A DNA stretch of 64,000 bases from positions 7,417 through 71,416 of the forward strand of contig JBBSUJ010000005.1 of NCBI GenBank assembly GCA_038235025.1, read 5' to 3'. This stretch comes from Burkholderiales bacterium. Its GTDB lineage: Bacteria > Pseudomonadota > Gammaproteobacteria > Burkholderiales > Burkholderiaceae_C. The notes beneath the pieces were generated by a model. The model did no database searches. It saw only the letters and a list, made by a program, of their open reading frames with translations, and was not told where the DNA came from. How positions within the stretch are numbered: the first letter of the stretch is position 1; the number at the start of each line of letters is the position of its first letter. Both the position numbers and the translations under genes were made by a program. This document shows positions 1 through 64,000 of this stretch, piece after piece.

Positions 1-614
1 GCGCCGTCGGGCAGGCCGAGGTACTGCACATTGGCCGATGACGCGCCCAGCGCACGCAAACCTGCCAACGCCTCGCCGCGCCGCTCAAGCCCAATGGCAG
101 CGCGTTCGGCATAAGGGCCGAAGCAGGCTTCTCCATCCGTCAGCGCAATCACGAGCACTTCACAGCCGCGCCGCAGTTGCTCCAGCACCAAGCCGCAGCA
201 CATCAGCACTTCGTCGTCAGGGTGCGGTGCAACCACCACCAGCCGCTCACGGCGCTCCAAACACTTGGCGACGCTGCGTTGCGGAGGACGACCTGTCCCA
301 CTTCCGGTGAGGCGCGCCTCCCAGAACGCGGGCGGGTGCTCGGGCTGGTTGATATGGCGAGATGCAGCGTCGCTTTCTCGGTTGCCTGTTGTGGCTGCGG
401 CGCGGGCCTGCGCCACGGGTACCGCAAACACGGTGCTGCCGGCCAGCGCATGCAGGTGATGACTCTGCCCGCTGGGGTCGCTCGACGAAGCTGAACCTAG
501 GCGAAACGCTTCGACAAAGGCAGGGTCTGCAACGCTCCCCGGGTATGAAAAGCCTATGTGCCCATTTGCTTCGAGCCCAGCGAGCGGTGGCCGGCCGACA
601 TTCAGGGCAGCCAT
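1..614 (-). CDS. PIG-L (LmbE-like) family deacetylase. It runs off the left window edge and the true start is uncertain.
   Basis: The minus-strand frame is open from ATG 614 to base 1 with no stop, so it is absent from the ORF track. My hand translation of 200-250 reads ERLVVVAPHPDDEVLMCCG, which contains the AHPDDE motif of PIG-L/LmbE deacetylases. It overlaps the upstream ACAD-like gene by 13 nt. Confidence 0.7.
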   Translation of the reverse strand, partial: MAALNVGRPPLAGLEANGHIGFSYPGSVADPAFVEAFRLGSASSSDPSGQSHHLHALAGSTVFAVPVAQARAAATTGNRESDAASRHINQPEHPPAFWEARLTGSGTGRPPQRSVAKCLERRERLVVVAPHPDDEVLMCCGLVLEQLRRGCEVLVIALTDGEACFGPYAERAAIGLERRGEALAGLRALGASSANVQYLGLPDG

Positions 615-1660
615 GGTGATTCCTGCTGTGCCAGCACGCGCTCCCCGAGTGCGGCATCGTCGCGGTCCGCGTGGCTTTGGCGAATAAAAACGGGTAGGTC
701 GGCAGCGGTGCGCGCGAAGCGGGCGTCGCGGCAAAAAGGCGTAGCGCCTAACGCGCGGCCCACTTCATCCAGCACCCGACGCGCGGTGCCCTCAGCCGCT
801 TGTCGCAGCCGCAATGCGACCAAGCTGGCATCGTCCTGGGGGTGCGCATCCACCCATTGGGCGGCTTCACGTAGCAAAGCCGAGGTGCTGCTGAGAGAGA
901 TATCCACCCGGCCGAGTGCTGCCATGCGAAACGGCGTGCGCGCGGCAGGCGGCATCTGTTGCAGGGCGCCGCGCAAGCTGTCCCCTAGCCCCAGCGCACC
1001 GCCGAACCAGCAGGCCGCAATGCCGGCGCCGCCTTGCCAGAAACCAGCGCGGTTGAGATAGTCGCCCGGCGCACCAACTGGGGCCGCCAGCACGTCGTCG
1101 AACTGCACATCGGCGCTCGCGCTGTCGGCCATGCCCACAGCCCGCCAGGTGTGCGCCGAAACGCTTACGCCGGGTTGGTCGAGCGACACAGCCACCAGCT
1201 GAGGCCCTGCGCCGTCCGGCAGCCAGGCCGTCAACAAAGCATGCGTGGCGGCAGCCGCACCGGAGCACCAAGCCTTGCTGCCACTCAAGCGCACCATGCC
1301 GCCGGAAGTCGCACTGGCCACCACGCGGTGCCCCGGGACCTCAGCAGCCCAAGTGGCCCACAAAGTGCCCGTTTGCGCCATTTCGGCGTGGTGTAGCTCG
1401 CGCAAGATGGCGAGGGCGTCGGTGTGCCCTTCCACCAACTTGGCCAGCGACAAATCGTGTTGGGCCACTGCCGCCAAAGCGCGCCAGCGTTGCAAGGTGG
1501 CGCCGCTGCCCGGCTGGGGCCAGTGCGCAAGGCTAGCGCTGCCGAGCGCCTGCCAACATTCGACCGGGGAGGACGCAGTGCACTGTGCCAATACGGCGCC
1601 CACGCCCAAATCTGGCGCTGCGTCGGCACTGCGGGCGGGCGGGAATGTGTACACCGTCAT
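602..1660 (-). CDS. Acyl-CoA dehydrogenase-like protein
   Basis: 352-aa ORF. Segments such as LSGSKAWCSGA and FWQGGAGIAACWFGGALG resemble the middle and C-terminal domains of ACADs. It overlaps GT2 (4 nt) and PIG-L (13 nt), which suggests a single operon. Confidence 0.7.
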   Translation of the reverse strand: MTVYTFPPARSADAAPDLGVGAVLAQCTASSPVECWQALGSASLAHWPQPGSGATLQRWRALAAVAQHDLSLAKLVEGHTDALAILRELHHAEMAQTGTLWATWAAEVPGHRVVASATSGGMVRLSGSKAWCSGAAAATHALLTAWLPDGAGPQLVAVSLDQPGVSVSAHTWRAVGMADSASADVQFDDVLAAPVGAPGDYLNRAGFWQGGAGIAACWFGGALGLGDSLRGALQQMPPAARTPFRMAALGRVDISLSSTSALLREAAQWVDAHPQDDASLVALRLRQAAEGTARRVLDEVGRALGATPFCRDARFARTAADLPVFIRQSHADRDDAALGERVLAQQESPWLP

Positions 1661-2349
1661 GCAGCGGCCCTCACCGTAAGCGCCTGCTTTTTTTGCGCCA
1701 CACGGACCAGGGTGGCACCAAATCCGTCGGGCGCACGGTAGCGTTTGCGCGCGCTGGTACAGACCCGCGGCGCGGCGCTCCAGGCGATGTGCGCACCCGC
1801 AGCCTCCAGGGCGCGCACCAGCGCTACATCTTCGCTACTGGCCAGCGCGGGGAACCCGCCTGCGCGCCGGTACGCCCTGGCACACACGCCCAGGTTGGCA
1901 CCGTGAATGTGGCGGTGTCCATCCACGTCGAAATACGTCGCGGCGAAATGCGCCTGCATCGTGTGCTGAAGATTGCCCCAGGCGTTCCAATTTCGCACCT
2001 GCACGGTTCCACATACGGCGTCGCTACCCAGCGCCAACTGCTGGCTGAGCCAGTCGGGTGCCACCACGGTATCGGCATCGGTAAAGGCGAGCCAGCGGGC
2101 ACCAACGGCCAGCGCGGCGTCGGCCCCCAAGGCGCGGGCGTGCCCGACATTGCGGGCATCACAATGAAGCACTTGCGCACCCCAGCGCTGCGCTGCGGTA
2201 GCGGTGTCGTCGGTACACGCGTCGGCCACAACAAACACTTGAACCCGTTCACCGCTCAGCCCTGAACAACGCGCTGCGCAATGCAGCGAAAAAAGACAGC
2301 GCCCAATGTGCTGTGATTCGTTGTGGGCTGGAACAATGATGGCAATCAT
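1657..2349 (-). CDS. Family 2 glycosyltransferase
   Basis: 230-aa ORF starting MIAIIVPAHNES with an acidic motif VVADACTDDT. This is the typical N-terminus of a GT-A fold GT2 enzyme. Confidence 0.8.
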   Translation of the reverse strand: MIAIIVPAHNESQHIGRCLFSLHCAARCSGLSGERVQVFVVADACTDDTATAAQRWGAQVLHCDARNVGHARALGADAALAVGARWLAFTDADTVVAPDWLSQQLALGSDAVCGTVQVRNWNAWGNLQHTMQAHFAATYFDVDGHRHIHGANLGVCARAYRRAGGFPALASSEDVALVRALEAAGAHIAWSAAPRVCTSARKRYRAPDGFGATLVRVAQKKQALTVRAAA

Positions 2350-2544
2350 GGCGGGGCACCGTGCAGGTTTCCAGACAGAAATGGAGAATGACCGTGATGG
2401 TAGGGAGCAGCCCTTTGCTCCCCTGTAGGACGCCGCAACGCCCGCTTGTCACCGGCCGGCGCGCCATTGATTGTCAAAAGACATGCACGCTGCGCGCCCA
2501 GCCGTGCGGCTTGGCCAGGCGTCCCCAGACCGCTCCTTTTGCTA

Positions 2545-2600
2545 TTTAATCAATAGCTGCTAGCGCTTACCGAGTAAGCGCTAGATGGCTAAAACACTTA
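2545..2600 (+). repeat. REP-like palindromic intergenic element, copy 1
   Basis: Sequence aatagctgCTAGCGCTTACcgaGTAAGCGCTAGatggc. It has a perfect 11-bp stem with a 3-nt loop and shares the core AATAGCT..GCTTA..AAGCGCTAGAG..CC.ATTT with the other copies listed. Confidence 0.8.
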
Positions 2601-2827
2601 AACTTTTTTACGCCTTACACACGCTTGGCTGTTGTGCCGACAACCGCCGCGTGCAGGGGGAATAGCATGCAACGTGGCAATAGATTTCACTTGCGGGCAG
2701 CATGCATTGGTCGGGCAGGCGTGCCCACCGACCTCGCTTTCGCTGGCCTCTCGCCACTGCGTGCTGCGCGGGGTGGCCACGCTCTTCTTTCACCCTCACC
2801 GCCAATACCCACGTTCGCCTTTTTTCA

Positions 2828-3955
2828 ATGCGCCCTGATCTCATCGTCTCTCGCCGCGAAGGCCTGTATTGCCCACCCGGCGATTTCTACATTGACCCAT
2901 GGCGGCCTGTGCACCGAGCGGTTATCACGCACGCGCATGCCGACCACGCACGGCGCGGGTCGGAGTCCTATTTGGCGCACACCGACAGCGAAGGAACGTT
3001 GCGCACGCGCTTGGGCATCGACATTGGCCTGCAAACATTGCCCTATGGCGAAACGATGACCGTGGGCGACACGCAGGTCACGCTATTCCCGGCCGGCCAT
3101 GTACTGGGTTCGGCGCAGGTGCGTGTGGAGCACAAAGGCGAGGTGTGGGTGGCGTCGGGCGACTACAAGCTGGAGGATGACGGCACCTGCCCACCGTTTG
3201 AGCCGGTGCGCTGCGACACCTTCATCACCGAATCGACCTTTGGCCTGCCGATTTACCGCTGGCCCACGCAGCCCGCGCTGTTTGCCGACATCAACGCCTG
3301 GTGGAACGAGAACGCCGCAGCCGGCCGCGCCAGCGTGATCTATGCATATTCCTTCGGCAAAGCGCAGCGCATCCTGCACGGCGTGGACGCCAGCATTGGG
3401 CCCATCTTTGTGCACGGCGCGGTGGAAACGCTGAACGCGGTGTACCGCGAAGCGGGCATTCCATTGCCCGACACGCACCGCATTCAAGAAGGCAAGCTGG
3501 AAAAAAGCCTGATGGGCCGCGTGCTGGTGGTGGCGCCGCCATCGACGGCCGGCACCCCGTGGCTGCGGCAGTTCGGCACCTATTCCGACGCGTTTGCCAG
3601 CGGCTGGATGCAAGTGCGCGGCGCACGCCGCAGGCGCGGGGTGGACCGGGGTTTTGTGATGAGCGACCACGCCGACTGGCCCAGCCTGCAACGCGCGATT
3701 GGCGGCACGGGCGCAGAGAACGTGATCGTCACCCACGGCCAAACGGCCACCATGGTGCGCTGGCTGGAAGAGCAAGGCCTGAACGCGCGCGAGTTCGCGA
3801 CGGAATATGGGTCAGAAGACGACACTGAGCCCGCGCCAGCGGCAGCCACATCGCCTGCCGATCAGCCCGCTGCGCCCGCGGAGGCAGATGCGGCTGTTGA
3901 TGAATCGGCAAACGTCGATGTCACTGCAAAACCTTCGCCCGAGAGCGCGCCATGA
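2828..3955 (+). CDS. Ligase-associated DNA damage response exonuclease (metallo-beta-lactamase/beta-CASP fold)
   Basis: The ORF spans 2702-3955. I chose the internal ATG at 2828 (MRPDLIVSRREGLYCPPGDFYIDPW). It has the HxHxDH motif (THAHADHARRG), an ATGA overlap with the ligase gene, and the conserved exo-lig-lhr-pdeM neighbourhood. Confidence 0.85.
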   Translation: MRPDLIVSRREGLYCPPGDFYIDPWRPVHRAVITHAHADHARRGSESYLAHTDSEGTLRTRLGIDIGLQTLPYGETMTVGDTQVTLFPAGHVLGSAQVRVEHKGEVWVASGDYKLEDDGTCPPFEPVRCDTFITESTFGLPIYRWPTQPALFADINAWWNENAAAGRASVIYAYSFGKAQRILHGVDASIGPIFVHGAVETLNAVYREAGIPLPDTHRIQEGKLEKSLMGRVLVVAPPSTAGTPWLRQFGTYSDAFASGWMQVRGARRRRGVDRGFVMSDHADWPSLQRAIGGTGAENVIVTHGQTATMVRWLEEQGLNAREFATEYGSEDDTEPAPAAATSPADQPAAPAEADAAVDESANVDVTAKPSPESAP

Positions 3956-5634
3956 AAGCCTTTGCCGCGCTCTACGCAGAGCTGGATGCACGCACCGCGT
4001 CTTCCGCCAAGCAAGCCGCGCTGGTGGCCTATTTGCAAGTCGCGCCGCCGCAAGACGCCGCCTGGGCGCTGTACTTTCTGGCCGGTGGCAAGCCGCGCCA
4101 AATCGTGCCCACCAAAATTTTGCGCACTCTGGCGCGTGACGTGGCGGGCCTGCCCGAATGGTTGTTTGATGAAAGCTACCAAGCCGTAGGCGACTTGGCC
4201 GAAACCATTTCGCTGCTGCTGCCGCCCAACGCGCAAGCACCCGTGGTGCGCGGCCTGGCCGAATGGATGGCCGAACTGCTGCCGCTGCGCGGCCTGCCGC
4301 CCGAAGCGCTGGAGGAGCGCTTGCGCAAGCACTGGAGCGTGCTGGCACCTGAAGAGCGGCTGGTGTACTTCAAGCTCATCACCGGCAACCTGCGCGTGGG
4401 GGTGTCGCGCCTGCAGGCCACGCAGGCGCTGGCCCGCATCAGCGAGATTGACCCCAAACGCATTGCGCACCGGTTGATGGGCTACACGCAGATCGGCCGC
4501 GTGCCCGATGCGGCGGCCTATCAAGCGCTGATCGCACCGATCAATGAATCGGCCGAAGGCGCATTGATGGAGGCCAGCGGCCAGCCCTACCCTTTCTTCC
4601 TCGCGCACCCTTGGACCGGCGACCCCGCTGCTATGCAAACCGCACTGGGCAGCCCGCACGACTGGCTGGTGGAATGGAAGTGGGACGGCATTCGCGCGCA
4701 AGTGGTGCGGCGTGCCGGTGGCGTGTTCATTTGGTCGCGCGGTGAAGAGCTGGTGACCGACCGCTTCCCCGAGCTGGCCGCCGCCGCTTTGGCGCTGCCC
4801 GAAGGCACCGTGCTGGACGGCGAAATCGTGGTCTGGCGAGATGCCAGCGACGAGCGCGAAGCAGGCCCGCAGCCCTTTTCGGAAATGCAGCGGCGCATTG
4901 GCCGCAAGACGCTGGGCCCCAAGCTGCTGCGCGAAATTCCGGTGGTGCTGATCGCTTATGACCAGCTGGAACACGCGGGCTTGGACCTGCGCACCCAGCC
5001 CCAACACGCGCGGCGCGCGCAGCTGGAAGCCATGCTGGCTGGTGGCGCGCTGCACCCGTCGCTCAAGCTCAGCAAAGCCCTGCAAGGCGATACCTGGGAA
5101 GCGCTGGACGCGCAGCGCGATGCCGCTCGCAGCATGGGCACCGAGGGCTTCATGCTCAAACGCCGCGACGCGCAATACGGCGTGGGCCGCACAAAAGACG
5201 TGGGGGTTTGGTGGAAGTGGAAGATCGACCCCATGAGCATTGACGCGGTGATGATCTACGCGCAAAAAGGCAGCGGCAGGCGCGCCAGCCTGTACAGCGA
5301 CTACACCTTTGCGGTGTGGTCCGGCCCCGAAGAAGACACCGAGCGCACGCTGGTGCCGTTCGCCAAGGCGTATTCGGGCTTGACCGATGTAGAGATGGGC
5401 AAGGTCGACGCCATCGTGCGCAAAACCACGCGCGAGAGTTTTGGCCCGGTGCGCAGCGTCAAACCCACGCAAGTATTCGAGCTGGGCTTTGAAGGCATTG
5501 GCCGCAGCCCGCGCCACAAAAGCGGCATTGCGGTGCGCTTCCCGCGCATGCTGCGCTGGCGGCAGGACAAGCCGGTAAATGAGGCCGATACACTGGAAAC
5601 GCTGATGGCTTTGCTGCCCAGTGAGGGGCGGTGA
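3952..5634 (+). CDS. ATP-dependent DNA ligase (ligase-associated damage response type)
   Basis: 560 aa. It carries nucleotidyltransferase motif I (EWKWDGIRAQ, KxDG), later motifs (EGFMLKRRDAQY, WWKWKID) and C-terminal FPRMLRWRQDK. Confidence 0.9.
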   Translation: MKAFAALYAELDARTASSAKQAALVAYLQVAPPQDAAWALYFLAGGKPRQIVPTKILRTLARDVAGLPEWLFDESYQAVGDLAETISLLLPPNAQAPVVRGLAEWMAELLPLRGLPPEALEERLRKHWSVLAPEERLVYFKLITGNLRVGVSRLQATQALARISEIDPKRIAHRLMGYTQIGRVPDAAAYQALIAPINESAEGALMEASGQPYPFFLAHPWTGDPAAMQTALGSPHDWLVEWKWDGIRAQVVRRAGGVFIWSRGEELVTDRFPELAAAALALPEGTVLDGEIVVWRDASDEREAGPQPFSEMQRRIGRKTLGPKLLREIPVVLIAYDQLEHAGLDLRTQPQHARRAQLEAMLAGGALHPSLKLSKALQGDTWEALDAQRDAARSMGTEGFMLKRRDAQYGVGRTKDVGVWWKWKIDPMSIDAVMIYAQKGSGRRASLYSDYTFAVWSGPEEDTERTLVPFAKAYSGLTDVEMGKVDAIVRKTTRESFGPVRSVKPTQVFELGFEGIGRSPRHKSGIAVRFPRMLRWRQDKPVNEADTLETLMALLPSEGR

Positions 5635-5700
5635 AGATCGGCTTTGGCTTGTACGCAAGGCACTCCGTATCATCCAAAATTTCGCACTAGCACTCGCCCC

Positions 5701-6642
5701 ATGAACCATTTCTCCTTCTCTTTCGCTTCGACCGCCCTGAGCGCTTGTGTTGCGTCCCTGCTGTCTATCCTGCCGCTCAGCGCTGCGGCGCAAACGGGTA
5801 CGTGTCCTATCGTCAGCGACGCTGACCTGACGGTGGCCTTGCCGGACTTCCAATCCTGGACACTCTTATCGGGAGGGCCCGGCCGTTGTCAATTTGAAGG
5901 CAAGGTTCCCGACGAAGACGGCGACAGCTGGACATTGGCGTCGCTTACCCTGATGCAGCAATACAAGTCGTCCCCCAAAGAAGCTGCAGAAATCATGCAA
6001 GTCATGCGAACAGAGTTCGCCAAGCAATACACATTGACAGAAGTGAAACTGGCGGGAGCGGTGCCTGGTGCCTTTCGCTTTAACAGCGGCAATGTGTCGT
6101 GGTGGTACGCGCAGGCGGGAAAAAGTGTGCTCTCTGTTATGTACGTAGGTGGACAAGAGCAGCGCGCGGCACCGCAAGAGCAGGGGTTGAATGACATCCT
6201 TCAAAAGGCGGTGACCGCCACCGACCAACCGGCTGCTGCTGCCGCCGCCGGCGTCTGCCCACAATTTGACGCGTCACTGGTGCGCAAACTGCTGGGTGGG
6301 AAAAAAGTCGAAATTCAGCAGTTCGGCACCACCAGCTGCATCGCTAGCAACCCTAGCTCAGACGCATTGATGTTTACCGGCGTAGAAACAAAAAACGAGG
6401 CAGAGGCCGCCCAACTTTTTGACAGCATGCGGTCAGACGACTGTACCAACGAGGCACTGGCATCCCTCGGTCCACGGAGCGAACTGAGCTACAACTGTAG
6501 CCAGGGTAACAAGCGAGCCAGCGTTTCGTTTTTCAAAGACGCCATGCGCTATGAATACACATTGGTGATGGAGGGCAGGGAGCCCACCGCACAAGAACGT
6601 GCCCAATTGATAGAGCAAGCGCGTCTGCGGTTCGCTCGTTAA
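5701..6642 (+). CDS. Secreted protein of unknown function with a two-domain Cys-pair architecture
   Basis: The ORF spans 5644-6642. The ATG at 5701 gives [31 protein letters not shown], a signal peptide. The two halves each open with a CP..(about 30 aa)..C pattern ([10 protein letters not shown]...RCQF and [10 protein letters not shown]...TSCI). It is visibly less GC-rich than its neighbours. Confidence 0.75.
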
Positions 6643-6659
6643 CCACAGGGCCGGGTAGC

Positions 6660-9320
6660 GTGCCTGTCGCTTCAGACAAAATTGCCCGTGAGTGGTTCAC
6701 CGCGCGCGGGTGGAAGCCGTTTCCGTTCCAGCGCGACGTGTGGCGCGCCATGCAGGAGGGGCGTTCCGGTCTGCTGCACGCCACCACCGGCTCTGGCAAA
6801 ACCTACGCGGCCTGGCTGGGAGCTTTACAGGCGTTTGCACTACGAAAATCGCCTCGAAAGTCATCGCCGGGCGCGAAAAAAGAGAGCCCCGTAAAGTCTG
6901 CGTCCGCGTCGCTCGCGGCAAGCAAACACCGCGCCGCCGCACCGCCGCTCACCGTGCTGTGGATTACCCCCATGCGCGCGCTGGCCGCCGATACGCTGCG
7001 CGCGCTTACCGCCCCGCTGACCGCACTGGCGCCTGACTGGACCACCGGGCTGCGCACGGGCGATACCGCATCGACGGAACGCGCCGCGCAAGACCGCCGC
7101 TTGCCAACAGTGCTGGTCACCACGCCGGAAAGTTTGTCGCTGCTGCTGGCCCGCGCGGATGCATACGAACGCTTGAAAAGCGTGCAACTGGTGGTGGTGG
7201 ACGAATGGCATGAGCTGCTGGGCAACAAGCGAGGCGTGCAGGTGCAATTGGGGCTGGCGCGGCTGTCCACCTGGAACCCGAAATTGATGGTGTGGGGCAT
7301 GTCGGCCACGCTGGGCAATCTGGAAGAGGCGTTGGCCACGCTGGTGCCGGTATCGCTCTCGCAGGGTTCTGCGCCCGACCACGTGCTGGTGCAAGGCCGC
7401 ATCGACAAAGCGCTGGAAGTCGACGTGTTGCTGCCTGCGCACATGGATCGTTTTGCCTGGGCCGGGCACATGGGTTTGTCGCTGGTGCCGCAGGTGGTGG
7501 CGCGGATTGAAGCGGCCGCCTCCACCCTGGTGTTTACCAATACCCGCTCGCAGTCCGAGCGCTGGTACCAGGCGCTGCTGGATGCACGGCCCGATTGGGC
7601 GGGCGCGATTGGCTTGCACCACGGATCGCTCGATGCAGGCGTGCGCGCTTGGGTGGAAGCGGGCCTGAAGGGCGGCAGCTTGCGCGCGGTGGTGTGCACC
7701 TCCAGCCTGGACTTGGGTGTCGACTTTTTGCCGGTCGACCAAGTGCTGCAAATCGGCTCGGCAAAGGGCGTAGCGCGTTTGCTGCAACGCGCGGGCCGCT
7801 CGGGCCATGCGCCGGGCCGGCGCTCCCGCGTCACGCTGGTGCCCACGCACAGCCTGGAACTGGTGGAGGCCGCTGGCGTGCGGCATGCCATCGCGCATGG
7901 GCAAATTGAATCGCGCCATTCGCCCCACGCGCCGCTGGATGTGCTGGTGCAGCACTTGGTCACCATCGGCCTGGGCGGCGGGTTTGAGCCCGACGCGCTG
8001 TTGGCTGAAGTGCGCCGCGCATACGCCTATCGGAACCTGAGCGATGCATCGTGGCAATGGGCGCTGGCCTTTGTGCGCCAAGGCGGTGAGAGCCTGACCA
8101 ATTACCCCGATTTTTCACGCGTGCAACCCGATGATGCCGGCATTTGGCGCGTGCCCGATGCTCGGCTTGCGCGCCGCCACCGCAGCAATATTGGCACCAT
8201 CGTGAGTGACGCATCACTCACGGTGCAATACCTGAAAGGCCCGAAGCTGGGCAGTGTGGAAGAGAGTTTTTTGTCGCGCTTGCAAACGGGCGATGTGTTC
8301 ACCTTTGCCGGGCGCTTGCTCAAGCTGGTGCGCATTGAGCAAATGACCGCTTGGGTGCGCCGCGCCACCAGCGGCGCGCCCGCCGTACCGCGCTGGGGCG
8401 GTGGGCGTTTGCCCATTTCGGAAACGCTCGGCCACGCCATGCTGGAAGAACTGGCCAAAGCTGGGCGCGGCGATTTTGACTCGCCCGAAATGAAATGCGT
8501 GCAGCCGCTGCTGGCTTTGCAGGCCGCGTGGTCGGCCCTGCCCTCGCCCGGCGCACTGGTGGCCGAGACGCTGCAAACGCGCGAAGGCTGGCACTTGTTT
8601 CTCTACCCGTTTGCAGGCCGACTAGTGCACCAAGGCTTGGCGGGCTTGCTGGCTTGGCGCGGCTCGCAGCACACGCCCAATACCTTCTCGATTGCGGTGA
8701 ACGATTACGGGCCGGAGCTGCTGTCAGCGCGCGAAATTGACTGGGCCGCGCTGCTCCCCGGCCTGCTGGCCAACAACGCGGAAACACCCGATACGCTGGC
8801 CGAGGAACTGCTGCAAACCCTGAACGCAACCGAGATGGCGCGCAGGCGTTTTAGGGAAATCGCGCGCATTGCCGGCCTCATTTTTCAAAGCCACCCCGGC
8901 GAGCAGCGCAGCAACCGGCAGATTCAGGCGTCTGCCTCGCTGTACTACGACGTGTTTGCCCGTTACGACCCGCACAACCTGCTGCTGGTGCAAGCCCGCA
9001 CTGAACTGCTCAGCGAGGAACTGGATGCCGAACGCCTTGCGCACACGCTGGCGCACATGCGCACGCAAACGCTGGCGCTGTGTCCGTTAACCCGACCCAC
9101 GCCTTTCGCGCTTCCACTGATGGTGGAGCGCTTTCGCGAGCGGCTTTCCACCGAGACGCTGGCCGATCGCCTGGCGCGCATGGTGGAAGCGTTGGAGAAA
9201 GCGGCGAATGCGACCATGGATGCGGCGGGCGACGGTGCCAAGCCGCGCCGACGCTCGCGCAAGTTGCCGGCGCCAACGACTACAACTACAACTACGACTA
9301 CGAGCGAAATAAAAGAGTGA
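6660..9320 (+). CDS. lhr: Ligase-associated DNA damage response DEXH-box helicase (Lhr-like)
   Basis: 886 aa. It has a Walker A motif (TGSGKTYAA), a DEWH box ([10 protein letters not shown]) and motif VI (QRAGRSGH). The C-terminus has a run of nine Thr residues. Confidence 0.9.
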
Positions 9321-10048
9321 GCGCCCCTCAGAACGAAACGGCCGATGTGCTTGAAAGTCGCCCTGCGTTACCCACCGGCGCGCACCAGCTACTCACCCAC
9401 GGTTTAAACCTGTGGCTGTTGCCCGGCCGCGCAGTGTGGTGGCCGCAGGCGGACATGTTGTTCGTCGCTGACTTGCACTTCGGCAAAGCCTCCACGTTTC
9501 GCCGCGCAGGCCTGCCGGTGCCGCAGGGCACCACGCAAGACAACCTGCAGCGCTTGGCGGTGTTAATAGAACAAACGCAGGCACGCCACCTCGTGTTTCT
9601 GGGCGACCTGTTGCATGCGCGCAGCGGTGCCGATGCGGCGCTATGGCGCGCACTGGCACATTGGCACGCGCTGCACGCCGACACCGCCATGACGCTGGTG
9701 CGTGGTAACCATGATCTGCACGCAGGCGACCCACCGGCTGCGCTGGGCATTGCGCTTGTCGACGAGCCATGGCGGCCGGTTCCGGGCGCAGCACTTGCTG
9801 GCTGCCACCATCCCCAATCGGTCGTGGGCACGCTGGCTTTAGCCGGCCACTTGCACCCGACGGCGCAGCTGTTTGGGTCCGGCCGAGACCGGTTGCGCGT
9901 GCCTTGTTTTGTGCTGCAGGGCGATCAATTGATTCTTCCGGCCTTTGGTGCGTTTACCGGCACTGCACCCACGCGCTGGCCGGCCGATACGCGATTGTTC
10001 GCGGTAGGCGGAGAGCAAGTCCACGCACTGCCCACAAGGCGCGGTTAG
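9317..10048 (+). CDS. pdeM: Ligase-associated DNA damage response endonuclease PdeM (metallophosphoesterase)
   Basis: GTG 9317 overlaps the lhr stop (GTGA). Metallophosphoesterase motifs are present: [22 protein letters not shown]. The part of the ORF before 9317 overlaps lhr and is not credible coding. Confidence 0.85.
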
Positions 10049-10129
10049 TGTGTTGCCCGCAGTACGCGGTGAGTGCGTCGCCGGGAGGGCGGGCTTAGGG
10101 CGCTATCCGCAGGCAGTGGCCCATGCCAT

Positions 10130-11407
10130 TTAAGCGGTAGCCCTCATATCCGGCGCGCGTGCCGCCACCCCTACGCCCACCATGCCCGCCGACATCACGC
10201 CCAGCACCAGCGCAGCGGCTGCGCCGTAGAAGATCGAATGCGTCATGCTGCGGTCCAGCAGCGCGCCAAACAGCGGTGCGCCCAGTGCAAAACCCAAGTC
10301 CAACCCTGAATACACGGTGCCATACACGCGACCGGTGGCACCCGGCGGCGCAGCGCGTTTGATCAGCATGTCGCGCGACGGCCCGGCCACGCCCGTGCCC
10401 GCACCCGCAATGGCCGCCACCCACAGCGCCGCCATGCCGGGCAGCAAGCCCGTACCCACCAATGCCAACAAACCGGCGCCGGAAAACATGGCAGTCGCAA
10501 TCACGCGTTCCAGCCGCTGCACGCGGGACACCAGAAAACCGCCCACCACCATGCCCGCCGCGCCAAACAGCATGTAGCCGGTGATGACCATGGCCGTCAG
10601 CGAGAGCGGCAGACCGTACATGCTGCCCAGCGCCGGACTGGCAAAGCTTTGCATGGCCGCCAGCGCGCAGGTACTGAAAAAGAAGAACGAGAAGCACAGC
10701 CAGATGGACGGCAACCTCAAGAACGCCATGGCGTGTTCGGGCTTGGCGCTCGCTGCAGCGGCAGGTGCGCCGTCGGCCCATTCACCCACGCTGTCGTCCA
10801 CCGCATCGCGGTTCCACCACATGATCGCCATCACCAGCAGCGCGACACCACTCGCGGCGAAGCAGGCGGTGCGCCAGGAACCGGTGGCGGTGGCAATACC
10901 CGCCATAAACACGGGGGCCGCCGCCCAGCCCAGGTTGCCGCTGATCCCATGCACCGAAAACGCATGACCCAAGCGCGGCTGCGACACCCGCTTGTTCAGA
11001 ATCGTGAAATCCACCGGGTGAAACGATGCATTGCCCAGCCCGGCCAACGCAGCCGCCACGGCCAAACCGAAATACCCAGGCGCCATGCCGGCCGCAAGCC
11101 CTGCTGCGGCAAAGCACGCCAAAGCGCCAAACAGCACAGGCCGCGCGCCGACGCGGTCGACCAGGAACCCAGCCGAAGCTTGCCCAAGACCGGACACTAC
11201 GAAAAATACCGACACCAACAGCCCCAACTCGGAATAGGTAAAACCAAACTCGCTGATAAACCACGGGAACAGCGGCGGAAGCAGCATGTGGAAGAAGTGC
11301 GACGTGGCGTGCGCGGTACCAATCAGACCAATGGTGCGTGCGTCCTGCCGCAGCGGCACAGGGTCGGACGAATGGGGAGCATGGTGAGCTGGGGCAGCGG
11401 TAGTCAT
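10130..11407 (-). CDS. MFS transporter
   Basis: 425 aa and very hydrophobic, with about 12 hydrophobic segments. It has an MFS-type loop (GFLVDRVGARP). Confidence 0.85.
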   Translation of the reverse strand: MTTAAPAHHAPHSSDPVPLRQDARTIGLIGTAHATSHFFHMLLPPLFPWFISEFGFTYSELGLLVSVFFVVSGLGQASAGFLVDRVGARPVLFGALACFAAAGLAAGMAPGYFGLAVAAALAGLGNASFHPVDFTILNKRVSQPRLGHAFSVHGISGNLGWAAAPVFMAGIATATGSWRTACFAASGVALLVMAIMWWNRDAVDDSVGEWADGAPAAAASAKPEHAMAFLRLPSIWLCFSFFFFSTCALAAMQSFASPALGSMYGLPLSLTAMVITGYMLFGAAGMVVGGFLVSRVQRLERVIATAMFSGAGLLALVGTGLLPGMAALWVAAIAGAGTGVAGPSRDMLIKRAAPPGATGRVYGTVYSGLDLGFALGAPLFGALLDRSMTHSIFYGAAAALVLGVMSAGMVGVGVAARAPDMRATA

Positions 11408-11539
11408 GCCACGATGGTAGGCCGGAACGATTCGGCCGGCATGCGATAGTTAGCCAACTTCTATCGCCATCGCGCCAAAACTGCAGCATGCCGGCGTTTT
11501 TCCATCAACGTGACCCGTCTCTTGTTCGTGATCTTGCCC

Positions 11540-12439
11540 ATGCCCATGAACCCAGAAACTACGCCCAAGGTGGTCGGCGCGCTAGACCCGCAGCTTTACG
11601 GCCCTACGCCACAGCGCCCGGTGCGCGCCAAGGTGCGGCGCTTGGCAGCGGCCACCCGCGTGGAACCGCACAGCCACCCGTGGGCGCAAATTGCGATGTC
11701 CGCAGACGGCGTGATTCGCCTCAGCACCGAGGCCGGCAGCTACCTGGTGCCGCCCTCACAGGCGCTGTGGATTCCACCGGACATGCGCCACACCATCACC
11801 ATGCTGGACGACGCGGACCTGCGCATCCTGTACCTGCATGTGCCGCGCGGACGCTGCGGCCCCGCCGCCGCACCGCTGGCGCAGGCCGACGCCTGGCGCG
11901 GCGCGCGCATGCTGGAAATATCGCCACTGCTGCACCTCCTGGTCCGCGAATTACCGGCCCACACCAACGACGGTTACGACGCTAGCGATGCCAGCGATGC
12001 ACACAGCGCCATGACGGCGCAAGAACGCCAGCGCGAACACCACGTCAGCGCGCTCATCCGCCAGGAACTGGCCCACGCCAACACCCGCCGCCTGGGCGTG
12101 GAACTACCGCGCGACAAGCGCCTGCGCCAGCTGTGCGAATCCGTGCTGGCGGAGCCCACCCGCCACGGCACCTTGGCCGCCTGGGCGCACGGCACTGGCG
12201 CCAGCCCGCGCACCGTGGCCCGCCTGTTTCAGGACGAGCTGCAAACCACCTTCACCCAATGGCACCAACAAGTGTTGCTGGCCAAGGCCGTATCGGTGGC
12301 CGCACGCGACTGGCCTATCGCGCACATTGCCGCCGAGCTGGGCTACAGCCCCAGTGCTTTCAGCGCCATGGTGCGGCGCAGCGTGGGGCAGACACCTGCA
12401 CAGTTTTTGCGCCGGCCGCCGCGCGCAAGCAGTGCCTGA
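11540..12439 (+). CDS. AraC family transcriptional regulator (cupin plus HTH)
   Basis: The ORF runs from GTG 11510. I prefer the ATG at 11540 (MPMNPE). It has a cupin-like N-terminus (EPHSHPWAQIAM) and a C-terminal AraC HTH (IAAELGYSPSAFSAMVRRSVGQTP). It is divergent from the MFS gene. Confidence 0.8.
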   Translation: MPMNPETTPKVVGALDPQLYGPTPQRPVRAKVRRLAAATRVEPHSHPWAQIAMSADGVIRLSTEAGSYLVPPSQALWIPPDMRHTITMLDDADLRILYLHVPRGRCGPAAAPLAQADAWRGARMLEISPLLHLLVRELPAHTNDGYDASDASDAHSAMTAQERQREHHVSALIRQELAHANTRRLGVELPRDKRLRQLCESVLAEPTRHGTLAAWAHGTGASPRTVARLFQDELQTTFTQWHQQVLLAKAVSVAARDWPIAHIAAELGYSPSAFSAMVRRSVGQTPAQFLRRPPRASSA

Positions 12440-12621
12440 ACGCTAGGAGCCTGTTTAACTCCCTGCGGTCTGTGACGGCACGGTCTCGGGCGGTCCACTG
12501 CGTTGCTTTTCTTGTCAATAGCTCGCTATTGCCTGCCAAAAAGGCGCCTTGCGGCCCATCCCTGTCCACACCATCACATCCTCGCGAGGGTTATGCAGGA
12601 CATCCCCAGACCTAAAAAATG

Positions 12622-12670
12622 GTCAAAATGGCCTTTAGCGCTGGTGGCTATTGGGCCACCAGCTATTTTT
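12622..12670 (-). repeat. REP-like element, copy 2 (minus orientation)
   Basis: The reverse complement reads aatagctggtggcccaatagccaccagcgctaaaggccatttt, which matches the family core. A degenerate palindrome, caatagctcgctattg, lies nearby at 12516-12531. Confidence 0.65.
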
Positions 12671-12734
12671 ATAGGAGCTTTCATCACCCAGCCGCCACGC
12701 TTGCCTGCATTTGCCGCTAACGTAACTTCCCTTA

Positions 12735-13373
12735 TTGAACCCCATCGCCCCTCCCACCGACACCCATTTCTACGAGCCCCGGCTTGGCCACGGCCTGCCG
12801 CATGACCCGTTTAACGCCATCGTCGGCCCGCGCCCGATTGGCTGGATTTCTACCTGCGCCGCAGACGGCACCCGCAACTTGACGCCGTACAGCTTCTTCA
12901 ACGCCTTTAACTACACGCCGCCCATCGTGGGCTTTGCCAGCATTGGCGAAAAAGACAGCCTGCACAACGCCCGCGCCACGGGCGAGTTTGTGTGGAACCT
13001 GGCCACCCGTCCGCTGGCCGAGGCCATGAACGCCAGTTGTGCGGCCGCTGCGCCCGAGGTCGATGAGTTCACCCTGGCAGGCCTGGCCAGCCTGCCATCT
13101 CGCTTGGTGCGCCCTGCGCGGGTGGCGCTCAGCCCGGTGCAGTTTGAATGCAAAGTGAGCCAGATTGTGCAATTGCAATCAGCCGCTGGCGAACCCGCCA
13201 ATAGCTGGCTGGTACTGGGCGAGGTGGTGGCCGTGCACATTACAAAGGCGCTGCTAAGGGACGGCGTCTACGACACTGCAGCAGGGCAACCCATCCTGCG
13301 CGGAGGCGGTCCGGCGGATTACTTCGCCATCACGCCTGAGCAACTCTTTCGCATGAAACGGCCGGCTGGATGA
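12735..13373 (+). CDS. Flavin reductase family protein (FMN-binding split barrel)
   Basis: 212 aa with a TTG start. The N-terminal GHGLPHDPFNAIVGPRPIGWIST...NLTPYSFFNAF is typical of flavin reductase-like domain proteins. Confidence 0.75.
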   Translation: MNPIAPPTDTHFYEPRLGHGLPHDPFNAIVGPRPIGWISTCAADGTRNLTPYSFFNAFNYTPPIVGFASIGEKDSLHNARATGEFVWNLATRPLAEAMNASCAAAAPEVDEFTLAGLASLPSRLVRPARVALSPVQFECKVSQIVQLQSAAGEPANSWLVLGEVVAVHITKALLRDGVYDTAAGQPILRGGGPADYFAITPEQLFRMKRPAG

Positions 13374-14515
13374 GCGAGCCCCTCGTTTCGCTGGGCCTGT
13401 TTGTGGCCGGTTTGATCGCGCTGATCGCCGGGGCGGATGTGCTGGTGCGCGGCGCGTCCAAGCTGGCACTGACGTTGGGGATTTCACCATTGGTCGTGGG
13501 CCTTACCGTGGTTGCTTTCGGCACCAGCGCACCCGAAATGGCGGTGGCGGCCAGCTCGGTGATCAGCGGTCAAACAGGCCTGGCGATGGGCAACGTGGTG
13601 GGCAGCAATATTTTCAATTTGCTGTTTATCTTGGGGATCAGCGCATTGGTAGCCCCGCTCATCGTTCACCAGCAAATCATTCGGCAGGAAATGCCGGTGC
13701 CGGTGGCGGGCTCTGCGCTGGTGCTGCTGCTCGCACAGGATGGCGCGCTCGGGCTGCTGGACGGCGCCGTGCTGCTGGCCTGCCTGCTGGCTTACACCAC
13801 CACGCTGGTGGTGCAATCGCGCCGGTTGACACGAACCTCGCGCGCATTGAGTGGGCACGGCGAAGTGGCGCCTACACAGGCAGGGCCTGAAGCGCCCAAA
13901 GGCTGGAGCGACCGTATTCCCGTGCAACTGGCGCTTATTGGAGGTGGCCTCGTTTTGCTGGTGCTGGTGCTGGGCTCGGACTGGCTGGTGACCGCATCGG
14001 TCGCGTTTGCCCGCTCTTTGGGCGTGAGCGAAGTGGTGATTGGCCTGACCATCGTGGCGGCAGGCACGTCTATGCCGGAAGTGGCCACCTCTGTGGCGGC
14101 AGCGCTCAAGGGCGAGCGCGATATCGCCGCAGGCAATGTCATTGGCAGCTGTACCTTCAACCTGCTGGGCTGCCTGGGCCTGTCCGGCGTGCTGGCTGGC
14201 AGCATGGGCAGTGGCGCGCCTCTCGCCAGTGTGGGTCTGCCAGTCGCGCAAAGCCTGTTGCAGTTTGATCTGTGGGTCATGCTGGCGGCCACCGTGATGT
14301 GCGTCCCACTGTTCGTGACCGGCCGCGAAATTTCCCGGTCAGAGGGCGCGCTGCTGCTAGGCGCCTTCGTGCTGTACATCCTTTACTTAGTGCTGGAGGC
14401 GCTCGCCGCGCCCGGCTTGCCAGCGCCGCTTACCTTGCTGTGGAGTGTGGTGCTGCCGGTGGTCGCGGTATCGGTGCTATCCGCGTTTCGTCGCCCCGCG
14501 AAGTTAAAGCCATAG
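13370..14515 (+). CDS. Calcium/sodium antiporter (CaCA/YrbG family)
   Basis: 381 aa. It has two alpha-repeat signatures (AFGTSAPEMAV and AAGTSMPEVATS) and an ATGA overlap with the upstream gene. Confidence 0.9.
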   Translation: MSEPLVSLGLFVAGLIALIAGADVLVRGASKLALTLGISPLVVGLTVVAFGTSAPEMAVAASSVISGQTGLAMGNVVGSNIFNLLFILGISALVAPLIVHQQIIRQEMPVPVAGSALVLLLAQDGALGLLDGAVLLACLLAYTTTLVVQSRRLTRTSRALSGHGEVAPTQAGPEAPKGWSDRIPVQLALIGGGLVLLVLVLGSDWLVTASVAFARSLGVSEVVIGLTIVAAGTSMPEVATSVAAALKGERDIAAGNVIGSCTFNLLGCLGLSGVLAGSMGSGAPLASVGLPVAQSLLQFDLWVMLAATVMCVPLFVTGREISRSEGALLLGAFVLYILYLVLEALAAPGLPAPLTLLWSVVLPVVAVSVLSAFRRPAKLKP

Positions 14516-14716
14516 TTTCACCAGAAAGGCTCTGGGGTCGCTCCTGCAGAATTCTGCAAAGCGTCTCCATCGCGGTAGTGACTGCGCCCGAGCAGGAGGC
14601 GGCTCACACGCTGCCGCGAATGCGCGTTTACAGATGGTTCAGCAGCGCTTTTGCTGCGGCGCGTGCGTCTGGCAGGCAGCTGGCAACCGTCTTTCGGCGC
14701 AGGCCACGGCCACCAC

Positions 14717-15160
14717 TCAGTACGATTTGTACGGCAGGTATTTGCCCGACATCGTGATGCTGACCCGGTCGCCCTGGGCATGGGGCTCACGCGCGAGGTT
14801 CATGCGAAAGTCGATGGCGCTCATGATGCCGTCGCCGAACTCCTCGTGAATCAGCTCTTTGAAGGTGCTGCCGTACACGCTGACCAGCTCGTAAAACCGA
14901 TAGACCAGCGGATCGGTAGGCACCGTTGTGGGGAGTGAGCCTTTGTAGGGCACCACCATCAGCCACAGACGCTCCTCATCGGACAACCCGAACAGCGCGC
15001 CGATGACCGATGCCTGCTCCGAAGTCATCGCCATCTGCCCCAGACAAGCAGCAGTGACCCACTCCTTGCTCAGACCCACCTTGGCGGCCACCTCGGACCA
15101 TTTGATGCCGCGAATGATGCGCGTGGCGATGATTTTTTCAGTAACGTCGAGTCGGGTCAT
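14717..15160 (-). CDS. cynS: Cyanase (cyanate hydratase)
   Basis: Internal ATG at 15160 with GGAG 6 nt upstream. The protein aligns along its length with E. coli CynS as I recall it (VTAACLGQ..., IPTDPLVYRFYE..., FGDGIMSAIDF..., ITMSGKYLPYKSY). Confidence 0.9.
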   Translation of the reverse strand: MTRLDVTEKIIATRIIRGIKWSEVAAKVGLSKEWVTAACLGQMAMTSEQASVIGALFGLSDEERLWLMVVPYKGSLPTTVPTDPLVYRFYELVSVYGSTFKELIHEEFGDGIMSAIDFRMNLAREPHAQGDRVSITMSGKYLPYKSY

Positions 15161-15250
15161 GCGGGGCTCCGGCGGTTGTGCAGATGAAAGAAGCGGCTCC
15201 CATGGCAGGAGCAACAAGCTTTAAGCAAAACCCGTGCCGTCGGTCGTGGC

Positions 15251-16309
15251 TCAATGCCTCGCGCAATCCGGCAACACTTTGGTGCGGCCCCACTGTTCCA
15301 GCCACGCCCACACCTGTTGCACGCCGTCGCGTCCAGGTTTTTGCAAACCGTGATCGGCTTCGGGCATTCTCCAATCGCAGTACGGCGCTGCCCTATGGCG
15401 CGCTTTGTGTGCGAAACGTTCATAGGCGTCCGGCGGCACCAGCGCATCCGCACCGCCCCACACCTGAAGGATGGGCCAGGGGCTTTGCAGTAGTGGCTCT
15501 TCCAAAGGCCAACGCCACAGGTCGCGCCAGTAACGCAGGCTGCGGCCTTCGTACACCGTACTGTCCGGTTCTTTGCCCGCCTGCACGTCGGCCAGTCTTC
15601 GCCATGCGGTACCTGCGCCTAGGCGCTGCGCTTGCCACTGCAGCGCGCTTACAGGATCAAGCCCGCTGGCGCCTATCAGCACCAAGCCAGCAAGCTGAGG
15701 CACTTCGGAGGCCAGGATGGGCAATAGTTCTGCTCCCTCAGAGAGACCGACCAGCCATTGCGGCAGCCGGGGCTCGTTCGCGTGCTCGGCCGCATATGCC
15801 TGCAGGGCGGCACTCGCGTGATTCGCCCATGCTCCGAGGGCATCCGCTTGAACAAAGGTGGGCGAACATTCGGCACTGTCTGTTGCGGAGAACGGCGAGA
15901 CCCAAGGCTTGTGCAACACCAACACTTCTGCGTGCAGCAGCCCGGCGAAATAACGCGGCGCTATCGGAGCCATGCCTGCGCAACCGGAACCCGGCACCAC
16001 GATGACGCGGTAGCGCGCCGGGGGCAACAGCGCAGGTCGCTCCAGCGCTATGAGCGTCAGCCCTTGGGCGCTCAGGAGGATGCGGGTATGAAAATTTCCA
16101 CCTACCGCTGGCGCTGGCGCTGGCGATGCCCGTGCCGGTGTCTGACTTTGCTCCGTCAAGGAGAAGGTTCTCTCCCCTGAGAGAATCGGCGAAGTACAGC
16201 CCGACAACGCTGCGCACCACAACACAGCGGCGCCACATATCGGACCACGCTGCAGATATGCAAAGGCCCGCATCAAGCGGGCCTTTGCAAGCGGACCCCA
16301 GCCCCTCAT
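15251..16309 (-). CDS. Alpha/beta-hydrolase-like lipoprotein
   Basis: 352-aa ORF with a lipobox (AALSGC) near the N-terminus and a GLSEG nucleophile-elbow motif. The start codon is ambiguous (16309 or 16273). Confidence 0.65.
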   Translation of the reverse strand: MRGWGPLAKARLMRAFAYLQRGPICGAAVLWCAALSGCTSPILSGERTFSLTEQSQTPARASPAPAPAVGGNFHTRILLSAQGLTLIALERPALLPPARYRVIVVPGSGCAGMAPIAPRYFAGLLHAEVLVLHKPWVSPFSATDSAECSPTFVQADALGAWANHASAALQAYAAEHANEPRLPQWLVGLSEGAELLPILASEVPQLAGLVLIGASGLDPVSALQWQAQRLGAGTAWRRLADVQAGKEPDSTVYEGRSLRYWRDLWRWPLEEPLLQSPWPILQVWGGADALVPPDAYERFAHKARHRAAPYCDWRMPEADHGLQKPGRDGVQQVWAWLEQWGRTKVLPDCARH

Positions 16310-16376
16310 ACGGCTGGGCGCTCGGGCTTTGCGACGCCCGCGTCATGCGATAGCGCACCGCGGGCGAAAAACCCCG

Positions 16377-17339
16377 TCACTTGAGAATAATGACCTGCTC
16401 AGGCGGCGCTTCGCGCACCGGCTCGCCGCGCTGCTGCATGGGCATGGGCTGGCCCTGACGAACCCCGCGCGCCAAATGCGCGTCGGTGTAGCCCAGCTGA
16501 CCGGCCATTTGCTGGTACACGTCCTGCGCCAGACTGACGGACGTTTCCTTCAATACCTTGGAGCGGTTCGGCGGTGCAATATCACCGCGGTTTGACAAGA
16601 TTTTGGTGTCGTTGCCTTCCCCTTGGGCAGAGAAAGCGGCCTTGATCTCATACGTGCGCGTGTTGATGAGCGAGAAGTCGGCCAGCAGTTGCAGGCCGTA
16701 CTGGCGTGTGGCGCTGCTGGTGCCCTGCAGGGGCGACAGTGCATCGGTGAAGTCGATGCTGGAGACCACGCCAAACAGAACGTAGTCAGCGCCTTTGAAC
16801 TCGCCTTTTTTGATACGGGCGATGACATCGGTCACATCGTTCTGGCGAACAGGCTTGGCCATCTTGCCGCCCTGTACTTGGTTGAGCACCTGTTCGGCCT
16901 TGCTGTTTTGCGGCGCGCCGGCGTCGAAGCCCTTGCCCTGCACCAGCTGGAAGTAAGTGCCCTGCAGGATGGCGCCTTTGATGTCGTTGCTGTAGCCACC
17001 CAGCTCGCGCATTTCAATGTAGCTGTAGCGGCCGGCGACATAGGTGCCGCTGGCCTGCTCGGACGCTTGCACGGATTGCTGACCGCCATAAGAGCCCCCG
17101 CCGCCGTACGGGCCGTAGCTGTGGCTACCGCCTTGGCTCGCCTGCGCGCTCATTTGGGCGCTGCGCTGGTAGGTACCCGCCATGAAGTATTCGGAGACGC
17201 GCTGTGCGTACGCGAGATTGGTGACCGCTATTTTGGGGGGCGTGCCTTGGGCGTGGGCACTGGTCGCGCCAGCACCCCACAGCGCGGCGGTGGCTGCCAG
17301 CACGGAAAGCGCTGTGTTCAGAGTGGTTGTGCGTTGCAT
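16377..17339 (-). CDS. Periplasmic CsgG/LpoB-superfamily-like protein
   Basis: ATG 17339 gives the signal peptide MQRTTTLNTALSVLAATAALWGAGATSAHA. The segments KIAVTNLAY... and ADYVLFGVVSSIDF resemble the CsgG/LpoB fold. There is a Gly/Ser/Tyr-rich low-complexity insert. Confidence 0.55.
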   Translation of the reverse strand: MQRTTTLNTALSVLAATAALWGAGATSAHAQGTPPKIAVTNLAYAQRVSEYFMAGTYQRSAQMSAQASQGGSHSYGPYGGGGSYGGQQSVQASEQASGTYVAGRYSYIEMRELGGYSNDIKGAILQGTYFQLVQGKGFDAGAPQNSKAEQVLNQVQGGKMAKPVRQNDVTDVIARIKKGEFKGADYVLFGVVSSIDFTDALSPLQGTSSATRQYGLQLLADFSLINTRTYEIKAAFSAQGEGNDTKILSNRGDIAPPNRSKVLKETSVSLAQDVYQQMAGQLGYTDAHLARGVRQGQPMPMQQRGEPVREAPPEQVIILK

Positions 17340-17353
17340 GGTGGGCTCCTGAA

Positions 17354-17962
17354 TCAGCGCGTGCTGGTCTTGCGGATTTCTTTCTCGTCTTGCCACTCGA
17401 TGGTGCCTTCCTCCACATCAAACAGCTTCAGAGTGAACTTGTAGTACACGTCCTTGGTCGCGGCGTTCTGCTTGACGATGCTGGTGAGCTCGCCTTCCAT
17501 GGTGTATTTGGCCGCAGTCATGTTGCCAATTTTGGCGGTGCTGCTCTGCTTGTACAGGCCGCTTTGGTTCTGACGCTGCAGCTCGTCCACGCCGCCCTGC
17601 ATTTCACGAATCGCGCGCACGAAGCGCACTTTGCCCGACTTGACCAGCGCGGTCTGGATCGAGCTCATCACGTTGGTGGTGTCGATGTACTCACTGGTCT
17701 TGTTCTTGACGGTAGAAATCGTCACCGTCGGGCGGCCCTGGAAAATGCCGGTCTCCAGCAGGCTACCGGTCATTTTCTCGGCAATCATTTGCAAATCGGT
17801 GGAGCCAAACTCGTTGGTTACCAGCTCGACTGCTTTGGCGTCACCGTAGTTGACCTGGCGGTCAAAGCGGACAACGGGGGACGAAAGGTTTTGGCAACCG
17901 GCCACCAGCAAGGTGGCAGCGGTCAAAGCCCAAACAAAGGTGCGGCGAATTTTCTGGTTCAT
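17354..17962 (-). CDS. lpoB: LpoB-family lipoprotein (penicillin-binding protein activator LpoB-like, COG3417)
   Basis: 202 aa with a lipobox (LVAGC). The body (GRPTVTISTVKNKTSEYIDT..., AKYTMEGELTSI) resembles LpoB/YcfM family proteins. It lies directly downstream of a ycfL-like gene, as in enterobacteria. Confidence 0.7.
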   Translation of the reverse strand: MNQKIRRTFVWALTAATLLVAGCQNLSSPVVRFDRQVNYGDAKAVELVTNEFGSTDLQMIAEKMTGSLLETGIFQGRPTVTISTVKNKTSEYIDTTNVMSSIQTALVKSGKVRFVRAIREMQGGVDELQRQNQSGLYKQSSTAKIGNMTAAKYTMEGELTSIVKQNAATKDVYYKFTLKLFDVEEGTIEWQDEKEIRKTSTR

Positions 17963-17987
17963 GGTGTTTTTCCTGCGGTGCGCTTGC

Positions 17988-18380
17988 TCAGCGCGATTCG
18001 ACGTTCATCTCCAGGCGCATGTCCTGGGCGGCGCTGGTGGGTGCTACGCTTTTGACGGTTTGCTGGCCCAGACCGAGCACCGCCATCTGTTTCCAGGATT
18101 CGCCATCGCCTACTTGGTTGCCGACGCTATCGAGCCAGCGGAAGCGGTAGAACACCACGCGGTCGCCGCGGCTCATGTTGGCCAAGTCGGCTTGCACAAC
18201 GAGGATGTCGTTCTTGCGCACGATACGCATCTCGCGCACGGCAATGTCTTTGGCCTCACCGCGCAGCGCCACTTTGGCAGCGACGGCCGGGGGTGTGGCC
18301 GGATCGTGCATCTGGGCATTTGCAGCGGTGAGCACCGCCAAAGCGGCCGCGCCTGCAGCTAGAGAGATTCGCAAATTCAT
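17988..18380 (-). CDS. YcfL family (DUF1425) periplasmic protein
   Basis: 130 aa with a signal peptide. It has the YcfL-like pattern VVQADLANMS...VFYRFRWLDSVGNQV...DMRLEM. Confidence 0.7.
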   Translation of the reverse strand: MNLRISLAAGAAALAVLTAANAQMHDPATPPAVAAKVALRGEAKDIAVREMRIVRKNDILVVQADLANMSRGDRVVFYRFRWLDSVGNQVGDGESWKQMAVLGLGQQTVKSVAPTSAAQDMRLEMNVESR

Positions 18381-18410
18381 GTGCGGGTTCCTGTGAGAAA
18401 AGAAGAGAAA

Positions 18411-19934
18411 TTAAGGAGCGGCGCTGGCGACCGGCTTGCTGCTCCTGCGGCGCTTTTGCGACTTGCGCGCAGGTGGTGGGGCAGTCGCCTCTGCGGCTTC
18501 CGGCGTACCCATTGCAGGCTGTGCAGACGGAGAAGCACTTGCCACGGAGGCAAGCAAGCCTACGGAGGCAACCTTGCCCATCAACACACTGTTGTTGTAC
18601 AGGCGCATCGGCACGATGGCGTACTGACCGTCGATCTGGACAGGCTCGGGCAAGGCACGGCCGTTAACGGTCAAGCGGTGCTTGCCCGGCGGCAAATAGC
18701 CGCGCGCCACATAGACCCGACCGGGCAACATACGCCACATGCGGTCATCCGCCTGCTCGGTGACCGTGGACGCGACTGCACCCAGAATGCCGCCGATCAG
18801 GCCGCCGTTTTTCTGGAGTTGGTCCTGGAGCACGCCTTTGGCGACGGCTCGGGTGACGCCGCGCAGCACCATGCCAGGCATTTGGTCCTTCAGAGCGCGA
18901 CGCGCCATGACGTTCACATCCACAATTTTTTCAAGCTTGAAGTTGTAGCCGTTGGCCGTAATCTGCCCCAGCGGCGCGTCGTTGGACGGCTGAATCACGG
19001 GGTAAGAGATGCTGGCAGTAATGAAACCACGGCCCGTGGGCACTGGCAAGGTGAACGCCTGCGGCTTACGCGCTGGAGCGTCGCCAGCTTCGATCAGGAA
19101 GAGCACGTCGGTCATGTGCTGCTTGCGCTTCCAGGTGAAACTGGTGCGACTATCGAGCCCACGCAGACCCTCTTCAAGCACACCGGTCTCGGGTTTGAGC
19201 TCAATCGCTTTGCGGTAGCCGGGCGCCGCCAAGCCTGGCTCGTTAAGCACTTCGTACAGGAAGCCTGCGAGGTAGTGCGAAAGGGCGTTGGAGTAACCGT
19301 TTTTGAGCGCCAGCACTTCCGGATCATTCAGCGTGTCGACCGGGTAGCCATTGATTTCTTTGCCGCTCGACTGCGCGCCCTTGGCCTTGGCTTCTTCTTC
19401 GGCCGCCAAAGTTTCTTTGGAACGGAATTCCGCAATCACCGCCTCGCGCTCGTGGGTTCGCTTGATATCAACCCGAGCGTTGTCGAGGTCGCCAATCGCC
19501 ACTCGGTTCAACGCAAGCGTGGTGGTAAGCCACACTTTTTCGTAGTCCTGGCCTTCATAGACGTTCAGGCGTTCGCTGATCAATGCCGCGCCCACTGTTC
19601 CAAACAGTTTCTGGGGATTGGTTTTGGCGGTTTCTTCCCAGGCTTTGACGCGGATATCGGCCAGCAACAAAGCGTTGGTGCTGTCGTCATAACGCTGCTC
19701 CATGCGCAGCAGTGCGCCACGCTCCATGTTGTACAGCACCGCTGTGCGCTCGTCTTCTGTGGTGGCCGAGGCCTCCAGCCGCGCCAACGCAGCGGGAACG
19801 CCGCCGCTTGCGCTGGCCGTCTGCATTTCAGTCGCCAGCTTGTCGTGGCTTTGCATGGTGGCGCAACCGGCCAGGGAAAAAGCCAGTGCGGCGGCCGCAA
19901 TGGCGCGCACACGTAATGGGTGAAAAACTGCCAT
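18411..19934 (-). CDS. Large lipoprotein of unknown function, first gene of the ycfL-lpoB cluster
   Basis: The ORF extends to 19988. The ATG at 19934 gives MAVFHPLRVRAIAAAALAFSLAGC (lipobox). It is about 507 aa with a basic, Ala/Pro-rich C-terminal tail. The family assignment (COG3014-like) is from memory only. Confidence 0.6.
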   Translation of the reverse strand: MAVFHPLRVRAIAAAALAFSLAGCATMQSHDKLATEMQTASASGGVPAALARLEASATTEDERTAVLYNMERGALLRMEQRYDDSTNALLLADIRVKAWEETAKTNPQKLFGTVGAALISERLNVYEGQDYEKVWLTTTLALNRVAIGDLDNARVDIKRTHEREAVIAEFRSKETLAAEEEAKAKGAQSSGKEINGYPVDTLNDPEVLALKNGYSNALSHYLAGFLYEVLNEPGLAAPGYRKAIELKPETGVLEEGLRGLDSRTSFTWKRKQHMTDVLFLIEAGDAPARKPQAFTLPVPTGRGFITASISYPVIQPSNDAPLGQITANGYNFKLEKIVDVNVMARRALKDQMPGMVLRGVTRAVAKGVLQDQLQKNGGLIGGILGAVASTVTEQADDRMWRMLPGRVYVARGYLPPGKHRLTVNGRALPEPVQIDGQYAIVPMRLYNNSVLMGKVASVGLLASVASASPSAQPAMGTPEAAEATAPPPARKSQKRRRSSKPVASAAP

Positions 19935-20150
19935 ATATCCTCTTACCGTCTTTGCAAATACAGAGGTGCAAGCGCCCACGCGCATCACGCGCCAGCCCTA
20001 TGGCAATCCCCTCCCCCGCACGGCATGGCCGTGCATTTGTTGTTCCGAATCTGTTGTTTTATTTTTCGGAACGGGTGAATGTATCAAATGGCTGAGCTTT
20101 GCGGGACTGTTGTTACATGCCTTCGCGCAAAGAGACAGGTACAGCCACTA

Positions 20151-20900
20151 TCAGGCGGTGGAACCGTGCGCTTTTGCATGCTCACTGATGCGGTAGAGCC
20201 ACACTGAGCGCTCGTTGTTGAGCGGCATCTCGACATCCGCGCGAATGACTGGCACGACAAATTCCAGGCTCACCAGGCAACTACCAGGCGCCATCTCAGC
20301 GCACGCTTTTTCGTACGCCCGGGCCATGCTTTCGGGTCGCTGGAACAAATACACCAGTTGATAGTCGCTCCAATTCGCCTTCCAAATGTCGCCCTTGCAC
20401 ACCCGCGCCCACGGGCAGCGCAGTGCACACAAAATTTGTAGCAGCCGACTGCGCTCCAGCCCTTCAATGTGGGCGTGCGGATAGGCCTCGCGCAGCGCGA
20501 GCAGGCCATCGCCCAGTCCACATCCCGCGTCCAGCACACGCACGCCGACAGGGAGCGGGGCTTGTGCGCTGAGCTGTGTGAGCGCTCCGCGCGGCGTGGG
20601 AAACAGCGGCGCGTCACGCCAAGCGCCTAAGGGGTAGACCAGCAGCAACAAGGCCAGTGGTGCCAGCCACAGCCAGCCGGGGAGGCCTGCAGCGCCCGAG
20701 AAAATCAGCGCCAGCGGGAACCCGCCCGCCAGTAGCGCGCGACGCCACCACCCCTGCGCCAGCGGGCTGAGTAGCACCGGCAATGCGCAGGCCAACAATA
20801 CGGCGCCCCCCGCCGATAGCCACTGCGCACTTCCCATAAAAACCGCCGACGCCAGCGCCCAAGCTAGCAAGGCAGGAAGCGGCCAAGGCAGGCGCGGCAC
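20151..20900 (-). CDS. Membrane-anchored class I SAM-dependent methyltransferase
   Basis: 249 aa. The N-terminal ~95 aa are hydrophobic (3-4 TM segments), followed by SAM-binding motif I (VLDAGCGLGDG). Confidence 0.75.
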   Translation of the reverse strand: MPRLPWPLPALLAWALASAVFMGSAQWLSAGGAVLLACALPVLLSPLAQGWWRRALLAGGFPLALIFSGAAGLPGWLWLAPLALLLLVYPLGAWRDAPLFPTPRGALTQLSAQAPLPVGVRVLDAGCGLGDGLLALREAYPHAHIEGLERSRLLQILCALRCPWARVCKGDIWKANWSDYQLVYLFQRPESMARAYEKACAEMAPGSCLVSLEFVVPVIRADVEMPLNNERSVWLYRISEHAKAHGSTA

Positions 20901-20952
20901 GTCAGCTAAGCGAATGAGACGCGTGAAGGGTCAAGAAGCAGAGGCGCTGGCT

Positions 20953-21867
20953 TCAATGCCCTCGTAGCCGGTCGATCAGGCCGTTCAAGGCTTCCAACGA
21001 GCCAAAACCAATAGAGATTTCCCCCATTTCCTCCATACGGCCAGCGCGCTTCACGCGCTTTTTCACCCGCACTTCGACTTCGGCCATGAGCAGGTCGGAC
21101 AGCTCCTCCTCCACCCGCTTTATGTCGCGCGACTTTTCTTTTTTGGGCTTTTGCGGTACCAAATTAAAGTCGGCACCAATGCGGCGCACCAGCGATTCCG
21201 CCTCGCGCACCGACAGCTTCTTGGCGGCGATTTGATTGCCTGCGGTGATCTGCGCGGCGCGGTCAAGCGAGAGCAGCGCGCGCGCGTGGCCCATATCAAT
21301 ATCGCCCGCCATCAGCATGGCCTGCACCGGGTCCGCCAGATTGAGCAGCCGCAGCAAGTTGGAAGCCGCCGAGCGCGAGCGCCCTACCGCTTGCGCCGCC
21401 TGCTCATGCGTGAGGCCAAATTCCTTCACCAAGCGCGCAAGCCCTTGCGCCTCTTCCAGCGGATTGAGATCTTCACGCTGGATGTTTTCAATCAGCGCCA
21501 TGGCGGCGGCGGCCTCGTCGGGCACATCGCGCACCAACACCGGAATGCTGGTCAGCCCCGCCAGCTTGGCGGCCCGGAACCGCCGCTCGCCGGCAATGAT
21601 TTCGTACTGGCCGGCATGCTCTCCATTGGCCAGCTTGCGCACCAGTACGGGCTGCATGATGCCCTGCACCTTGATGGATTCGGCCAGCTCATACAGCGCG
21701 CCCTCATCCATGCGCGTTCGCGGCTGATAAGCACCTGGCACCAACGATGTCAGCGGCAAATTGCTGGGCGCGCCATCCGCCGGTTCGGTGTTGATCCGCT
21801 CGGCCACTTTGGGGCCCAGCAACGCTTCGAGTCCGCGGCCAAGGCCTTTGGGTTTCTTGGTGACCAT
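20953..21867 (-). CDS. parB: Chromosome partitioning protein ParB
   Basis: Internal ATG at 21867 (MVTKKPKGLGRGLEALLG). It has the ParB box GERRFRAAKLAG and an HTH region. The start overlaps the stop of the upstream hydrolase gene by 1 nt (TGATG). Confidence 0.9.
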   Translation of the reverse strand: MVTKKPKGLGRGLEALLGPKVAERINTEPADGAPSNLPLTSLVPGAYQPRTRMDEGALYELAESIKVQGIMQPVLVRKLANGEHAGQYEIIAGERRFRAAKLAGLTSIPVLVRDVPDEAAAAMALIENIQREDLNPLEEAQGLARLVKEFGLTHEQAAQAVGRSRSAASNLLRLLNLADPVQAMLMAGDIDMGHARALLSLDRAAQITAGNQIAAKKLSVREAESLVRRIGADFNLVPQKPKKEKSRDIKRVEEELSDLLMAEVEVRVKKRVKRAGRMEEMGEISIGFGSLEALNGLIDRLRGH

Positions 21868-22415
21868 CAGGAGCTTTCTTTCTTCAAGGATGTCAGGAGC
21901 GCGTGGCCTGCGGGCCAGTCGCCCAAACCAGATGCCGCATTCAAATGCCCTACTGCACCAGCGTCGACAAAGCGCGCGCCCCATTGCCGCGCCAACGTGT
22001 TGGCCCGCGCAAAAGCGCAATAAGGGTCGTCGCGGCTACCCACCAATATGGTGGGGAACGGCAGCGGTTGGCTTGCAATCGGGAGCCAGCCAGGAATCTG
22101 CGCCGCCACCTCGGGCTGGGCGACATCGCCGGGAGCGACGAGCAGCGCCCCGCAGACTTTGCCGGTGTGCTGCGAATGCGCCGCCCACCACGCTGTGAGG
22201 ACGCAGCCCAAGCTGTGCGCGGCCAATACCAATGGGCTACTAGCGTCCGCCACTACCTCGTCCAGGCGGGCACTCCAGTCGCCGCGCAAGGGGCGCTGCC
22301 AATCGTGCTGCTCGACGCGCTGGTAACCGTGGGCGGCTTCCCAAAGCGTCTGCCAGTGATCATCGCCCGAGCTTTGCCAGCCTGGCAACGTGAGAACTTG
22401 CACCGCACTCACCAT
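21867..22415 (-). CDS. RBBP9/YdeN-family serine hydrolase
   Basis: 182 aa. It has LTLPGWQSSGDDHWQ at the N-terminus, a nucleophile motif AHSLGC, and SRDDPY followed by GHLN, as in YdeN-type alpha/beta hydrolases. Confidence 0.75.
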   Translation of the reverse strand: MVSAVQVLTLPGWQSSGDDHWQTLWEAAHGYQRVEQHDWQRPLRGDWSARLDEVVADASSPLVLAAHSLGCVLTAWWAAHSQHTGKVCGALLVAPGDVAQPEVAAQIPGWLPIASQPLPFPTILVGSRDDPYCAFARANTLARQWGARFVDAGAVGHLNAASGLGDWPAGHALLTSLKKESS

Positions 22416-22426
22416 ACTTCTTTATT

Positions 22427-22469
22427 CATAGCTATCAGCCCAATACCATCAAGCGCTAGAGGCCGATTT
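22427..22469 (+). repeat. REP-like element, copy 3, overlapping the parA stop
   Basis: Sequence tcatagctatcagcccaataccatcaagcgctagaggccgattt. The parA stop codon (22449-22451) and its last ~6 codons lie inside the element. Confidence 0.7.
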
Positions 22470-23282
22470 GTCTTGTTTTTTTGACTTGTCGGCGGACTTG
22501 GGTACCGTGGGCGCAAAGCGCTGCACGCGCTCCACCATCTCGCGGGCAAACTCCACAAACGCCACACTGCCCTTGGCTTGCGGATCAAACACGACCCCAG
22601 GCAGCCCGTAGCTGGGCGCTTCGGCCAAGCGCACATTGCGGGGGATCACGGTGGCGAAGACCTTGTCCCCGAAGTGTTCACGCAGTTGCTCGCTCACCTG
22701 GCTTTGCAGCGTAATGCGCGGGTCAAACATGACGCGCAGCAAACCGATGATCTGCAGGTCGGGATTCAAATTGGCATGCACCTGCTTGATCGTGTTGACC
22801 AGGTCGGTCAAGCCTTCCAGCGCGAAATACTCGCACTGCATGGGAACGATCACGCCGTGTGCGCTGCACAAGCCGTTCAAGGTCAAAAGGGAAAGGGACG
22901 GCGGGCAGTCGATCAACACAAAATCGTAGTCGTCTGCCACTTCCGCCAACGCGGTTTTCAGGCGCTTTTCGCGGCGCTCCAGTTCCACCAGTTCGACCTC
23001 TGCGCCGGCCAGTTCGCGGTTGGCGCCCAGCACCCAATAGCCGCATTTATCTGCCAGCACGGCCGCTTCGCGAATCGACGCCGATTCCAGCAGCACGTCG
23101 TAAATGGTGGAAGCGAGCTTGCGCTTGTCCACGCCGGAACCCATGGTGGCGTTGCCTTGCGGGTCCAGATCCACCAACAGCACGCGTTGGCCGACGAGCG
23201 CCAGACCAGCGGCAAGATTCACCGAGGTGGTGGTCTTGCCAACGCCGCCTTTTTGGTTGGCGATACAGAAAATATGCGCCAT
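22449..23282 (-). CDS. parA: Chromosome partitioning ATPase ParA (Soj)
   Basis: 277 aa with a deviant Walker A motif (MAHIFCIANQKGGVGKTTT) and LIDCPPSL. Confidence 0.92.
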   Translation of the reverse strand: MAHIFCIANQKGGVGKTTTSVNLAAGLALVGQRVLLVDLDPQGNATMGSGVDKRKLASTIYDVLLESASIREAAVLADKCGYWVLGANRELAGAEVELVELERREKRLKTALAEVADDYDFVLIDCPPSLSLLTLNGLCSAHGVIVPMQCEYFALEGLTDLVNTIKQVHANLNPDLQIIGLLRVMFDPRITLQSQVSEQLREHFGDKVFATVIPRNVRLAEAPSYGLPGVVFDPQAKGSVAFVEFAREMVERVQRFAPTVPKSADKSKKQDKSASSA

Positions 23283-23369
23283 TAGTGCGCTCCGCCTGGC
23301 AGTGCCGTGCTGCGGCTGGATGGGACGACACTGATCATGGATTTCCTGCGGTTGGAACGAAGGGCGAGT

Positions 23370-24095
23370 TTACGTGACCGCACCGACCTCGCCACGCGAA
23401 TGTTCAGCGGCCATGCACCGCATCCACACAATGCAACGCTCGGCATCCAGGCACGGCACGGCCAACTGTTCCACGTGAAACACTTCCACTGCCTTTGGCA
23501 AGGCGCTGATCTCATCCTGCGGGTGCTTACCTTTCATCGCGAGCCACGCCCCGCCCGGCCCGAGCGCCGCGCCAGACCATGCGGTGAAGTCCGCCAACGA
23601 GGCAAAGGCACGGCTGCTGACGACGCCGTACGCATCTGCCAGCGATTCCACCCGGGCGTGGACACCGCGCAGGTTTTTAAGGCCGATACTGACCGCCACT
23701 TGCTGAACAAAAGCCGCCTTTTTGCTTACCGTGTCAACGCAGTCAACCATGAGCTCCGGAACGCAAATGGCAAACACAACACCGGGTAAGCCACCGCCAG
23801 AGCCGACATCGAGCAGGCGCATCGCCCCAGCGGCAGACTCGTTCGCTTGCGTCAAATGGCGCCGCAAGGGAGCAACCGCTGCCAAGCTATCTAAAAGGTG
23901 CAAGCTGAGCATGGCCTGGGGATCACGCACAGAGGTCAGGTTGTAGACCTTGTTCCATTTTTGAAGCAACCCGAGGAATGACGCCAACTGGTCCAACTGC
24001 ACTTCCGTAAGTTCTAGCGCCAATGCGCGAACGCCCTGCTCCAGCTGCAGCCTCAGCGCAGCCTCGCTCAACGACACCTTAGCTGGCACTTCCAT
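23370..24095 (-). CDS. rsmG: 16S rRNA (guanine527-N7)-methyltransferase RsmG
   Basis: 241 aa with LLQKWNKVYNLTSVRD and SAM motif LLDVGSGGGLPG. It overlaps the mnmG stop by 1 nt. Confidence 0.9.
   Translation of the reverse strand: MEVPAKVSLSEAALRLQLEQGVRALALELTEVQLDQLASFLGLLQKWNKVYNLTSVRDPQAMLSLHLLDSLAAVAPLRRHLTQANESAAGAMRLLDVGSGGGLPGVVFAICVPELMVDCVDTVSKKAAFVQQVAVSIGLKNLRGVHARVESLADAYGVVSSRAFASLADFTAWSGAALGPGGAWLAMKGKHPQDEISALPKAVEVFHVEQLAVPCLDAERCIVWMRCMAAEHSRGEVGAVT
23467..23482. promoter_or_regulatory. parS site (ParB binding), inside rsmG
   Basis: TGTTCCACGTGAAACA matches the parS consensus TGTTNCACGTGAAACA. Confidence 0.8.
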
Positions 24096-26071
24096 CAGGC
24101 CACCACACCTTCGGGTGAGCGGGAAAACTCTTTCAATCCATTCTTTTTGAGATGGACCAGCAAGAGCGACATGCTGGCAGGCGTGATACCCGGAATACGT
24201 GATGCCTGCCCCAAGGTCTCTGGCCGCTGGCGCTCCAGGGTCTGCCGCGCCTCGATGCTCAGCGCGGTCACTTTCAAGTAGTCAATATCGGCGGGCAGCT
24301 TCAACTGCTCGAAGTGCGCCGCCCTTTGCACGTCACTCTTCTGGCGCTCAATGTAGCCAGAGTAACTGGCAGCAATCTCTATCTGCTCGACCACGGACTC
24401 ACAAAGCTCGCCCAATGTTTCACGTGAAACATCTGCGCTGACATGACGTCCACCATCCATTTCCATCAGCGGCTGGTACTTCACGTCTGGCCGGCGCAGC
24501 AACTCAAACAGGTTGTACTCGTGCTCAATGGCTTTACCCAGAACGCGCTCAGACTCGCGAGCGGGCAAATTTTTGGGATTTACCCAGGTGTTTTTGAGGC
24601 GCGCCGTCTCGCGCTCCACCGCCTCGCGTTTGCGGCTGAAGGACGCCCAGCGCGCGTCGTCCACCAATCCCATGGTGCGACCTGCTTCTGTCAGGCGCAT
24701 ATCGGCGTTGTCTTCGCGCAGTTGCAGGCGGTATTCGGCCCGGCTGGTAAACATGCGGTAGGGCTCGGTCACGCCCTGTGTGACCAAGTCGTCCACCAGC
24801 ACGCCCAGGTAGGCTTCGTCGCGCCCTGGCAACCAAGGCGACTCACCCCGACACGCCAACGCGGCGTTGATGCCGGCGAACAGGCCTTGTGCAGCAGCTT
24901 CTTCATAGCCGGTGGTGCCGTTGATCTGCCCGGCGAAATACAGCCCGGTGATTTGCCGTGTTTCAAAGCTGTTTTTCAACGAGCGCGGGTCAAAGTAGTC
25001 GTATTCAATCGCGTAACCGGGACGCAGAATGTGTGCGTTCTCCAGCCCATCCATGCTGCGCACTAGGTCCAGCTGAATGTCGAACGGCAAGCTGGTGCTG
25101 ATGCCGTTGGGATAGAACTCGTGCGTGGTCAAACCCTCAGGCTCCAGAAAAATTTGGTGGCTGTCCTTATCCGCAAAGCGATTGACCTTGTCTTCCACGC
25201 TGGGGCAATAGCGCGGCCCCACGCCTTCAATTTTCCCGGTGAACATGGGACTGCGATCAAAACCGCTGCGAATGATGTCGTGTGTGCGCAGGTTGGTGTG
25301 CGTAATCCAGCACGGCATTTGTGCCGGGTGCATGGCCGCACCCCCATGCGCATGCGCCATGAAGCTGAAAACCGGAACCTTGCCCTCGTTCACGCCGCCC
25401 GGCATGCCGTCGCCGGGTTGCTCTTGGCACTTCGAGAAATCAATGCTGCGGCCGTCGATGCGCGGGGGTGTTCCGGTTTTGAGCCGGCCTTGTGGCAGCT
25501 GCAATTCTTTGAGCCGCGCCGACAGACTCGCCGCCGGCGGGTCACCCGCCCTGCCGGCCGCATAGTTGCTCAGCCCCACATGGATTTTCCCGTCCAGAAA
25601 AGTGCCTGCCGTCAGCACCACGGTGCGACTGCGAAACTGCACACCCACCTGGGTAACGGCGCCGACCACCCGGTCGCCCTCCACCATCAAGTCATCGACC
25701 GCTTGCTGGAAAAGCCACAAGTTGGGCTGATTCTCCAATGCGTGCCGAATGGCCGCCTTGTACAGAACGCGGTCAGCTTGCGCGCGCGTAGCGCGTACAG
25801 CAGGCCCTTTGCTGGAGTTCAGAATGCGAAACTGAATGCCAGACACATCAGTCGCCAATGCCATCGCGCCGCCCAGCGCGTCCACTTCTTTCACCAAGTG
25901 GCCCTTGCCGATGCCGCCGATAGACGGGTTGCAGCTCATCTGCCCCAGGGTTTCGATGTTGTGGGTCAGCAGCAAAGTGCGGCTTCCCATGCGGGCGGCG
26001 GCCAGCGCGGCCTCGGTGCCGGCATGGCCGCCACCGACGACGATGACATCAAATTCTTTGGGATACAACAT
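24095..26071 (-). CDS. mnmG: tRNA uridine-5-carboxymethylaminomethyl synthesis enzyme MnmG (GidA)
   Basis: ATG 26071 gives [22 protein letters not shown] (FAD dinucleotide fold). It resembles E. coli MnmG along its full length, as I recall that sequence. Confidence 0.93.
24416..24431. promoter_or_regulatory. parS site, inside mnmG
   Basis: TGTTTCACGTGAAACA is the perfect 16-bp palindromic parS. Confidence 0.85.
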
Positions 26072-26145
26072 GGGACACACTCCGAAACGACCAACGTCAA
26101 GGATTGACGGTATGCCTCGATTTTCCCACCAATGGCGCGCAAGGG

Positions 26146-26161
26146 TGTTTCACGTGGAACA
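26146..26161. promoter_or_regulatory. parS site, intergenic (mnmG / yeiH)
   Basis: TGTTTCACGTGGAACA is the exact reverse complement of the site at 23467. It is embedded in a longer inverted repeat, aagggtgt...acaccctt. Confidence 0.8.
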
Positions 26162-26185
26162 CACCCTTGGCTGAAGCGAATGCGC

Positions 26186-27232
26186 TCAAAGGAGAGTCAA
26201 CAAACGCGGCACGCCTTGGTTGATCACCGCACCTCCGACGACCAACCAGATGAACAGCACACCCGCCAACGCCAAGGGCCGCAAACCCGCCTTGCTCAAG
26301 GCGCTTACTTGGGTGGTAAGCCCCAGCGCTGCCATCGCCATCGCCAGCGCAAAGTTGTCGACCTGTACAGCGGCGCTTACCAAGCCCGCCGGGAGCCACT
26401 GCAGTGAATTGAAGAGCACCATACCGATAAACGCAAAGGCAAACCATGGAATAGAGATGCCGCGGCTACTTACCCATGACGAGTCGTCATGCGTGGAGCT
26501 TTCGCGGCTTGTATGCCCCGCTACCCAAAAAGACAGCAGCAACAGTACCGGCGCCAGCAGCATCACCCGCACCATTTTGGTCACCACCGCTGTATCGGCG
26601 GCTGCCTCGCTCACCGAGCGGCCCGCCACCAGCACCTGCGCCACTTCATGAATGGTCGAGCCGATATAGATGCCGAAGGCCTTGTCGCCTGACGGCAACC
26701 AGCCAGCGACGCTGCCCCAACTAAGCATCAACGGGTACAGAAACATGGCCAGCGTGCCAAACACCACTACCGTGGCCGCCGCCACCGTCACCTCTTCGGC
26801 ACGGGCGCGCAACACTGGCGCTGCGGCCATCACCGCAGCGGCGCCGCAAATCGAACTACCAGCCGCAATCAACATGGCGGCGCGGCGGTCCATGCCCAGC
26901 CACCGCACCCCCAACCAGCAAGCCAGCGCAAAGGTGGTAGCAACCACCAGCAAATTCGTGACCACACCCGCCGCGCCCACAGCGCCAATGTCGGCCACCG
27001 TGAGGCGTAGCCCGTACAGCACGATGCCAAGGCGCAATAACTGCTGCTTGGAAACGCCTACCCCCGTGGCGCAGCGCCCTTCCAGCGCCGGATACACGGT
27101 GTTGCCCACGACCACGCCCAGCACAATGGCCAGCGTGAGCGCGTTCATGCCGTGCGCCGCCATCCAACTGTGCGTGCTCAACATCAATGCGCTGGCCGCC
27201 AAGGCCGAGCTGAGCAACAAGCCCGGAAGCAT
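26186..27232 (-). CDS. yeiH: YeiH-family (UPF0324) membrane protein, putative sulfate exporter family
   Basis: The ORF extends to 27343. The ATG at 27232 (MLPGLLLSSALAAS) gives about 348 aa, the usual YeiH length. It is highly hydrophobic and divergent from a LysR gene, as yeiH is from yeiE. Confidence 0.75.
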   Translation of the reverse strand: MLPGLLLSSALAASALMLSTHSWMAAHGMNALTLAIVLGVVVGNTVYPALEGRCATGVGVSKQQLLRLGIVLYGLRLTVADIGAVGAAGVVTNLLVVATTFALACWLGVRWLGMDRRAAMLIAAGSSICGAAAVMAAAPVLRARAEEVTVAAATVVVFGTLAMFLYPLMLSWGSVAGWLPSGDKAFGIYIGSTIHEVAQVLVAGRSVSEAAADTAVVTKMVRVMLLAPVLLLLSFWVAGHTSRESSTHDDSSWVSSRGISIPWFAFAFIGMVLFNSLQWLPAGLVSAAVQVDNFALAMAMAALGLTTQVSALSKAGLRPLALAGVLFIWLVVGGAVINQGVPRLLTLL

Positions 27233-27440
27233 TTGGCGGCGCAGGGGCGGCTGGGCGGGGGATGTTCGGCTGCCTCTGCTTGAAAAGCCAACAATCTGCT
27301 GCGGAACAACACCTAACGAACGACGAGGACGGACCATGCGCACAAGTTTGAAGCTTATAGCTTGACCGGTCCAACGGGTTATTCTGGTTGAAGTAACCCA
27401 TTTTTCAGGTCAATAGGAGTAGCGCGGGCACAATGCGGCC

Positions 27441-28388
27441 ATGGACCTTTTGCACCTCAGCCTGCGGCAGTTACAAGTGTTCGTGGCCGTCGCGCGGGAG
27501 GGCACCACGGCGGCGGCGGCAGACCACATCGCGCTTTCGCAATCGGCTGCCAGCGCGGCAGTGAATGAATTGGAGCGGGTGTTGTCGCTGCAACTGTTTG
27601 ACCGGGTCGGTCGCAGGTTGCTGCCGAACGACAACGGGCGCGCCTTGCTGCCGCGCGCCCGGCGCATGTTGGAGGGCGCGGCCGATATCGAACGCATGGC
27701 GCGGGGCGCAGACCAGCAAATGCAGTCGCTGCGGATTGGCGCCAGCACCACGCTGGGCGCGCATGTGCTGCCGCGCGTGCTGGCGGAGTTCTTCGGCCAG
27801 CACCCGCAAACAGCGCCGCATTGGCAATCCTCCGTGGCGATAGGCAACACCGACGATATTTGCGCCTTGGTGGCAGACTTCGCGCTGGATATTGGCTTGG
27901 TCGAAGGTCATCCGCACCACCCTGCCCTGGCGGTAAGGCCCTGGGTGCATGACGAGCTGGTGCTGGTGGCCGCGCCGCAGGGTGCGCAAGGCCTGGACCC
28001 ACGTGAGCCCACCACGCTGGCACAGCTCCAAAACGCCGTATGGCTGCTGCGCGAAGCGGGCTCGGGCACCCGGGAGACGGGCGACCGGGCCATCCTTGCG
28101 CAAGTGCATGCCTACCGGCGGGTGATTGAAATGGGCAGCTCCGAGGCCATCAAAAACGCAGCGGCGGCGGGCCTTGGCATTGCCTGCTTGTCGCGCTGGG
28201 TGGTGCAGGATTTTCTGCAAGCCGGGCGCCTGCAGGAACTGCTCACTCCTCTGCCCGCCATCCAGCGCCAGTGCTTTTGCGTGTTGCCGCGCGGCAAGCA
28301 ACCCACCCCGGCATTGGAGCGGTTGCTTGCGCAGCTGGGGTGTGAGCGAAGCTTGCCGGGCGCGGCGCTGGCCGAAACCGCGCCGTAG
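27441..28388 (+). CDS. LysR family transcriptional regulator (YeiE-like by position)
   Basis: 315 aa with an N-terminal wHTH (LRQLQVFVAVAREGTTAAAADHIALSQSAASAAVNELE). Confidence 0.88.
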   Translation: MDLLHLSLRQLQVFVAVAREGTTAAAADHIALSQSAASAAVNELERVLSLQLFDRVGRRLLPNDNGRALLPRARRMLEGAADIERMARGADQQMQSLRIGASTTLGAHVLPRVLAEFFGQHPQTAPHWQSSVAIGNTDDICALVADFALDIGLVEGHPHHPALAVRPWVHDELVLVAAPQGAQGLDPREPTTLAQLQNAVWLLREAGSGTRETGDRAILAQVHAYRRVIEMGSSEAIKNAAAAGLGIACLSRWVVQDFLQAGRLQELLTPLPAIQRQCFCVLPRGKQPTPALERLLAQLGCERSLPGAALAETAP

Positions 28389-28634
28389 CGCTTGTCCCCG
28401 CCTATCAGCGCCTATCACCGTTGATGCGAAGCAAAGCATTGCAACTCCAGGGCACTGCACCCCATTGACGGTGGTGCTGTGATGGCTGGACCGATGCTGC
28501 ACGTGCACCAACGCAAGCGCTTGCAACATCGCCCTGATCCGCACGCGTCTTCACAACAGTCCAACGGGCAGGTCGATTCAACGACGCAGCGGTCACGCTG
28601 ATGCATAGGCACCTGCCAAATGCGCTATAACAAT

Positions 28635-28677
28635 CAAAGCTGCTTACGCAAGCGCTGCCTGCTCTAGAGCCCTATTT
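28635..28677 (+). repeat. REP-like element, copy 4
   Basis: Sequence caaagctgcttacgcaagcgctgcctgctctagagccctattt, in the convergent gap between the LysR gene and dabA. Confidence 0.6.
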
Positions 28678-28806
28678 GACTATAAATCTCGCGCGCCACA
28701 AGAAGCACCTGAGCAAGAGCCTTATGGGGTGCAAAGCAAGGCGCTCGGACAAGCAGGCGCCGGCCATTCAGGCAGGCCAACCCCTGAAGCCGAAAACGAA
28801 CCCCTG

Positions 28807-31404
28807 CTAGACCGCCGCGCCTGCAGTTTGGCCCGCCGCCGCCGCCCGCCAAGCGCCGTTTCGGCAAACGCTCACCGCGCCCGTGGTCGGCTCGATCTGG
28901 AACAAGTGCAGCCAGCCGTTGTTCACCAAGTCACGCACCACCGCGTGGGCGGCCATCACGCCGTCCATGGCCGCCTGCGGCGCTTCGATGTAGACGCTAA
29001 GCCGCAGCGGGGTGTGGCGCAGGCGCTCGCCGTCGTGCAGCGATTGCAAAGGCAGGCCAATGCGCAGGTCGCCGCCGTTGCCCTCAAACACACCCAGATG
29101 CCCACCCACCACGTTGTGCAGCAGCTTGTTGCCACTGCCATAGCGCCGGTTGTCGACGGTAGAAGCGTGGTACTGCAGGTTGATCCAGTTGGTGACCACC
29201 ATGGGGGCCGTCATGATCAAGGTGAGAATTTTGGCCTCAGGGTCCAGCCGGTAGTCGTAGTCGTGCAGAAAGCTGCGGCCCGCAAGGTTCATGCGCTGGG
29301 TGCGCGCACGCGGCGCTACGATGAACGAGGCGTTGTCCACCAAACCCCACTCGGGCCGCACCTGCGACCAATCGTTGGCGCGCTCGCGCAGGGCCTGGTG
29401 CAGCGCGTCGGCATTGGGTAACAGGTCTGCTAGCCCCAGGCTGGCGGCGCGCTCGGCGCGGGCCGAAACGCCCGCGCTCGCAAGAGACGTTTTCAAGGCT
29501 TGCAGTGCGCCTGCCGTTGGCGCAGGCACGGCATCGGTATCAAACAGCACCACGTCGTCCGTGGTGGTGTTGTGCAGCCCGGGCAAAAAGTGCGTATCGG
29601 CCGGAATCGCAATCCCCAGCACGGCGACCTGTGCGCGCACCGCCGGGCGGTTGAGCAAATCGGCCAGCACGCGGGCATTTACTTCACCGCTTTGGCCGCC
29701 GCAGGCGCCGCAGTCCAGGCCCGCTGCGTGCGGGTTGTTGGCGCTTTGGCTGCCGTGCCCGGCAATCAGCACCAGCGGGGCGAAATCGCACACCAAACCC
29801 ATGGCGCTCAAGATTGCATGGGCCAGGGTGCCCGCCGCCTGCGCGTCGGCATCCGCCAAAGGCAGTGTAGGCCGCAGTGCAGCGATAGCGCCATTGGGCA
29901 GGCCCGTGTCTTCCCAGCGCTTGGCCGCTGAGCCTGACGCCAGGCTACTGCCCAGCAATTTACCGCCGTACAGCAGGCCCAGGCTCTCCACAAAGCTAAA
30001 GCCCGAGGAGGGTGCGCCTTTGAACGCCGCCCAGCGCTCGCGCCAGCGCAAGGTGTCTTGCCGCTTGCCCGCCAACACCTGCGCCAGTGGCTTTCCGTCA
30101 GGATGCGTTACAGTTTCTGTCACTCGCATAGCGGGTGCAAGCAAGCCCGGAAGCTGCGGGCGGCTGATGGCACCGCCCAGGGGCTGGTAGGCGATGGGCA
30201 AGCCAAAAAAGCCAGCAAAACCGCGCGTTTGAACGCTGGCGTCGGCCCACTCTAAGGCCCGCCGAAACACCTCAGAGCGCACATCAATACAGAACAAGGC
30301 CTGCGCGCTGACCCGTGTGCCAGGCCCCGCCCGCGCTGCCGGGCCGGCGTGTGTCAGCCCGGCAATCACCCGCTGTTGCTCGGCGATCTCTATGGCGTGT
30401 TGCAGCAGCCAGTCGGTGCGCTGTGCTTGGGCCAACGCTTGCGCCGCCGCGTCGGCTTGGGCCCAGTGCGCTGCCCAGTCCGCAGGCAGGCGGGCCTCAG
30501 GTGCATCGTGGTGCAGCAAGCATTCCCACGCCAAGCGCACTGCCAGCAGCTGCTCAATATGGTCATCGCTGCTGGCGGCCGTCGCTCCCAACCGGGCCTG
30601 CCAGCGCAAATAGGCACACCATGCCGACCAACCGCCCAAGGACAGCAGCACCGCGCTCAAATAAGCCCGCTGGCCCTGCGGCGAAATGTGCAGCCCGGCT
30701 AGCGATGCGGCAATGCTCTCTCGCGGCGATGCGGGCAACTCGGCCACGCGCGCAACCAAATCGGCCCGGCCTTTTTGCCAGGGTAGCCCGTGGTCCAGCA
30801 TCAGCTGATGACGCCAAGTGCCGTACAGCCCTGCAGCCGGGTCCATGCCCCATGCCGCTTGTTGCTCGTCGAAATACGCTGCGCAGTGCTGACTGACCTG
30901 GTGGGTGACCAGCTCGGTCCACGAGAGGCCTGGCCGCGCCGGAGCCACCGCGTCACGCAAATCAGTCACCAAAGGCAGGCGCGGCAGCTCAGGCTGCGCG
31001 GCACTGGCCGGCTCCAGCGCTTGCACCAGCTCGCGCACCAGGGCATTTACCTGCGCCGGGCACAGTACCGGCAAGGCATCGGCACCGGTTTGGGCTTCGC
31101 CCTCAGGGAGCACGGCACACTCTGCAGCTGCCACCAAATGTGCCTGCGTCAATCGGCCCGCCGCCCACTCGACCTGAAACCAGGTGCGGGGCAAGGTCAG
31201 GCGCGAGCCCGCCAACGTGCCCAGCGCGCCGGCTACCGCCTCAATCGGCTGATCGACCCAGCCCCAATAAGGGTTGACGGCAATGAACTGGTCCAGCGGC
31301 CAAGTGGGGGCGACTCGGGCGCAGGCCGCATCGATGTGCTGTGCGAGTGCTTCCGTCACTGCGGCAGCTGGCGAAGCCGATGAGGCCAATGGAATGGCGT
31401 TCAT
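28807..31404 (-). CDS. dabA: Inorganic carbon transporter subunit DabA (DUF2309/UPF0753)
   Basis: ATG 31404 overlaps the dabB stop (ATGA) and gives about 865 aa. Motifs LFCIDVRSE and GHGSQSANNPHAAGLDCGACGG are typical of the DabA zinc site. It is paired with a NuoL-like membrane subunit. Confidence 0.85.
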   Translation of the reverse strand: MNAIPLASSASPAAAVTEALAQHIDAACARVAPTWPLDQFIAVNPYWGWVDQPIEAVAGALGTLAGSRLTLPRTWFQVEWAAGRLTQAHLVAAAECAVLPEGEAQTGADALPVLCPAQVNALVRELVQALEPASAAQPELPRLPLVTDLRDAVAPARPGLSWTELVTHQVSQHCAAYFDEQQAAWGMDPAAGLYGTWRHQLMLDHGLPWQKGRADLVARVAELPASPRESIAASLAGLHISPQGQRAYLSAVLLSLGGWSAWCAYLRWQARLGATAASSDDHIEQLLAVRLAWECLLHHDAPEARLPADWAAHWAQADAAAQALAQAQRTDWLLQHAIEIAEQQRVIAGLTHAGPAARAGPGTRVSAQALFCIDVRSEVFRRALEWADASVQTRGFAGFFGLPIAYQPLGGAISRPQLPGLLAPAMRVTETVTHPDGKPLAQVLAGKRQDTLRWRERWAAFKGAPSSGFSFVESLGLLYGGKLLGSSLASGSAAKRWEDTGLPNGAIAALRPTLPLADADAQAAGTLAHAILSAMGLVCDFAPLVLIAGHGSQSANNPHAAGLDCGACGGQSGEVNARVLADLLNRPAVRAQVAVLGIAIPADTHFLPGLHNTTTDDVVLFDTDAVPAPTAGALQALKTSLASAGVSARAERAASLGLADLLPNADALHQALRERANDWSQVRPEWGLVDNASFIVAPRARTQRMNLAGRSFLHDYDYRLDPEAKILTLIMTAPMVVTNWINLQYHASTVDNRRYGSGNKLLHNVVGGHLGVFEGNGGDLRIGLPLQSLHDGERLRHTPLRLSVYIEAPQAAMDGVMAAHAVVRDLVNNGWLHLFQIEPTTGAVSVCRNGAWRAAAAGQTAGAAV

Positions 31405-33032
31405 TCCGAATCTCCAGAAACAAGGGTCAAGCCGGGAGCACCGTTGTGGGGCAGAGGCACCGCGTGCACCACGGGCGCAGCGGTGGGCTGGGCCGGAGCC
31501 CACAGACGAAACGCGATGCCGTTGAATTTTTCGTCCAGAAACAGACCGCCATAAAACCACGGGTACAGCCGCTGCGCCAGAGCCGAGCGCGGGGCAATGG
31601 TGATCAAGGATTGCAAGCAGAACAACCCCAGGAACGCCAGCGCCACGAATGTCCACAGCACCACCATCGGTGCCTGCTCAGGCACCTGCAACCAGGCCGT
31701 TGACAACACATGCAGGCCGAAGTAGCCGAAAGCCACTGCAAAAGCGCCAAGTGCCAACGCCGCAAGCCGCCAGCCACCAAGCAATAGTGCGCGCCCATTG
31801 ACCAGCGGCACCAGCGCCAAAGCCACAACTCCCGCCAGCACCCACAGAGCCGGCGAAGCCAGGGCACCAGGCACCCACGCCGTCCAAACCCCCCCAGCCA
31901 ACAGCACCATCACCGTGCCTGCGCCCATTCCCAGCGCGGTAGCACCCCAGCCGGTCGGCGCGCTGGCCGGTGCCATCTTGCCCACCATGCTGCGCTGCAC
32001 CACGCCGCCCGCCGACAGAAACGCATGCGCCTTGTAAAGCGAGTGCGCCAGCAAGTGCAGCAGCGCCATATCCCAAGCGCCCATACCGCACTGCATAAGC
32101 ATGAAGCCCATCTGCGCGCAGGTCGACCAGGCCAGCATGACCTTCACGCTGATGCGCGTGGTCATCACCAGCGCCGCCAGCACTGCCGTCGTCGTGCCCA
32201 CTACCACCAGCAACACTTGGGCCGATGGCACCTCTGATACCAGCGGCGCAAACCGAATCAGCACAAACCCACCCAAGTTCACGATGCCCGCATGCAGCAG
32301 CGCCGAGACGGGTGTGGGCGCCTCCATTACCTGAATCAACCAACCGTGAAACGGCAGCTGCGCGCAGTTGAGCAGCGCCGCCAGCGCGAGCAGCACGATG
32401 GCCGCATGGGCCGACACCGGCCATTCGGGCTGGGCTGCGGCCACTACAAACAGCTGGTCCATGTTCAGGGTGCCGAACGCAACGTACAGCAAGGCCACCA
32501 CTCCCGCCATGCACAGGTCCGCCAGCCGAGCCACGATGAACTTCTTGTGCGCAGCAACCACGGCCGCAGGCCTCTCGTTGAAAAACACCAGTAGGTGGTG
32601 CAGCGTCAGGCTGGTGGCCAGCCAGGCCAACGCCAGCACCAACACATGGTTGGTCGCCACGACAAGAAACACGGTTGCCAGAGTCGCCAACAGCCAGCGC
32701 ACGTAATGCCGCTCTTGCCGCTCGCCTTGCAAATAGCGCTGCGAATAGCGCACGATTACCCAGCCCACAAAAGCCACCAGCAGCATCACCACCGCGCCCA
32801 GCGCGTCGGCGCGCTGCCCGAAGCCCGCGCCCTGGTGGCCCATAGCCACCATCACCAGCCCGGCCAATGCCAGTGCCACACCCGCGGTGGCCGCACCGCG
32901 CGCCGTTTGCCAGGCCACAGCCGTGCTGCGCCGCACCAGCATGGCCGCCAGACCCATCACCAGGGCCGGGGACAACACCAGGGTTGCCTGCCACAGCGAC
33001 AAGTCGGCCGACGGGGAAATTACGAAGCTCAT
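31401..33032 (-). CDS. dabB: Inorganic carbon transporter subunit DabB (NuoL/MnhA-type proton-conducting membrane protein)
   Basis: The ORF extends to TTG 33044. I prefer the ATG at 33032, which has GGAG 6 nt upstream. It is about 543 aa and polytopic, with the Proton_antipo_M-like core (HLLAHSLYKAHAFLSAG). Confidence 0.85.
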   Translation of the reverse strand: MSFVISPSADLSLWQATLVLSPALVMGLAAMLVRRSTAVAWQTARGAATAGVALALAGLVMVAMGHQGAGFGQRADALGAVVMLLVAFVGWVIVRYSQRYLQGERQERHYVRWLLATLATVFLVVATNHVLVLALAWLATSLTLHHLLVFFNERPAAVVAAHKKFIVARLADLCMAGVVALLYVAFGTLNMDQLFVVAAAQPEWPVSAHAAIVLLALAALLNCAQLPFHGWLIQVMEAPTPVSALLHAGIVNLGGFVLIRFAPLVSEVPSAQVLLVVVGTTTAVLAALVMTTRISVKVMLAWSTCAQMGFMLMQCGMGAWDMALLHLLAHSLYKAHAFLSAGGVVQRSMVGKMAPASAPTGWGATALGMGAGTVMVLLAGGVWTAWVPGALASPALWVLAGVVALALVPLVNGRALLLGGWRLAALALGAFAVAFGYFGLHVLSTAWLQVPEQAPMVVLWTFVALAFLGLFCLQSLITIAPRSALAQRLYPWFYGGLFLDEKFNGIAFRLWAPAQPTAAPVVHAVPLPHNGAPGLTLVSGDSE

Positions 33033-33176
33033 CAACATCTCCAATACGAATGCCTCGACTGTGCCGCCAAGGCATCATTCTGTAAAATTCATTTTCCCGG
33101 ACGTTTCGTACGCTTAAACAGAACGCTTGCCGGCCATACAGCCACAAGGTCCAAGGCCTGCGTTTGAAAACACACC

Positions 33177-34169
33177 ATGTCCCGCCTCAACTTTCACCAT
33201 TTGCACTACTTTTGGGCCGTAGCGCGTGAGGGCAACCTGACCCGCGCCGCCACGCGCCTGCATGTGTCGCAATCGGCCTTGTCGGCGCAGATTCGCCAGC
33301 TCGAAGAGCAGCTCGGCCAGCCGCTGTTTGCCCGCGTGGGTCGGGGCCTGCAATTAACCGAGGCGGGCCAGTTGGCCTTGGGCTATGCCGACTCCATTTT
33401 CGCGGCGGGCAGCGAGCTGGTGGCCGTGATGCGCGAGGGCCGGCGGGAAGAGCGCCAGGTTCTGCGCGTAGGAGCGGTGGCCACCTTGTCGCGTAATTTT
33501 CAGGAAAACTTTTTGCGCCCGCTGCTGGCGCGCGATGACGTGGAGCTGGTGCTGCAGTCGGGCAACCTGCTGGAGCTGCTGGGCCGCCTGCGGGTGCACA
33601 CGCTCGATTTGATTTTGTCCAACCAGCGCGTGCACGCCAGCACCGACAATCCCTGGCGCTGCCAGCGCGTGGCCCGCCAGCCGGTGAGCCTGATCGGGCG
33701 GCCGCGCCCGGACGACGCGCCTTTTCGCTTTCCGCAAGACCTGTGCGAAGTACCCCTGCTGCTCCCCGGCCGCGACAACGATATCCGCGCGGCGTTTGAC
33801 TTGTTTTGCGAGCAACGCGGCATTCGCTACACACTGCGCGCCGAAGTGGACGACATGGCCCTCATGCGCTTGCTGGCGCGCGACTCCGACAGCGTGGCCT
33901 TGCTGCCGCCGGTGGTGGTGCAGGACGAGCTGCGCACCGGCCGCTTGGTCGAATACGCCGCCGTACCCGACCTGCACGAGAATTTCTACGCCATTTCGGT
34001 ACAGCGCCAGTTTGAGCCGCCGCTGTTGAAGGCGCTGCGCAAGCAGTCGGAAGCGGCGGTGCTCGGTGGTCTGGAGCCCGCGCGTGCGCCTGCCGCGGCC
34101 AAACGCCCGGCCGCACCGCGGCAAGCAGCATCCACCAGCACCGCAGCAAAAAACCCGCGCAACGCATAG
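33177..34169 (+). CDS. LysR family transcriptional regulator (NhaR-like N-terminus), divergent from dabBA
   Basis: 330 aa starting MSRLNFHHLHYFWAVAREGNLTRAATRLHVSQSALSAQIRQLE, with an Ala/Pro-rich C-terminal tail. Confidence 0.88.
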   Translation: MSRLNFHHLHYFWAVAREGNLTRAATRLHVSQSALSAQIRQLEEQLGQPLFARVGRGLQLTEAGQLALGYADSIFAAGSELVAVMREGRREERQVLRVGAVATLSRNFQENFLRPLLARDDVELVLQSGNLLELLGRLRVHTLDLILSNQRVHASTDNPWRCQRVARQPVSLIGRPRPDDAPFRFPQDLCEVPLLLPGRDNDIRAAFDLFCEQRGIRYTLRAEVDDMALMRLLARDSDSVALLPPVVVQDELRTGRLVEYAAVPDLHENFYAISVQRQFEPPLLKALRKQSEAAVLGGLEPARAPAAAKRPAAPRQAASTSTAAKNPRNA

Positions 34170-34242
34170 CATGCGGGGCGGCCCACCGCGCGCTCCCCAG
34201 GAGCGAGCCCGAATCACAGCTCTTTCAGAACCCAGAAAACCC

Positions 34243-34851
34243 ATGAAGCTTTACTACTCCCCCGGTGCCTGCTCCCTAGCGCCCCACGTCGTGCTGCGCG
34301 AAGCGGGCTTGGCGTTTGAGGCCATCGCCGCCCCCACCAAAACACACAAGCTGCCCGACGGCACTGACTTCTACTCCATCAACCCGCTGGGCTATGTGCC
34401 CTTCTTGGTGCTGGACGACGGCCGCTCACTGCGCGAAACCGCGGCCATTCTGCAGTACTTGGCGGACCAGGTACCGGAGCACCACCTAGCCCCGCAAGCC
34501 AGCAGTTTTGAGCGCTACGAACTGCAAGAGTGGCTGGCCTTCATTGGCACCGAGCTGCACAAAAATTTTGCCCCCTTCTTTGGCTCCCCAGCCAATGCCG
34601 AATACAAGGCCAGCGTCAAAGAACGCCTGCTCTCGCGCCTGGCTTTTGTCGATGAACACCTGGGCAAGCACGACTACTTGATGGGTACGCAATACACCGT
34701 GGCCGACCCGTATTTGTTCACGGTCAGTGGCTGGGCCAAACACGTGGCCATTGACCTGTCACACCTGACGCACCTTGCCGCGTTTCGTGAACGCGTGGGT
34801 GCTCGCCCGGCCGTGGTGGAAGCGATGAGGGCTGAGGGGCTTATCAAGTAG
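34243..34851 (+). CDS. gstA: Glutathione S-transferase (GstA-like)
   Basis: Internal ATG at 34243. [23 protein letters not shown]...[11 protein letters not shown] closely parallels E. coli GstA as I recall it. Confidence 0.85.
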
Positions 34852-34881
34852 TCATCCGAGGGACATCGCAGCAGGCCATCC

Positions 34882-34920
34882 CATCATCTAAGATGATGAA
34901 AAATAGCATCATCTTAGATG
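34882..34920. promoter_or_regulatory. Putative vapBC operator: two palindromic copies
   Basis: catcatctAagatgatg (34882-34898) has perfect 8-bp arms. A second copy, catcatctTagatg (34907-34920), lies 12 nt upstream of the vapB ATG. Confidence 0.6.
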
Positions 34921-34931
34921 CGGGAGCCACG

Positions 34932-35135
34932 ATGCGAACCACCGTCACCATTGACGACAGCTTGTACGAAAAAGCCCTTGAAGTAGCCGACCCCGACATG
35001 GACAAAGCGGACCTGTTTCGGGAAGCTGTCAAAACCTTTGTGCGTATTCAAGCAGGCAAGCGGCTCGCGGCGCTGGGCGCTAGCGCACCGCAAATGCCAA
35101 GCATTCCGCGCGACCGCCCCAACCCGTCACCGTGA
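34932..35135 (+). CDS. vapB: Type II antitoxin VapB (ribbon-helix-helix type)
   Basis: ATG 34932 follows GGGAG. The protein [18 protein letters not shown]... is 67 aa. Its stop overlaps the GTG start of the PIN toxin gene (GTGA). Confidence 0.8.
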
Positions 35136-35515
35136 ACAGCGTTTTGGTCGACACCTCCGTCTGGGTGCATCACCTGCGGCGTGGCAACGACGCGCTCACT
35201 GCGCTGCTCACCCGCGACATGGTGACTATCCACCCCCTGGTGCTCGGGGAACTTGCGTGCGGCACGCCGCCCCATCGCGCGCAAACGCTCGCAGACCTCG
35301 GGATACTCCAACGACCACGCCAAGCCAGCATCGAGGAGGCCATGCTGCTCATCGAAAATGAGCGCCTTTTTGGCCTCGGGTGCGGCTTGGTAGACATGTT
35401 GCTGCTGGCCTCTACTCTGATGACGCCGGGCCTAAGTTTGTGGACGCTAGACAAAAAATTGGGTGTCCTAGCGGCGCGATTTGGCATTTCGCACCTGCCA
35501 GACGCGGTGCACTGA
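35132..35515 (+). CDS. vapC: Type II toxin VapC (PIN-domain ribonuclease)
   Basis: 127 aa. It has an N-terminal acidic PIN motif ([12 protein letters not shown]) and later conserved acidic positions (GELACG..., VDMLLLA). Confidence 0.8.
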
Positions 35516-35651
35516 ACGAGCGGCCTGCAGCTGCCGACACACACCTGATCATCGATTCGCAGATCGCCACAAACCGGCTGCCGGCCCAAAACATGAAAGT
35601 GGAAAAGTGAACGCTCGGCCTTGGTGCGGAAGCCAGAGACGAAAGGCCTCA

Positions 35652-36938
35652 TCAAAGCGGCCGCTGCCGCCACGCCAGCAGCGCGCCCAGCCAAAGCGCG
35701 CAGGCTGAAAACACCAACCCGCGCGCCAGCCCGCCCGAGGCATCTGCAATAGCGCCCACCACCACCGGGCCGGCAATTTGACCCACGGCAAATACGATCG
35801 TGAACACGCTGATGCCGCCGGCCCACTGCGCCACCGGCAGGTTATGCCGCACCAACGCCGTGGTCGATGCCACCAACGACAAGAACACGCCCCCAAACAG
35901 CAGCCCCGACGCCAACACCACTGGCCATACCGACGTTACGGCCGGCAGCACCGTGGCCACCCCCAGCAAGCCACTGAGCAGCGCCAACGCCCCGCCACCC
36001 TTGCTGCGATCCAGCAACCCTGCCCATACCCGCGCCGACACCACCACCGCCAGCCCCAGCAGCGTGTAGAAAACCGTGATGGCACCCGTGCCCAAGCCCT
36101 GCTCGCGCAGCAGCGCCACCACAAAGGTCATGTAGCCGATGTAGCCCACCCCGAACAGCGCGTACCCCGCAAGCGCGGGCCACAAAGCGCGCAGCGGCAG
36201 GGCGGACCTGTGGGCGGCTTGCCGGCCAACGGGTGGCGCATGCCCAAAGGGCTGCGGCGTCAGCCAGGCGGCGGCACTAGCAGTGTTGGCGGGCGCACTG
36301 TGCCCACCAGCTTGCGGCTCTTGGCTCGTCAGGTCCCAGCGCGCCAACGTGCGCGCGGGCCAGGCCAGGGCCAGGGTCGCCAACGCCGAAACCATTGCCA
36401 GCCACCACCACGCCCACCCCCAGGAATGCGGTGGTCCGGCAAGCTCCAGCACCACCGGCACCAGCAGGGCCGACGCCGTAATGCCCCAGCCGGTGCCGCC
36501 GTAGTAGATGCCCAGCAACAAGCCACTGTGCCCACCATCGCGCAGGCCCAGCCGCGCCGCCATGAGCCCGCCCGCCACAAACACCACGGCACTCGCCACG
36601 CCGGCCAATAGCCGCTGCGCCAGCAATGCCTCGGCACCCAGCAAGAACCCGGCCACAGCCATTAGCGCCGTTGCCGCCACCGCTCCCCACAGCAAAAGGC
36701 CGCCGGGTGCATACCGGCGCAGCAACCAGGGCGAGCCCAGCGCTCCCACCAAGTAGCCCACTGCGTTGGCCGTGTTCATGCCGCCAGCCAGCAAGTAGCT
36801 CCAGCCCAGGTCGCTGCGCATCGGCGGTAACAGCAATGCGTACGAAAACCGCGTAATACCCAGCGCAATCGCAGCGCCCATAGAAAGCGAAAGCGCCAAC
36901 AACAGGCTGGACGGCGGCGGAGCTTTGGGTACGGGCAT
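35652..36938 (-). CDS. MFS transporter (YbfB/YjiJ-like)
   Basis: The ORF extends to 37058. The ATG at 36938 gives MPVPKAPPPSSLLLALSLSMGAAIALGITRFSYALLLPPMRSDLGW, typical of the YbfB/YjiJ family. It is polytopic. Confidence 0.75.
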   Translation of the reverse strand: MPVPKAPPPSSLLLALSLSMGAAIALGITRFSYALLLPPMRSDLGWSYLLAGGMNTANAVGYLVGALGSPWLLRRYAPGGLLLWGAVAATALMAVAGFLLGAEALLAQRLLAGVASAVVFVAGGLMAARLGLRDGGHSGLLLGIYYGGTGWGITASALLVPVVLELAGPPHSWGWAWWWLAMVSALATLALAWPARTLARWDLTSQEPQAGGHSAPANTASAAAWLTPQPFGHAPPVGRQAAHRSALPLRALWPALAGYALFGVGYIGYMTFVVALLREQGLGTGAITVFYTLLGLAVVVSARVWAGLLDRSKGGGALALLSGLLGVATVLPAVTSVWPVVLASGLLFGGVFLSLVASTTALVRHNLPVAQWAGGISVFTIVFAVGQIAGPVVVGAIADASGGLARGLVFSACALWLGALLAWRQRPL

Positions 36939-37072
36939 AGCGCAGGAATTGTGCCGCTGGAGGGCTGCGCCCCTTGTCGCCAAGGCGGTCGCGTGGCAGC
37001 GCCACGCGCGCTTTCGCTTGCCTTTAAGGAGACCCTTGAGCCGCTTCCAGACTCGCACGCTTTTTCAACTTT

Positions 37073-37115
37073 AATAGCTACCCACGCTTACTCCATAAGC
37101 GCTAGAGCCCGATTT
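37073..37115 (+). repeat. REP-like element, copy 5
   Basis: Sequence aatagctacccacgcttactccataagcgctagagcccgattt, lying between divergent gene starts. Confidence 0.8.
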
Positions 37116-37302
37116 GGCTAAATTTTTGGCCAAATCTCTCGGCCTCCCTGGAAATGCGGCGCGTTCCTGCACGCACACCGCCCATCTGCCGATAGCCTTG
37201 GTTGATTGCGATGCACGCGCGCCCCACGCTTGCCCCTTTTACGGCGCTGCCTGCTTTGACAGCTCTCGCACCTCATACACCTCTCCCTTCAAGAAAGACC
37301 CC

Positions 37303-38412
37303 ATGACCCGCCTGTTCGAACCACTCTCCACTGGTGCCCTTCACCTGGCCAACCGCACCGTTATGGCCCCACTGACCCGCAACCGCGCGCCGGGGGCCAT
37401 TCCCACTGCACTCATGTCCGAGTACTACACCCAGCGCGCCAGCGCCGGCCTCATCGTCACCGAGGCAACCGCCATCACACCGCAAGCCCAGGGCTACTCG
37501 GACGTCCCCGGCCTCTACTCCACCGAGCAGCTGGACGGCTGGCGCAAGGTGACCGACTCGGTTCACAAAGCCGGCGGGCGCATCGTGGTGCAGCTGTGGC
37601 ACGTGGGTCGCATTTCACACGTGGACCTGCAGCCCAATCATGGCAAGCCGGTTGCCCCTTCGGCCATTGCCGCCAAAACCCAGACGGTGCTGATCAAAAA
37701 CGGCAAGCCCGAATATGTAGACACCTCCGAGCCCCGCGCGCTGGACGCCGCCGAGCTGCCCGGCATCGTGCAGGATTTCCGCCACGCGGCACGCAATGCC
37801 ATTGCCTGCGGCTTTGACGGCGTGGAAATTCACGGTGCCAACGGCTACTTGCTTGACCAGTTTCTGAAAACCGGTGCCAACCACCGTGAAGACGACTACG
37901 GCGGCAATGTGAAAAACCGTGCCCGCCTGACCCTCGAAGTGGTGCGTGGCGTGATCGACGAGATTGGGGCTGACCGAACCGGCATTCGGCTATCGCCCGT
38001 CACCCCGGCCAACGACATCGAGGACGCCGAGCCACAGCAAACCTTTGACTATTTGCTGCACCAGCTCGCTCCGCTGGGCCTGGCGTATGTCCACATCATC
38101 GTAGGGGCCACCGGCGGCCCACGCGAGGTGGACGGACGCCCGTTCGACTACGACGCGCTGCACGCGGTGTACCGCAAGGGCGGCGGCAAAGGCGCGTGGA
38201 TGGTGAACAACGGCTTTAACGACAAAGCCGACGCCGAAAAAGCGCTGGCCCACGGCGCTGATTTGGTGGCCTTTGGCCGCGCCTTTCTTGCCAACCCCGA
38301 TCTGGTCGCGCGCCTGCGCCAGGACGCTCCGCTCAACAAACCCGACAAGGACACCTTCTATGGCGGCGGTGCCAAGGGCTACACCGATTACCCAACGCTG
38401 GCGCAAACCTGA
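37303..38412 (+). CDS. Alkene reductase / N-ethylmaleimide reductase (Old Yellow Enzyme family)
   Basis: Internal ATG at 37303. MTRLFEPLSTGALHLANRTVMAPLTRNRA...QLWHVGRISH...HGANGYLLDQFL are OYE signatures. Confidence 0.88.
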   Translation: MTRLFEPLSTGALHLANRTVMAPLTRNRAPGAIPTALMSEYYTQRASAGLIVTEATAITPQAQGYSDVPGLYSTEQLDGWRKVTDSVHKAGGRIVVQLWHVGRISHVDLQPNHGKPVAPSAIAAKTQTVLIKNGKPEYVDTSEPRALDAAELPGIVQDFRHAARNAIACGFDGVEIHGANGYLLDQFLKTGANHREDDYGGNVKNRARLTLEVVRGVIDEIGADRTGIRLSPVTPANDIEDAEPQQTFDYLLHQLAPLGLAYVHIIVGATGGPREVDGRPFDYDALHAVYRKGGGKGAWMVNNGFNDKADAEKALAHGADLVAFGRAFLANPDLVARLRQDAPLNKPDKDTFYGGGAKGYTDYPTLAQT

Positions 38413-38589
38413 GGCCTGCAGGCTGCGAGGAGGGGCGGGTCAGCCGTCTCGCCATTCGCGCTAAGGCGCATGGGGGGACAAGTACGTCCGGCGGGCGGGC
38501 ACCGGCCCCATTCGCCTACGCGTGAAATGAGGGGTGTCGACTAATATGAAAGCCACGCGCCGCGTCTCGCGGTATGCCCAGAAGGATTC

Positions 38590-41500
38590 ATGTCCATTCA
38601 CGCCGCACTGCACCACGTCACCCACTATAAATACGATCGCCCCGTCCAATTGGGGCCTCAAATTGTCCGCCTGCGGCCCGCGCCGCACTCGCGCAGCAAG
38701 GTCGTTTCTTACTCGCTGCAGGTAGAGCCTGCGGACCACTTTGTCAATTGGCAGCAGGACCCGTTTGCCAACTACATGGCGCGGCTGGTGTTCCCCGAGA
38801 AGACGCGCAAATTCAAGGTGACGGTGGATTTGGTAGTGGACATGACGGTCTACAACCCCTTCGACTTCTTCCTGGAACCGCAAGCCGAAAATTTCCCTTT
38901 CAAGTACACCCAAGCGCAAGCGCAAGAGCTGGCTCCGTACTTGGCATGCGAGCCCGTCACGCCCAAGCTCAAGGATTACATCGCCGGCATCGACCTGACC
39001 GAAAAACGCACCATTGATTTTTTGGTGCAGATCAACCAGCGGGTGCAGCAAGACGTCAACTACCTGATCCGCATGGAGCCGGGGGTACAAACGCCCGAAG
39101 AAACGCTCACCAATGCCTCGGGTTCGTGCCGCGATTCGGGCTGGCTGCTGGTGCAATTGCTGCGCAACGTCGGGCTGGCTGCGCGCTTTGTGTCGGGCTA
39201 CCTGATCCAGCTCACACCCGACGTGAAAGCGCTGGACGGCCCCAGCGGCACCACCGTGGACTTCACCGATTTGCACGCATGGTGCGAGGTGTTCCTACCC
39301 GGCGCAGGCTGGGTAGGGCTTGATGCCACATCAGGAATGATGGCCGGTGAAGGCCATATTCCCTTAGCCTGCACGCCCACCCCCGGCAGCGCTGCTCCCA
39401 TTGAAGGCGTCGTGGGTCCGGCGCAAGTCGAATTTGCCCACGAAATGACGATTACGCGTTTCATGGAGACGCCGCGCGTCACCCTGCCCTACACCGAAGA
39501 TGAGTGGGCCAAAGTGCTGGCGCTGGGCGACGCGGTGGATGAGCGCTTGGTGGCGGGCGACGTGCGCCTAACCATGGGCGGCGAGCCCACCTTTGTGGCC
39601 ACCACCGACCGCGATGCGGATGAATGGAACCTGGATGCGCTAGGCCCAACAAAGCGCGGCTTTTCCACCGAGCTGGTGCACCGACTGCAGGCCGAGTACG
39701 GCCAAGGAGGCTTCCTGCATTTCGGTCAGGGCAAGTGGTACCCCGGTGAGCCGTTGCCGCGCTGGGCTCTGTCCATTTTCTGGCGCACCGACGGCGAGCC
39801 GCTGTGGGCTGACCCTTCCCTGTTCTGCGATGAGCGCCACCCCACCCACTACACCGCTGATGACGCACGGCGCTTCACTGAAACGCTGGCGGGCAAGCTG
39901 GGCGTGGGCGGCAGCCACATCATGGCGGGCTACGAGGATGTGTATTACTACCTCTGGCGCGAGAAGCGCCTGCCGGTCAATGTCGACCCGTTCGCATCCC
40001 GGCTGGACGACGAGTTGGAGCGCGCCCGCCTGCACCGCGTGTTCTCGCAAAAGCTCGATGCCGTCATTGGTTACTTGCTTCCATTAGCGCCCGGCAACGC
40101 TGGCGCTGACCTGCCGGCCTCAGAGGGCCCTGGCTGGAAAAGCGGCTCGTGGTTTCTGCGCGAAGACCGGCTGCACCTGATCCCCGGCGATTCGCCCATG
40201 GGATTCCGCCTGCCGCTGGACTCACAACCCTTTGCCAGCACCGCCGACTACCCATACCAGATTGACCGCGACCCGACTGCGCCTGTCGCCAACCTGCTTC
40301 CAGCCGCTAAGTTGAGCGAGCGCTATCCCGCAAGCGCCGTTGACGACACGGGTGCAGACAAAACAAGCACCGCTGGTGATGACGCTACCGCCACGCCCAA
40401 GCGCGGCAGCTCGGCTGGCGACGTCCTGCGTACCGGTTTGTGCGTAGAAGTGCGCGATCCGCGCCGGGCCAATGGTCCGGTGAACGACAAGGTCGGCAAA
40501 CCCTCTGGCGTGCTCTACGTCTTCATGCCGCCGCTGGAGCGACTGGAGGACTACCTGGATTTGGTGGCTGCCATCGAAGCCTCGGCGCGCGACCTGAAGA
40601 TGCAAATCGTCATGGAAGGCTACGCGCCACCGCGCGACGTGCGCCTCAAGGTTTTGTCGGTCACCCCAGACCCTGGCGTGATCGAGGTGAACGTTCACCC
40701 AGTGAACAGCTGGCGCGAACTGGTCGCCAACACCGAGTTCTTGTACGACGCGGCTTGGCAGACCGGCCTGTCGGCCGAGAAGTTCATGACCGATGGCCGC
40801 CACACCGGCACTGGCGGGGGCAACCACATCGTGATGGGTGGCGCGACGACTGAAGACAGCCCGTTCCTGCGCCGGCCCGAGCTGCTTGCCAGCCTGCTCT
40901 TGTATTGGCACAACCACCCATCGCTCTCGTACCTGTTCTCGGGCATGTTCATTGGCCCGAGCAGTCAGGCACCGCGCGTGGACGAAGCCCGCAACGACCA
41001 ACTCTACGAGATGGAAATTGCGATCAAGCAGATCCACGCGGCACGAAAAAAACACGGCGAGGCCATGCCGCCGTGGGTGGTGGACCGCACGCTGCGCAAC
41101 ATCCTGATCGACATCAGCGGCAACACGCACCGCAGCGAGTTCTGCATCGACAAGCTCTACTCGCCCGATTCCAGCACCGGCCGCCTGGGCCTGCTGGAAC
41201 TGCGCGCGTTCGAGATGCCGCCCCATGCCCGCATGAGCATCGTGCAGCAATTGTTGATTCGCGCCTTGGTGGCGCGCTTCTGGGAAACGCCTTATGAAGC
41301 CCCCGCCGCCCGCTGGGGCACCGAGCTGCACGACCGTTTCCTGCTGCCCACCTTCGTCAAGATGGATTTTGATGATGTGATTGCCGAGATGAACCGGGCT
41401 GGTTTTGCCTTTGATGCCCACTGGTTTGCACCGCATCTGGAGTTCCGTTTCCCATTGATGGGGAACATGCAGGCCATGGGCATCAAGCTGCAGCTGCGCA

Positions 41501-41997
41501 ACGCGCTGGAGCCCTGGCATGTGATGGGCGAGGAAACCCGCTCAGGCGCTACGGCGCGCTATGTCGACTCATCGCTCGAGCGCATCGAGGTGCGCGTCAC
41601 CGGCCTGAACGAAAGCCGCCACGTGGTCACGGTCAACGGCCGCGCGTTGCCGCTGCAGCCCACCGGCGTCAAAGGCGAGTTTGTGGCCGGTGTGCGCTAC
41701 AAAGCCTGGAACCCGCCGTCATCGCTGCACCCGGCGATTGAGGCCCATGCACCCTTGACTTTTGACTTGGTCGACACCTGGATGAAACGCTCCATGGGTG
41801 GCTGCCAGTATTTTGTGTCGCACCCCGGCGGCCTGAGTTATGACTCGTTCCCGGTGAATGCGAACGAGGCAGAAAGCCGGCGTCATTCGCGCTTCCTGGA
41901 AATGGGCCACACCCCAGGGACTATGGATGTGCCGCCGGCCACCATCGAGCTGTGCGGCAGCCGTGAATTCCCCTTCACCTTAGACCTTAGGAGCTAG
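38590..41997 (+). CDS. Large transglutaminase-family protein (N-terminal transglutaminase-like module plus DUF2126-like region)
   Basis: 1135 aa. It starts MSIHAALHHVTHYKYDRPV (Bact_transglu_N-like) and has a Cys-His-Asp core (GSCRDSGWLLVQLLR ... DLHAWCEVFLPGAGWVGLDATSG). Confidence 0.8.
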   Translation: MSIHAALHHVTHYKYDRPVQLGPQIVRLRPAPHSRSKVVSYSLQVEPADHFVNWQQDPFANYMARLVFPEKTRKFKVTVDLVVDMTVYNPFDFFLEPQAENFPFKYTQAQAQELAPYLACEPVTPKLKDYIAGIDLTEKRTIDFLVQINQRVQQDVNYLIRMEPGVQTPEETLTNASGSCRDSGWLLVQLLRNVGLAARFVSGYLIQLTPDVKALDGPSGTTVDFTDLHAWCEVFLPGAGWVGLDATSGMMAGEGHIPLACTPTPGSAAPIEGVVGPAQVEFAHEMTITRFMETPRVTLPYTEDEWAKVLALGDAVDERLVAGDVRLTMGGEPTFVATTDRDADEWNLDALGPTKRGFSTELVHRLQAEYGQGGFLHFGQGKWYPGEPLPRWALSIFWRTDGEPLWADPSLFCDERHPTHYTADDARRFTETLAGKLGVGGSHIMAGYEDVYYYLWREKRLPVNVDPFASRLDDELERARLHRVFSQKLDAVIGYLLPLAPGNAGADLPASEGPGWKSGSWFLREDRLHLIPGDSPMGFRLPLDSQPFASTADYPYQIDRDPTAPVANLLPAAKLSERYPASAVDDTGADKTSTAGDDATATPKRGSSAGDVLRTGLCVEVRDPRRANGPVNDKVGKPSGVLYVFMPPLERLEDYLDLVAAIEASARDLKMQIVMEGYAPPRDVRLKVLSVTPDPGVIEVNVHPVNSWRELVANTEFLYDAAWQTGLSAEKFMTDGRHTGTGGGNHIVMGGATTEDSPFLRRPELLASLLLYWHNHPSLSYLFSGMFIGPSSQAPRVDEARNDQLYEMEIAIKQIHAARKKHGEAMPPWVVDRTLRNILIDISGNTHRSEFCIDKLYSPDSSTGRLGLLELRAFEMPPHARMSIVQQLLIRALVARFWETPYEAPAARWGTELHDRFLLPTFVKMDFDDVIAEMNRAGFAFDAHWFAPHLEFRFPLMGNMQAMGIKLQLRNALEPWHVMGEETRSGATARYVDSSLERIEVRVTGLNESRHVVTVNGRALPLQPTGVKGEFVAGVRYKAWNPPSSLHPAIEAHAPLTFDLVDTWMKRSMGGCQYFVSHPGGLSYDSFPVNANEAESRRHSRFLEMGHTPGTMDVPPATIELCGSREFPFTLDLRS

Positions 41998-42085
41998 TCC
42001 ACACCGCTATTCTTGTTTAAATGGACAAACTCCCACACTGGCGCTGCGTGCGCCGGCATTCTCTCCTTACAACGGGTGACATCGC

Positions 42086-44782
42086 GTGAACAACAGCCTT
42101 TTTGAGACGGGCGTGCCGCAATCGCCCGCTGAGTTGGCGGCCAGCCTTGCGCTAAGCGCCAGCCCTGGGCACTTCGACGAACTACGCGGTGTGGTGCGTC
42201 CTGCAGCGCGTCTCAGCCAGCCGCACAGCAACGCGCCAACGCCCTTGTTGCGCGACGCATTGGCTCACGCACAGACCCCTGCTGCGCCCACTCAGGTAGC
42301 TGCCACAGCCGCCGACCCGTCTGCGATCGCGCCGCCCTGGCGGCATTTCTTCGACGAGCTCGGTCCCGATGGTTTGACCGACCTGCCTCGGCGCGCTGCG
42401 CTGATGGAGCGCCAGGTGCGTGACAACGGCGTCACCTACAACGTCCATACCGACAGCGGAGCTCCGACCAGGCCTTGGTCGCTGGACTTGTTCCCGCTGA
42501 TCGTGCCGCCCGACAACTGGGCGCGCATAGAAGCCGGTGTGCTGCAGCGCGTGCGCGTGCTGGACCGTGTGATGGCGGATGTGTATGGCCCGCAGCAGTT
42601 GTTGCAGCAGGGCTTGCTGCCACCTGCGCTGGTGCATGGCCACGCCGGGTATCTGCGCTCCATGCACGGTGTGCGCCCCCCCGGCGACACCTGGCTGCAC
42701 ATTGCGGCTTTTGACTTGGCACGCGGACCGGACGGCGAGTGGTGGGTGGTGTCGCAGCGCACGCAAGCGCCATCCGGGCTGGGGTATCTGCTGGAGAACC
42801 GAGTGGCGGTATCGCGCCAGTTCCCCCAGGCGTTCGAATCCATGAACGTGCAGCGGCTGGCCGCCACCTACACCGCCTTGGTAGACAACCTGAAAGCCCG
42901 CTGCGCCTTTGGCAACCCGCCCCACATCGTGCTGCTCACCCCTGGGCGCTACAGCGAAACCTACTTTGAGCATGTCTACCTGGCCCGGTACTTGGGCCTG
43001 ACCTTGGTCGAGGGCGGTGACCTGACGGTGCGCGACCAGCGCTTGTTCCTCAAAACCCTGGACGGGCTGCGCCCGGTGCATGGCGTCGTCAAGCGGCTGG
43101 ATGATGAGTTTCTCGACCCGCTGGAACTGCGGCCCGACTCCACGCTGGGCGTGCCCGGCTTGTTGCAGGCGGTGCGCTCCGGCCACGTGCTTATCGCCAA
43201 CATGCCCGGTTCGGCATTCCTGGAATCCCCCGCGCTTCTGGGTTTCTTGCCAGCGCTGGCGCGGCACCTCATTGGTGAAACCCTGCAATTGCCCGCGCTG
43301 CCCACTTGGTGGTGCGGCGAGCGCGCCGCCATGGAAAGCGCGCTGCCCACGCTGGCGGACTGCGTCATCAAACCCACCTACATTGGCTCGGGCGAGAGCC
43401 ACTTTCACACGGTATTGGGCAGTCAGCTCTCCCAGCGCGAGCAAGACGAATGGGCGGGCCGCATTGCGCGTCACGGCCACTTGCACACCCTGCAGCGCTA
43501 CATGCCGCTGTCGCAAATGCCCACCTGGCAGGGCGACTCTGCGGGCGGGCGCATTGTGCCGCGCGCCGTCATGCTGCGCGTTTTTGCCGTCAGCGACGGG
43601 CCGGCATCCTGGCGCGTGTTGCCGGGGGGCATGGCGCGTCTGGCAGGCACCAATGCCCAGATCGCGTCGATGCAGCGCGGCGGCGGTAGCGCCGACGTGT
43701 GGGTGCATTCGCTGGGCGACGTCGACCGCAATTCACGCCTGCCGCCGCTGGCCTTGCGCGCCACTATTGAACGCTACCGCGCACCAGTCACTAGCCGCGC
43801 CGCCGAGAACATGTTCTGGCTTGGCCGCTACACCGAACGCGCCGACAACTCGGTGCGCTTGGCACGCCTCACGCTGAACCTGCTGGCCGGCGACGATGCC
43901 AACTCACCCCCCCTACTGAACTGGCTGCACCGGCTGGCGCTTCGCAATGCGCTGGTCAGTGACGAGGTTCCCACGGCCCCGCAATCGCGCCGCGTGTTCG
44001 AGCGCGCGTTGATCGCCAGCATGGGAGACGTAAAAGACCAAGCCAGCGTGGGCTCCAACCTGCAGAGCATCCGGCACGCCGCGGCGGCGGTGCGCGAGCG
44101 CATGTCGCCCGACCACTGGAACGAGATCGAGCACGCCGAAGCTGATTTCCTGCAAAGCAGCGCCGAGATGGCCGGCGAGACCGGCGAGGCGCGCTATTCG
44201 CCGGTGGCAGCTCAGCTCATGCTGGAGAGCGCCGCCGGCGCCTTGGCGGCGATGACCGGTGCTCAGACCGATCACATGACCCGTGACGAAGCTTGGCAGT
44301 TGCTGTCCATCGGCCGGCATTTAGAGCGCTTGAGTTTTCTGACCTACGCACTGGCCAGCGCGTTCGAAACCGGTTCGGTGCACAGCATGGCCGGTTTTGA
44401 GGCGGTGCTGGCGCTCTTTGACAGCACCATCACCTTTCATGCCCGCTACCAGCAACGGCGCGACGCGGCCGCCATGGTCGACTTGCTGGTGCTGGACCAC
44501 GACAACCCACGCTCCCTGTCGTGGGTCACGCACGCGCTTACCAAACGCATGCACCGACTGCCCGGAACCGTCTCTGGCACACAGAGCGATCTCACAAAGC
44601 CACTGCTCGATACCCGCACCTGGTATCTTGAAGCGCTCTGCGAACCGGGGACCGAGGTGCACTACCCGGTCTTGGCGCAGTTGCTGCAAAACTGCGAAGC
44701 GTCGGCTTACGAGGTCGCTAGCAGCATCAGCGCCCGGTACTTCACCCACACCTTTGAATCGCAGCAATCCGTCGGAGCATGA
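42086..44782 (+). CDS. Fused circularly permuted type-2 ATP-grasp protein plus alpha-E domain
   Basis: 898 aa with a GTG start. The N-terminal ~480 aa resemble COG2308 CP ATP-grasp proteins (YNVHTDSGAPTRPWSLDLFPLIV...). The C-terminal ~330 aa resemble alpha-E/COG2307 (AENMFWLGRYTERADN...). Family recognition is from memory. Confidence 0.7.
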   Translation: MNNSLFETGVPQSPAELAASLALSASPGHFDELRGVVRPAARLSQPHSNAPTPLLRDALAHAQTPAAPTQVAATAADPSAIAPPWRHFFDELGPDGLTDLPRRAALMERQVRDNGVTYNVHTDSGAPTRPWSLDLFPLIVPPDNWARIEAGVLQRVRVLDRVMADVYGPQQLLQQGLLPPALVHGHAGYLRSMHGVRPPGDTWLHIAAFDLARGPDGEWWVVSQRTQAPSGLGYLLENRVAVSRQFPQAFESMNVQRLAATYTALVDNLKARCAFGNPPHIVLLTPGRYSETYFEHVYLARYLGLTLVEGGDLTVRDQRLFLKTLDGLRPVHGVVKRLDDEFLDPLELRPDSTLGVPGLLQAVRSGHVLIANMPGSAFLESPALLGFLPALARHLIGETLQLPALPTWWCGERAAMESALPTLADCVIKPTYIGSGESHFHTVLGSQLSQREQDEWAGRIARHGHLHTLQRYMPLSQMPTWQGDSAGGRIVPRAVMLRVFAVSDGPASWRVLPGGMARLAGTNAQIASMQRGGGSADVWVHSLGDVDRNSRLPPLALRATIERYRAPVTSRAAENMFWLGRYTERADNSVRLARLTLNLLAGDDANSPPLLNWLHRLALRNALVSDEVPTAPQSRRVFERALIASMGDVKDQASVGSNLQSIRHAAAAVRERMSPDHWNEIEHAEADFLQSSAEMAGETGEARYSPVAAQLMLESAAGALAAMTGAQTDHMTRDEAWQLLSIGRHLERLSFLTYALASAFETGSVHSMAGFEAVLALFDSTITFHARYQQRRDAAAMVDLLVLDHDNPRSLSWVTHALTKRMHRLPGTVSGTQSDLTKPLLDTRTWYLEALCEPGTEVHYPVLAQLLQNCEASAYEVASSISARYFTHTFESQQSVGA

Positions 44783-44839
44783 ACGGTTTGCGGCTGGGCC
44801 CAGGCGTCACGATTTCAGGCTTGTAATTTATCGAACCCC

Positions 44840-45841
44840 ATGTTGCTTCACGTCACCCACGAAACCCATTACGACTACAGCCCTGCGGTTGAAACAGCAC
44901 AGCACATGGTGCACCTCAAGCCGCGCAACACCGACACGCAGCGCTTGCTATCGCACCAGCTGAGCGTGGAACCGGAGCCCGCCAACCAGACCGAATCGCG
45001 CGACTTGCACGGCAACACGCGCAGCTTCTTTGAGCTGGGCACGCGGCACGAATCGCTGTTGGTTTGCGCGCGCAGCCTGGTGCAAACAGAGGTGCCGCCG
45101 GTGGCCACGCTGGCCACCCTGAGATTGGGCTGGGAGGCGGTGCGTGAGCGCTTTCGCTACCGCGCGGGCGCGCCGTACGACAGTGCCTCGGCGTTTAACT
45201 TTTCGTCGCCCTATGTGCCGCGAGACGATGCCATCGACGCCTATGCCCGTCCCAGCTTTAGCGCGGGCCGCAGCGCTTTTGAAGCCGTATCAGAGCTGAA
45301 CCTGCGTATCTACAACGAGTTCAAGTACGACGGGACCAGCACCGAGATCAACACCCCCGCCGTGCAGGCATTGGAGCAACGGCGCGGCGTGTGCCAGGAT
45401 TTTGCGCACATCATGATTGCCTGCCTGCGCGGCATGGGCCTGCCTGCACGTTATGTCAGCGGCTACCTGCTCACGCACCCGCCAGCGGGCCAGCCCCGCT
45501 TGGTGGGTGCCGATGCATCTCACGCCTGGATCTCGGCCTGGTTCCCCGATGCGGACGCACCCGATTCATCTGGCAAAGGCCAATGGATTGACTTTGACCC
45601 CACCAATGGCCGCTGCGCCGGCGAAGACTATGTGACATTGGCCATAGGCCGTGATTTCTCGGACGTCTCGCCCATGCGCGGCGTGTTGCACGGCGGCGCT
45701 GGCCACACATTGGAGGTGCGGGTCACGGTGGAACCACTGCCACCGGGGGCAACCGAGCCGCAACTGGTGCACGAGTCAATGGTTGACCGTGCGGCTGCCA
45801 ACAGAGCCAAAGCCGCACAGGCCAATCTAACGGCGGGCTGA
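44840..45841 (+). CDS. Transglutaminase family protein (Bact_transglu_N plus transglutaminase core)
   Basis: 333 aa starting MLLHVTHETHYDYSPAV, with catalytic-type motifs GVCQDFAHIMIACLR, ASHAWISAWFP and WIDFDPTNG. Confidence 0.85.
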   Translation: MLLHVTHETHYDYSPAVETAQHMVHLKPRNTDTQRLLSHQLSVEPEPANQTESRDLHGNTRSFFELGTRHESLLVCARSLVQTEVPPVATLATLRLGWEAVRERFRYRAGAPYDSASAFNFSSPYVPRDDAIDAYARPSFSAGRSAFEAVSELNLRIYNEFKYDGTSTEINTPAVQALEQRRGVCQDFAHIMIACLRGMGLPARYVSGYLLTHPPAGQPRLVGADASHAWISAWFPDADAPDSSGKGQWIDFDPTNGRCAGEDYVTLAIGRDFSDVSPMRGVLHGGAGHTLEVRVTVEPLPPGATEPQLVHESMVDRAAANRAKAAQANLTAG

Positions 45842-45909
45842 TATTTAACCAGTTAGCCGGGTGCTTCAACCCGGACACCCATAAGGCCCGCGCCGCGCTG
45901 ACCCATCGC

Positions 45910-46269
45910 TCAAGGCGAAATGGTCTGACGCGGTCGTTCGCTCTCATCGGCAATGCGGTTGCCATGGGCCAACGCGTCGCGCACTGCGGCAATGTCCGCT
46001 GGGCGCACAACCCGCGCCACTTCACTGCCGTCCTGCAGCACGATCACCGTCGGCCACAACTTCACGTCGAACGAACGGCCCAGCGGGCGGCCAGGCCCAT
46101 CCTCGATTTTCATGTGCAACATGCCGGGCGCTTCAGCGAGGGCAGCGTCGACATGGGGCTTTGCAGCTTGGCAGTAGCCGCATGCGTCGGTACCGAAATC
46201 GAGGACAGTGACGCCAGGCATTGCGTCGAGGTCGGCGCGACTGAGCGTGGATTTGGCGTAAGGCAGCAT
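45910..46269 (-). CDS. Thioredoxin-fold protein
   Basis: 119 aa with a CGYC active-site motif (DFGTDACGYCQAAKP). Confidence 0.8.
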   Translation of the reverse strand: MLPYAKSTLSRADLDAMPGVTVLDFGTDACGYCQAAKPHVDAALAEAPGMLHMKIEDGPGRPLGRSFDVKLWPTVIVLQDGSEVARVVRPADIAAVRDALAHGNRIADESERPRQTISP

Positions 46270-46982
46270 CTAAGTTTCCTTATAGGCGCAAGTGCGTTCG
46301 GCAGACCGTCTGCGAACGCCACGCGGTTTTTACAGACTCTATGCGAAATAGGTCAAAAAGCTGTAGGCCGCGTGCCCTCTGCAATCGTCAGCAATGCACC
46401 AAGTCAAGAGATCCACGGATTAATCGCGCAGGAGAGCACGAAAAAGCGGGGGCATGACCGGCGCAAAAACGGGTATCGAGCCACTGTGCGAACCCGCGCG
46501 CCTCACCGCTCTTCCCTCAATCAAGCGGGCTGGCCGTCAGGGTGCCTTTTTCCAATGGTGGTGACCCGCATGGCCCCAGGTCCATAGTCCGATAGCTGCA
46601 AGTCAAACCACTCGTGAAGAGTTTTTGATCGACTCAGGGTTCGACATGGTATGAGTCCATTGCACCCCTTTTTTCAATGGGTGCGTAGCTGGTCTTGATC
46701 TACGATCAGCTTCGCGCGGTTCAACAACGCAAAACCCGACATGTGAGAGCCGTTGATGAGGTTGGCTCCATAGAAATCACCTTGTAGTGACTGCCTCGCA
46801 ATGTCCTACTGGTGTCCGCGCTTAAAGCAAACTCTGCCGGACGTGTTGAGGGCTCTTGGCAGTGACGCGTTGCGTACCGCCTACCGACATGGGAGTGAGC
46901 ACGTGGGTGGGAGCATCAAGGAGAAAATACACAACGCCCGCGCCACCCACCGATACCCGCCTTCGTGCGCGCTTCTCGCCAG

Positions 46983-48854
46983 CTACACGCCCGGCCCGGT
47001 ATCGCTCAGCCGCACATAGGTCGCTAGCAAATCACTTTTGGCGACCACGCCCAACAACACCGGGTGCTCCAAACTTTCCACCACTGGAAGGCGCTCGCCC
47101 CGATGCTCCAGAAAACGCTGCAGCGCCTCGCCCAGCTCCATATCGGCAGCAAGGGCTGTAATTTCTTGACTGAGCAAGTCAGCTGCGTGCAGGTGCGTGA
47201 TCTCTGGCGCAACGCCATCCAAACTTAGCAGAGCACGCTCACCGTCACTAGCCTGCGACGTCGAGGCGTCTTGCCTCTGCCGTGCCTGGCGGCGCTTTTC
47301 CAACTCCACCACCGCACTCAGCGCGTTGAGAGGCACCACCCCCAAATATCGCCTCTCCGCATCCGCCACGTACAAATACTTGACGGGATATTCGAGAAAC
47401 AAGCGGCGCATCGTGCCCAGATCGGCATCGGGCGGCACCACCGTATGCGCGGGCTGCACCAGCTCGCGCATGTGCAGGCCTCGCAGGCGGCTGCGCGCGT
47501 CATGTGCCTCGCGGCGCTGCACCGTAATTTGGTACATCGAGCCGCCCTGAATAGAGCGCGCCACAAAGTACGCCACTACGCTGGCGGCCATCAGCGGCAG
47601 CATGACCTCGTAGCTCAGCGTCATCTCGAAAATCATCAGTACGGCCATCAACGGCGCCTGCGTGGCGGCCGCCAAAAACGCGCCCATGCCCACCATGGCG
47701 TAGGCCGACGATGACGACGTGGCGCCCGGCCACAACGCCTGCACGCCATAGCCAAATAAGCTACCCATCAAACAGCCCACAAACAGCGCCGGGGTAAACA
47801 CGCCGCCCACCGCGCCGGAGCCCGCCGTGGCAAAGGTGGCCATTACTTTGGCCACCAGCAGCAGCAGCAAAATCAACCACGGGCCGGGGTTGTGCAGTAC
47901 CCCGTTCACCACGCTGTAGCCGTTGCCCCACACCTCGGGCACCCACACCGAAATCAAGCCCACCACCACCCCCCCAAGCGCCAAGCGAACCGGGAGCGCA
48001 ACCGGCAGCCGGGCAAACAGCCGCTTGCCCGCGGCCAGCCCGCGCAGAAACAGCGCTGCTGCCACCCCCAGCAGCACGCCCATCAGGGCAAACAACAGCA
48101 CTTCTGCCCCCTGAATATCGGCAAATGCGGGCATTTCGTACGGCGGGCGATAGCCGGGAAAAGCGCGCATGGCAATGTTGGCCACCACGGCCGCCACCAT
48201 GATCGGGCCCAGGCTTTCCATGGCAATCGTGCCCAGCACAATCTCGGCGACAAAGAAGGCCCCGGCAATCGGCGCGTTGTAGGCCGACGTAATGCCCGCC
48301 GCCGCGCCGCAAGCTACCAGCAGGCGCAGCCGCTCTACCGGAAACCGAAAAAAGCGCCCCAGCAGCGAGGCCGCAAGGGCCGACAGCTGCACCATCGAAC
48401 CCTCGCGCCCAATCGAGCCTCCACTGGCAATACTCACCAGCGACGACCCACTGCGCACCAGCGTCTGCGCCACGGGAATGCGCCCGTCGCCCACCACAAT
48501 CGCTTCCATGTAATCCGACGTGGCCTTTTGCTGCTCCCAGCGGCGCGCCAGCACCAGCAGCCCGCCGGCCACTAAACCGCCAATGGCCGGCACCGCTATG
48601 CGCCAAAACCACGGCAAATTGCGGGCAATGTCCACCATGCCGGTGTGCGGGCCAAACACCAGCGTGTCCAGCCACAGCAGCAGCAGCCGAAAGCACTCGG
48701 TGGCCCCCGCACCCAGCAGGCCAGCCACCACCGCCCACAGCAGGGTGACCTGCCAGTCGGAAATGCGAAACAGCCGCAGCAGCGCGGTGCGTGTGGTTAA
48801 AAGGGTGGAGGCAAAACGGGTGAACATGTGGTGGGGATTTTCACCCCGCAGCAC
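46983..48854 (-). CDS. ClC-family chloride channel / H+-Cl- antiporter with C-terminal CBS pair
   Basis: 623 aa. It has ClC selectivity motifs (GGSIGREGS, GAGSGAVGGVFTP). The C-terminal ~150 aa look like a CBS pair. The start is GTG 48854 or ATG 48827. Confidence 0.88.
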   Translation of the reverse strand: MLRGENPHHMFTRFASTLLTTRTALLRLFRISDWQVTLLWAVVAGLLGAGATECFRLLLLWLDTLVFGPHTGMVDIARNLPWFWRIAVPAIGGLVAGGLLVLARRWEQQKATSDYMEAIVVGDGRIPVAQTLVRSGSSLVSIASGGSIGREGSMVQLSALAASLLGRFFRFPVERLRLLVACGAAAGITSAYNAPIAGAFFVAEIVLGTIAMESLGPIMVAAVVANIAMRAFPGYRPPYEMPAFADIQGAEVLLFALMGVLLGVAAALFLRGLAAGKRLFARLPVALPVRLALGGVVVGLISVWVPEVWGNGYSVVNGVLHNPGPWLILLLLLVAKVMATFATAGSGAVGGVFTPALFVGCLMGSLFGYGVQALWPGATSSSSAYAMVGMGAFLAAATQAPLMAVLMIFEMTLSYEVMLPLMAASVVAYFVARSIQGGSMYQITVQRREAHDARSRLRGLHMRELVQPAHTVVPPDADLGTMRRLFLEYPVKYLYVADAERRYLGVVPLNALSAVVELEKRRQARQRQDASTSQASDGERALLSLDGVAPEITHLHAADLLSQEITALAADMELGEALQRFLEHRGERLPVVESLEHPVLLGVVAKSDLLATYVRLSDTGPGV

Positions 48855-48881
48855 CGTTTGGCAAACGCTCTGTATCTCGCC

Positions 48882-51311
48882 TTAGCGACCCGGCCCGCGC
48901 CAGCGCCGCAGCAGCAGCGCATTCGCCATCACGCTCACCGAGCTCAGCGCCATCGCCGCACCCGCCACTACCGGGCTCAGGTAGCCCAGCGCCGCCAATG
49001 GAATGCCGACCACGTTGTAGGCAAAGGCCCAGAACAGATTCTGGCGAATTTTCATGACGGTGCGGTGCGCGATGTCGAGCGCTGCTGCCACCAGCGCCGG
49101 GTCGCCGCGCATCAGCGTGATGCCGGCCGCGTGCATGGCCACATCGGTGCCATTGCCCATGGCCATGCCGACGTCGGCAGCGGTCAGGGCGGGCGCGTCG
49201 TTCACGCCGTCGCCCACCATGACCACGATTTGAGGAACACCGCCCTTCGCCTTTTGCAGCGCTCGAACGGCAGCGGCTTTGTCGCCGGGCAATACCTCGG
49301 CCATGACTTCTCCAGCGTCCGGCTCAAGCCCAAGGCGGCGCGCCATGGCTTCGGCCGCGCCCCGGTTGTCGCCCGAGATCATCACGGTGCGCAGGCCTTT
49401 GGCGCGCAGCGCCACAATGGCTCCGCGCGCGCCGGGTTTGGGTTCATCGGCGAAAGCCAACAAGGCACGTACAACCGGCACTGCACGCGCCAAAGCGGCG
49501 CTTCTTCCTTCGCCCTCTCCCTTATCTACAACCTTGTCCGCGCCCTTACCTACATCCTCATTCACACCCTTTTTCACCTCATGGCCTACGCGTTCGGCCA
49601 ACACCGACACCGTGGCCCCGTCAGCCTGTAGCGCCGCAGCGCGGGCCGCCAGAGCGCCCAAGTCCACGTTCAGCGTGTTCATCCAGCGCAAGCTGCCCAG
49701 CAGGTAATACCGGTCATCCACGTCCCCCTCGGTGCCACTGCCGGGAACAGCGCGCATAGCCGTGGGCGGTGCAAGCGCGGGTGGCGACGGGTCACCGGCA
49801 AGGCCACTGTCAGTAGATGCATCGGCAGCAACATCGCCCTTGATGTGTTCCGCCTGAAATGCCTGTATGACGGCGCGCGCCAGCGGGTGTTCGCTGCCGC
49901 TTTGCAAGCGGGCGGCGGTGTGCAACAACGCGCCGCGGTTGGCTCCATCGGGTACCTCAAACGCAGTCAGCCGCGGCTGGCCTACAGTGAGCGTGCCGGT
50001 TTTGTCAAAAGCTACCGTGTCGACCCGGTGCGCGCGCTCCAGCGCCTCGGCGTCCTTGATCAAAATGCCGTGCGTGGCGGCCACGCCGGTGCCGGCCATG
50101 ATGGCAGCAGGCGTCGCCAAGCCCAGCGCGCAGGGGCAGGCAATCACCAATACCGCCATCGCATGGATCAAGGCGACCTCTATGCCTACTCCCGCCCACA
50201 GCCACCCACCCAGCGTGGCCAATGCGATCACCAGCACCACCGGCACAAAAACATTGGCCACGCGGTCCACCAGCCGCTGAATCGGCGCTTTGGCGGCCTG
50301 CGCGTCTTCCACCAGCCGAATGATGTTCGCCAGCACCGTCTCTCGGCCCACGGCGCGCACTGCAAGCACCACGCGGCCATCGCCGTTGATCGACCCGCCC
50401 GTAAGCGCATCCCCCACGGCCTTGGGCACCGGCAGCGGCTCGCCGGTGAGCATGGACTCATCTACCTCGGTATCGCCCTGCGCCACCACGCCGTCCACCG
50501 GCAAGCGCTCGCCGGGCCGCACCACCAATTGGTCGCCCACCATCACTTCGGCCACCGGCACGTCGTGCTCTTGGCCGCGCAGCAACACGTGAGCCACATT
50601 GGGTCTTAGGCCATGCAGCGCCCGAATGGCGGTGGTGGTTTGGTGCTTGGCCCGTGCCTCCAGCCATTTGCCCAACAGCACCAACGTGACCACCATGGCC
50701 GACGCTTCAAAGTACAGGTGCGCCATAGTGCCGGGCGCAGCAGTGAGCCACAGCCACACCGACAATCCCCACGCTGCGCTGGTGCCGATGGCGACCAGCA
50801 AATCCATATTGCCGCTGAACGCCCGCAGCGCATGCCAACCGGCCTTGTAGAAGCGCGCACCCAAAATGAACTGCACCGGCGTCGCCAGCGCGAACTGCAC
50901 CCACGCCGGCAACATGCCGTGCGGCCCGAACACCTGGCCCAGCGGCCCAGGCAGCAGGCTGACCAACATGGGCAGCATCAATGGGACCGACAGCAACAAA
51001 CCCAGCGCTACCGGCAAAAAGCCGCTCCACTGCGAGGAGTGGTCATGCGCCTCCATCGCCGCTTCAGTGCGCGGCTCGTAGCCCGCATCGCGCACGGCTC
51101 GCCGCAGAAGGGCTTGCATGTCGGCGCTGCCACCACCAAGCCCTTCTGCGGCGTCTTCAAAGGCCTCGCCGCCAGCCCAGGTTACCCGGGCCGTCTCGGT
51201 CGCTAAATTCACGCTGGCGCTCTGCACGCCTGGCACCTTGGCCAGTGCGCGCTCCACACGTCCCACGCAGCTGGCGCACGTCATGCCGCCGATGCCTATG
51301 TCGAGCTCCAT
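48882..51311 (-). CDS. copA: Copper-translocating P-type ATPase CopA
   Basis: It has an HMA domain ([12 protein letters not shown]), a CPC motif ([12 protein letters not shown]), DKTGT, and [11 protein letters not shown] chose the ATG at 51311 (MELDIGIGG...) because the ORF's upstream part overlaps the predicted CueR-type promoter. Confidence 0.9.
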
Positions 51312-51419
51312 AAAACCTGGTGTGCCCTTTGCATCGATATTGGGTGTACCGGCTGCGCCAGTGCCGCGGATCGACAGAGCGGATGAAGTTTTGGGAGGAG
51401 CGTATTGGACCATGCCACC

Positions 51420-51450
51420 ACCGTACACCCTGCCACGATGGCAAGGTCAA
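51420..51450 (-). promoter_or_regulatory. CueR (MerR-type) operator/promoter of copA
   Basis: The minus strand reads TTGACC-(19 nt)-TACGGT. The dyad ACCTTGCCAtcgTGGCAGGGT lies inside the 19-bp spacer, as in the E. coli PcopA architecture. Confidence 0.7.
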
Positions 51451-51552
51451 GCGCGAGGGGGTGGGCAGCGCAAGTTGCGGCAAATGAAACCGTCGCCGCC
51501 TACAGCCTTATTCACAAACACCCCACCGCATCAAAAACGGTGTTTTGTTTGA

Positions 51553-51793
51553 CTATTCTTCTATTTCTTTCTATATCAATAGTAGTAGTAGTAAGGGAGG
51601 CCTTTTTCTGGGGATAAGTCGGTTTTACCCAACGATGACAAACACTTGCACGGCAGACAAGTCTGTGCGCGGTAGGCGCTTGCTGCTGCACGCCAAACAG
51701 GGACAACTTCCGTAGCATCTATATTTCTGTGGATAACTTGCTTATTATTAGAAAACCATCCACAGGTTTGTCCACAAAAAAAAGCACCGAGCT
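51553..51793 (+). repeat. AT-rich DnaA-box-bearing module A, homologous and inverted relative to 59134-59372
   Basis: It contains direct repeats (tcttcta/tctttcta), (TAG)4, and the boxes TGGGGATAA (51609-51617), TGTGGATAA (51728-51736, a perfect TTATCCACA) and TTGTCCACA (51768-51776). It aligns by hand to the reverse complement of module B. Confidence 0.8.
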
Positions 51794-51888
51794 CGCTGCT
51801 GCCGTGGCGATGGGCGAACTGCACGCCGGCTGTTCGATCAACCTACTGCCAACGTACTCAGTCGCAGTACCCGGTAGAAAATATAAGT

Positions 51889-51933
51889 AAAATCGGCTTA
51901 TAGAGCTTATGCAGCAAGCGTTGGAAGCTATAA
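51889..51933 (-). repeat. REP-like element, copy 6 (minus orientation)
   Basis: The reverse complement reads atagcttccaacgcttgctgcataagctctataagccgattt. Confidence 0.65.
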
Positions 51934-51958
51934 AAACAGTAGTGTCCGGACATGGCGC

Positions 51959-51989
51959 TTGCCCCTGTCACGGCGTCAAGGTGCAAGCT
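51959..51989 (+). promoter_or_regulatory. Second CueR-type operator/promoter, upstream of copZ-cueR
   Basis: TTGCCC-(19 nt)-CAAGCT, with the dyad CCCCTGTCAcggCGTCAAGGT related to the copA operator arms. Confidence 0.6.
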
Positions 51990-52045
51990 CAGCGCTTCGC
52001 TTCCTCTTCTTTGTTTCCCCTTTCTTAACCACCAAGAAGTTCCCT

Positions 52046-52249
52046 ATGAGCACCGCCCAACAATTCACCGTTACCGGTATGACCTGCGGCCACTGCGAGC
52101 GCGCTGTCACCCAGGCCGTGCAAACGCTGGACCCAGCCGCCCAAGTGCGCATCGACCGCGCCGCCAACCACGTTGAGATCGACAGCAGCCAACCGCGCGA
52201 AGCACTGGCCGCCGCCATCACCGAAGAGGGCTACCAGGTCGCCGCATGA
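52046..52249 (+). CDS. copZ: Copper chaperone CopZ-like (HMA domain)
   Basis: Internal ATG at 52046 gives 67 aa with MSTAQQFTVTGMTCGHCERAV. Its stop overlaps the cueR start (ATGA). Confidence 0.85.
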   Translation: MSTAQQFTVTGMTCGHCERAVTQAVQTLDPAAQVRIDRAANHVEIDSSQPREALAAAITEEGYQVAA

Positions 52250-52734
52250 GCACGGCCACTTCCGCTGTCGCCACGTCCACTCCAGGCGCTGACACGGCGA
52301 CCACGGCGCGCGTCCCCATCGGCACAGCCGCCCAGCGCGCGGGCGTGTCGGCGCGCATGGTGCGGCACTACGAATCGCTGGGCCTGCTCGCGCCTTTGGA
52401 GCGCACCGAATCGGGCTACCGGCAATATTCGCAAGCGGATGTGCACGCCCTGCGCTTTATCCGCCGCTCGCGGGACTTGGGCTTTTCGATGGTCGAGATC
52501 GCCACCCTGCTCAGCCTGTGGCAAGACAAACAGCGCGCCAGCGCCAGCGTGAAGCAAATCGCGCAGACGCATATCGACGACTTGGCGCAGCGCATTGCCG
52601 TTATGCAGGCCATGCAGCGCAGCTTGCAAGATTTGGTCAACTGCTGCGCGGGCAATGCGCGGCCGGATTGTCCGATATTGGACGACTTGGCAGCCGAAGG
52701 CACAAGCGCAGCGCCCGTTACCGCAAAGCGGTAA
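52246..52734 (+). CDS. cueR: Cu(I)-responsive MerR-family regulator CueR
   Basis: 162 aa with a MerR HTH (IGTAAQRAGVSARMVRHYESLGLL) and a C-terminal Cx7C metal site (CAGNARPDCP). Confidence 0.88.
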   Translation: MSTATSAVATSTPGADTATTARVPIGTAAQRAGVSARMVRHYESLGLLAPLERTESGYRQYSQADVHALRFIRRSRDLGFSMVEIATLLSLWQDKQRASASVKQIAQTHIDDLAQRIAVMQAMQRSLQDLVNCCAGNARPDCPILDDLAAEGTSAAPVTAKR

Positions 52735-52747
52735 AAATTATCAAAAA

Positions 52748-52793
52748 AATAGCTGCTCATGCTTACATATCAAGCGCTAGCTAGAGTTAAGCC
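52748..52793 (+). repeat. REP-like element, copy 7
   Basis: Sequence aatagctgctcatgcttacatatcaagcgctagctagagttaagcc, lying between cueR and mscS. Confidence 0.7.
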
Positions 52794-52830
52794 TCACCTT
52801 ACTAAACGCGCTTCCTCTAGGACCCTCCCC

Positions 52831-53730
52831 ATGTTCGCCCCCCTCGCTTTACTCCAAACCAAGTTGCTCGCCGTTACGCAAGAGCTCATTCTGCTCACGC
52901 CGAACCTTATCGCAGGGGCGCTGCTGGTGGCGGCGGTGTGGTGGGGCGGCAAGGTGGTGGGCAAAGTCATTGCACGCATTAGCGCGGCGCGAGGGCGGCC
53001 CGATTTAGGGGCGCTGCTGGGCGTACTGGCACGCGTGGTCCTAATGGGGATTGCGCTGCTGGTGGCCTCCGCCCTGGTATTTCCGTCGGTAAATCCTGGT
53101 GATATTTTTGCAGCCCTGGGTTTTATTTCGGTGGCCGTAGGGCTGGCCTTCAAAGACATCTTGCAGAACATCTTGGCGGGCCTGCTGTTGGTGATACGCA
53201 GGCCGTACCTGCGCGGCGACCAGATCATCGTCAAGGGTTACGAGGGTACGGTCGAGCAGGTGGATAGCCGCGCTACCTTGCTCAAAACCTACGATGGGCG
53301 GCGCGTGTTGGTACCCAACAGCGACCTCTACACCACGCCCGTCATTGTGAACACCGCGTTTGCGCTGCACCGCAATGAGCTGCAAGTGCGCGTGCAACTC
53401 GCCACTGATCTGCCAGCCGCTATCACGCTTTTTCAGAAAACGGTGGCGAGCGTCGATGGCGTGGTGCATGAACCGGCGGTAGAAGTGATCCCTTGGGACA
53501 TTGAACACGCTCAAGTAGATTTGAAAATACGCTGGTGGGCTGACGCGCGTCGGCTGCCGCAGGTACAAACCAAAGGCCGTGTCATCTTGGCAGTGGCCGC
53601 TGCCGCCAAGGCGCAGGGAATGGTGTTGCCTTACCCCACCTCGGTGGTGGTGCTGGAAGACGAGGGCGGTGCGGGCGATAACGTCAATGCTGCGCGCCGT
53701 GAAACAAAGCGGCAGCCTCCGTTTGCTTAA
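52831..53730 (+). CDS. Mechanosensitive ion channel family protein (MscS-like)
   Basis: Internal ATG at 52831. It has three N-terminal TM segments followed by the MscS beta-domain pattern (RRPYLRGDQIIVKGYEGTVEQVDSRATLLKTYDGRRVLVPNS). Confidence 0.85.
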   Translation: MFAPLALLQTKLLAVTQELILLTPNLIAGALLVAAVWWGGKVVGKVIARISAARGRPDLGALLGVLARVVLMGIALLVASALVFPSVNPGDIFAALGFISVAVGLAFKDILQNILAGLLLVIRRPYLRGDQIIVKGYEGTVEQVDSRATLLKTYDGRRVLVPNSDLYTTPVIVNTAFALHRNELQVRVQLATDLPAAITLFQKTVASVDGVVHEPAVEVIPWDIEHAQVDLKIRWWADARRLPQVQTKGRVILAVAAAAKAQGMVLPYPTSVVVLEDEGGAGDNVNAARRETKRQPPFA

Positions 53731-53783
53731 CCGCATCACTCACACGCCATTCAACTTAATTCCGCCACGAGCAACACGCTGCC

Positions 53784-54221
53784 ATGCAAACCACCTCCCA
53801 CACTTGGTTCTTCTGGGCTTCGCTGTCGGCCGTCTTTGCTGCGCTCACCGCCATCTTCGCCAAAGTGGGCATTCAGGGCGTGGATTCGGATTTGGCCACG
53901 CTGGTACGCACGGTCATCATCGTCTTCGTAATGGCGGCTTTTGTTGCTTATGCCGGCAAATGGAGCAATCCGCTGGCGCTGCCAGGCAAGACTTTGCTCT
54001 TTCTGACGCTCTCCGCTCTGGCAACGGGCGCATCGTGGGTTTGCTACTTTCGCGCCCTGCAACTGGGTGAGGCGTCCAAGGTGGCACCGGTCGACAAGTT
54101 CAGCCTCGTATTGGTAGCGGTGTTCGCGTTTGTCTTTCTTGGCGAACGGCCGTCGGGCGGCAGCTGGTTGGGGATTGCGCTGGTAGCTTTGGGCGTGCTG
54201 GTGCTGGCGTGGAGGCGCTAA
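53784..54221 (+). CDS. Small EamA-domain (DMT superfamily) membrane protein
   Basis: 145 aa with about 5 hydrophobic segments and a single EamA-like domain (ASWVCYFRALQLGEASKVAPVDK). Confidence 0.75.
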   Translation: MQTTSHTWFFWASLSAVFAALTAIFAKVGIQGVDSDLATLVRTVIIVFVMAAFVAYAGKWSNPLALPGKTLLFLTLSALATGASWVCYFRALQLGEASKVAPVDKFSLVLVAVFAFVFLGERPSGGSWLGIALVALGVLVLAWRR

Positions 54222-54264
54222 GCGCCAGCTTGGCCCGCACAATGCCACCTTGAGCCCTATAATT

Positions 54265-54395
54265 TTCGCTTCCCCTGGGGAGTAGCCGGCTTTCACCTGT
54301 GAAAGCGCCTGCGTCAACATTCTCGGCGTGCCCCGCGCGCCGTGGCGCAGGCAACCGGAGCGGTGCGAAGAGACCTTATTCTTTGCAGCGCTTGG
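54265..54395 (+). promoter_or_regulatory. yybP-ykoY (Mn2+) riboswitch upstream of mntP
   Basis: A TATAAT box at 54258-54263 is followed by the conserved elements GGGGAGTAGCC (54277-54287), a hairpin CTTTCACctGTGAAAG, GTCAACAT, a stem GCCTGCG...CGCAGGC, and AAGAGACC (54369-54376). It sits upstream of a known riboswitch-controlled gene family. Confidence 0.8.
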
Positions 54396-54486
54396 ATTGG
54401 CGAGACCATGGGCGCGTCCGCCGGGCATGTGCCGGGCTATGCGGACGCGCCTCATGCACCTCGCCCGGCCGTGGATTCCGCTTCTG

Positions 54487-55059
54487 ATGAACCCCCTCAC
54501 GATGGCCCTGCTGGCACTGGCCATGTCTACCGACGCGTTTGCTGCCGCCGTGGGCAAAGGCATGTCGCTCAGGCACCCGCACTGGCGCGAAGCGCTGCGC
54601 ACTGGCGCTATTTTTGGTGTGATCGAAGGCTTCACCCCGGTGTTGGGCTGGGCGCTGGGCGTGGTGGCGGCTGACTATGTCAAAGCTTGGGACCACTGGA
54701 TTGCGTTTTTACTGCTCTGCGGCCTGGGGCTGCACATGGCCATTGCAAGCCTGCGCTCGCCCGCCTCGAACCCAAATGACAAGCCAAACCGGCATGGGTT
54801 TTGGCTCCTCGCAGCCACAGGCTTTGCCACCAGCGTGGACGCCATGGTGGTGGGCGTAGGGCTGGCATTTATTGACGCGCCGATTGTCCCAGTCGCGCTC
54901 GCAATCGGCTTTACAACGTTTGTCGCGGTCACGCTGGGCGTGATGCTGGGACGCGTGTTGGGCACGGCGGCCGGGCGGCGGGCAGAACTGGTGGGTGGTC
55001 TGGTGCTGATCGGAATCGGTGCGGTGATTCTTTTCGAGCACCTCTCAGGTGCCGCCTGA
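54487..55059 (+). CDS. mntP: Manganese efflux pump MntP
   Basis: Internal ATG at 54487 gives 190 aa. MNPLTMALLALAMSTDAFAAAVGKG and the second-half repeat ATSVDAMVVGVG are MntP/DUF204 hallmarks. Confidence 0.88.
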   Translation: MNPLTMALLALAMSTDAFAAAVGKGMSLRHPHWREALRTGAIFGVIEGFTPVLGWALGVVAADYVKAWDHWIAFLLLCGLGLHMAIASLRSPASNPNDKPNRHGFWLLAATGFATSVDAMVVGVGLAFIDAPIVPVALAIGFTTFVAVTLGVMLGRVLGTAAGRRAELVGGLVLIGIGAVILFEHLSGAA

Positions 55060-55066
55060 GAGGTGC
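55038..55066 (+). terminator. Stem-loop spanning the mntP stop, possibly a bidirectional terminator
   Basis: GCACCTCTCAGGtgccgCCTGAGAGGTGC has a perfect 12-bp stem and a 5-nt loop and is followed by TTTC. It lies at a convergent gene junction. Confidence 0.55.
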
Positions 55067-55091
55067 TTTCGCGCGGCCCGAGCCCTAGCGT

Positions 55092-56552
55092 TTACAGCGA
55101 CAAGATGGAGACCGTTTTGGTCACGAGATAAGACTCCAGCGCCTCGGGTCCGCCTTCCGACCCGTAGCCGGAATCTTTCACGCCACCAAACGGCATTTCG
55201 GCCGAGGCCGATGGCGGCTGGTTGATCCACAGCATGCCGACTTCGATGCCACTGGCGATCTTGTGCGCGGTGGAAATCGACTGCGTAAACGCGTAGCTGG
55301 CCAAGCCGTACGGCAAGCGGTTGGCTTCCTTTAGCGCCTCGTCGATCGTGTCAAAACCACGAATGGCTGCCACCGGACCGAAAGGTTCGTTGTTGAACAC
55401 GCTGGCGTCCAGCGACACGTCGCCCAGCACCGTAGGCTGGAAGAAGTTGCCCACTTCGCCAATGCGCTTACCGCCCGTCAAAACGTTGGCGCCTGTCTTC
55501 TCGGCGTCTTTCATGAGCTCGTTCAGCGCTTTGATGCGCCGGTCGTTGGCCAGCGGGCCCATCTGCGTGTCAGCATTCAAACCATCGCCCACTTTGAGTT
55601 GTTCGGCCGCTTTCACCATGCCGTCGGTGAACGCTTTGCGCACGCTGTTGTGCACCAAAAAACGTGTGGGCGAGATGCACACCTGACCCGCGTTGCGGAA
55701 CTTGGAGCCGGCCATAGCCTTCACCGCTGCGGCAATGTCGGCATCCTCCGCAATGATCACCGGCGCATGGCCGCCCAGTTCCATGGTGGAGCGCTTCATG
55801 TGCTTGCCGGCCATGGCGGCCAGCTGCTTGCCGACTTCGGTAGAGCCGGTGAACGTGATCTTGCGAATGATGGGGTGGGCAATCAGATACGACGAGATTT
55901 CTGCCGGGTCGCCGTACACCAAACCCACGGTGCCGGGCGGCACACCGGCATCCACAAACGCCTTGAGCAGCGCGGCCGGCGATGCCGGCGTTTCTTCCGG
56001 TGCTTTGACCAAGAACGAACAGCCGGTGGCCAACGCTGCGCCCAGCTTGCGCACGATCTGGTTCACCGGGAAATTCCAAGGGGTGAACGCTGCCACGGGG
56101 CCCACGGGCTCTTTCATCACCATCTGCTGCACATCCAGGCGGCGCGGCGGCACGATGCGGCCATACACGCGCATTCCTTCGTCGGCAAACCATTCAATGA
56201 TGTCAGCACCGGCCAGCACCTCGCCGCGGGATTCGGCCAGCGGCTTGCCTTGCTCCTGTGTCATCAGCGATGCAATGTCATCGGCCCGCTCGCGCACCAA
56301 CGCCGCCGCCTTGCGCATGGTCTTGGCGCGCTCATGCGCAGGCGTGGCGCGCCAGGCTTCAAAACCTTTCTGCGCGGCGGCCAATGCCAAGTCAAGGTCG
56401 ACCTTTTCGGCGTGCGCCACTTGGGCAATCACTTTGCCGGTGGCCGGATTCACCACGTCGATGCTTTTGCCACCCTTGGCGTCTTGCCAGGTACTGCCAA
56501 TAAGCAATTGGGTGTCGGGGTAGGTGGGCGTGGCAGTGGCTTTGTCGGTCAT
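55092..56552 (-). CDS. NAD(P)-dependent aldehyde dehydrogenase (succinate-semialdehyde dehydrogenase-like)
   Basis: 486 aa with a catalytic Glu (MELGGHAP) and Cys ([12 protein letters not shown]) and the ALDH pattern FTGSTEVGK. Confidence 0.88.
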
Positions 56553-56760
56553 GAAATTCCTGCGGATCGAGTGCGATGGATGCTAGGTTTGTGCGCGCTG
56601 GCAGGGGCTCAAGAGATAACTTGAGCCGCCGCGGGACACAAAGGCAGCGAGGGATAGGTCATTGTCCGGCACCACCTTGCGGAGCGATGCCGGACAAAGT
56701 GCCGTAGGGCTTCGCACAGTCGCATAGTGGACAGCGCAGGCCCTCGCTAAGGCCGCGTGA

Positions 56761-57816
56761 TCAGAACGGCGCTGTGCCCGGATCCATGTCTATAGGCGCG
56801 GTAGCCGGACCCGTGACGGTGCCCTTGCTGGAGCTCGAAGATCTGCTGTCCACCACTGCTACTGGGGCAGCGGACACACCCGGCGCGCTCGGCGCGGCTG
56901 CTAGGTTAGACATTGCGGCGGCGGCTCCCGGCTGCGCTTCACCGCCCAGTGCCTCGATTACGTCAGGCAGCATGCGCGACAACTCGCCCGTGGCAATGGC
57001 CACGTCGGTATCAAACCCGCCATCGTCGGCCGCCTTGTCCTCAAACACGGTGTCCAGAAACGTGATTTTCTTCAGTTGCAGGCCTTCGGTCAGCATGAAG
57101 GACACGCGCTCGTCCCAGGTCAGTGCCAGCTTGGTGGGCAGCTTGCCCGCCGCAATATGCGCCTGCACTTCTTCGATATCGAGGGGATGGCGGGCGTAGC
57201 GCACCACGGCCTTGGCTTCATCTGCGGCTTTCAATTCGCATTCGCGGTCCACGCTAAACCCTTGCGGTGGCTCTTGGCTGGACAGCCAATGCGCCATGGC
57301 CGCCTGCGGACTGGTGTGGGTATGCACCAGCGCCAGCGCAAAACCCGGTAACGCTTCGGTCAGCACGGTGACAACTTCATCGGCCCGTGCTTGGCTGCCG
57401 GTGTCCAGCACCAGGGTGCGGGCGGCCTGGTCGATCCACGCCCACATGGAGCCCTGCTTGGTGAACGCCATAGGCAACAAATCCAGCAGGGCTTCGTCTT
57501 TTAGCTCCTTGCTTTCCTTCTTGCCCGGCTTGCGGCCGGTTTCTTTTTCGATGCGCTCGGCTTTCTCCTTAACGCGCTTGGCCACGACCGAGCCCGGCAC
57601 CACTTTGGCTTCGGCCATAAAGCGCAGCACCCACTGCCCGCCCACCGATTCGGCCAGCAGGCCGTGCTCATCACCGCGCGGCGGCACCCAGCCAGTTGAG
57701 CGTTCTTGCGTCGCTCCGCATTCTTGAAACGGGGTACGGGCCAGCGCTTCTTCGAGCTGGGTCAAATCGCATTGCCACTCTGGGGCGATGCGGTAAACGA
57801 TCATGTTTTTGAACAA
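56761..57816 (-). CDS. rdgC: Recombination-associated protein RdgC with a ~60-aa low-complexity C-terminal extension
   Basis: The TTG at 57816 lies 7 nt after GAGGA and gives LFKNMIVYRI (compare E. coli MLWFKNLMVYRL). An alternative ATG is at 57804. The body parallels RdgC (ELKAADEAKAVVRYARH..., KLALTWDERVSFMLTEGLQLKKI). Confidence 0.85.
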   Translation of the reverse strand: MFKNMIVYRIAPEWQCDLTQLEEALARTPFQECGATQERSTGWVPPRGDEHGLLAESVGGQWVLRFMAEAKVVPGSVVAKRVKEKAERIEKETGRKPGKKESKELKDEALLDLLPMAFTKQGSMWAWIDQAARTLVLDTGSQARADEVVTVLTEALPGFALALVHTHTSPQAAMAHWLSSQEPPQGFSVDRECELKAADEAKAVVRYARHPLDIEEVQAHIAAGKLPTKLALTWDERVSFMLTEGLQLKKITFLDTVFEDKAADDGGFDTDVAIATGELSRMLPDVIEALGGEAQPGAAAAMSNLAAAPSAPGVSAAPVAVVDSRSSSSSKGTVTGPATAPIDMDPGTAPF

Positions 57817-57905
57817 CGAAAAATCCTCACAACACAACACAACACAACGACCCGCCATTGTCGCGGGTCGCGCTTTTAGGTAACCGGCTGAACAAATATG
57901 AATTT

Positions 57906-57948
57906 AATAGCGCTGCACCCATATTCAACAAGTGCTAGAGCCTTATTT
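57906..57948 (+). repeat. REP-like element, copy 8
   Basis: Sequence aatagcgctgcacccatattcaacaagtgctagagccttattt, in the divergent rdgC / spy-like promoter region. Confidence 0.65.
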
Positions 57949-58128
57949 CATCATTATTTTTGAGCAGGTCAACACCATGGCTACCTACCGGCCAGTCATT
58001 CAACTTTACACAGCATCACATGGCACGCACGGTGCGCTTACAGGCCGGGAACACACTGAACCCCAACGTGGACGAAACGCCCGCGCCGCCCGGCCATTGC
58101 CTGAGGCCACTCTTCCAAAGGATTGCTC

Positions 58129-58776
58129 ATGACTTTCGCCGTCACCCAAACCACCGCCGCTCCTTACCGTCTTTCGCTGCACCTTGCTGCCTTGGCCGCC
58201 TGCGCCGCATTCAGCTTTCCGGTTCTGGCGCAACGCTCTGCACCCCTGCCAGCGGACGCAGCCGCTAGCACACCAAGCGCCGCCACCCCGCATGTCGACC
58301 GCGCCGTGCACCGCCAGCAGTGGCAAGAAAAACGTGCAGCACGGCGCGCCGAACACACCGCGCAACTCAAACAAAGCCTGGCGCTCACGCCGGCTCAGGA
58401 AAGTGCCTGGACCGACTTCACCACTGCACTGCAAATGCGCAGCGACTTTGCCAAGTTGGGCCGCGTCAATATGCAAGACCTGACCACGCCTGAGCGCATC
58501 GACCGCATGCGCGCAATGCGCGCACAGCGCAATGCCGCCATGGACCAACGCGCCGACGCCACCAAAGCGTTCTACGCCCAACTGCAGCCGGAGCAGCAAA
58601 AAACCTTTGACCAATCCAACATCCGCATGATGCGCACGGGTCAAATGGGCAAGAGGGGTCACCACCAAGGTCACCAAGGCCATCACGAACAAATGGGTCA
58701 AAAAAAATCACGAGGGTCACCAAAGCCAGATGGGATACCACGGCTCCATGAGCCTGCACCCACCGCGACCTATTGA
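58129..58776 (+). CDS. Spy/CpxP-family periplasmic chaperone / heavy-metal stress protein (ZraP-like His-rich tail)
   Basis: The ATG at 58129 follows AAGGA. It has a signal peptide ending FPVLAQ, LTxxQ-type motifs (LALTPAQESAW, LQPEQQKTF) and a His-rich segment (KRGHHQGHQGHHEQ). The last ~25 codons are uncertain. Confidence 0.7.
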   Translation: MTFAVTQTTAAPYRLSLHLAALAACAAFSFPVLAQRSAPLPADAAASTPSAATPHVDRAVHRQQWQEKRAARRAEHTAQLKQSLALTPAQESAWTDFTTALQMRSDFAKLGRVNMQDLTTPERIDRMRAMRAQRNAAMDQRADATKAFYAQLQPEQQKTFDQSNIRMMRTGQMGKRGHHQGHQGHHEQMGQKKSRGSPKPDGIPRLHEPAPTATY

Positions 58777-59133
58777 TTGACTGGCCAATCGTTGACACGC
58801 CTGCAAAGGCCGTTCCAGCAACAATCAAAGAGGCGCTTAAGCGCATACCGGGCGCGGGTCTCGAGTTAACCCTCTGGCGCGTCTTCAGTGGGTTTGCACA
58901 CCCATCACAAGAATGTGCTGGCCACTCGCTGGTGATACGAACGGCAAGCGCGTCTTTTGTGTGCATCACATCTCACTGTGGAAAAGTTTTCGGAACGCAG
59001 CGGCAACACCAGCGTCCGCGGCGGGTAAAGCACTTGACCAACCCGACTGCGCCTCAACCCCCGGGCACAACCTTGCGCAGTTAACACCATGTACCGCATC
59101 TGTGAGTCCTTGTTACGTCCGCCGGGACCGCGT

Positions 59134-59372
59134 AGCTCGGCTGTGCATAACCCTGTGTAAAAAATCACTGGAAAATACAAGTTACCCACAGAAAAAAGCG
59201 ATGTAAGGAAGTTATTCAAGTTTTGGGACAGCCATGACAGTGGCTGGTACACATACTTTGAAGCCTTGCAAGTGCCTGATTTTTCTCATGAAATCAGGGT
59301 TACCCACAGAACCACGGCTTGTCTACTACTACCACTATGTAATTAGAAAGACTTAGAAAGATAGCAAAGCCG
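59134..59372 (-). repeat. AT-rich DnaA-box-bearing module B, inverted homologue of 51553-51793
   Basis: Boxes TGTGCATAA (59142-59150, i.e. TTATGCACA) and TTACCCACA (59182-59190 and 59300-59308). It also has (CTA)n, ctactactaccactat, and direct repeats ttagaaag x2. The boxes are positionally equivalent to those of module A. Confidence 0.8.
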
Positions 59373-59647
59373 GCCCGCGCTTTGGTGATGGAAGAGCCGT
59401 TGTGAGCGCAAGAAATGCCCTCAGGACATCAAAAGGGCTTTTTATTGAGATAGAAATGTTGGAGCACTGCCAAGGTGTCTCTATTTGTTAGCTGTCTTCA
59501 CGACGCGCAAGGTCTTTACCAGCGCTTCAAGCAGCAATCGTCAACGGGCTAAGTCGCCGGGTGCCTCAACCAAGTTGTGCAGAGAACCACCGATATCGCA
59601 GCGATTCTTCGGAAGCCAAGGAAGCCGTTGTTTGCCGGCTCCGCCGT

Positions 59648-62600
59648 TCAGGTGGAAGCGCAGGGCTCCTGGGCCGCGAGCAGTTCCTGCAGGGCTAGGG
59701 CGCTGAGAGGCCGGCTGTAGAAGTAGCCCTGGAATGTCATGCAGCCGGCCTCCAGCAGCACTTGGCGCTGCTCCAGGGTTTCCACCCCTTCGGCGATCAC
59801 ATCGAGCCCCAGGGCTGCGCTGAGCGCGACGATAGTGTCAACAATGGCGGCATCATTCGGATCGCTCAGCAAGTCGTGCACGAAGCTCTGGTCGATTTTG
59901 AGTTGCTGCAGCGGCATGCGCTTGAGGTAGCTCAGGCTGGAATACCCGGTGCCGAAGTCGTCCAGCGAAAATCCCACGCCTGTGGCGCGCAGCGCCTCCA
60001 TCGTCGCAATGACGCCCTCTACGTTGTCTACCAGCACGCTCTCGGTCAGCTCCAGCTTCAGTCGGTCTGCTGGCGCACCAGTCACCGCCAGAATGCGCGA
60101 GACATCTTGAACAAAGGTGGAGCTGCGAAACTGTTTAGAACTTACGTTCACCGCCATGGTGAGGTGCCGCAAACGCGGTTCGGCCTGCCATTGGGCCAAG
60201 GTTTGGCAGGCGGTATGCAAAACCCAGCGCCCCAGCGTCAGAATCAAGCCGGTGTCTTCTGCAACCGGTATGAATTTTCCCGGTGGAATCATGCCGTGTT
60301 CGCGGTGCTTCCAGCGGGCCAAGGCTTCGACTCCCAGCAGGTCGCCGTTGTGGCGCACCTGAGGCTGGTAGTGCAGCAGAAAGTCGCCTTGGGCCAGAGC
60401 CGCGCGCATGTCGTCCTCCAGTGCCGCACGTTCGGACACCACGGCCTGCATTTGCGGATCAAAAAAGCGCAGTGTGTTGCGGCCCCCAGTCTTGGCCTGG
60501 TACATGGCCAAATCAGCCTGCTTGAGTAGGTCGCCCACCGTTTGCTCGCCGCCCGTAAACGGCGCAATGCCAATGCTGGGCGTTGTGCGGTAGTGGTGAT
60601 TTCCCAGCTGATATGGCATCGCCAGGATGGTGAGGATTTTTTCAGCCACCGCCCGTGCTTCCATCGCTCTTTCTGGCGCACCGCCCGACTGCGCACCCAG
60701 CATGACCACAAATTCGTCGCCGCCAAGCCGCGCCACGGTGTCGCTGCCGCGCACACAGGTCTGCAGGCGCTGAGCGACTTGCTGCAGCAACAAGTCCCCC
60801 TTGTCGTGGCCTAGCGTGTCATTGAGGGTTTTGAAGTTGTCCAGGTCGATAAACAGCATGGCACCGCCCGCGCCGCTGCGGGTTGCCTGCGCCAGCGCGT
60901 GGTGGGCCCGGTCCATCAACAGCATGCGGTTGGGCAGGCCGGTGAGCGCATCGTAGAACGCAAGGCGCTGAATTTCCCGCTCGGTTGACTTGCGCTCCCG
61001 AATGTCGGTGCTGATGGCCAACACGCTGTCGCTCTCGCCTGAATCGCTACGCACCAAGGTCCAGCGCCCTTCGGTGTCGATGACGGTGCCGTCGCGGTGC
61101 TGTTTGGTCATCTCTCCCGACCACTCGCCATGGGTGGTCACCTCCTCGGCCGCGTGTTGGAACGCGGCCGGGTCCAGGCAAAGCAGGCTTTTAACGTTCT
61201 GCCCCAGGGCCTGCTCATGGGTGTGCCCATACAACCGCTCGGCTCCTTTGTTCCAATAAGTCACTTGCTGCTTCATGTCCAGCACCACAATGGCGTCACG
61301 CGCCTGATCCAGCACCGAGGCTTGCCACCGAATGTGAGCGTCTGCAGTCTGCCGCTCTATTTCCGCCGAGACGCGTGAGGCAAAAATTTGCAGCGTGGAT
61401 TGAACAAATGCGGAGTTGTGAAGGCGCTCGCGAAACAGCACGAAAATCACGCCGATGGCAGCGCCCGAGCTGGCACACAATTGTTGTCCCACATAGGCTT
61501 CAAAGACGTCGGTGCGCCCCGCCACGGAACGCGGGTAGCGTGTGTGCAAGCCGCTTTCCACACACAACTGGTACTGCGTTGCCAAGTGTGAACTGGGCGT
61601 GCCTTGCAGTGCGTACTCGCCGCCCGGCATGAGCTGCTTGTTGACCACCAAGGCCAGGGTGCGCAGTGTTTCAGGAGTCTGGCCAGCACCAGGTAAAAAG
61701 CGACCAATGCAGGCAGAGTGGGCACCCACCGCCTCCGCCATGTTTTGGGCCAGCTGGACGAAAAATTCCTGACCGGTGCTGGCCGAAACCGTGGCCGCCA
61801 CCTTCAAAACGGCAGCCTGCATGCGCTGCTGCTCCCTACGCGCCCGCAGGCTAAGCAGTCCAAAGGACACGTCCTGGGCCAATTTCTCCAGTAATTCGAC
61901 TTCGTGAACACTCAGGTTGATCACCTCTGGCGCATACAGGTACAGCACGCCAAAGGTGCAGTCGTTTTCGCGCAGTGGCAGGCACAGCATGCCGTAGAAG
62001 CCCCGGGCCGTCAGGCGTTGCGCAAGATGCGCATATTCAGGTTCTTGACATACATCGGGCACCACAACCGTTCGGCCGGTGCGAACCGTCACGCCCGACG
62101 GTCCCCGTCCGTCGGGGCTTACGTCGTCCCACGACAAGGTCAGGCTTTCAAGGTATCCATCATTGGCACCTGCATACGCGGCGCAGCGAATTGTCTTGGC
62201 GGCATCTAGCTCGGCCATGCCCACCCACGCCATGCGGTAACCACCAATTTCGATGGTGATTTGGCAGACGGCTTTCAACAGATCTTCTTCAGAGGTGCCC
62301 CGTACGATCGCCTCGTTGCAGGCCCCCAGTAGCCGAAGCGCCCGCGCCATGCGCGCGATCTCGCGTTCGGATGCGCGGCGTAGCGTGATGTCTACGGCCA
62401 TGCTTTGGCGAGCGGGTTGCCCGTCAAACAAAAATTCGCGCGAGCTGATCTCTACGGTGATCAGGCTACCGTCGCGGCGCTGGTGTTCACGGATCACGTC
62501 GCGGTAGCTGCCGGTGCCGAAGCGTTGTTGTATCGAGTGTTGATGCTCGTCGCGTTTGTCTGGCGGCCAAAGGTCTCTCAGAGACATCTGAAGCAACTCT

Positions 62601-63292
62601 TGCCGCGAATAGCCGTATTCCTGAGTCACCGCGTCATTGACCGCAAGCAGCCGCAGGCTGGCATCTTGCGCAAACACGTACATGGGCGCGGGCTGCGCGT
62701 CAAACAGGCACTGGTACTGCTGCTGGGAAGCGCGCAACTGGGCGGCCACTTCGCGCATCCTGAGCTGTGCGACCACCAAATCGCTCATGATTTTGAGGTG
62801 CTCCAGATCGGCCGAATCAAAACGATCAGGCGATTCCGACCAGATGTTGATGACCCCTGCCAAGCCATCGGGACGGCACAGGGGGACTCGCAGCAACGCG
62901 GGCGGTCCGGGTATTTGCACCGCTTGCAGCTGCAGCAAGGTGCACCATTCAGGCGACTCTTCGGCAAGCTCCAGACTGCCGCGTGGCCGCGTTTCCTGCC
63001 CTGCGCAGGCCACCGTGCGCAGGCCTGCGGCTACGCAAAGCTCAATGCGGGCACCAGCGCCGCCAATGGCGGTAAGCGCGGCCTGTGCGCACATGTCGAA
63101 CAGCTCCTCGTCGCTGAGCACTTCTAAGGCCAACCGGCGTTGCACCTCCATCAGTACCGAATGGGTCAGTGCCTCGCGGCTGCCTTCGTGTGCTGAAAAG
63201 GGCGTGTTCCGCGATTCGTCTGCCGCGGGCGCGGGCACGCTAGCGGGTGAACCCATGGAAGGTATCGAGCGGGTAGCGGGAGGGTCCGACAT
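59648..63292 (-). CDS. Multidomain c-di-GMP signalling protein (GAF/PAS sensors plus GGDEF plus EAL)
   Basis: 1214 aa. It has N-terminal GAF- and PAS-like segments, an intact GGDEF (ARLGGDEFVVML), an EAL motif (GVEALARW), DDFGTGYSSLSYL and KIDQSFV. Confidence 0.9.
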   Translation of the reverse strand: MSDPPATRSIPSMGSPASVPAPAADESRNTPFSAHEGSREALTHSVLMEVQRRLALEVLSDEELFDMCAQAALTAIGGAGARIELCVAAGLRTVACAGQETRPRGSLELAEESPEWCTLLQLQAVQIPGPPALLRVPLCRPDGLAGVINIWSESPDRFDSADLEHLKIMSDLVVAQLRMREVAAQLRASQQQYQCLFDAQPAPMYVFAQDASLRLLAVNDAVTQEYGYSRQELLQMSLRDLWPPDKRDEHQHSIQQRFGTGSYRDVIREHQRRDGSLITVEISSREFLFDGQPARQSMAVDITLRRASEREIARMARALRLLGACNEAIVRGTSEEDLLKAVCQITIEIGGYRMAWVGMAELDAAKTIRCAAYAGANDGYLESLTLSWDDVSPDGRGPSGVTVRTGRTVVVPDVCQEPEYAHLAQRLTARGFYGMLCLPLRENDCTFGVLYLYAPEVINLSVHEVELLEKLAQDVSFGLLSLRARREQQRMQAAVLKVAATVSASTGQEFFVQLAQNMAEAVGAHSACIGRFLPGAGQTPETLRTLALVVNKQLMPGGEYALQGTPSSHLATQYQLCVESGLHTRYPRSVAGRTDVFEAYVGQQLCASSGAAIGVIFVLFRERLHNSAFVQSTLQIFASRVSAEIERQTADAHIRWQASVLDQARDAIVVLDMKQQVTYWNKGAERLYGHTHEQALGQNVKSLLCLDPAAFQHAAEEVTTHGEWSGEMTKQHRDGTVIDTEGRWTLVRSDSGESDSVLAISTDIRERKSTEREIQRLAFYDALTGLPNRMLLMDRAHHALAQATRSGAGGAMLFIDLDNFKTLNDTLGHDKGDLLLQQVAQRLQTCVRGSDTVARLGGDEFVVMLGAQSGGAPERAMEARAVAEKILTILAMPYQLGNHHYRTTPSIGIAPFTGGEQTVGDLLKQADLAMYQAKTGGRNTLRFFDPQMQAVVSERAALEDDMRAALAQGDFLLHYQPQVRHNGDLLGVEALARWKHREHGMIPPGKFIPVAEDTGLILTLGRWVLHTACQTLAQWQAEPRLRHLTMAVNVSSKQFRSSTFVQDVSRILAVTGAPADRLKLELTESVLVDNVEGVIATMEALRATGVGFSLDDFGTGYSSLSYLKRMPLQQLKIDQSFVHDLLSDPNDAAIVDTIVALSAALGLDVIAEGVETLEQRQVLLEAGCMTFQGYFYSRPLSALALQELLAAQEPCAST

Positions 63293-63455
63293 GGCTGCGA
63301 ACGCGGGTGGGAAATGCCTTCAGGTGGCCATTGAAAAAGTCATCGCAAGGAACCGCAGAGGGTGCAAATGTAAATGCAATAAATTGCTTTCAATATACAC
63401 GGACAGGCCAAAAAACCGTGCTTTTAAGTACCTGTGTGGGCCTTGGACTGCCCCA

Positions 63456-64000
63456 TCACAGTGTTCGTCGTATGCGGACACTGTCGGCCAAAGCGCTCAG
63501 AACGGGCAAGGTCTGCACCAGGCTAATGCAGGCATCGGTGACCGAAACACCCGTCTGCAAGGCCTGGCCCGGCACGATGTCCTGGCGGCCCTCCTCCAAG
63601 TGGCTTTCAATCATCACACCGACGATGCGTTGGTCTCCGGCAGCAATTTGCTTTGCTACGTCTTGCGCCACATCGATCTGGCGGCGGTGCTGCTTGCTGC
63701 TGTTGGCGTGTGAGACATCGACCATCACCTGCTCGCGCAGGCCAGCGCTGCGCAGCAGGCTACAGGCAGCGTCCACGTCAGCCGCGCTGTAATTGGGTGC
63801 TTTTCCGCCGCGCAGAATCACGTGGCAATCGTCGTTGCCACGAGTCTCAAAAATGGCGGCCTGCCCCATCTTGGTCATGCCCATGAACGAATGGGATGCC
63901 TGCGCGGCTTGAATAGCGTCCGTTGCTACCCGTACACCGCCGTCGGTACCGTTCTTGAAGCCGACCGGGCACGACAGACCGCTGGCCAGTTGCCGGTGGC
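63456..64000 (-). CDS. Class I 3-deoxy-7-phosphoheptulonate (DAHP) synthase, C-terminal part; the gene continues beyond the window
   Basis: The C-terminal 142 aa listed (ILRGGKAPNYSA..., VMVDVSHANSSKQ..., GVMIESHLEEG..., SVTDACI) parallel E. coli AroG/F/H as I recall them. The frame stays open to base 64000. Confidence 0.85.
   Translation of the reverse strand, partial: HRQLASGLSCPVGFKNGTDGGVRVATDAIQAAQASHSFMGMTKMGQAAIFETRGNDDCHVILRGGKAPNYSAADVDAACSLLRSAGLREQVMVDVSHANSSKQHRRQIDVAQDVAKQIAAGDQRIVGVMIESHLEEGRQDIVPGQALQTGVSVTDACISLVQTLPVLSALADSVRIRRTL

Follow-up and report, generated by a model that had tools for sequence, protein, structure and literature searches.

An inverted pair of probable DnaA-trio oriC modules, one of them between copA and copZ-cueR, in a Burkholderiales bacterium

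The window analyzed here is a 64,000-nucleotide stretch of contig JBBSUJ010000005.1 (assembly GCA_038235025.1) from a Burkholderiales bacterium. In this window, copA (48882-51413, minus strand) and copZ-cueR (52046-52734, plus strand) are transcribed divergently, as the first-pass annotation had described, and a gap of 630 bp lies between them. This gap hosts a sequence designated here as module A. The G+C content of the segment 51541-51800 is 43%, compared with ~63% across the window. Module A lies within the 500 bp between two MerR/CueR-type operator palindromes, upstream of the copA and copZ promoters. One operator (51426..51454, minus strand) abuts module A on its DUE side and is assigned to the copA promoter; the other (51955..51983, plus strand) is located 180 bp past module A and is assigned to the copZ-cueR promoter. 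They are inverted/direct repeats of each other and are given as context only. The operator at 51426-51454 is kept in the related locus L081, and its reading as part of a promoter is suggested by the known layout of MerR-family promoters with a 19-bp spacer.

Module A starts with an A+T-rich candidate DUE (51541..51579, plus strand), which includes two 9-nt direct repeats, TTCTATTTC and TTCTATATC (51559-51577), and a sigma-70-like hexamer pair, TTGACT-17-TATATC (51549-51577, plus strand). The A+T content is 72% over the 40 bp that precede and flank the trio run. The stretch TTCTTCTATTTCTTTCTATAT in the DUE is identical in L081, where the flanking sequence has diverged. The DUE is followed by a DnaA-trio array of seven consecutive NAN triplets (51574..51594, plus strand). 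Its core, TAG TAG TAG TAG TAA, occupies 51580-51594 on the plus strand, with the four TAG triplets at 51580-51591, and G/TAGTAGTAG at the trios is invariant or nearly so among 17 aligned copies. A 14-bp spacer (51595..51608, plus strand) with the G+C-rich start GGGAGGCCTTTTTC leads from the trios to the DUE-proximal R1-type DnaA box (51609..51617, minus strand). This box has one mismatch and is read as TGGGGATAA on the plus strand and TTATCCCCA on the minus strand. The length of 14 bp between trios and box is common to module A, to a second copy designated as module B, and to the alignment of the whole module family. The consensus of the proximal box in the family is TGTGGACAA, from which both TGGGGATAA in module A and TGTGGGTAA in module B deviate.

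Downstream from the proximal box, a predicted DnaA-assembly region (51618..51776, plus strand) contains the conserved blocks CACTTGC, AAG.CTGTG, and GGGACAACTT. It includes a perfect DnaA box, TGTGGATAA (51728-51736), and two boxes in the opposed orientation, CCATCCACA (51756-51764, two mismatches) and TTGTCCACA (51768-51776, one mismatch). The offsets of the four boxes from the trios are +14, +133, +161, and +173. At the edge of the module, an A8 run and a hairpin are present (51776..51800, minus strand), read as AGCAGCGAGCTCGGTGC-T8 on the minus strand and palindromic in sequence. This element is terminator-like, yet there is no gene there to terminate. An A-run and a hairpin are also observed right after the last box in the family copies L072b and L018, and a minus-strand LTXXQ gene follows the module in related loci. 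The A8-hairpin may have been duplicated together with the module, possibly in connection with the LTXXQ gene. On the other side of the module, copA is transcribed away from the DUE, as Weigel criterion 3 describes for the gene upstream of the DUE. Module B and the copies adjacent to the EAL gene do not follow this criterion; there, the EAL gene runs toward the DUE.

All motifs listed in the first-pass annotation, namely the repeats, (TAG)4, the boxes, and TTGACT-17-TATATC, were recovered where it had placed them. That annotation had recognized (TAG)4 but had overlooked both its meaning as a DnaA-trio array and the second copy at 59114-59385. Open reading frames of 56, 82, 53, and 26 aa inside the module were considered and rejected because none has a rightly placed ribosome-binding site. 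Likewise, AAGGGAGG at 51592-51600 was rejected as a ribosome-binding site because no start codon comes after it.

The number of DnaA boxes was compared with that in 20,000 sequences simulated by a first-order Markov model of the region's own composition. Three boxes with at most one mismatch are observed in 51541-51800, while 0.053 are expected, and none of the 20,000 simulations reached three (P<5e-5). A chance origin of the box cluster in module A, which the first-pass annotation had raised as a possible refutation, is therefore excluded. In the whole window, 14 boxes with at most one mismatch are found versus 4.7 expected, and eight of the 14 are concentrated in two clusters of ~300 bp, that of module A and another at 58977-59308.

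The latter cluster belongs to module B (59114..59385, minus strand), which is an inverted copy of module A, was aligned pairwise with it, and is also recovered by nhmmer (E=1e-47). Module B is located just downstream of a GGDEF/EAL gene, 7.6 kb from module A. On the minus strand, its DUE is at about 59332-59371, its trios (three TAG, preceded by TAG TGG) are at 59323-59331, and its R1-type box TGTGGGTAA is at 59300-59308. Further boxes are found at 59182-59190, 59154-59162, and 59142-59150. The offsets from the trios are +14, +132, +160, and +172, and the register therefore agrees with that of module A within 1 bp; the conserved blocks are shared as well. The box enrichment is as strong as in module A, with three boxes of at most one mismatch (P<5e-5 in the same Markov simulation). 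A copy identical to module B is included in the Logan contig L083.

Modules A and B are arranged back to back, with their DUEs outward and their box arrays inward. They bracket 7.3 kb containing copZ, cueR, mscS, eamA, mntP, an aldehyde dehydrogenase gene, rdgC, and an LTXXQ gene. Genomes that lack the inverted pair have the same order of genes across this segment. In this interval, mntP is accompanied by a manganese riboswitch.

The module represents a conserved family in Comamonadaceae, from which 142 copies were collected and aligned. A profile generated from the first copies was used to detect the module across Comamonadaceae loci. In addition, metagenomes were scanned with the pattern GTAGTAGTAG-N14-TGTGGRYAA, which revealed 120 loci, 82 of which carry family modules. 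The order of conserved columns starts with the A+T-rich stretch, ATAG-TAG-TAG-TAG-TAG, the 14-bp spacer, (C)TGTGGACAAG, TTTT, and CTTGC, and continues with AAG..TGTGG, GGGACAA, CTGTGGATAAC, GGTTGTGCC, C.CAG, and TTATCCACA(G). The best-conserved columns are the trios, the proximal box, CTGTGGATAA, GGTTGTGCC, and TTATCCACA. Between L081 and module A, the conservation spans the sequence from the A+T-rich end to the last box, and both flanks are diverged. L081 also carries an additional ORF of 330 nt ahead of copZ.

The metagenome loci with a recognizable context fall into two neighborhoods: the EAL-LTXXQ-rdgC-copA neighborhood (61 loci) and the dnaA-dnaN spacer (seven loci, one of them with two modules). 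In the spacer, the order is dnaA, boxes, trios, DUE, and dnaN, which is the orientation of B. subtilis incC; it was read directly for L162 and L121, and from the strand for L135 and L147. Outside dnaA-dnaN, most members are flanked by the GGDEF/EAL gene and rdgC, frequently in tandem pairs. Of all loci examined, just the window and L081 carry a module between copA and copZ.

The copy number of the module ranges from one to three. There are two copies in the window, two each in L081 and L084, three in L085, and two in 43 of the 82 module-bearing metagenome loci. Among 50 adjacent pairs, 48 are in tandem, and the median start-to-start spacing is 486 bp; the window and its relative provide the only inverted pairs among those surveyed. 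In tandem pairs, the EAL-proximal copy, designated as 'a', is closer to the 'a' copies of other genomes than to its own partner, designated as 'b'. The 'a' copies have lost the terminal TTATCCACA box, and the 'b' copies retain it. This pattern of similarity, together with the loss of TTATCCACA in 'a', points to an old duplication after which both tandem copies were retained. The window copies A and B are of neither the 'a' nor the 'b' type. The two inverted copies in L081 are 77% identical to each other, far above the identity between A and B in the window, and this value suggests gene conversion or recent re-duplication in L081.

By its gene neighborhood, the module locus is origin-proximal. 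Three parS sites (23467, 24416, and 26146) lie by mnmG-rsmG-parAB, 25-30 kb from module A, in agreement with the origin-proximal position that the first-pass annotation had proposed from parS and parAB at about 25 kb. In Giesbergeria, rpmH-dnaA-dnaN-gyrB and the syntenic EAL gene are 8 kb apart. In the complete genome of P. monticola, three modules are present ~54 kb downstream of dnaA. Distances between dnaA and the modules were taken only where both loci share one record, as in P. monticola. The record of Acidovorax sp. 100 does not start at dnaA.

The raw GC skew of the window falls almost throughout; the plus strand is C-rich up to ~53 kb, and the curve is then flat. Because this raw skew is uninformative on its own, with only 4.6 kb left beyond module B, per-gene skew was analyzed in relatives, for which longer syntenic loci were obtained via the EAL protein. 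The third-codon-position GC skew on the top strand was calculated for each called gene, and 7-12 genes per side were compared with the Mann-Whitney test. In all three lineages, the skew flips from negative to positive at the modules. For A. delafieldii (L084), the mean is -0.04 on the left (7/10 genes negative) and +0.13 on the right (8/8 positive), with p=0.0003. For the relative of the window (L086), the corresponding means are -0.09 (9/10 negative) and +0.06 (6/7 positive), with p=0.009, and for a Giesbergeria MAG (L090) they are -0.09 (10/12 negative) and +0.11 (7/8 positive), with p=0.003. The first-pass annotation had named a skew minimum far from the locus as evidence against an origin; in these relatives, the third-codon sign change falls on the modules themselves.

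In the window, the EAL gene, which lies past module B toward the end of the window, has a skew of about -0.02, and the skew between A and B is mixed. With these mixed values and only the short sequence beyond B, the sign change is not placeable inside the window. The genes beyond copA show a strong strand asymmetry in the sense expected right of an origin. When copA is taken as the plus strand, the coding-strand skew of plus-strand genes beyond A is positive, up to +0.34, and that of minus-strand genes is mostly negative. The sign change is thus not an artifact of gene orientation, since the coding-strand skew is opposite for plus- and minus-strand genes beyond A.

Loci without the module were examined in the same way. 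Giesbergeria L089 has the same gene order (rpmH-dnaA-dnaN-gyrB...EAL-LTXXQ-rdgC-copZ-copA) and no module, and shows no sign change of the skew anywhere in 24 kb. The dnaA region of the complete P. monticola genome (L211) has no module and no sign change; it contains only two dnaA-promoter boxes and G+C-rich spacers, and the skew is negative on both sides. Two observations count against an origin at the modules. To the left of the P. monticola modules, the skew is positive across a block of seven genes. In addition, most genes on the EAL/dnaA side are oriented toward the modules, and would thus be head-on to replication, which is unusual for the flank of an origin.

In the basal unwinding system, a DnaA box with at most two mismatches is separated by 0-16 bp from a run of three or more NAN trios, whose consensus 3'-GAT-5' reads 5'-TAG in the other direction, and the unwinding site comes next (PMC8287927; PMC6669920). 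The conserved order in oriC is the DUE, the trios, and a proximal box 5'-TGTGNAWAA (10.1101/2025.08.05.668638). In module A, the box TGGGGATAA with its single mismatch lies 14 bp after the last trio, four TAG and one TAA stand among the seven NAN triplets, and the order runs from the DUE through the trios to the 5'-TGTGNAWAA box; module B retains three TAG. The A+T-rich element beside the trios is recognizable by sequence, the array of further boxes exceeds the simulated expectation, and the skew switches at the modules of L084, L086, and L090.

It is therefore very probable, judging from sequence comparison, that module A (about 51541-51780) is a complete DnaA-dependent copy of the oriC of a Comamonadaceae group, with module B as a second copy. 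The origin-like reading of the first-pass annotation is supported by the boxes beyond chance, the trios, the homologs in dnaA-dnaN spacers, and the skew change in relatives. It is better supported than the datA/DARS-type reading offered beside it, which may apply to one of the two copies. By analogy with the B. subtilis-type basal unwinding system and the layout of E. coli oriC, DnaA would bind the proximal box at 51609-51617 and four or five further boxes over ~170 bp, the last two of which are opposed. A DnaA-ATP oligomer would then extend from the proximal box across the 14-bp spacer and engage the TAG trios on a single strand. Stretching of this strand by the oligomer would open the adjacent A+T-rich 40 bp, where the helicase would be loaded. 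DnaA binding and unwinding are predicted here for both copies, and either A or B, or both, would fire in vivo; because two copies are present, A need not be the firing one.

The presence of two complete copies within 7.6 kb, where one firing origin per chromosome is the norm (10.1101/2025.08.05.668638), leads to another reading, in which only one copy fires, perhaps B at the ancestral EAL-rdgC site, and A is a non-firing datA-like sink, DARS-like reactivation site, or auxiliary DnaA reservoir that contacts the active origin by looping. The loss of the TTATCCACA box from the 'a' copies of tandem pairs suggests functional divergence between copies, the copA-copZ position of module A is lineage-specific (the window and L081 only), and distal DnaA boxes of B. 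subtilis act by looping (PMC6669920). However, module A retains the DUE, the trios, and a spacer of exactly 14 bp, which are parts for unwinding and not for titration. These parts are also the best conserved of module A in comparison with L081, and A scores above B against the family model (191 vs 160 bits). Moreover, datA and DARS have been defined in E. coli alone, and the module is not homologous to them. A non-firing role for A is thus rather unlikely, although not negligible. The probability is far lower for a DnaA-regulated promoter or a small-RNA gene starting near 51584 from TTGACT-17-TATATC, which the first-pass annotation had proposed as its alternative. The hexamer pair is present, the family conserves the A+T-rich end and its TATA(T/A)A-like element, and origins often overlap promoters, as with P. 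aeruginosa oriCII and gidA (PMC13438810). Nevertheless, the promoter scan gave no plus-strand call at 51549-51577, and the -35 hexamer is unconserved, being TTGGTT in L081 and TTTGCT in B. The terminator scan found no plus-strand terminator for module A. RNAalifold on 17 copies gave -1.39 kcal/mol, and the only pairs join the opposed DnaA boxes with no compensatory change. A search of the module against Rfam returned nothing at the gathering threshold, the only match below it being a miRNA model with E=0.27. The gene downstream of the module varies from copy to copy and is often convergent. With neither conserved RNA structure nor an Rfam match, the small transcript gains no support, and the identities of small RNA and promoter were rejected on these searches and scans.

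It is scarcely credible that the module represents mobile or foreign DNA, for example a MITE, the end of a transposon, or the remnant of an integrated plasmid oriV, and has DnaA boxes only by coincidence. Its low G+C content relative to the window, the two inverted copies, and the varying position in the neighborhood among genomes would fit such an element. Against this, every recognizable context among the metagenome loci is origin-proximal or dnaA-dnaN (61 + 7), no further copies turned up across the 64-kb window or ~1 Mb of copA loci, and no transposase gene was seen in the surveyed loci. Ends of a transposon, including Tn7-like ends, were rejected for these contexts, for the missing transposase gene, and for a gene order as in genomes without the pair. 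A plasmid origin was rejected because blastn against 72,556 plasmids gave no match to the module.

Bacterial chromosomes are expected to have one replicator, and the window, with its two module copies, departs from this classical replicon model. The sole exception shown by experiment is P. aeruginosa with two different origins, as cited in 10.1101/2025.08.05.668638. A whole family with duplicated full origin modules appears to exist here. The oriC with DnaA-trios is already known as a kind of element, as are the dual origins of P. aeruginosa. What appears to be new is a full origin duplicated family-wide, its displacement from dnaA, and an inverted pair with one copy between CueR promoters. 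No description of an oriC from Comamonadaceae or Acidovorax was found in the literature searched, and part of these findings may already be catalogued in DoriC. A broader proposal is that a large Comamonadaceae clade (Acidovorax, Paenacidovorax, Giesbergeria-like bacteria, and relatives) has moved its origin tens of kb off dnaA and keeps two to three oriC copies, more than one of them working, with modulation by CueR conceivable. This proposal is tentative and less likely than not to hold in full.

If it is true, dnaA-dnaN-gyrB would be replicated head-on, as follows from the displacement of the origin downstream of dnaA, and each oriC copy would be separately conserved with its own unwinding element. 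Metal-stress transcription from the flanking CueR promoters could modulate the opening of module A. These genomes would provide a natural system for the choice of DnaA between adjacent origins, the question of whether both fire, the avoidance of over-initiation, and the relocation of an origin relative to dnaA. Predictors that assume oriC beside dnaA would misplace the origin in them, and the module model could locate it directly. An origin module would also account for the otherwise puzzling A+T-rich insert of 500 bp between two CueR operators.

Among characterized systems, the BUS of the B. subtilis incC type resembles the module in its box, its spacer with a G+C-rich start, its TAG/NAN trios, its A+T-rich stretch, and its upstream boxes. 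This system was defined in B. subtilis incC and is predicted in most phyla (PMC6669920, PMC8287927); its order and orientation are those of the module. The incC origin sits in the dnaA-dnaN spacer, as do some members of the module family. In contrast, the module in the window is away from dnaA, and those of relatives are ~54-58 kb downstream of it. The module is present in two or three full copies, and one clear proximal box is recognized in it instead of a tandem pair.

The oriC of E. coli is a compact origin of 245 bp with a DUE and boxes R1 to R4, and is separate from dnaA. The similarity in layout includes the length of ~240 bp, the DUE at one end by a box in the R1 orientation, the CTGTGGATAAC-type flanks, the terminal box in the opposed orientation ~160-170 bp off, groups of boxes that face each other, and the separation from dnaA. 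Unlike E. coli oriC, the module has no GATC/SeqA sites or 13-mer repeats, contains explicit DnaA-trios, and is multi-copy.

The oriC1 and oriC2 of P. aeruginosa are likewise two regions of DnaA boxes and DUE a few kb apart, conserved family-wide, and dual origins are also predicted in Pseudomonadaceae and Halomonadaceae (10.1101/2025.08.05.668638; PMC13438810). The spacing is ~5 kb in P. aeruginosa, 7.6 kb in the window, and 0.35-0.8 kb in the tandem pairs. The P. aeruginosa origins differ from each other in sequence and occupy fixed sites (rpmH-dnaA and upstream of gidA), whereas the modules here are paralogs in tandem or inverted arrangement. At the sites of the P. aeruginosa type, the sequence upstream of mnmG in the window (26081-26186) has one parS site and no box cluster, and the rpmH-dnaA spacer of P. 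monticola contains two promoter boxes, with neither a DUE nor trios. The datA and DARS loci of E. coli and the DnaA-box clusters of B. subtilis (PMC3245932) are origin-proximal box clusters outside the firing origin, a role that one of the two copies may have. They possess neither a DUE nor a trio array and do not represent oriC copies, whereas module A has both the DUE and the trios.

Multiple copies of the origin module, the predicted oriC-type element of the Comamonadaceae, are present in relatives of the window. The complete genome of P. monticola (CP060790.1) contains three origin-type modules, which in the locus L085 form a tandem pair at 14509-14720 and 14864-15104 and a third copy 4.7 kb beyond it, at 19543-19771. 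In L081, a close relative of the window, the two copies are inverted (9005-9262 and 16745-17005), are both of the A type, and share 77% identity. The two modules in the window, A and its inverted counterpart B, are far more diverged from each other than these, and the difference in sequence divergence suggests gene conversion or re-duplication between module copies.

Module A lies between copA and copZ-cueR, each of which has a separate MerR/CueR-type operator palindrome (window 51426-51454 and 51955-51983, respectively), and this origin module accounts for the 500 bp that separate the two operators. The copA-cueR distance is just 300-900 bp in most related copA loci. A manganese (yybP-ykoY) riboswitch on the plus strand (54272-54446; 59.5 bits) is located immediately 5' of an MntP-family efflux gene (about 54487-55059).

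At its end, module A bears a terminator-like hairpin followed by T8 on the minus strand (51776-51800), where there is no gene to terminate. A similar hairpin is found right behind the last box in two other family copies (L072b and L018). In related loci, the module is followed by an LTXXQ gene on the minus strand. These observations hint that the hairpin and T8 of module A were copied together with the module. A short repeat family, AATAGCT...GCTTA...TAAGCGCTAGA, recurs between the window genes (2552-2585, 22427-22460, 37073-37106, and 52748-52781, with a weaker copy at 51892-51925). A sequence resembling this repeat is located before copZ in L081. The repeat may be a REP-like element.

Three parS sites, each with 0-1 mismatch to TGTTTCACGTGAAACA, are located inside the mnmG-rsmG-parA region or a short way upstream of it (window 23467-23482, 24416-24431, and 26146-26161), where none is expected by chance.

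In the dnaA regions of P. monticola (L211) and Giesbergeria (L089), dnaA-dnaN-gyrB shows negative coding-strand GC3 skew and is oriented toward the predicted origin, so that transcription of these core replication genes would meet replication head-on, an unusual arrangement. The gene order EAL-LTXXQ-rdgC-copA is kept in Giesbergeria anulus / sinuosa (L036, L045, and L089), and the module is absent both from that site and from the 22 kb downstream of dnaA.

The module duplication extends to the classical dnaA-dnaN site: in one metagenome contig (L121), a single dnaA-dnaN spacer houses two tandem origin modules (9112-9314 and 9480-9673). The bare pattern GTAGTAGTAG-N14-TGTGGRYAA also matches beside dnaA/dnaN in three metagenome loci without the family module (L118, L126, and L156), which come from distantly related bacteria whose DnaA is 35-41% identical. 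These sequence matches are consistent with the pattern being a general origin signature.

Follow-up and report, generated by a model that had tools for sequence, protein, structure and literature searches.

Positions 51794 to 59122 of the window, the 64-kb stretch of DNA analyzed as a whole, hold a block of metal and stress genes bracketed by two diverged, mutually inverted modules, here called modL and modR. The former lies in the spacer that separates the divergently oriented promoters of copA and copZ; the latter lies in an 870-bp convergent spacer between a GGDEF/EAL gene and ltxxq-rdgC, the position that the modules of relatives occupy. No dnaA was found among the window ORFs scanned. A separate REP-like repeat family is also present in the window. 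The genes of the locus are as follows.

20953–26080, minus strand: mnmG(gidA)-rsmG(gidB)-parA-parB, origin-proximal markers, 26 to 31 kb from modL (Pfam GIDA, GidB, AAA_31/ParA-type, ParB)
51794–59122, no strand assigned: enclosed block of copZ, cueR, mscS, a half-size eamA, a Mn riboswitch plus mntP, an aldehyde dehydrogenase gene, rdgC, and ltxxq (Pfam, Rfam)
about 52046–52249, plus strand: copZ
52246–52734, plus strand: cueR
53784–54221, plus strand: half-size EamA gene
58123–58776, plus strand: LTXXQ/Spy-like gene

The earlier note had aligned modL by hand with the reverse complement of modR, and its ungapped counts of 46/66 and then 17/32 identities were reproduced exactly (51553 onward against the reverse complement from 59364). 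The formal pairwise alignment that it had proposed confirmed that the similarity is real, at z≈11 over shuffles: a gapped global alignment yielded 160 identities in 276 columns (z=11.4, 500 dinucleotide shuffles), the local alignment reached z=12.2, and no shuffle scored as high by either measure. Similarity was absent past the module ends (inner flanks, z=−0.9; outer flanks, z=1.3), and the family profile described below sets the limits at 51539–51776 (plus) and 59123–59375 (minus). The third box and the TAG run were found in both modules as described. A 13-mer said to occur twice per module, TTCTGTGGRTAAC, is exact at 51725, 59181, and 59299, but the fourth site, at 51606, carries two mismatches. 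Likewise, the tctttcta pair is exact at both sites in modR, but modL has one exact copy and one variant. The ccgagct reported as a shared end has a family information content of about 0 and is probably a chance match.

A family profile was built from 119 module copies. The profile finds the module beside ltxxq-rdgC in about 60 RdgC-anchored loci of related Comamonadaceae, including Giesbergeria, Simplicispira, Acidovorax, Paracidovorax, Comamonas, Melaminivora, and Alicycliphilus, nearly always as two copies per locus and usually as a direct tandem pair 0.3 to 0.7 kb apart. Exactly two copies were detected in the window, and across about 1.3 Mb of related DNA, the surroundings of the rdgC paralogs included, the profile search returned no further module. 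Outside the window, this genome may carry additional copies or another origin. Information content in the family is highest at the TAG run and the three boxes, with a trio consensus of (TAG)5; the 14-bp spacer between trios and box is present in 115/122 family copies, and an IHF-like motif stands at exactly +21 in 116/220. The consensus is matched at 56/57 constrained columns by modL and at 53/57 by modR. The two modules agree with each other at 52/57 constrained columns versus 60/186 unconstrained ones, the latter being near background, which bears out the earlier proposal that patchy conservation reflects function rather than neutral decay. The conserved islands are indeed protein-binding motifs; the 13-mer and the TAG run had been seen, but their identity had been missed, the former being a DnaA box and the latter a DnaA-trio array. 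The parts of the two modules are as follows.

51539–51794, plus strand: modL, complete origin-type module (family profile E=2.8e-54, 182 bits)
51553–51579, plus strand: modL AT-rich tract, proposed DNA unwinding element (duplex stability, A+T content)
51580–51594, plus strand: modL DnaA-trio array, TAG TAG TAG TAG TAA (read from the sequence; at least three consecutive NAN triplets, the rule of PMC8287927)
51609–51617, plus strand: modL R1-type DnaA box TGGGGATAA, 14 bp past the trios (1 mismatch to TTATCCACA)
51639–51648, plus strand: modL IHF-like core CAAACACTTG (CAR-N4-TTG), 21 bp past R1 (motif match; putative IHF site)
51728–51736, plus strand: modL second DnaA box TGTGGATAA, perfect consensus, +110 from R1
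51768–51776, listed on the plus strand: modL third DnaA box TTGTCCACA, opposite orientation, +150
59123–59375, minus strand: modR, complete origin-type module in the ancestral position (family profile E=3.6e-40, 136 bits)
59338–59372, minus strand: modR AT-rich tract, proposed DNA unwinding element (duplex stability)
59323–59337, minus strand: modR DnaA-trio array, TAG TGG TAG TAG TAG (three consecutive TAG adjoin the spacer)
59300–59308, minus strand: modR R1-type DnaA box TGTGGGTAA, 14 bp past the trios (1 mismatch to TTATCCACA)
59269–59278, minus strand: modR IHF-like core CAGGCACTTG, 21 bp past R1 (motif match; putative IHF site)
59182–59190, minus strand: modR second DnaA box TGTGGGTAA, +109
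59142–59150, listed on the minus strand: modR third DnaA box TTATGCACA, opposite orientation, +149

Both modules share one order: an AT-rich tract, five TAG-type triplets, a 14-bp spacer, TGKGGRTAA, a box at +109/110, and an opposite-strand box at +149/150. In the R1 boxes of modL and modR, a canonical position differs from TTWTNCACA (TTATCCcCA and TTAcCCACA, respectively), and the second triplet of modR, TGG, is off the TAG consensus. Of the 14 DnaA-box matches in the window (≤1 mismatch), 8 fall within the modules or next to them. The least stable 40-bp duplex of the 64 kb is 51554–51594 in modL (nearest-neighbor dG of −41.6 versus a mean of −63.5; z=5.2), where A+T content reaches 75% over the 40 bp upstream of the trios, and the second least stable is 59323–59363 in modR (z=4.5). 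One weak sigma-70-like match lies in modL, and no promoter-like site was found in modR.

A DnaA box, a spacer, DnaA-trios, and an AT-rich tract reportedly act as one system, the basal unwinding system (BUS), described by Richardson in 2016 and 2019. The BUS of bacterial oriC is defined by a DnaA box with ≤2 mismatches, a spacer of ≤16 bp, and (NAN)≥3, the DnaA-trio consensus being 3′-GAT-5′, i.e., 5′-TAG-3′ (Pelliciari 2021; PMC8287927). In both modules the box lies within two mismatches of TTATCCACA, in the reverse (R1) orientation beside the unwinding side, the spacer measures 14 bp, and at least three consecutive NAN triplets are followed by an easily melted AT-rich tract. The elements, their order, and their strand relation, 5′-(TAG)n, spacer, TGTGGAYAA-3′, are equal to those of the BUS. 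The modules differ from it in their unusually regular triplets, five near-perfect TAG repeats, and in that the full unit plus two boxes at fixed +110/+150 occurs twice per chromosome. Two further features of a chromosomal oriC are present, namely, additional DnaA boxes (two per module, at fixed offsets) and nearby origin-proximal marker genes (mnmG, rsmG, parA, and parB). The modules also match the DUE / trio / reverse R1 box order of Weigel 2025 (bioRxiv 10.1101/2025.08.05.668638). The third criterion of that study is that the upstream gene reads away from the unwinding element; copA reads away from modL, and the GGDEF/EAL gene reads towards modR, with a terminator-like hairpin between them.

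The chromosomal setting of the module pair in relatives is consistent with an origin. GC skew is positive on the rdgC-side flank in 52/52 loci and negative on the other flank in 41/52. The local cumulative-skew minimum lies <500 bp from the pair in 29/48 loci and 4.5 to 8.2 kb away on the ggdef side in 17/48; in no locus does it fall on the rdgC side. The distance of the pair from position 1 is 18 to 213 kb in three complete chromosomes. Right of modR the window offers a short flank of 4.6 kb with one gene, where the skew is −0.014; because this value is not positive, the sign change is documented for the relatives and not for this genome.

Dual origins, oriC1 and oriC2, were reportedly described in Pseudomonas aeruginosa by Yee and Smith in 1990 and by Jiang in 2006. 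Bipartite oriCs occur in Bacillus subtilis (incAB/incC) and Helicobacter pylori (oriC1/oriC2 around dnaA) and have a single unwinding element and unlike halves. The module pair resembles a bipartite oriC in having two DnaA-box clusters with coding DNA between them, but it does not belong to this type: both modules carry an AT-rich tract and a trio array, and the DNA between them does not include dnaA. Dual origins are also predicted for Pseudomonadaceae and Halomonadaceae (Weigel 2025, bioRxiv 10.1101/2025.08.05.668638). The likeness here consists of two complete DUE / trio / R1 units a few kilobases apart on one chromosome, inherited family-wide, with one copy occasionally degraded or lost. 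However, Pseudomonas-type origins occupy two fixed, different intergenic regions (by rpmH/dnaA and by mnmG) and were judged nonduplicates, whereas the modules share one architecture, as paralogs, and usually stand in tandem 0.3 to 0.7 kb apart by ltxxq-rdgC. Both units being alike and beside ltxxq-rdgC or copA-copZ, the pair falls outside the Pseudomonas-type arrangement, and it is predicted from this comparison to work like a dual origin. Within Burkholderiales, Cupriavidus metallidurans CH34 has a skew switch about 90 kb from dnaA, by a 213-nt stretch with three DnaA boxes (PMC2864759). This is likewise an origin away from dnaA, with a GC-skew switch beside a three-box cluster, but a single cluster was described, and no trio array or duplication was reported (PMC2864759).

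The earlier note had interpreted the modules as very long, degenerate terminal inverted repeats around the metal/stress block, i.e., the ends of a composite mobile element carrying it. The inverted orientation, the outward-facing AT-rich ends, and the accessory-type genes enclosed (copZ, cueR, and mntP) fit this reading, which is nevertheless extremely improbable. In L005, the closest relative with the full region, the order ggdef-ltxxq-rdgC-mntP-eamA-cueR-copZ-copA-clcB is collinear with the window, and both modules are located together at the ggdef end, so the block is present without bracketing repeats and is neither mobile nor inverted. In addition, the modules are direct tandem pairs in relatives, their conserved islands are DnaA boxes and trios, and no target-site duplication or flank similarity was found at the modules; the ORFs scanned within the block and next to it contain no transposase-like domain. 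The enclosed block consists of ordinary chromosomal genes in their ancestral order and is not mobile-element cargo. Membership in a dispersed MITE or REP-like family, the other option that had been raised, is scarcely credible: although the modules are short and noncoding with one AT-rich end, and another family, REP-like, exists in the window, the 64 kb contain two copies and related loci about two each, with none by the rdgC paralogs or elsewhere in the 1.3 Mb, and the genomic position is fixed in at least seven genera. An oriV from an integrated plasmid or integrative element would often pair DnaA boxes with an AT-rich tract, as seen here, but the locus is syntenic across the family at a chromosomal skew switch, has no rep gene or iterons, and resembles no plasmid in PLSDB, making this origin of the modules exceedingly doubtful. 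It is very unlikely that the modules are small-RNA genes or DnaA-regulated promoter or leader regions of their neighbors. The location of modL in a promoter spacer and its weak sigma-70-like match are compatible with such a role, but no Rfam family matched, RNAalifold gave no consensus structure on either strand for 35 copies, modR is flanked by convergent genes and has no promoter-like site, and the flanking genes differ among arrangements.

A possible, if somewhat doubtful, alternative is that one module is the working origin and the other is a DnaA-binding regulatory site (for titration or DnaA recycling, like datA or DARS) or a decaying spare. The trio phase is disrupted in the ggdef-side copy of the closest relatives (L005: TAGATAGTAGATAG), and this copy scores 120 versus about 155 bits; single copies occur in three loci (L006, L022, and L065) and in some long metagenomic contigs; and the downgrading of one origin has been proposed for Halomonadaceae. 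On the other hand, across the family the two copy classes are equally conserved in trio run (mean mismatches of 1.52 versus 1.52), 14-bp spacer (57/62 versus 57/58), and AT-rich tract, all of which would be superfluous for a titration site, and modL and modR keep 53 to 56 of the 57 constrained columns. We consider it very probable that modL and modR are two paralogous copies of the Comamonadaceae chromosomal replication-origin (oriC) unwinding unit.

For these paralogous origin units, the module layout and published work on DnaA-trio origins suggest a mechanism. DnaA would bind the R1-type box in double-stranded form, along with the two boxes downstream of it, possibly with a DNA-bending protein at CAR-N4-TTG. 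The DnaA oligomer would then reach across the spacer, fixed at 14 bp, to the five TAG-type triplets of one strand, and the adjoining AT-rich tract would melt, allowing helicase loading. DnaA binding, unwinding, the activity of both copies, and the route by which modL reached its position are what we infer from these features. The arrangement of the pair varies among loci: the copies can be in tandem or flank rdgC, and those of this window are inverted with 7.7 kb between them; a mutually inverted pair was found in 0 of about 105 other two-copy loci. When modL and modR were compared with the first and second copies of relatives, the best identity at unconstrained columns was 0.42 versus a background of 0.34±0.08, and neither copy stood out as the ortholog. 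In the usual state of the family, the two units are neighbors at the GC-skew switch, adjacent to ltxxq-rdgC. Here, modR is still at ltxxq-rdgC, and modL lies flipped between the divergent copA/copZ promoters, at a distance of 7.7 kb between the two R1 boxes; the genes between the modules keep their ancestral order. If the relocation of modL was recent, conservation would be uninformative on the activity of modL at its new place. The reading that best accounts for the data is that the twin origin is a family-wide feature that, among the loci compared, has been uncoupled in this genome alone.

The best explanation for the two inverted segments that bracket the metal and stress gene block is that they are twin modules of the replication origin, which in this genome lie apart and in opposite orientation.

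51539-51776 (+): modL, origin-type module in the copA/copZ spacer (profile limits)
51794-59122: enclosed block with copZ, cueR, mscS, eamA, the Mn riboswitch and mntP, an aldehyde dehydrogenase gene (aldh), rdgC and ltxxq
59123-59375 (-): modR, its counterpart

The 13-mer singled out in the earlier note, TTCTGTGGRTAAC, includes TGTGGATAA; read on the opposite strand, this is TTATCCACA, the consensus DnaA box. Matches to the DnaA-box 9-mer with at most one mismatch number 14 in the window, against 4.7 expected, and 8/14 are located in or beside the two modules. The order of parts, read from the AT-rich end, is identical in modL and modR.

Parts of the two modules (R1 is the DnaA box nearest the unwinding side; positions are relative to R1)
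AT-rich tract: modL, present; modR, present
Five TAG-type triplets (trios): modL, TAG TAG TAG TAG TAA; modR, TAG TGG TAG TAG TAG
Spacer from trios to R1 box: modL, 14 bp; modR, 14 bp
Reverse-oriented DnaA box of R1 type: modL, TGGGGATAA; modR, TGTGGGTAA
Second box, oriented as R1: modL, +110; modR, +109
Opposite-strand box: modL, +150; modR, +149

The 40-bp duplexes of lowest stability in the 64 kb, located by a nearest-neighbour scan at 51554-51594 (z=5.2) and 59323-59363 (z=4.5), are the AT-rich/trio ends of modL and modR. The layout of both modules is that published for the basal unwinding system, in which a DnaA box carrying no more than 2 mismatches is separated by a spacer no longer than 16 bp from three or more NAN triplets of consensus 3'-GAT-5' (PMC8287927). 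Both also match the origin order of DUE, DnaA-trio, and reverse R1 box (5'-TGTGNAWAA) (Weigel 2025). Two DnaA-box-like 9-mers lie outside the profile limits: TTATTCACA at 51508-51516, 37 bp beyond the AT-rich end of modL, and TTTTCCACA at 58977-58985, ∼140 bp inside the inner end of modR.

The identities previously counted by hand (46/66, then 17/32) were reproduced exactly in an ungapped comparison of 51553 onward with the reverse complement starting at 59364, and formal alignment found the similarity to be significant. When 51553-51793 was aligned globally, with gaps, to 59134-59372 in reverse complement, 160 of 276 columns were identical (z=11.4), and the local alignment score of modL and modR corresponded to z=12.2; neither value was matched by any of 500 dinucleotide-preserving shuffles. 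No similarity was detected beyond the module ends, either in the inner flanks (z=-0.9) or in the outer flanks (z=1.3).

To place the modules in a family, 80 loci were fetched from Comamonadaceae genomes with RdgC, encoded within the enclosed block, as the synteny anchor, and an nhmmer profile started from the two window copies was rebuilt from 119 copies. The profile matches the window exactly twice (E=2.8e-54 for modL and 3.6e-40 for modR) and detects the module in ∼60 loci from Giesbergeria, Simplicispira, Acidovorax, Paracidovorax, Comamonas, Melaminivora, and Alicycliphilus, nearly always in two copies per locus; it found none at rdgC-paralog loci. In the commonest layout, two direct, closely spaced copies (M) lie in the order ggdef (a GGDEF/EAL gene), M, M, ltxxq, rdgC. 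The pair is inverted as one unit in L012 (8203-8955) and L015 (8153-8991), direct copies 2.8 to 10 kb apart flank rdgC in about nine genomes (L023, L031, L033, L034, L044, L067, L071, L075, and L076), and both copies are downstream of rdgC in L073 (11024-11836). A metagenome scan with the trio/spacer/box core pattern recovered 101 further loci, 46 of them with two direct copies and none with a mutually inverted pair; a 30-mer specific to modL had no metagenome match. Across 84 direct pairs, the R1-to-R1 distance ranges from 314 to 4418 bp (median, 491). The internal geometry of the module is rigid, unlike the spacing and arrangement of the pair: the spacer is 14 bp in 115/122 copies, the second box is located at +109 to +111 from R1, and a CAR-N4-TTG motif (IHF-like core), at which IHF may bind, occurs exactly at +21 in 116/220 copies.

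Family information content is highest in the TAG run, the three DnaA boxes, and three short motifs between them, 57 constrained columns in total, at which modL matches the family consensus in 56/57 and modR in 53/57. The two copies agree with each other at 52/57 constrained and 60/186 unconstrained columns. Since agreement is concentrated at the family-constrained sites and is near background elsewhere, these sites are the conserved islands, and the patchy conservation described from the sequence is upheld; the 'ccgagct' end reported as shared is not kept in relatives and is probably due to chance. Judged by this divergence, the window copies are old paralogs rather than a recent duplication. 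The unconstrained columns are saturated (best identity, 0.42, versus a background of 0.34±0.08), so that they do not tie modL or modR to the first or second copy of the relatives.

Several lines of evidence point to a position of the pair at the chromosomal origin. The GC skew of the rdgC-side flank is positive in 52/52 loci (mean, +0.057), and that of the opposite flank is negative in 41/52 (mean, -0.023; -0.05 to -0.08 in Comamonas). In loci of ∼21 kb, the cumulative-skew minimum falls inside the pair in 20/48, within 500 bp in 29/48, and on the rdgC side in 0/48. The pair is ∼18, 41, and 213 kb from position 1 in three complete chromosomes, and mnmG-rsmG-parA-parB (20953-26080, - strand) is 26 to 31 kb from modL. 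In the window itself, the skew to the right of modR is -0.014 rather than positive, over 4.6 kb and one gene. No dnaA was seen among the window ORFs scanned. Cupriavidus metallidurans provides a Burkholderiales precedent for an origin away from dnaA, with a skew switch ∼90 kb from that gene adjoining a 213-nt segment that contains three perfect DnaA boxes (PMC2864759). It is very probable that modL and modR are DnaA modules of the origin type and lie at the chromosomal origin. In the literature searched, neither a Comamonadaceae oriC nor a twin origin was described.

The arrangement peculiar to this genome was identified by comparison with Simplicispira hankyongi (L005), the closest relative with the full region, where the order is ggdef, M, M, ltxxq, rdgC, mntP, eamA, cueR, copZ, copA, clcB. 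The window, flipped to match, reads ggdef, modR, ltxxq, rdgC, aldh, mntP, eamA, mscS, cueR, copZ, modL (inverted), copA, clcB; it lacks one module beside ggdef and has one inverted module in the copA/copZ spacer. Because the enclosed block is collinear with that of S. hankyongi, it retains the ancestral order and orientation. An inversion of the block, suggested by the tandem pairs of relatives, was thus ruled out, as order and strands match. A separate Logan assembly of SRR24807090 (L001 and L082, short contigs) encodes the window's proteins around both modules in unchanged order; it differs in sequence from the window at some positions and agrees in local layout. modL lies between two MerR/CueR-type promoter palindromes that are kept in S. 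hankyongi, and aligning the copA/copZ spacer of that species recovers only these two palindromes, with no definable insertion junction. The promoter regions (copA, 51413-51456; copZ-cueR, 51956-51990) would both transcribe away from modL.

The copy on the ggdef side is either degraded or missing among the nearest relatives. It lacks a regular TAG phase and scores lower in L002 (7573-7815), L004 (7715-7956), and L005 (7717-7952; for example, TAGATAGTAGATAG), and a single module is present within 8 to 12 kb in three related MAGs (L006, L022, and L065), which suggests that one copy is decaying in this clade. In the window, modL is the higher-scoring copy (182 bits versus 136 for modR).

The earlier note had interpreted the modules as very long, degenerate terminal inverted repeats, with a MITE family as the alternative. 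The collinearity of the block and the copy number are against both, no transposase-like domain was found in the ORFs scanned, and there is no target-site duplication, since the outer flanks have no direct k-mer of ≥5 in common; we therefore replace the first interpretation and reject the second. A structured RNA was rejected because no Rfam family matched and no consensus fold emerged on either strand from 35 copies, an Rfam search of the region returning, apart from the Mn riboswitch, nothing but chance hits to miRNA models. A plasmid oriV was likewise rejected, as PLSDB contains no similar plasmid, a rep gene is lacking, and the locus is chromosomal and shows conserved synteny. Under the twin-origin explanation, the alternative still in play is initiation from a single copy, with the other serving a regulatory role or being a spare. 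The trios, AT-rich tract, spacer, and R1 box are equally conserved in both copy classes, which makes this alternative less likely; that both modules are active is a possibility somewhat below an even chance.

Other features of the window were also recorded. Intergenic repeats of a REP-like family (AATAGCTRC...GCTTA...AAGCGCTAGAG, then a T-rich tail) number at least 6, at 2552-2585, 22427-22481, 37073-37127, and 52748-52781, with weaker ones at 51892-51925 and 57930-57960; one of the weak copies separates modL from the copZ promoter. Genes for an ATP-dependent DNA ligase, an Lhr-type helicase, and a metallophosphoesterase follow one another at 3952-10048 (+), in what looks like a Lig-Lhr-phosphoesterase repair cluster. 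At 28807-33147 (-), the gene for DabA, probably a subunit of an inorganic-carbon transporter, precedes a 489-aa ORF without a Pfam match that may be its DabB partner. The AT-rich intergenic palindrome/repeat at 34879-34919 (CATCATCTAAGATGATG ... CATCATCTTAGAT), among the least stable duplexes of the window, may be an operator. The EamA gene (53784-54221, +) is half-size, encoding a single-domain protein of 145 aa, and the longer antisense ORF at 53751-54635 is no gene; the manganese (yybP-ykoY) riboswitch upstream of mntP (54272-54446, +) scores 59.5 bits against an Rfam gathering score of 45.

Bacterial chromosomes are taught as single-origin replicons. Each module would work like an oriC unwinding unit, and the pair is not a bipartite origin of the Bacillus subtilis or Helicobacter pylori type, since an unwinding tract is present in both halves. 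The pair would work like the dual oriC1/oriC2 of Pseudomonas aeruginosa, which the Weigel 2025 preprint describes as the sole chromosome known to have two functional origins, with a dual origin predicted there for Halomonadaceae as well; in the literature searched, P. aeruginosa is the one natural exception cited as having experimental support. The pair nevertheless falls outside the Pseudomonas arrangement. The two origins of the Pseudomonas type have fixed positions in separate intergenic regions and are not considered duplicates of one another (Weigel 2025), whereas the Comamonadaceae units are paralogous, normally tandem, and beside ltxxq-rdgC.

We consider it possible, if rather unlikely, that chromosomes of Comamonadaceae have a pair of complete, paralogous origins that are both active and of which either one would suffice. 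Under that reading, this genome would be a natural experiment for a dual origin, because the pair is uncoupled, lying head-to-head at a distance of 7.7 kb with the unwinding ends facing outward, and both units are intact. It might even be speculated that copper-induced transcription helps to open modL, since the divergent CueR-type promoters fire away from its unwinding tract. If true, a whole family with two full DnaA-box/DnaA-trio/AT-rich units, rigid in internal spacing and free in mutual placement, would be a second, independent case after P. aeruginosa. At ∼250 bp, the units are readily assayable on minichromosomes or by in vitro unwinding, and the (TAG)5 array, with its unusual regularity, offers a clean substrate for studies of how DnaA engages single-stranded DNA. 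Large 'inverted repeats' near an origin are not necessarily mobile elements. The module profile would mark the origin precisely in Comamonadaceae genomes and MAGs, which would help to set assembly start points, estimate replication rates, and analyze skew.
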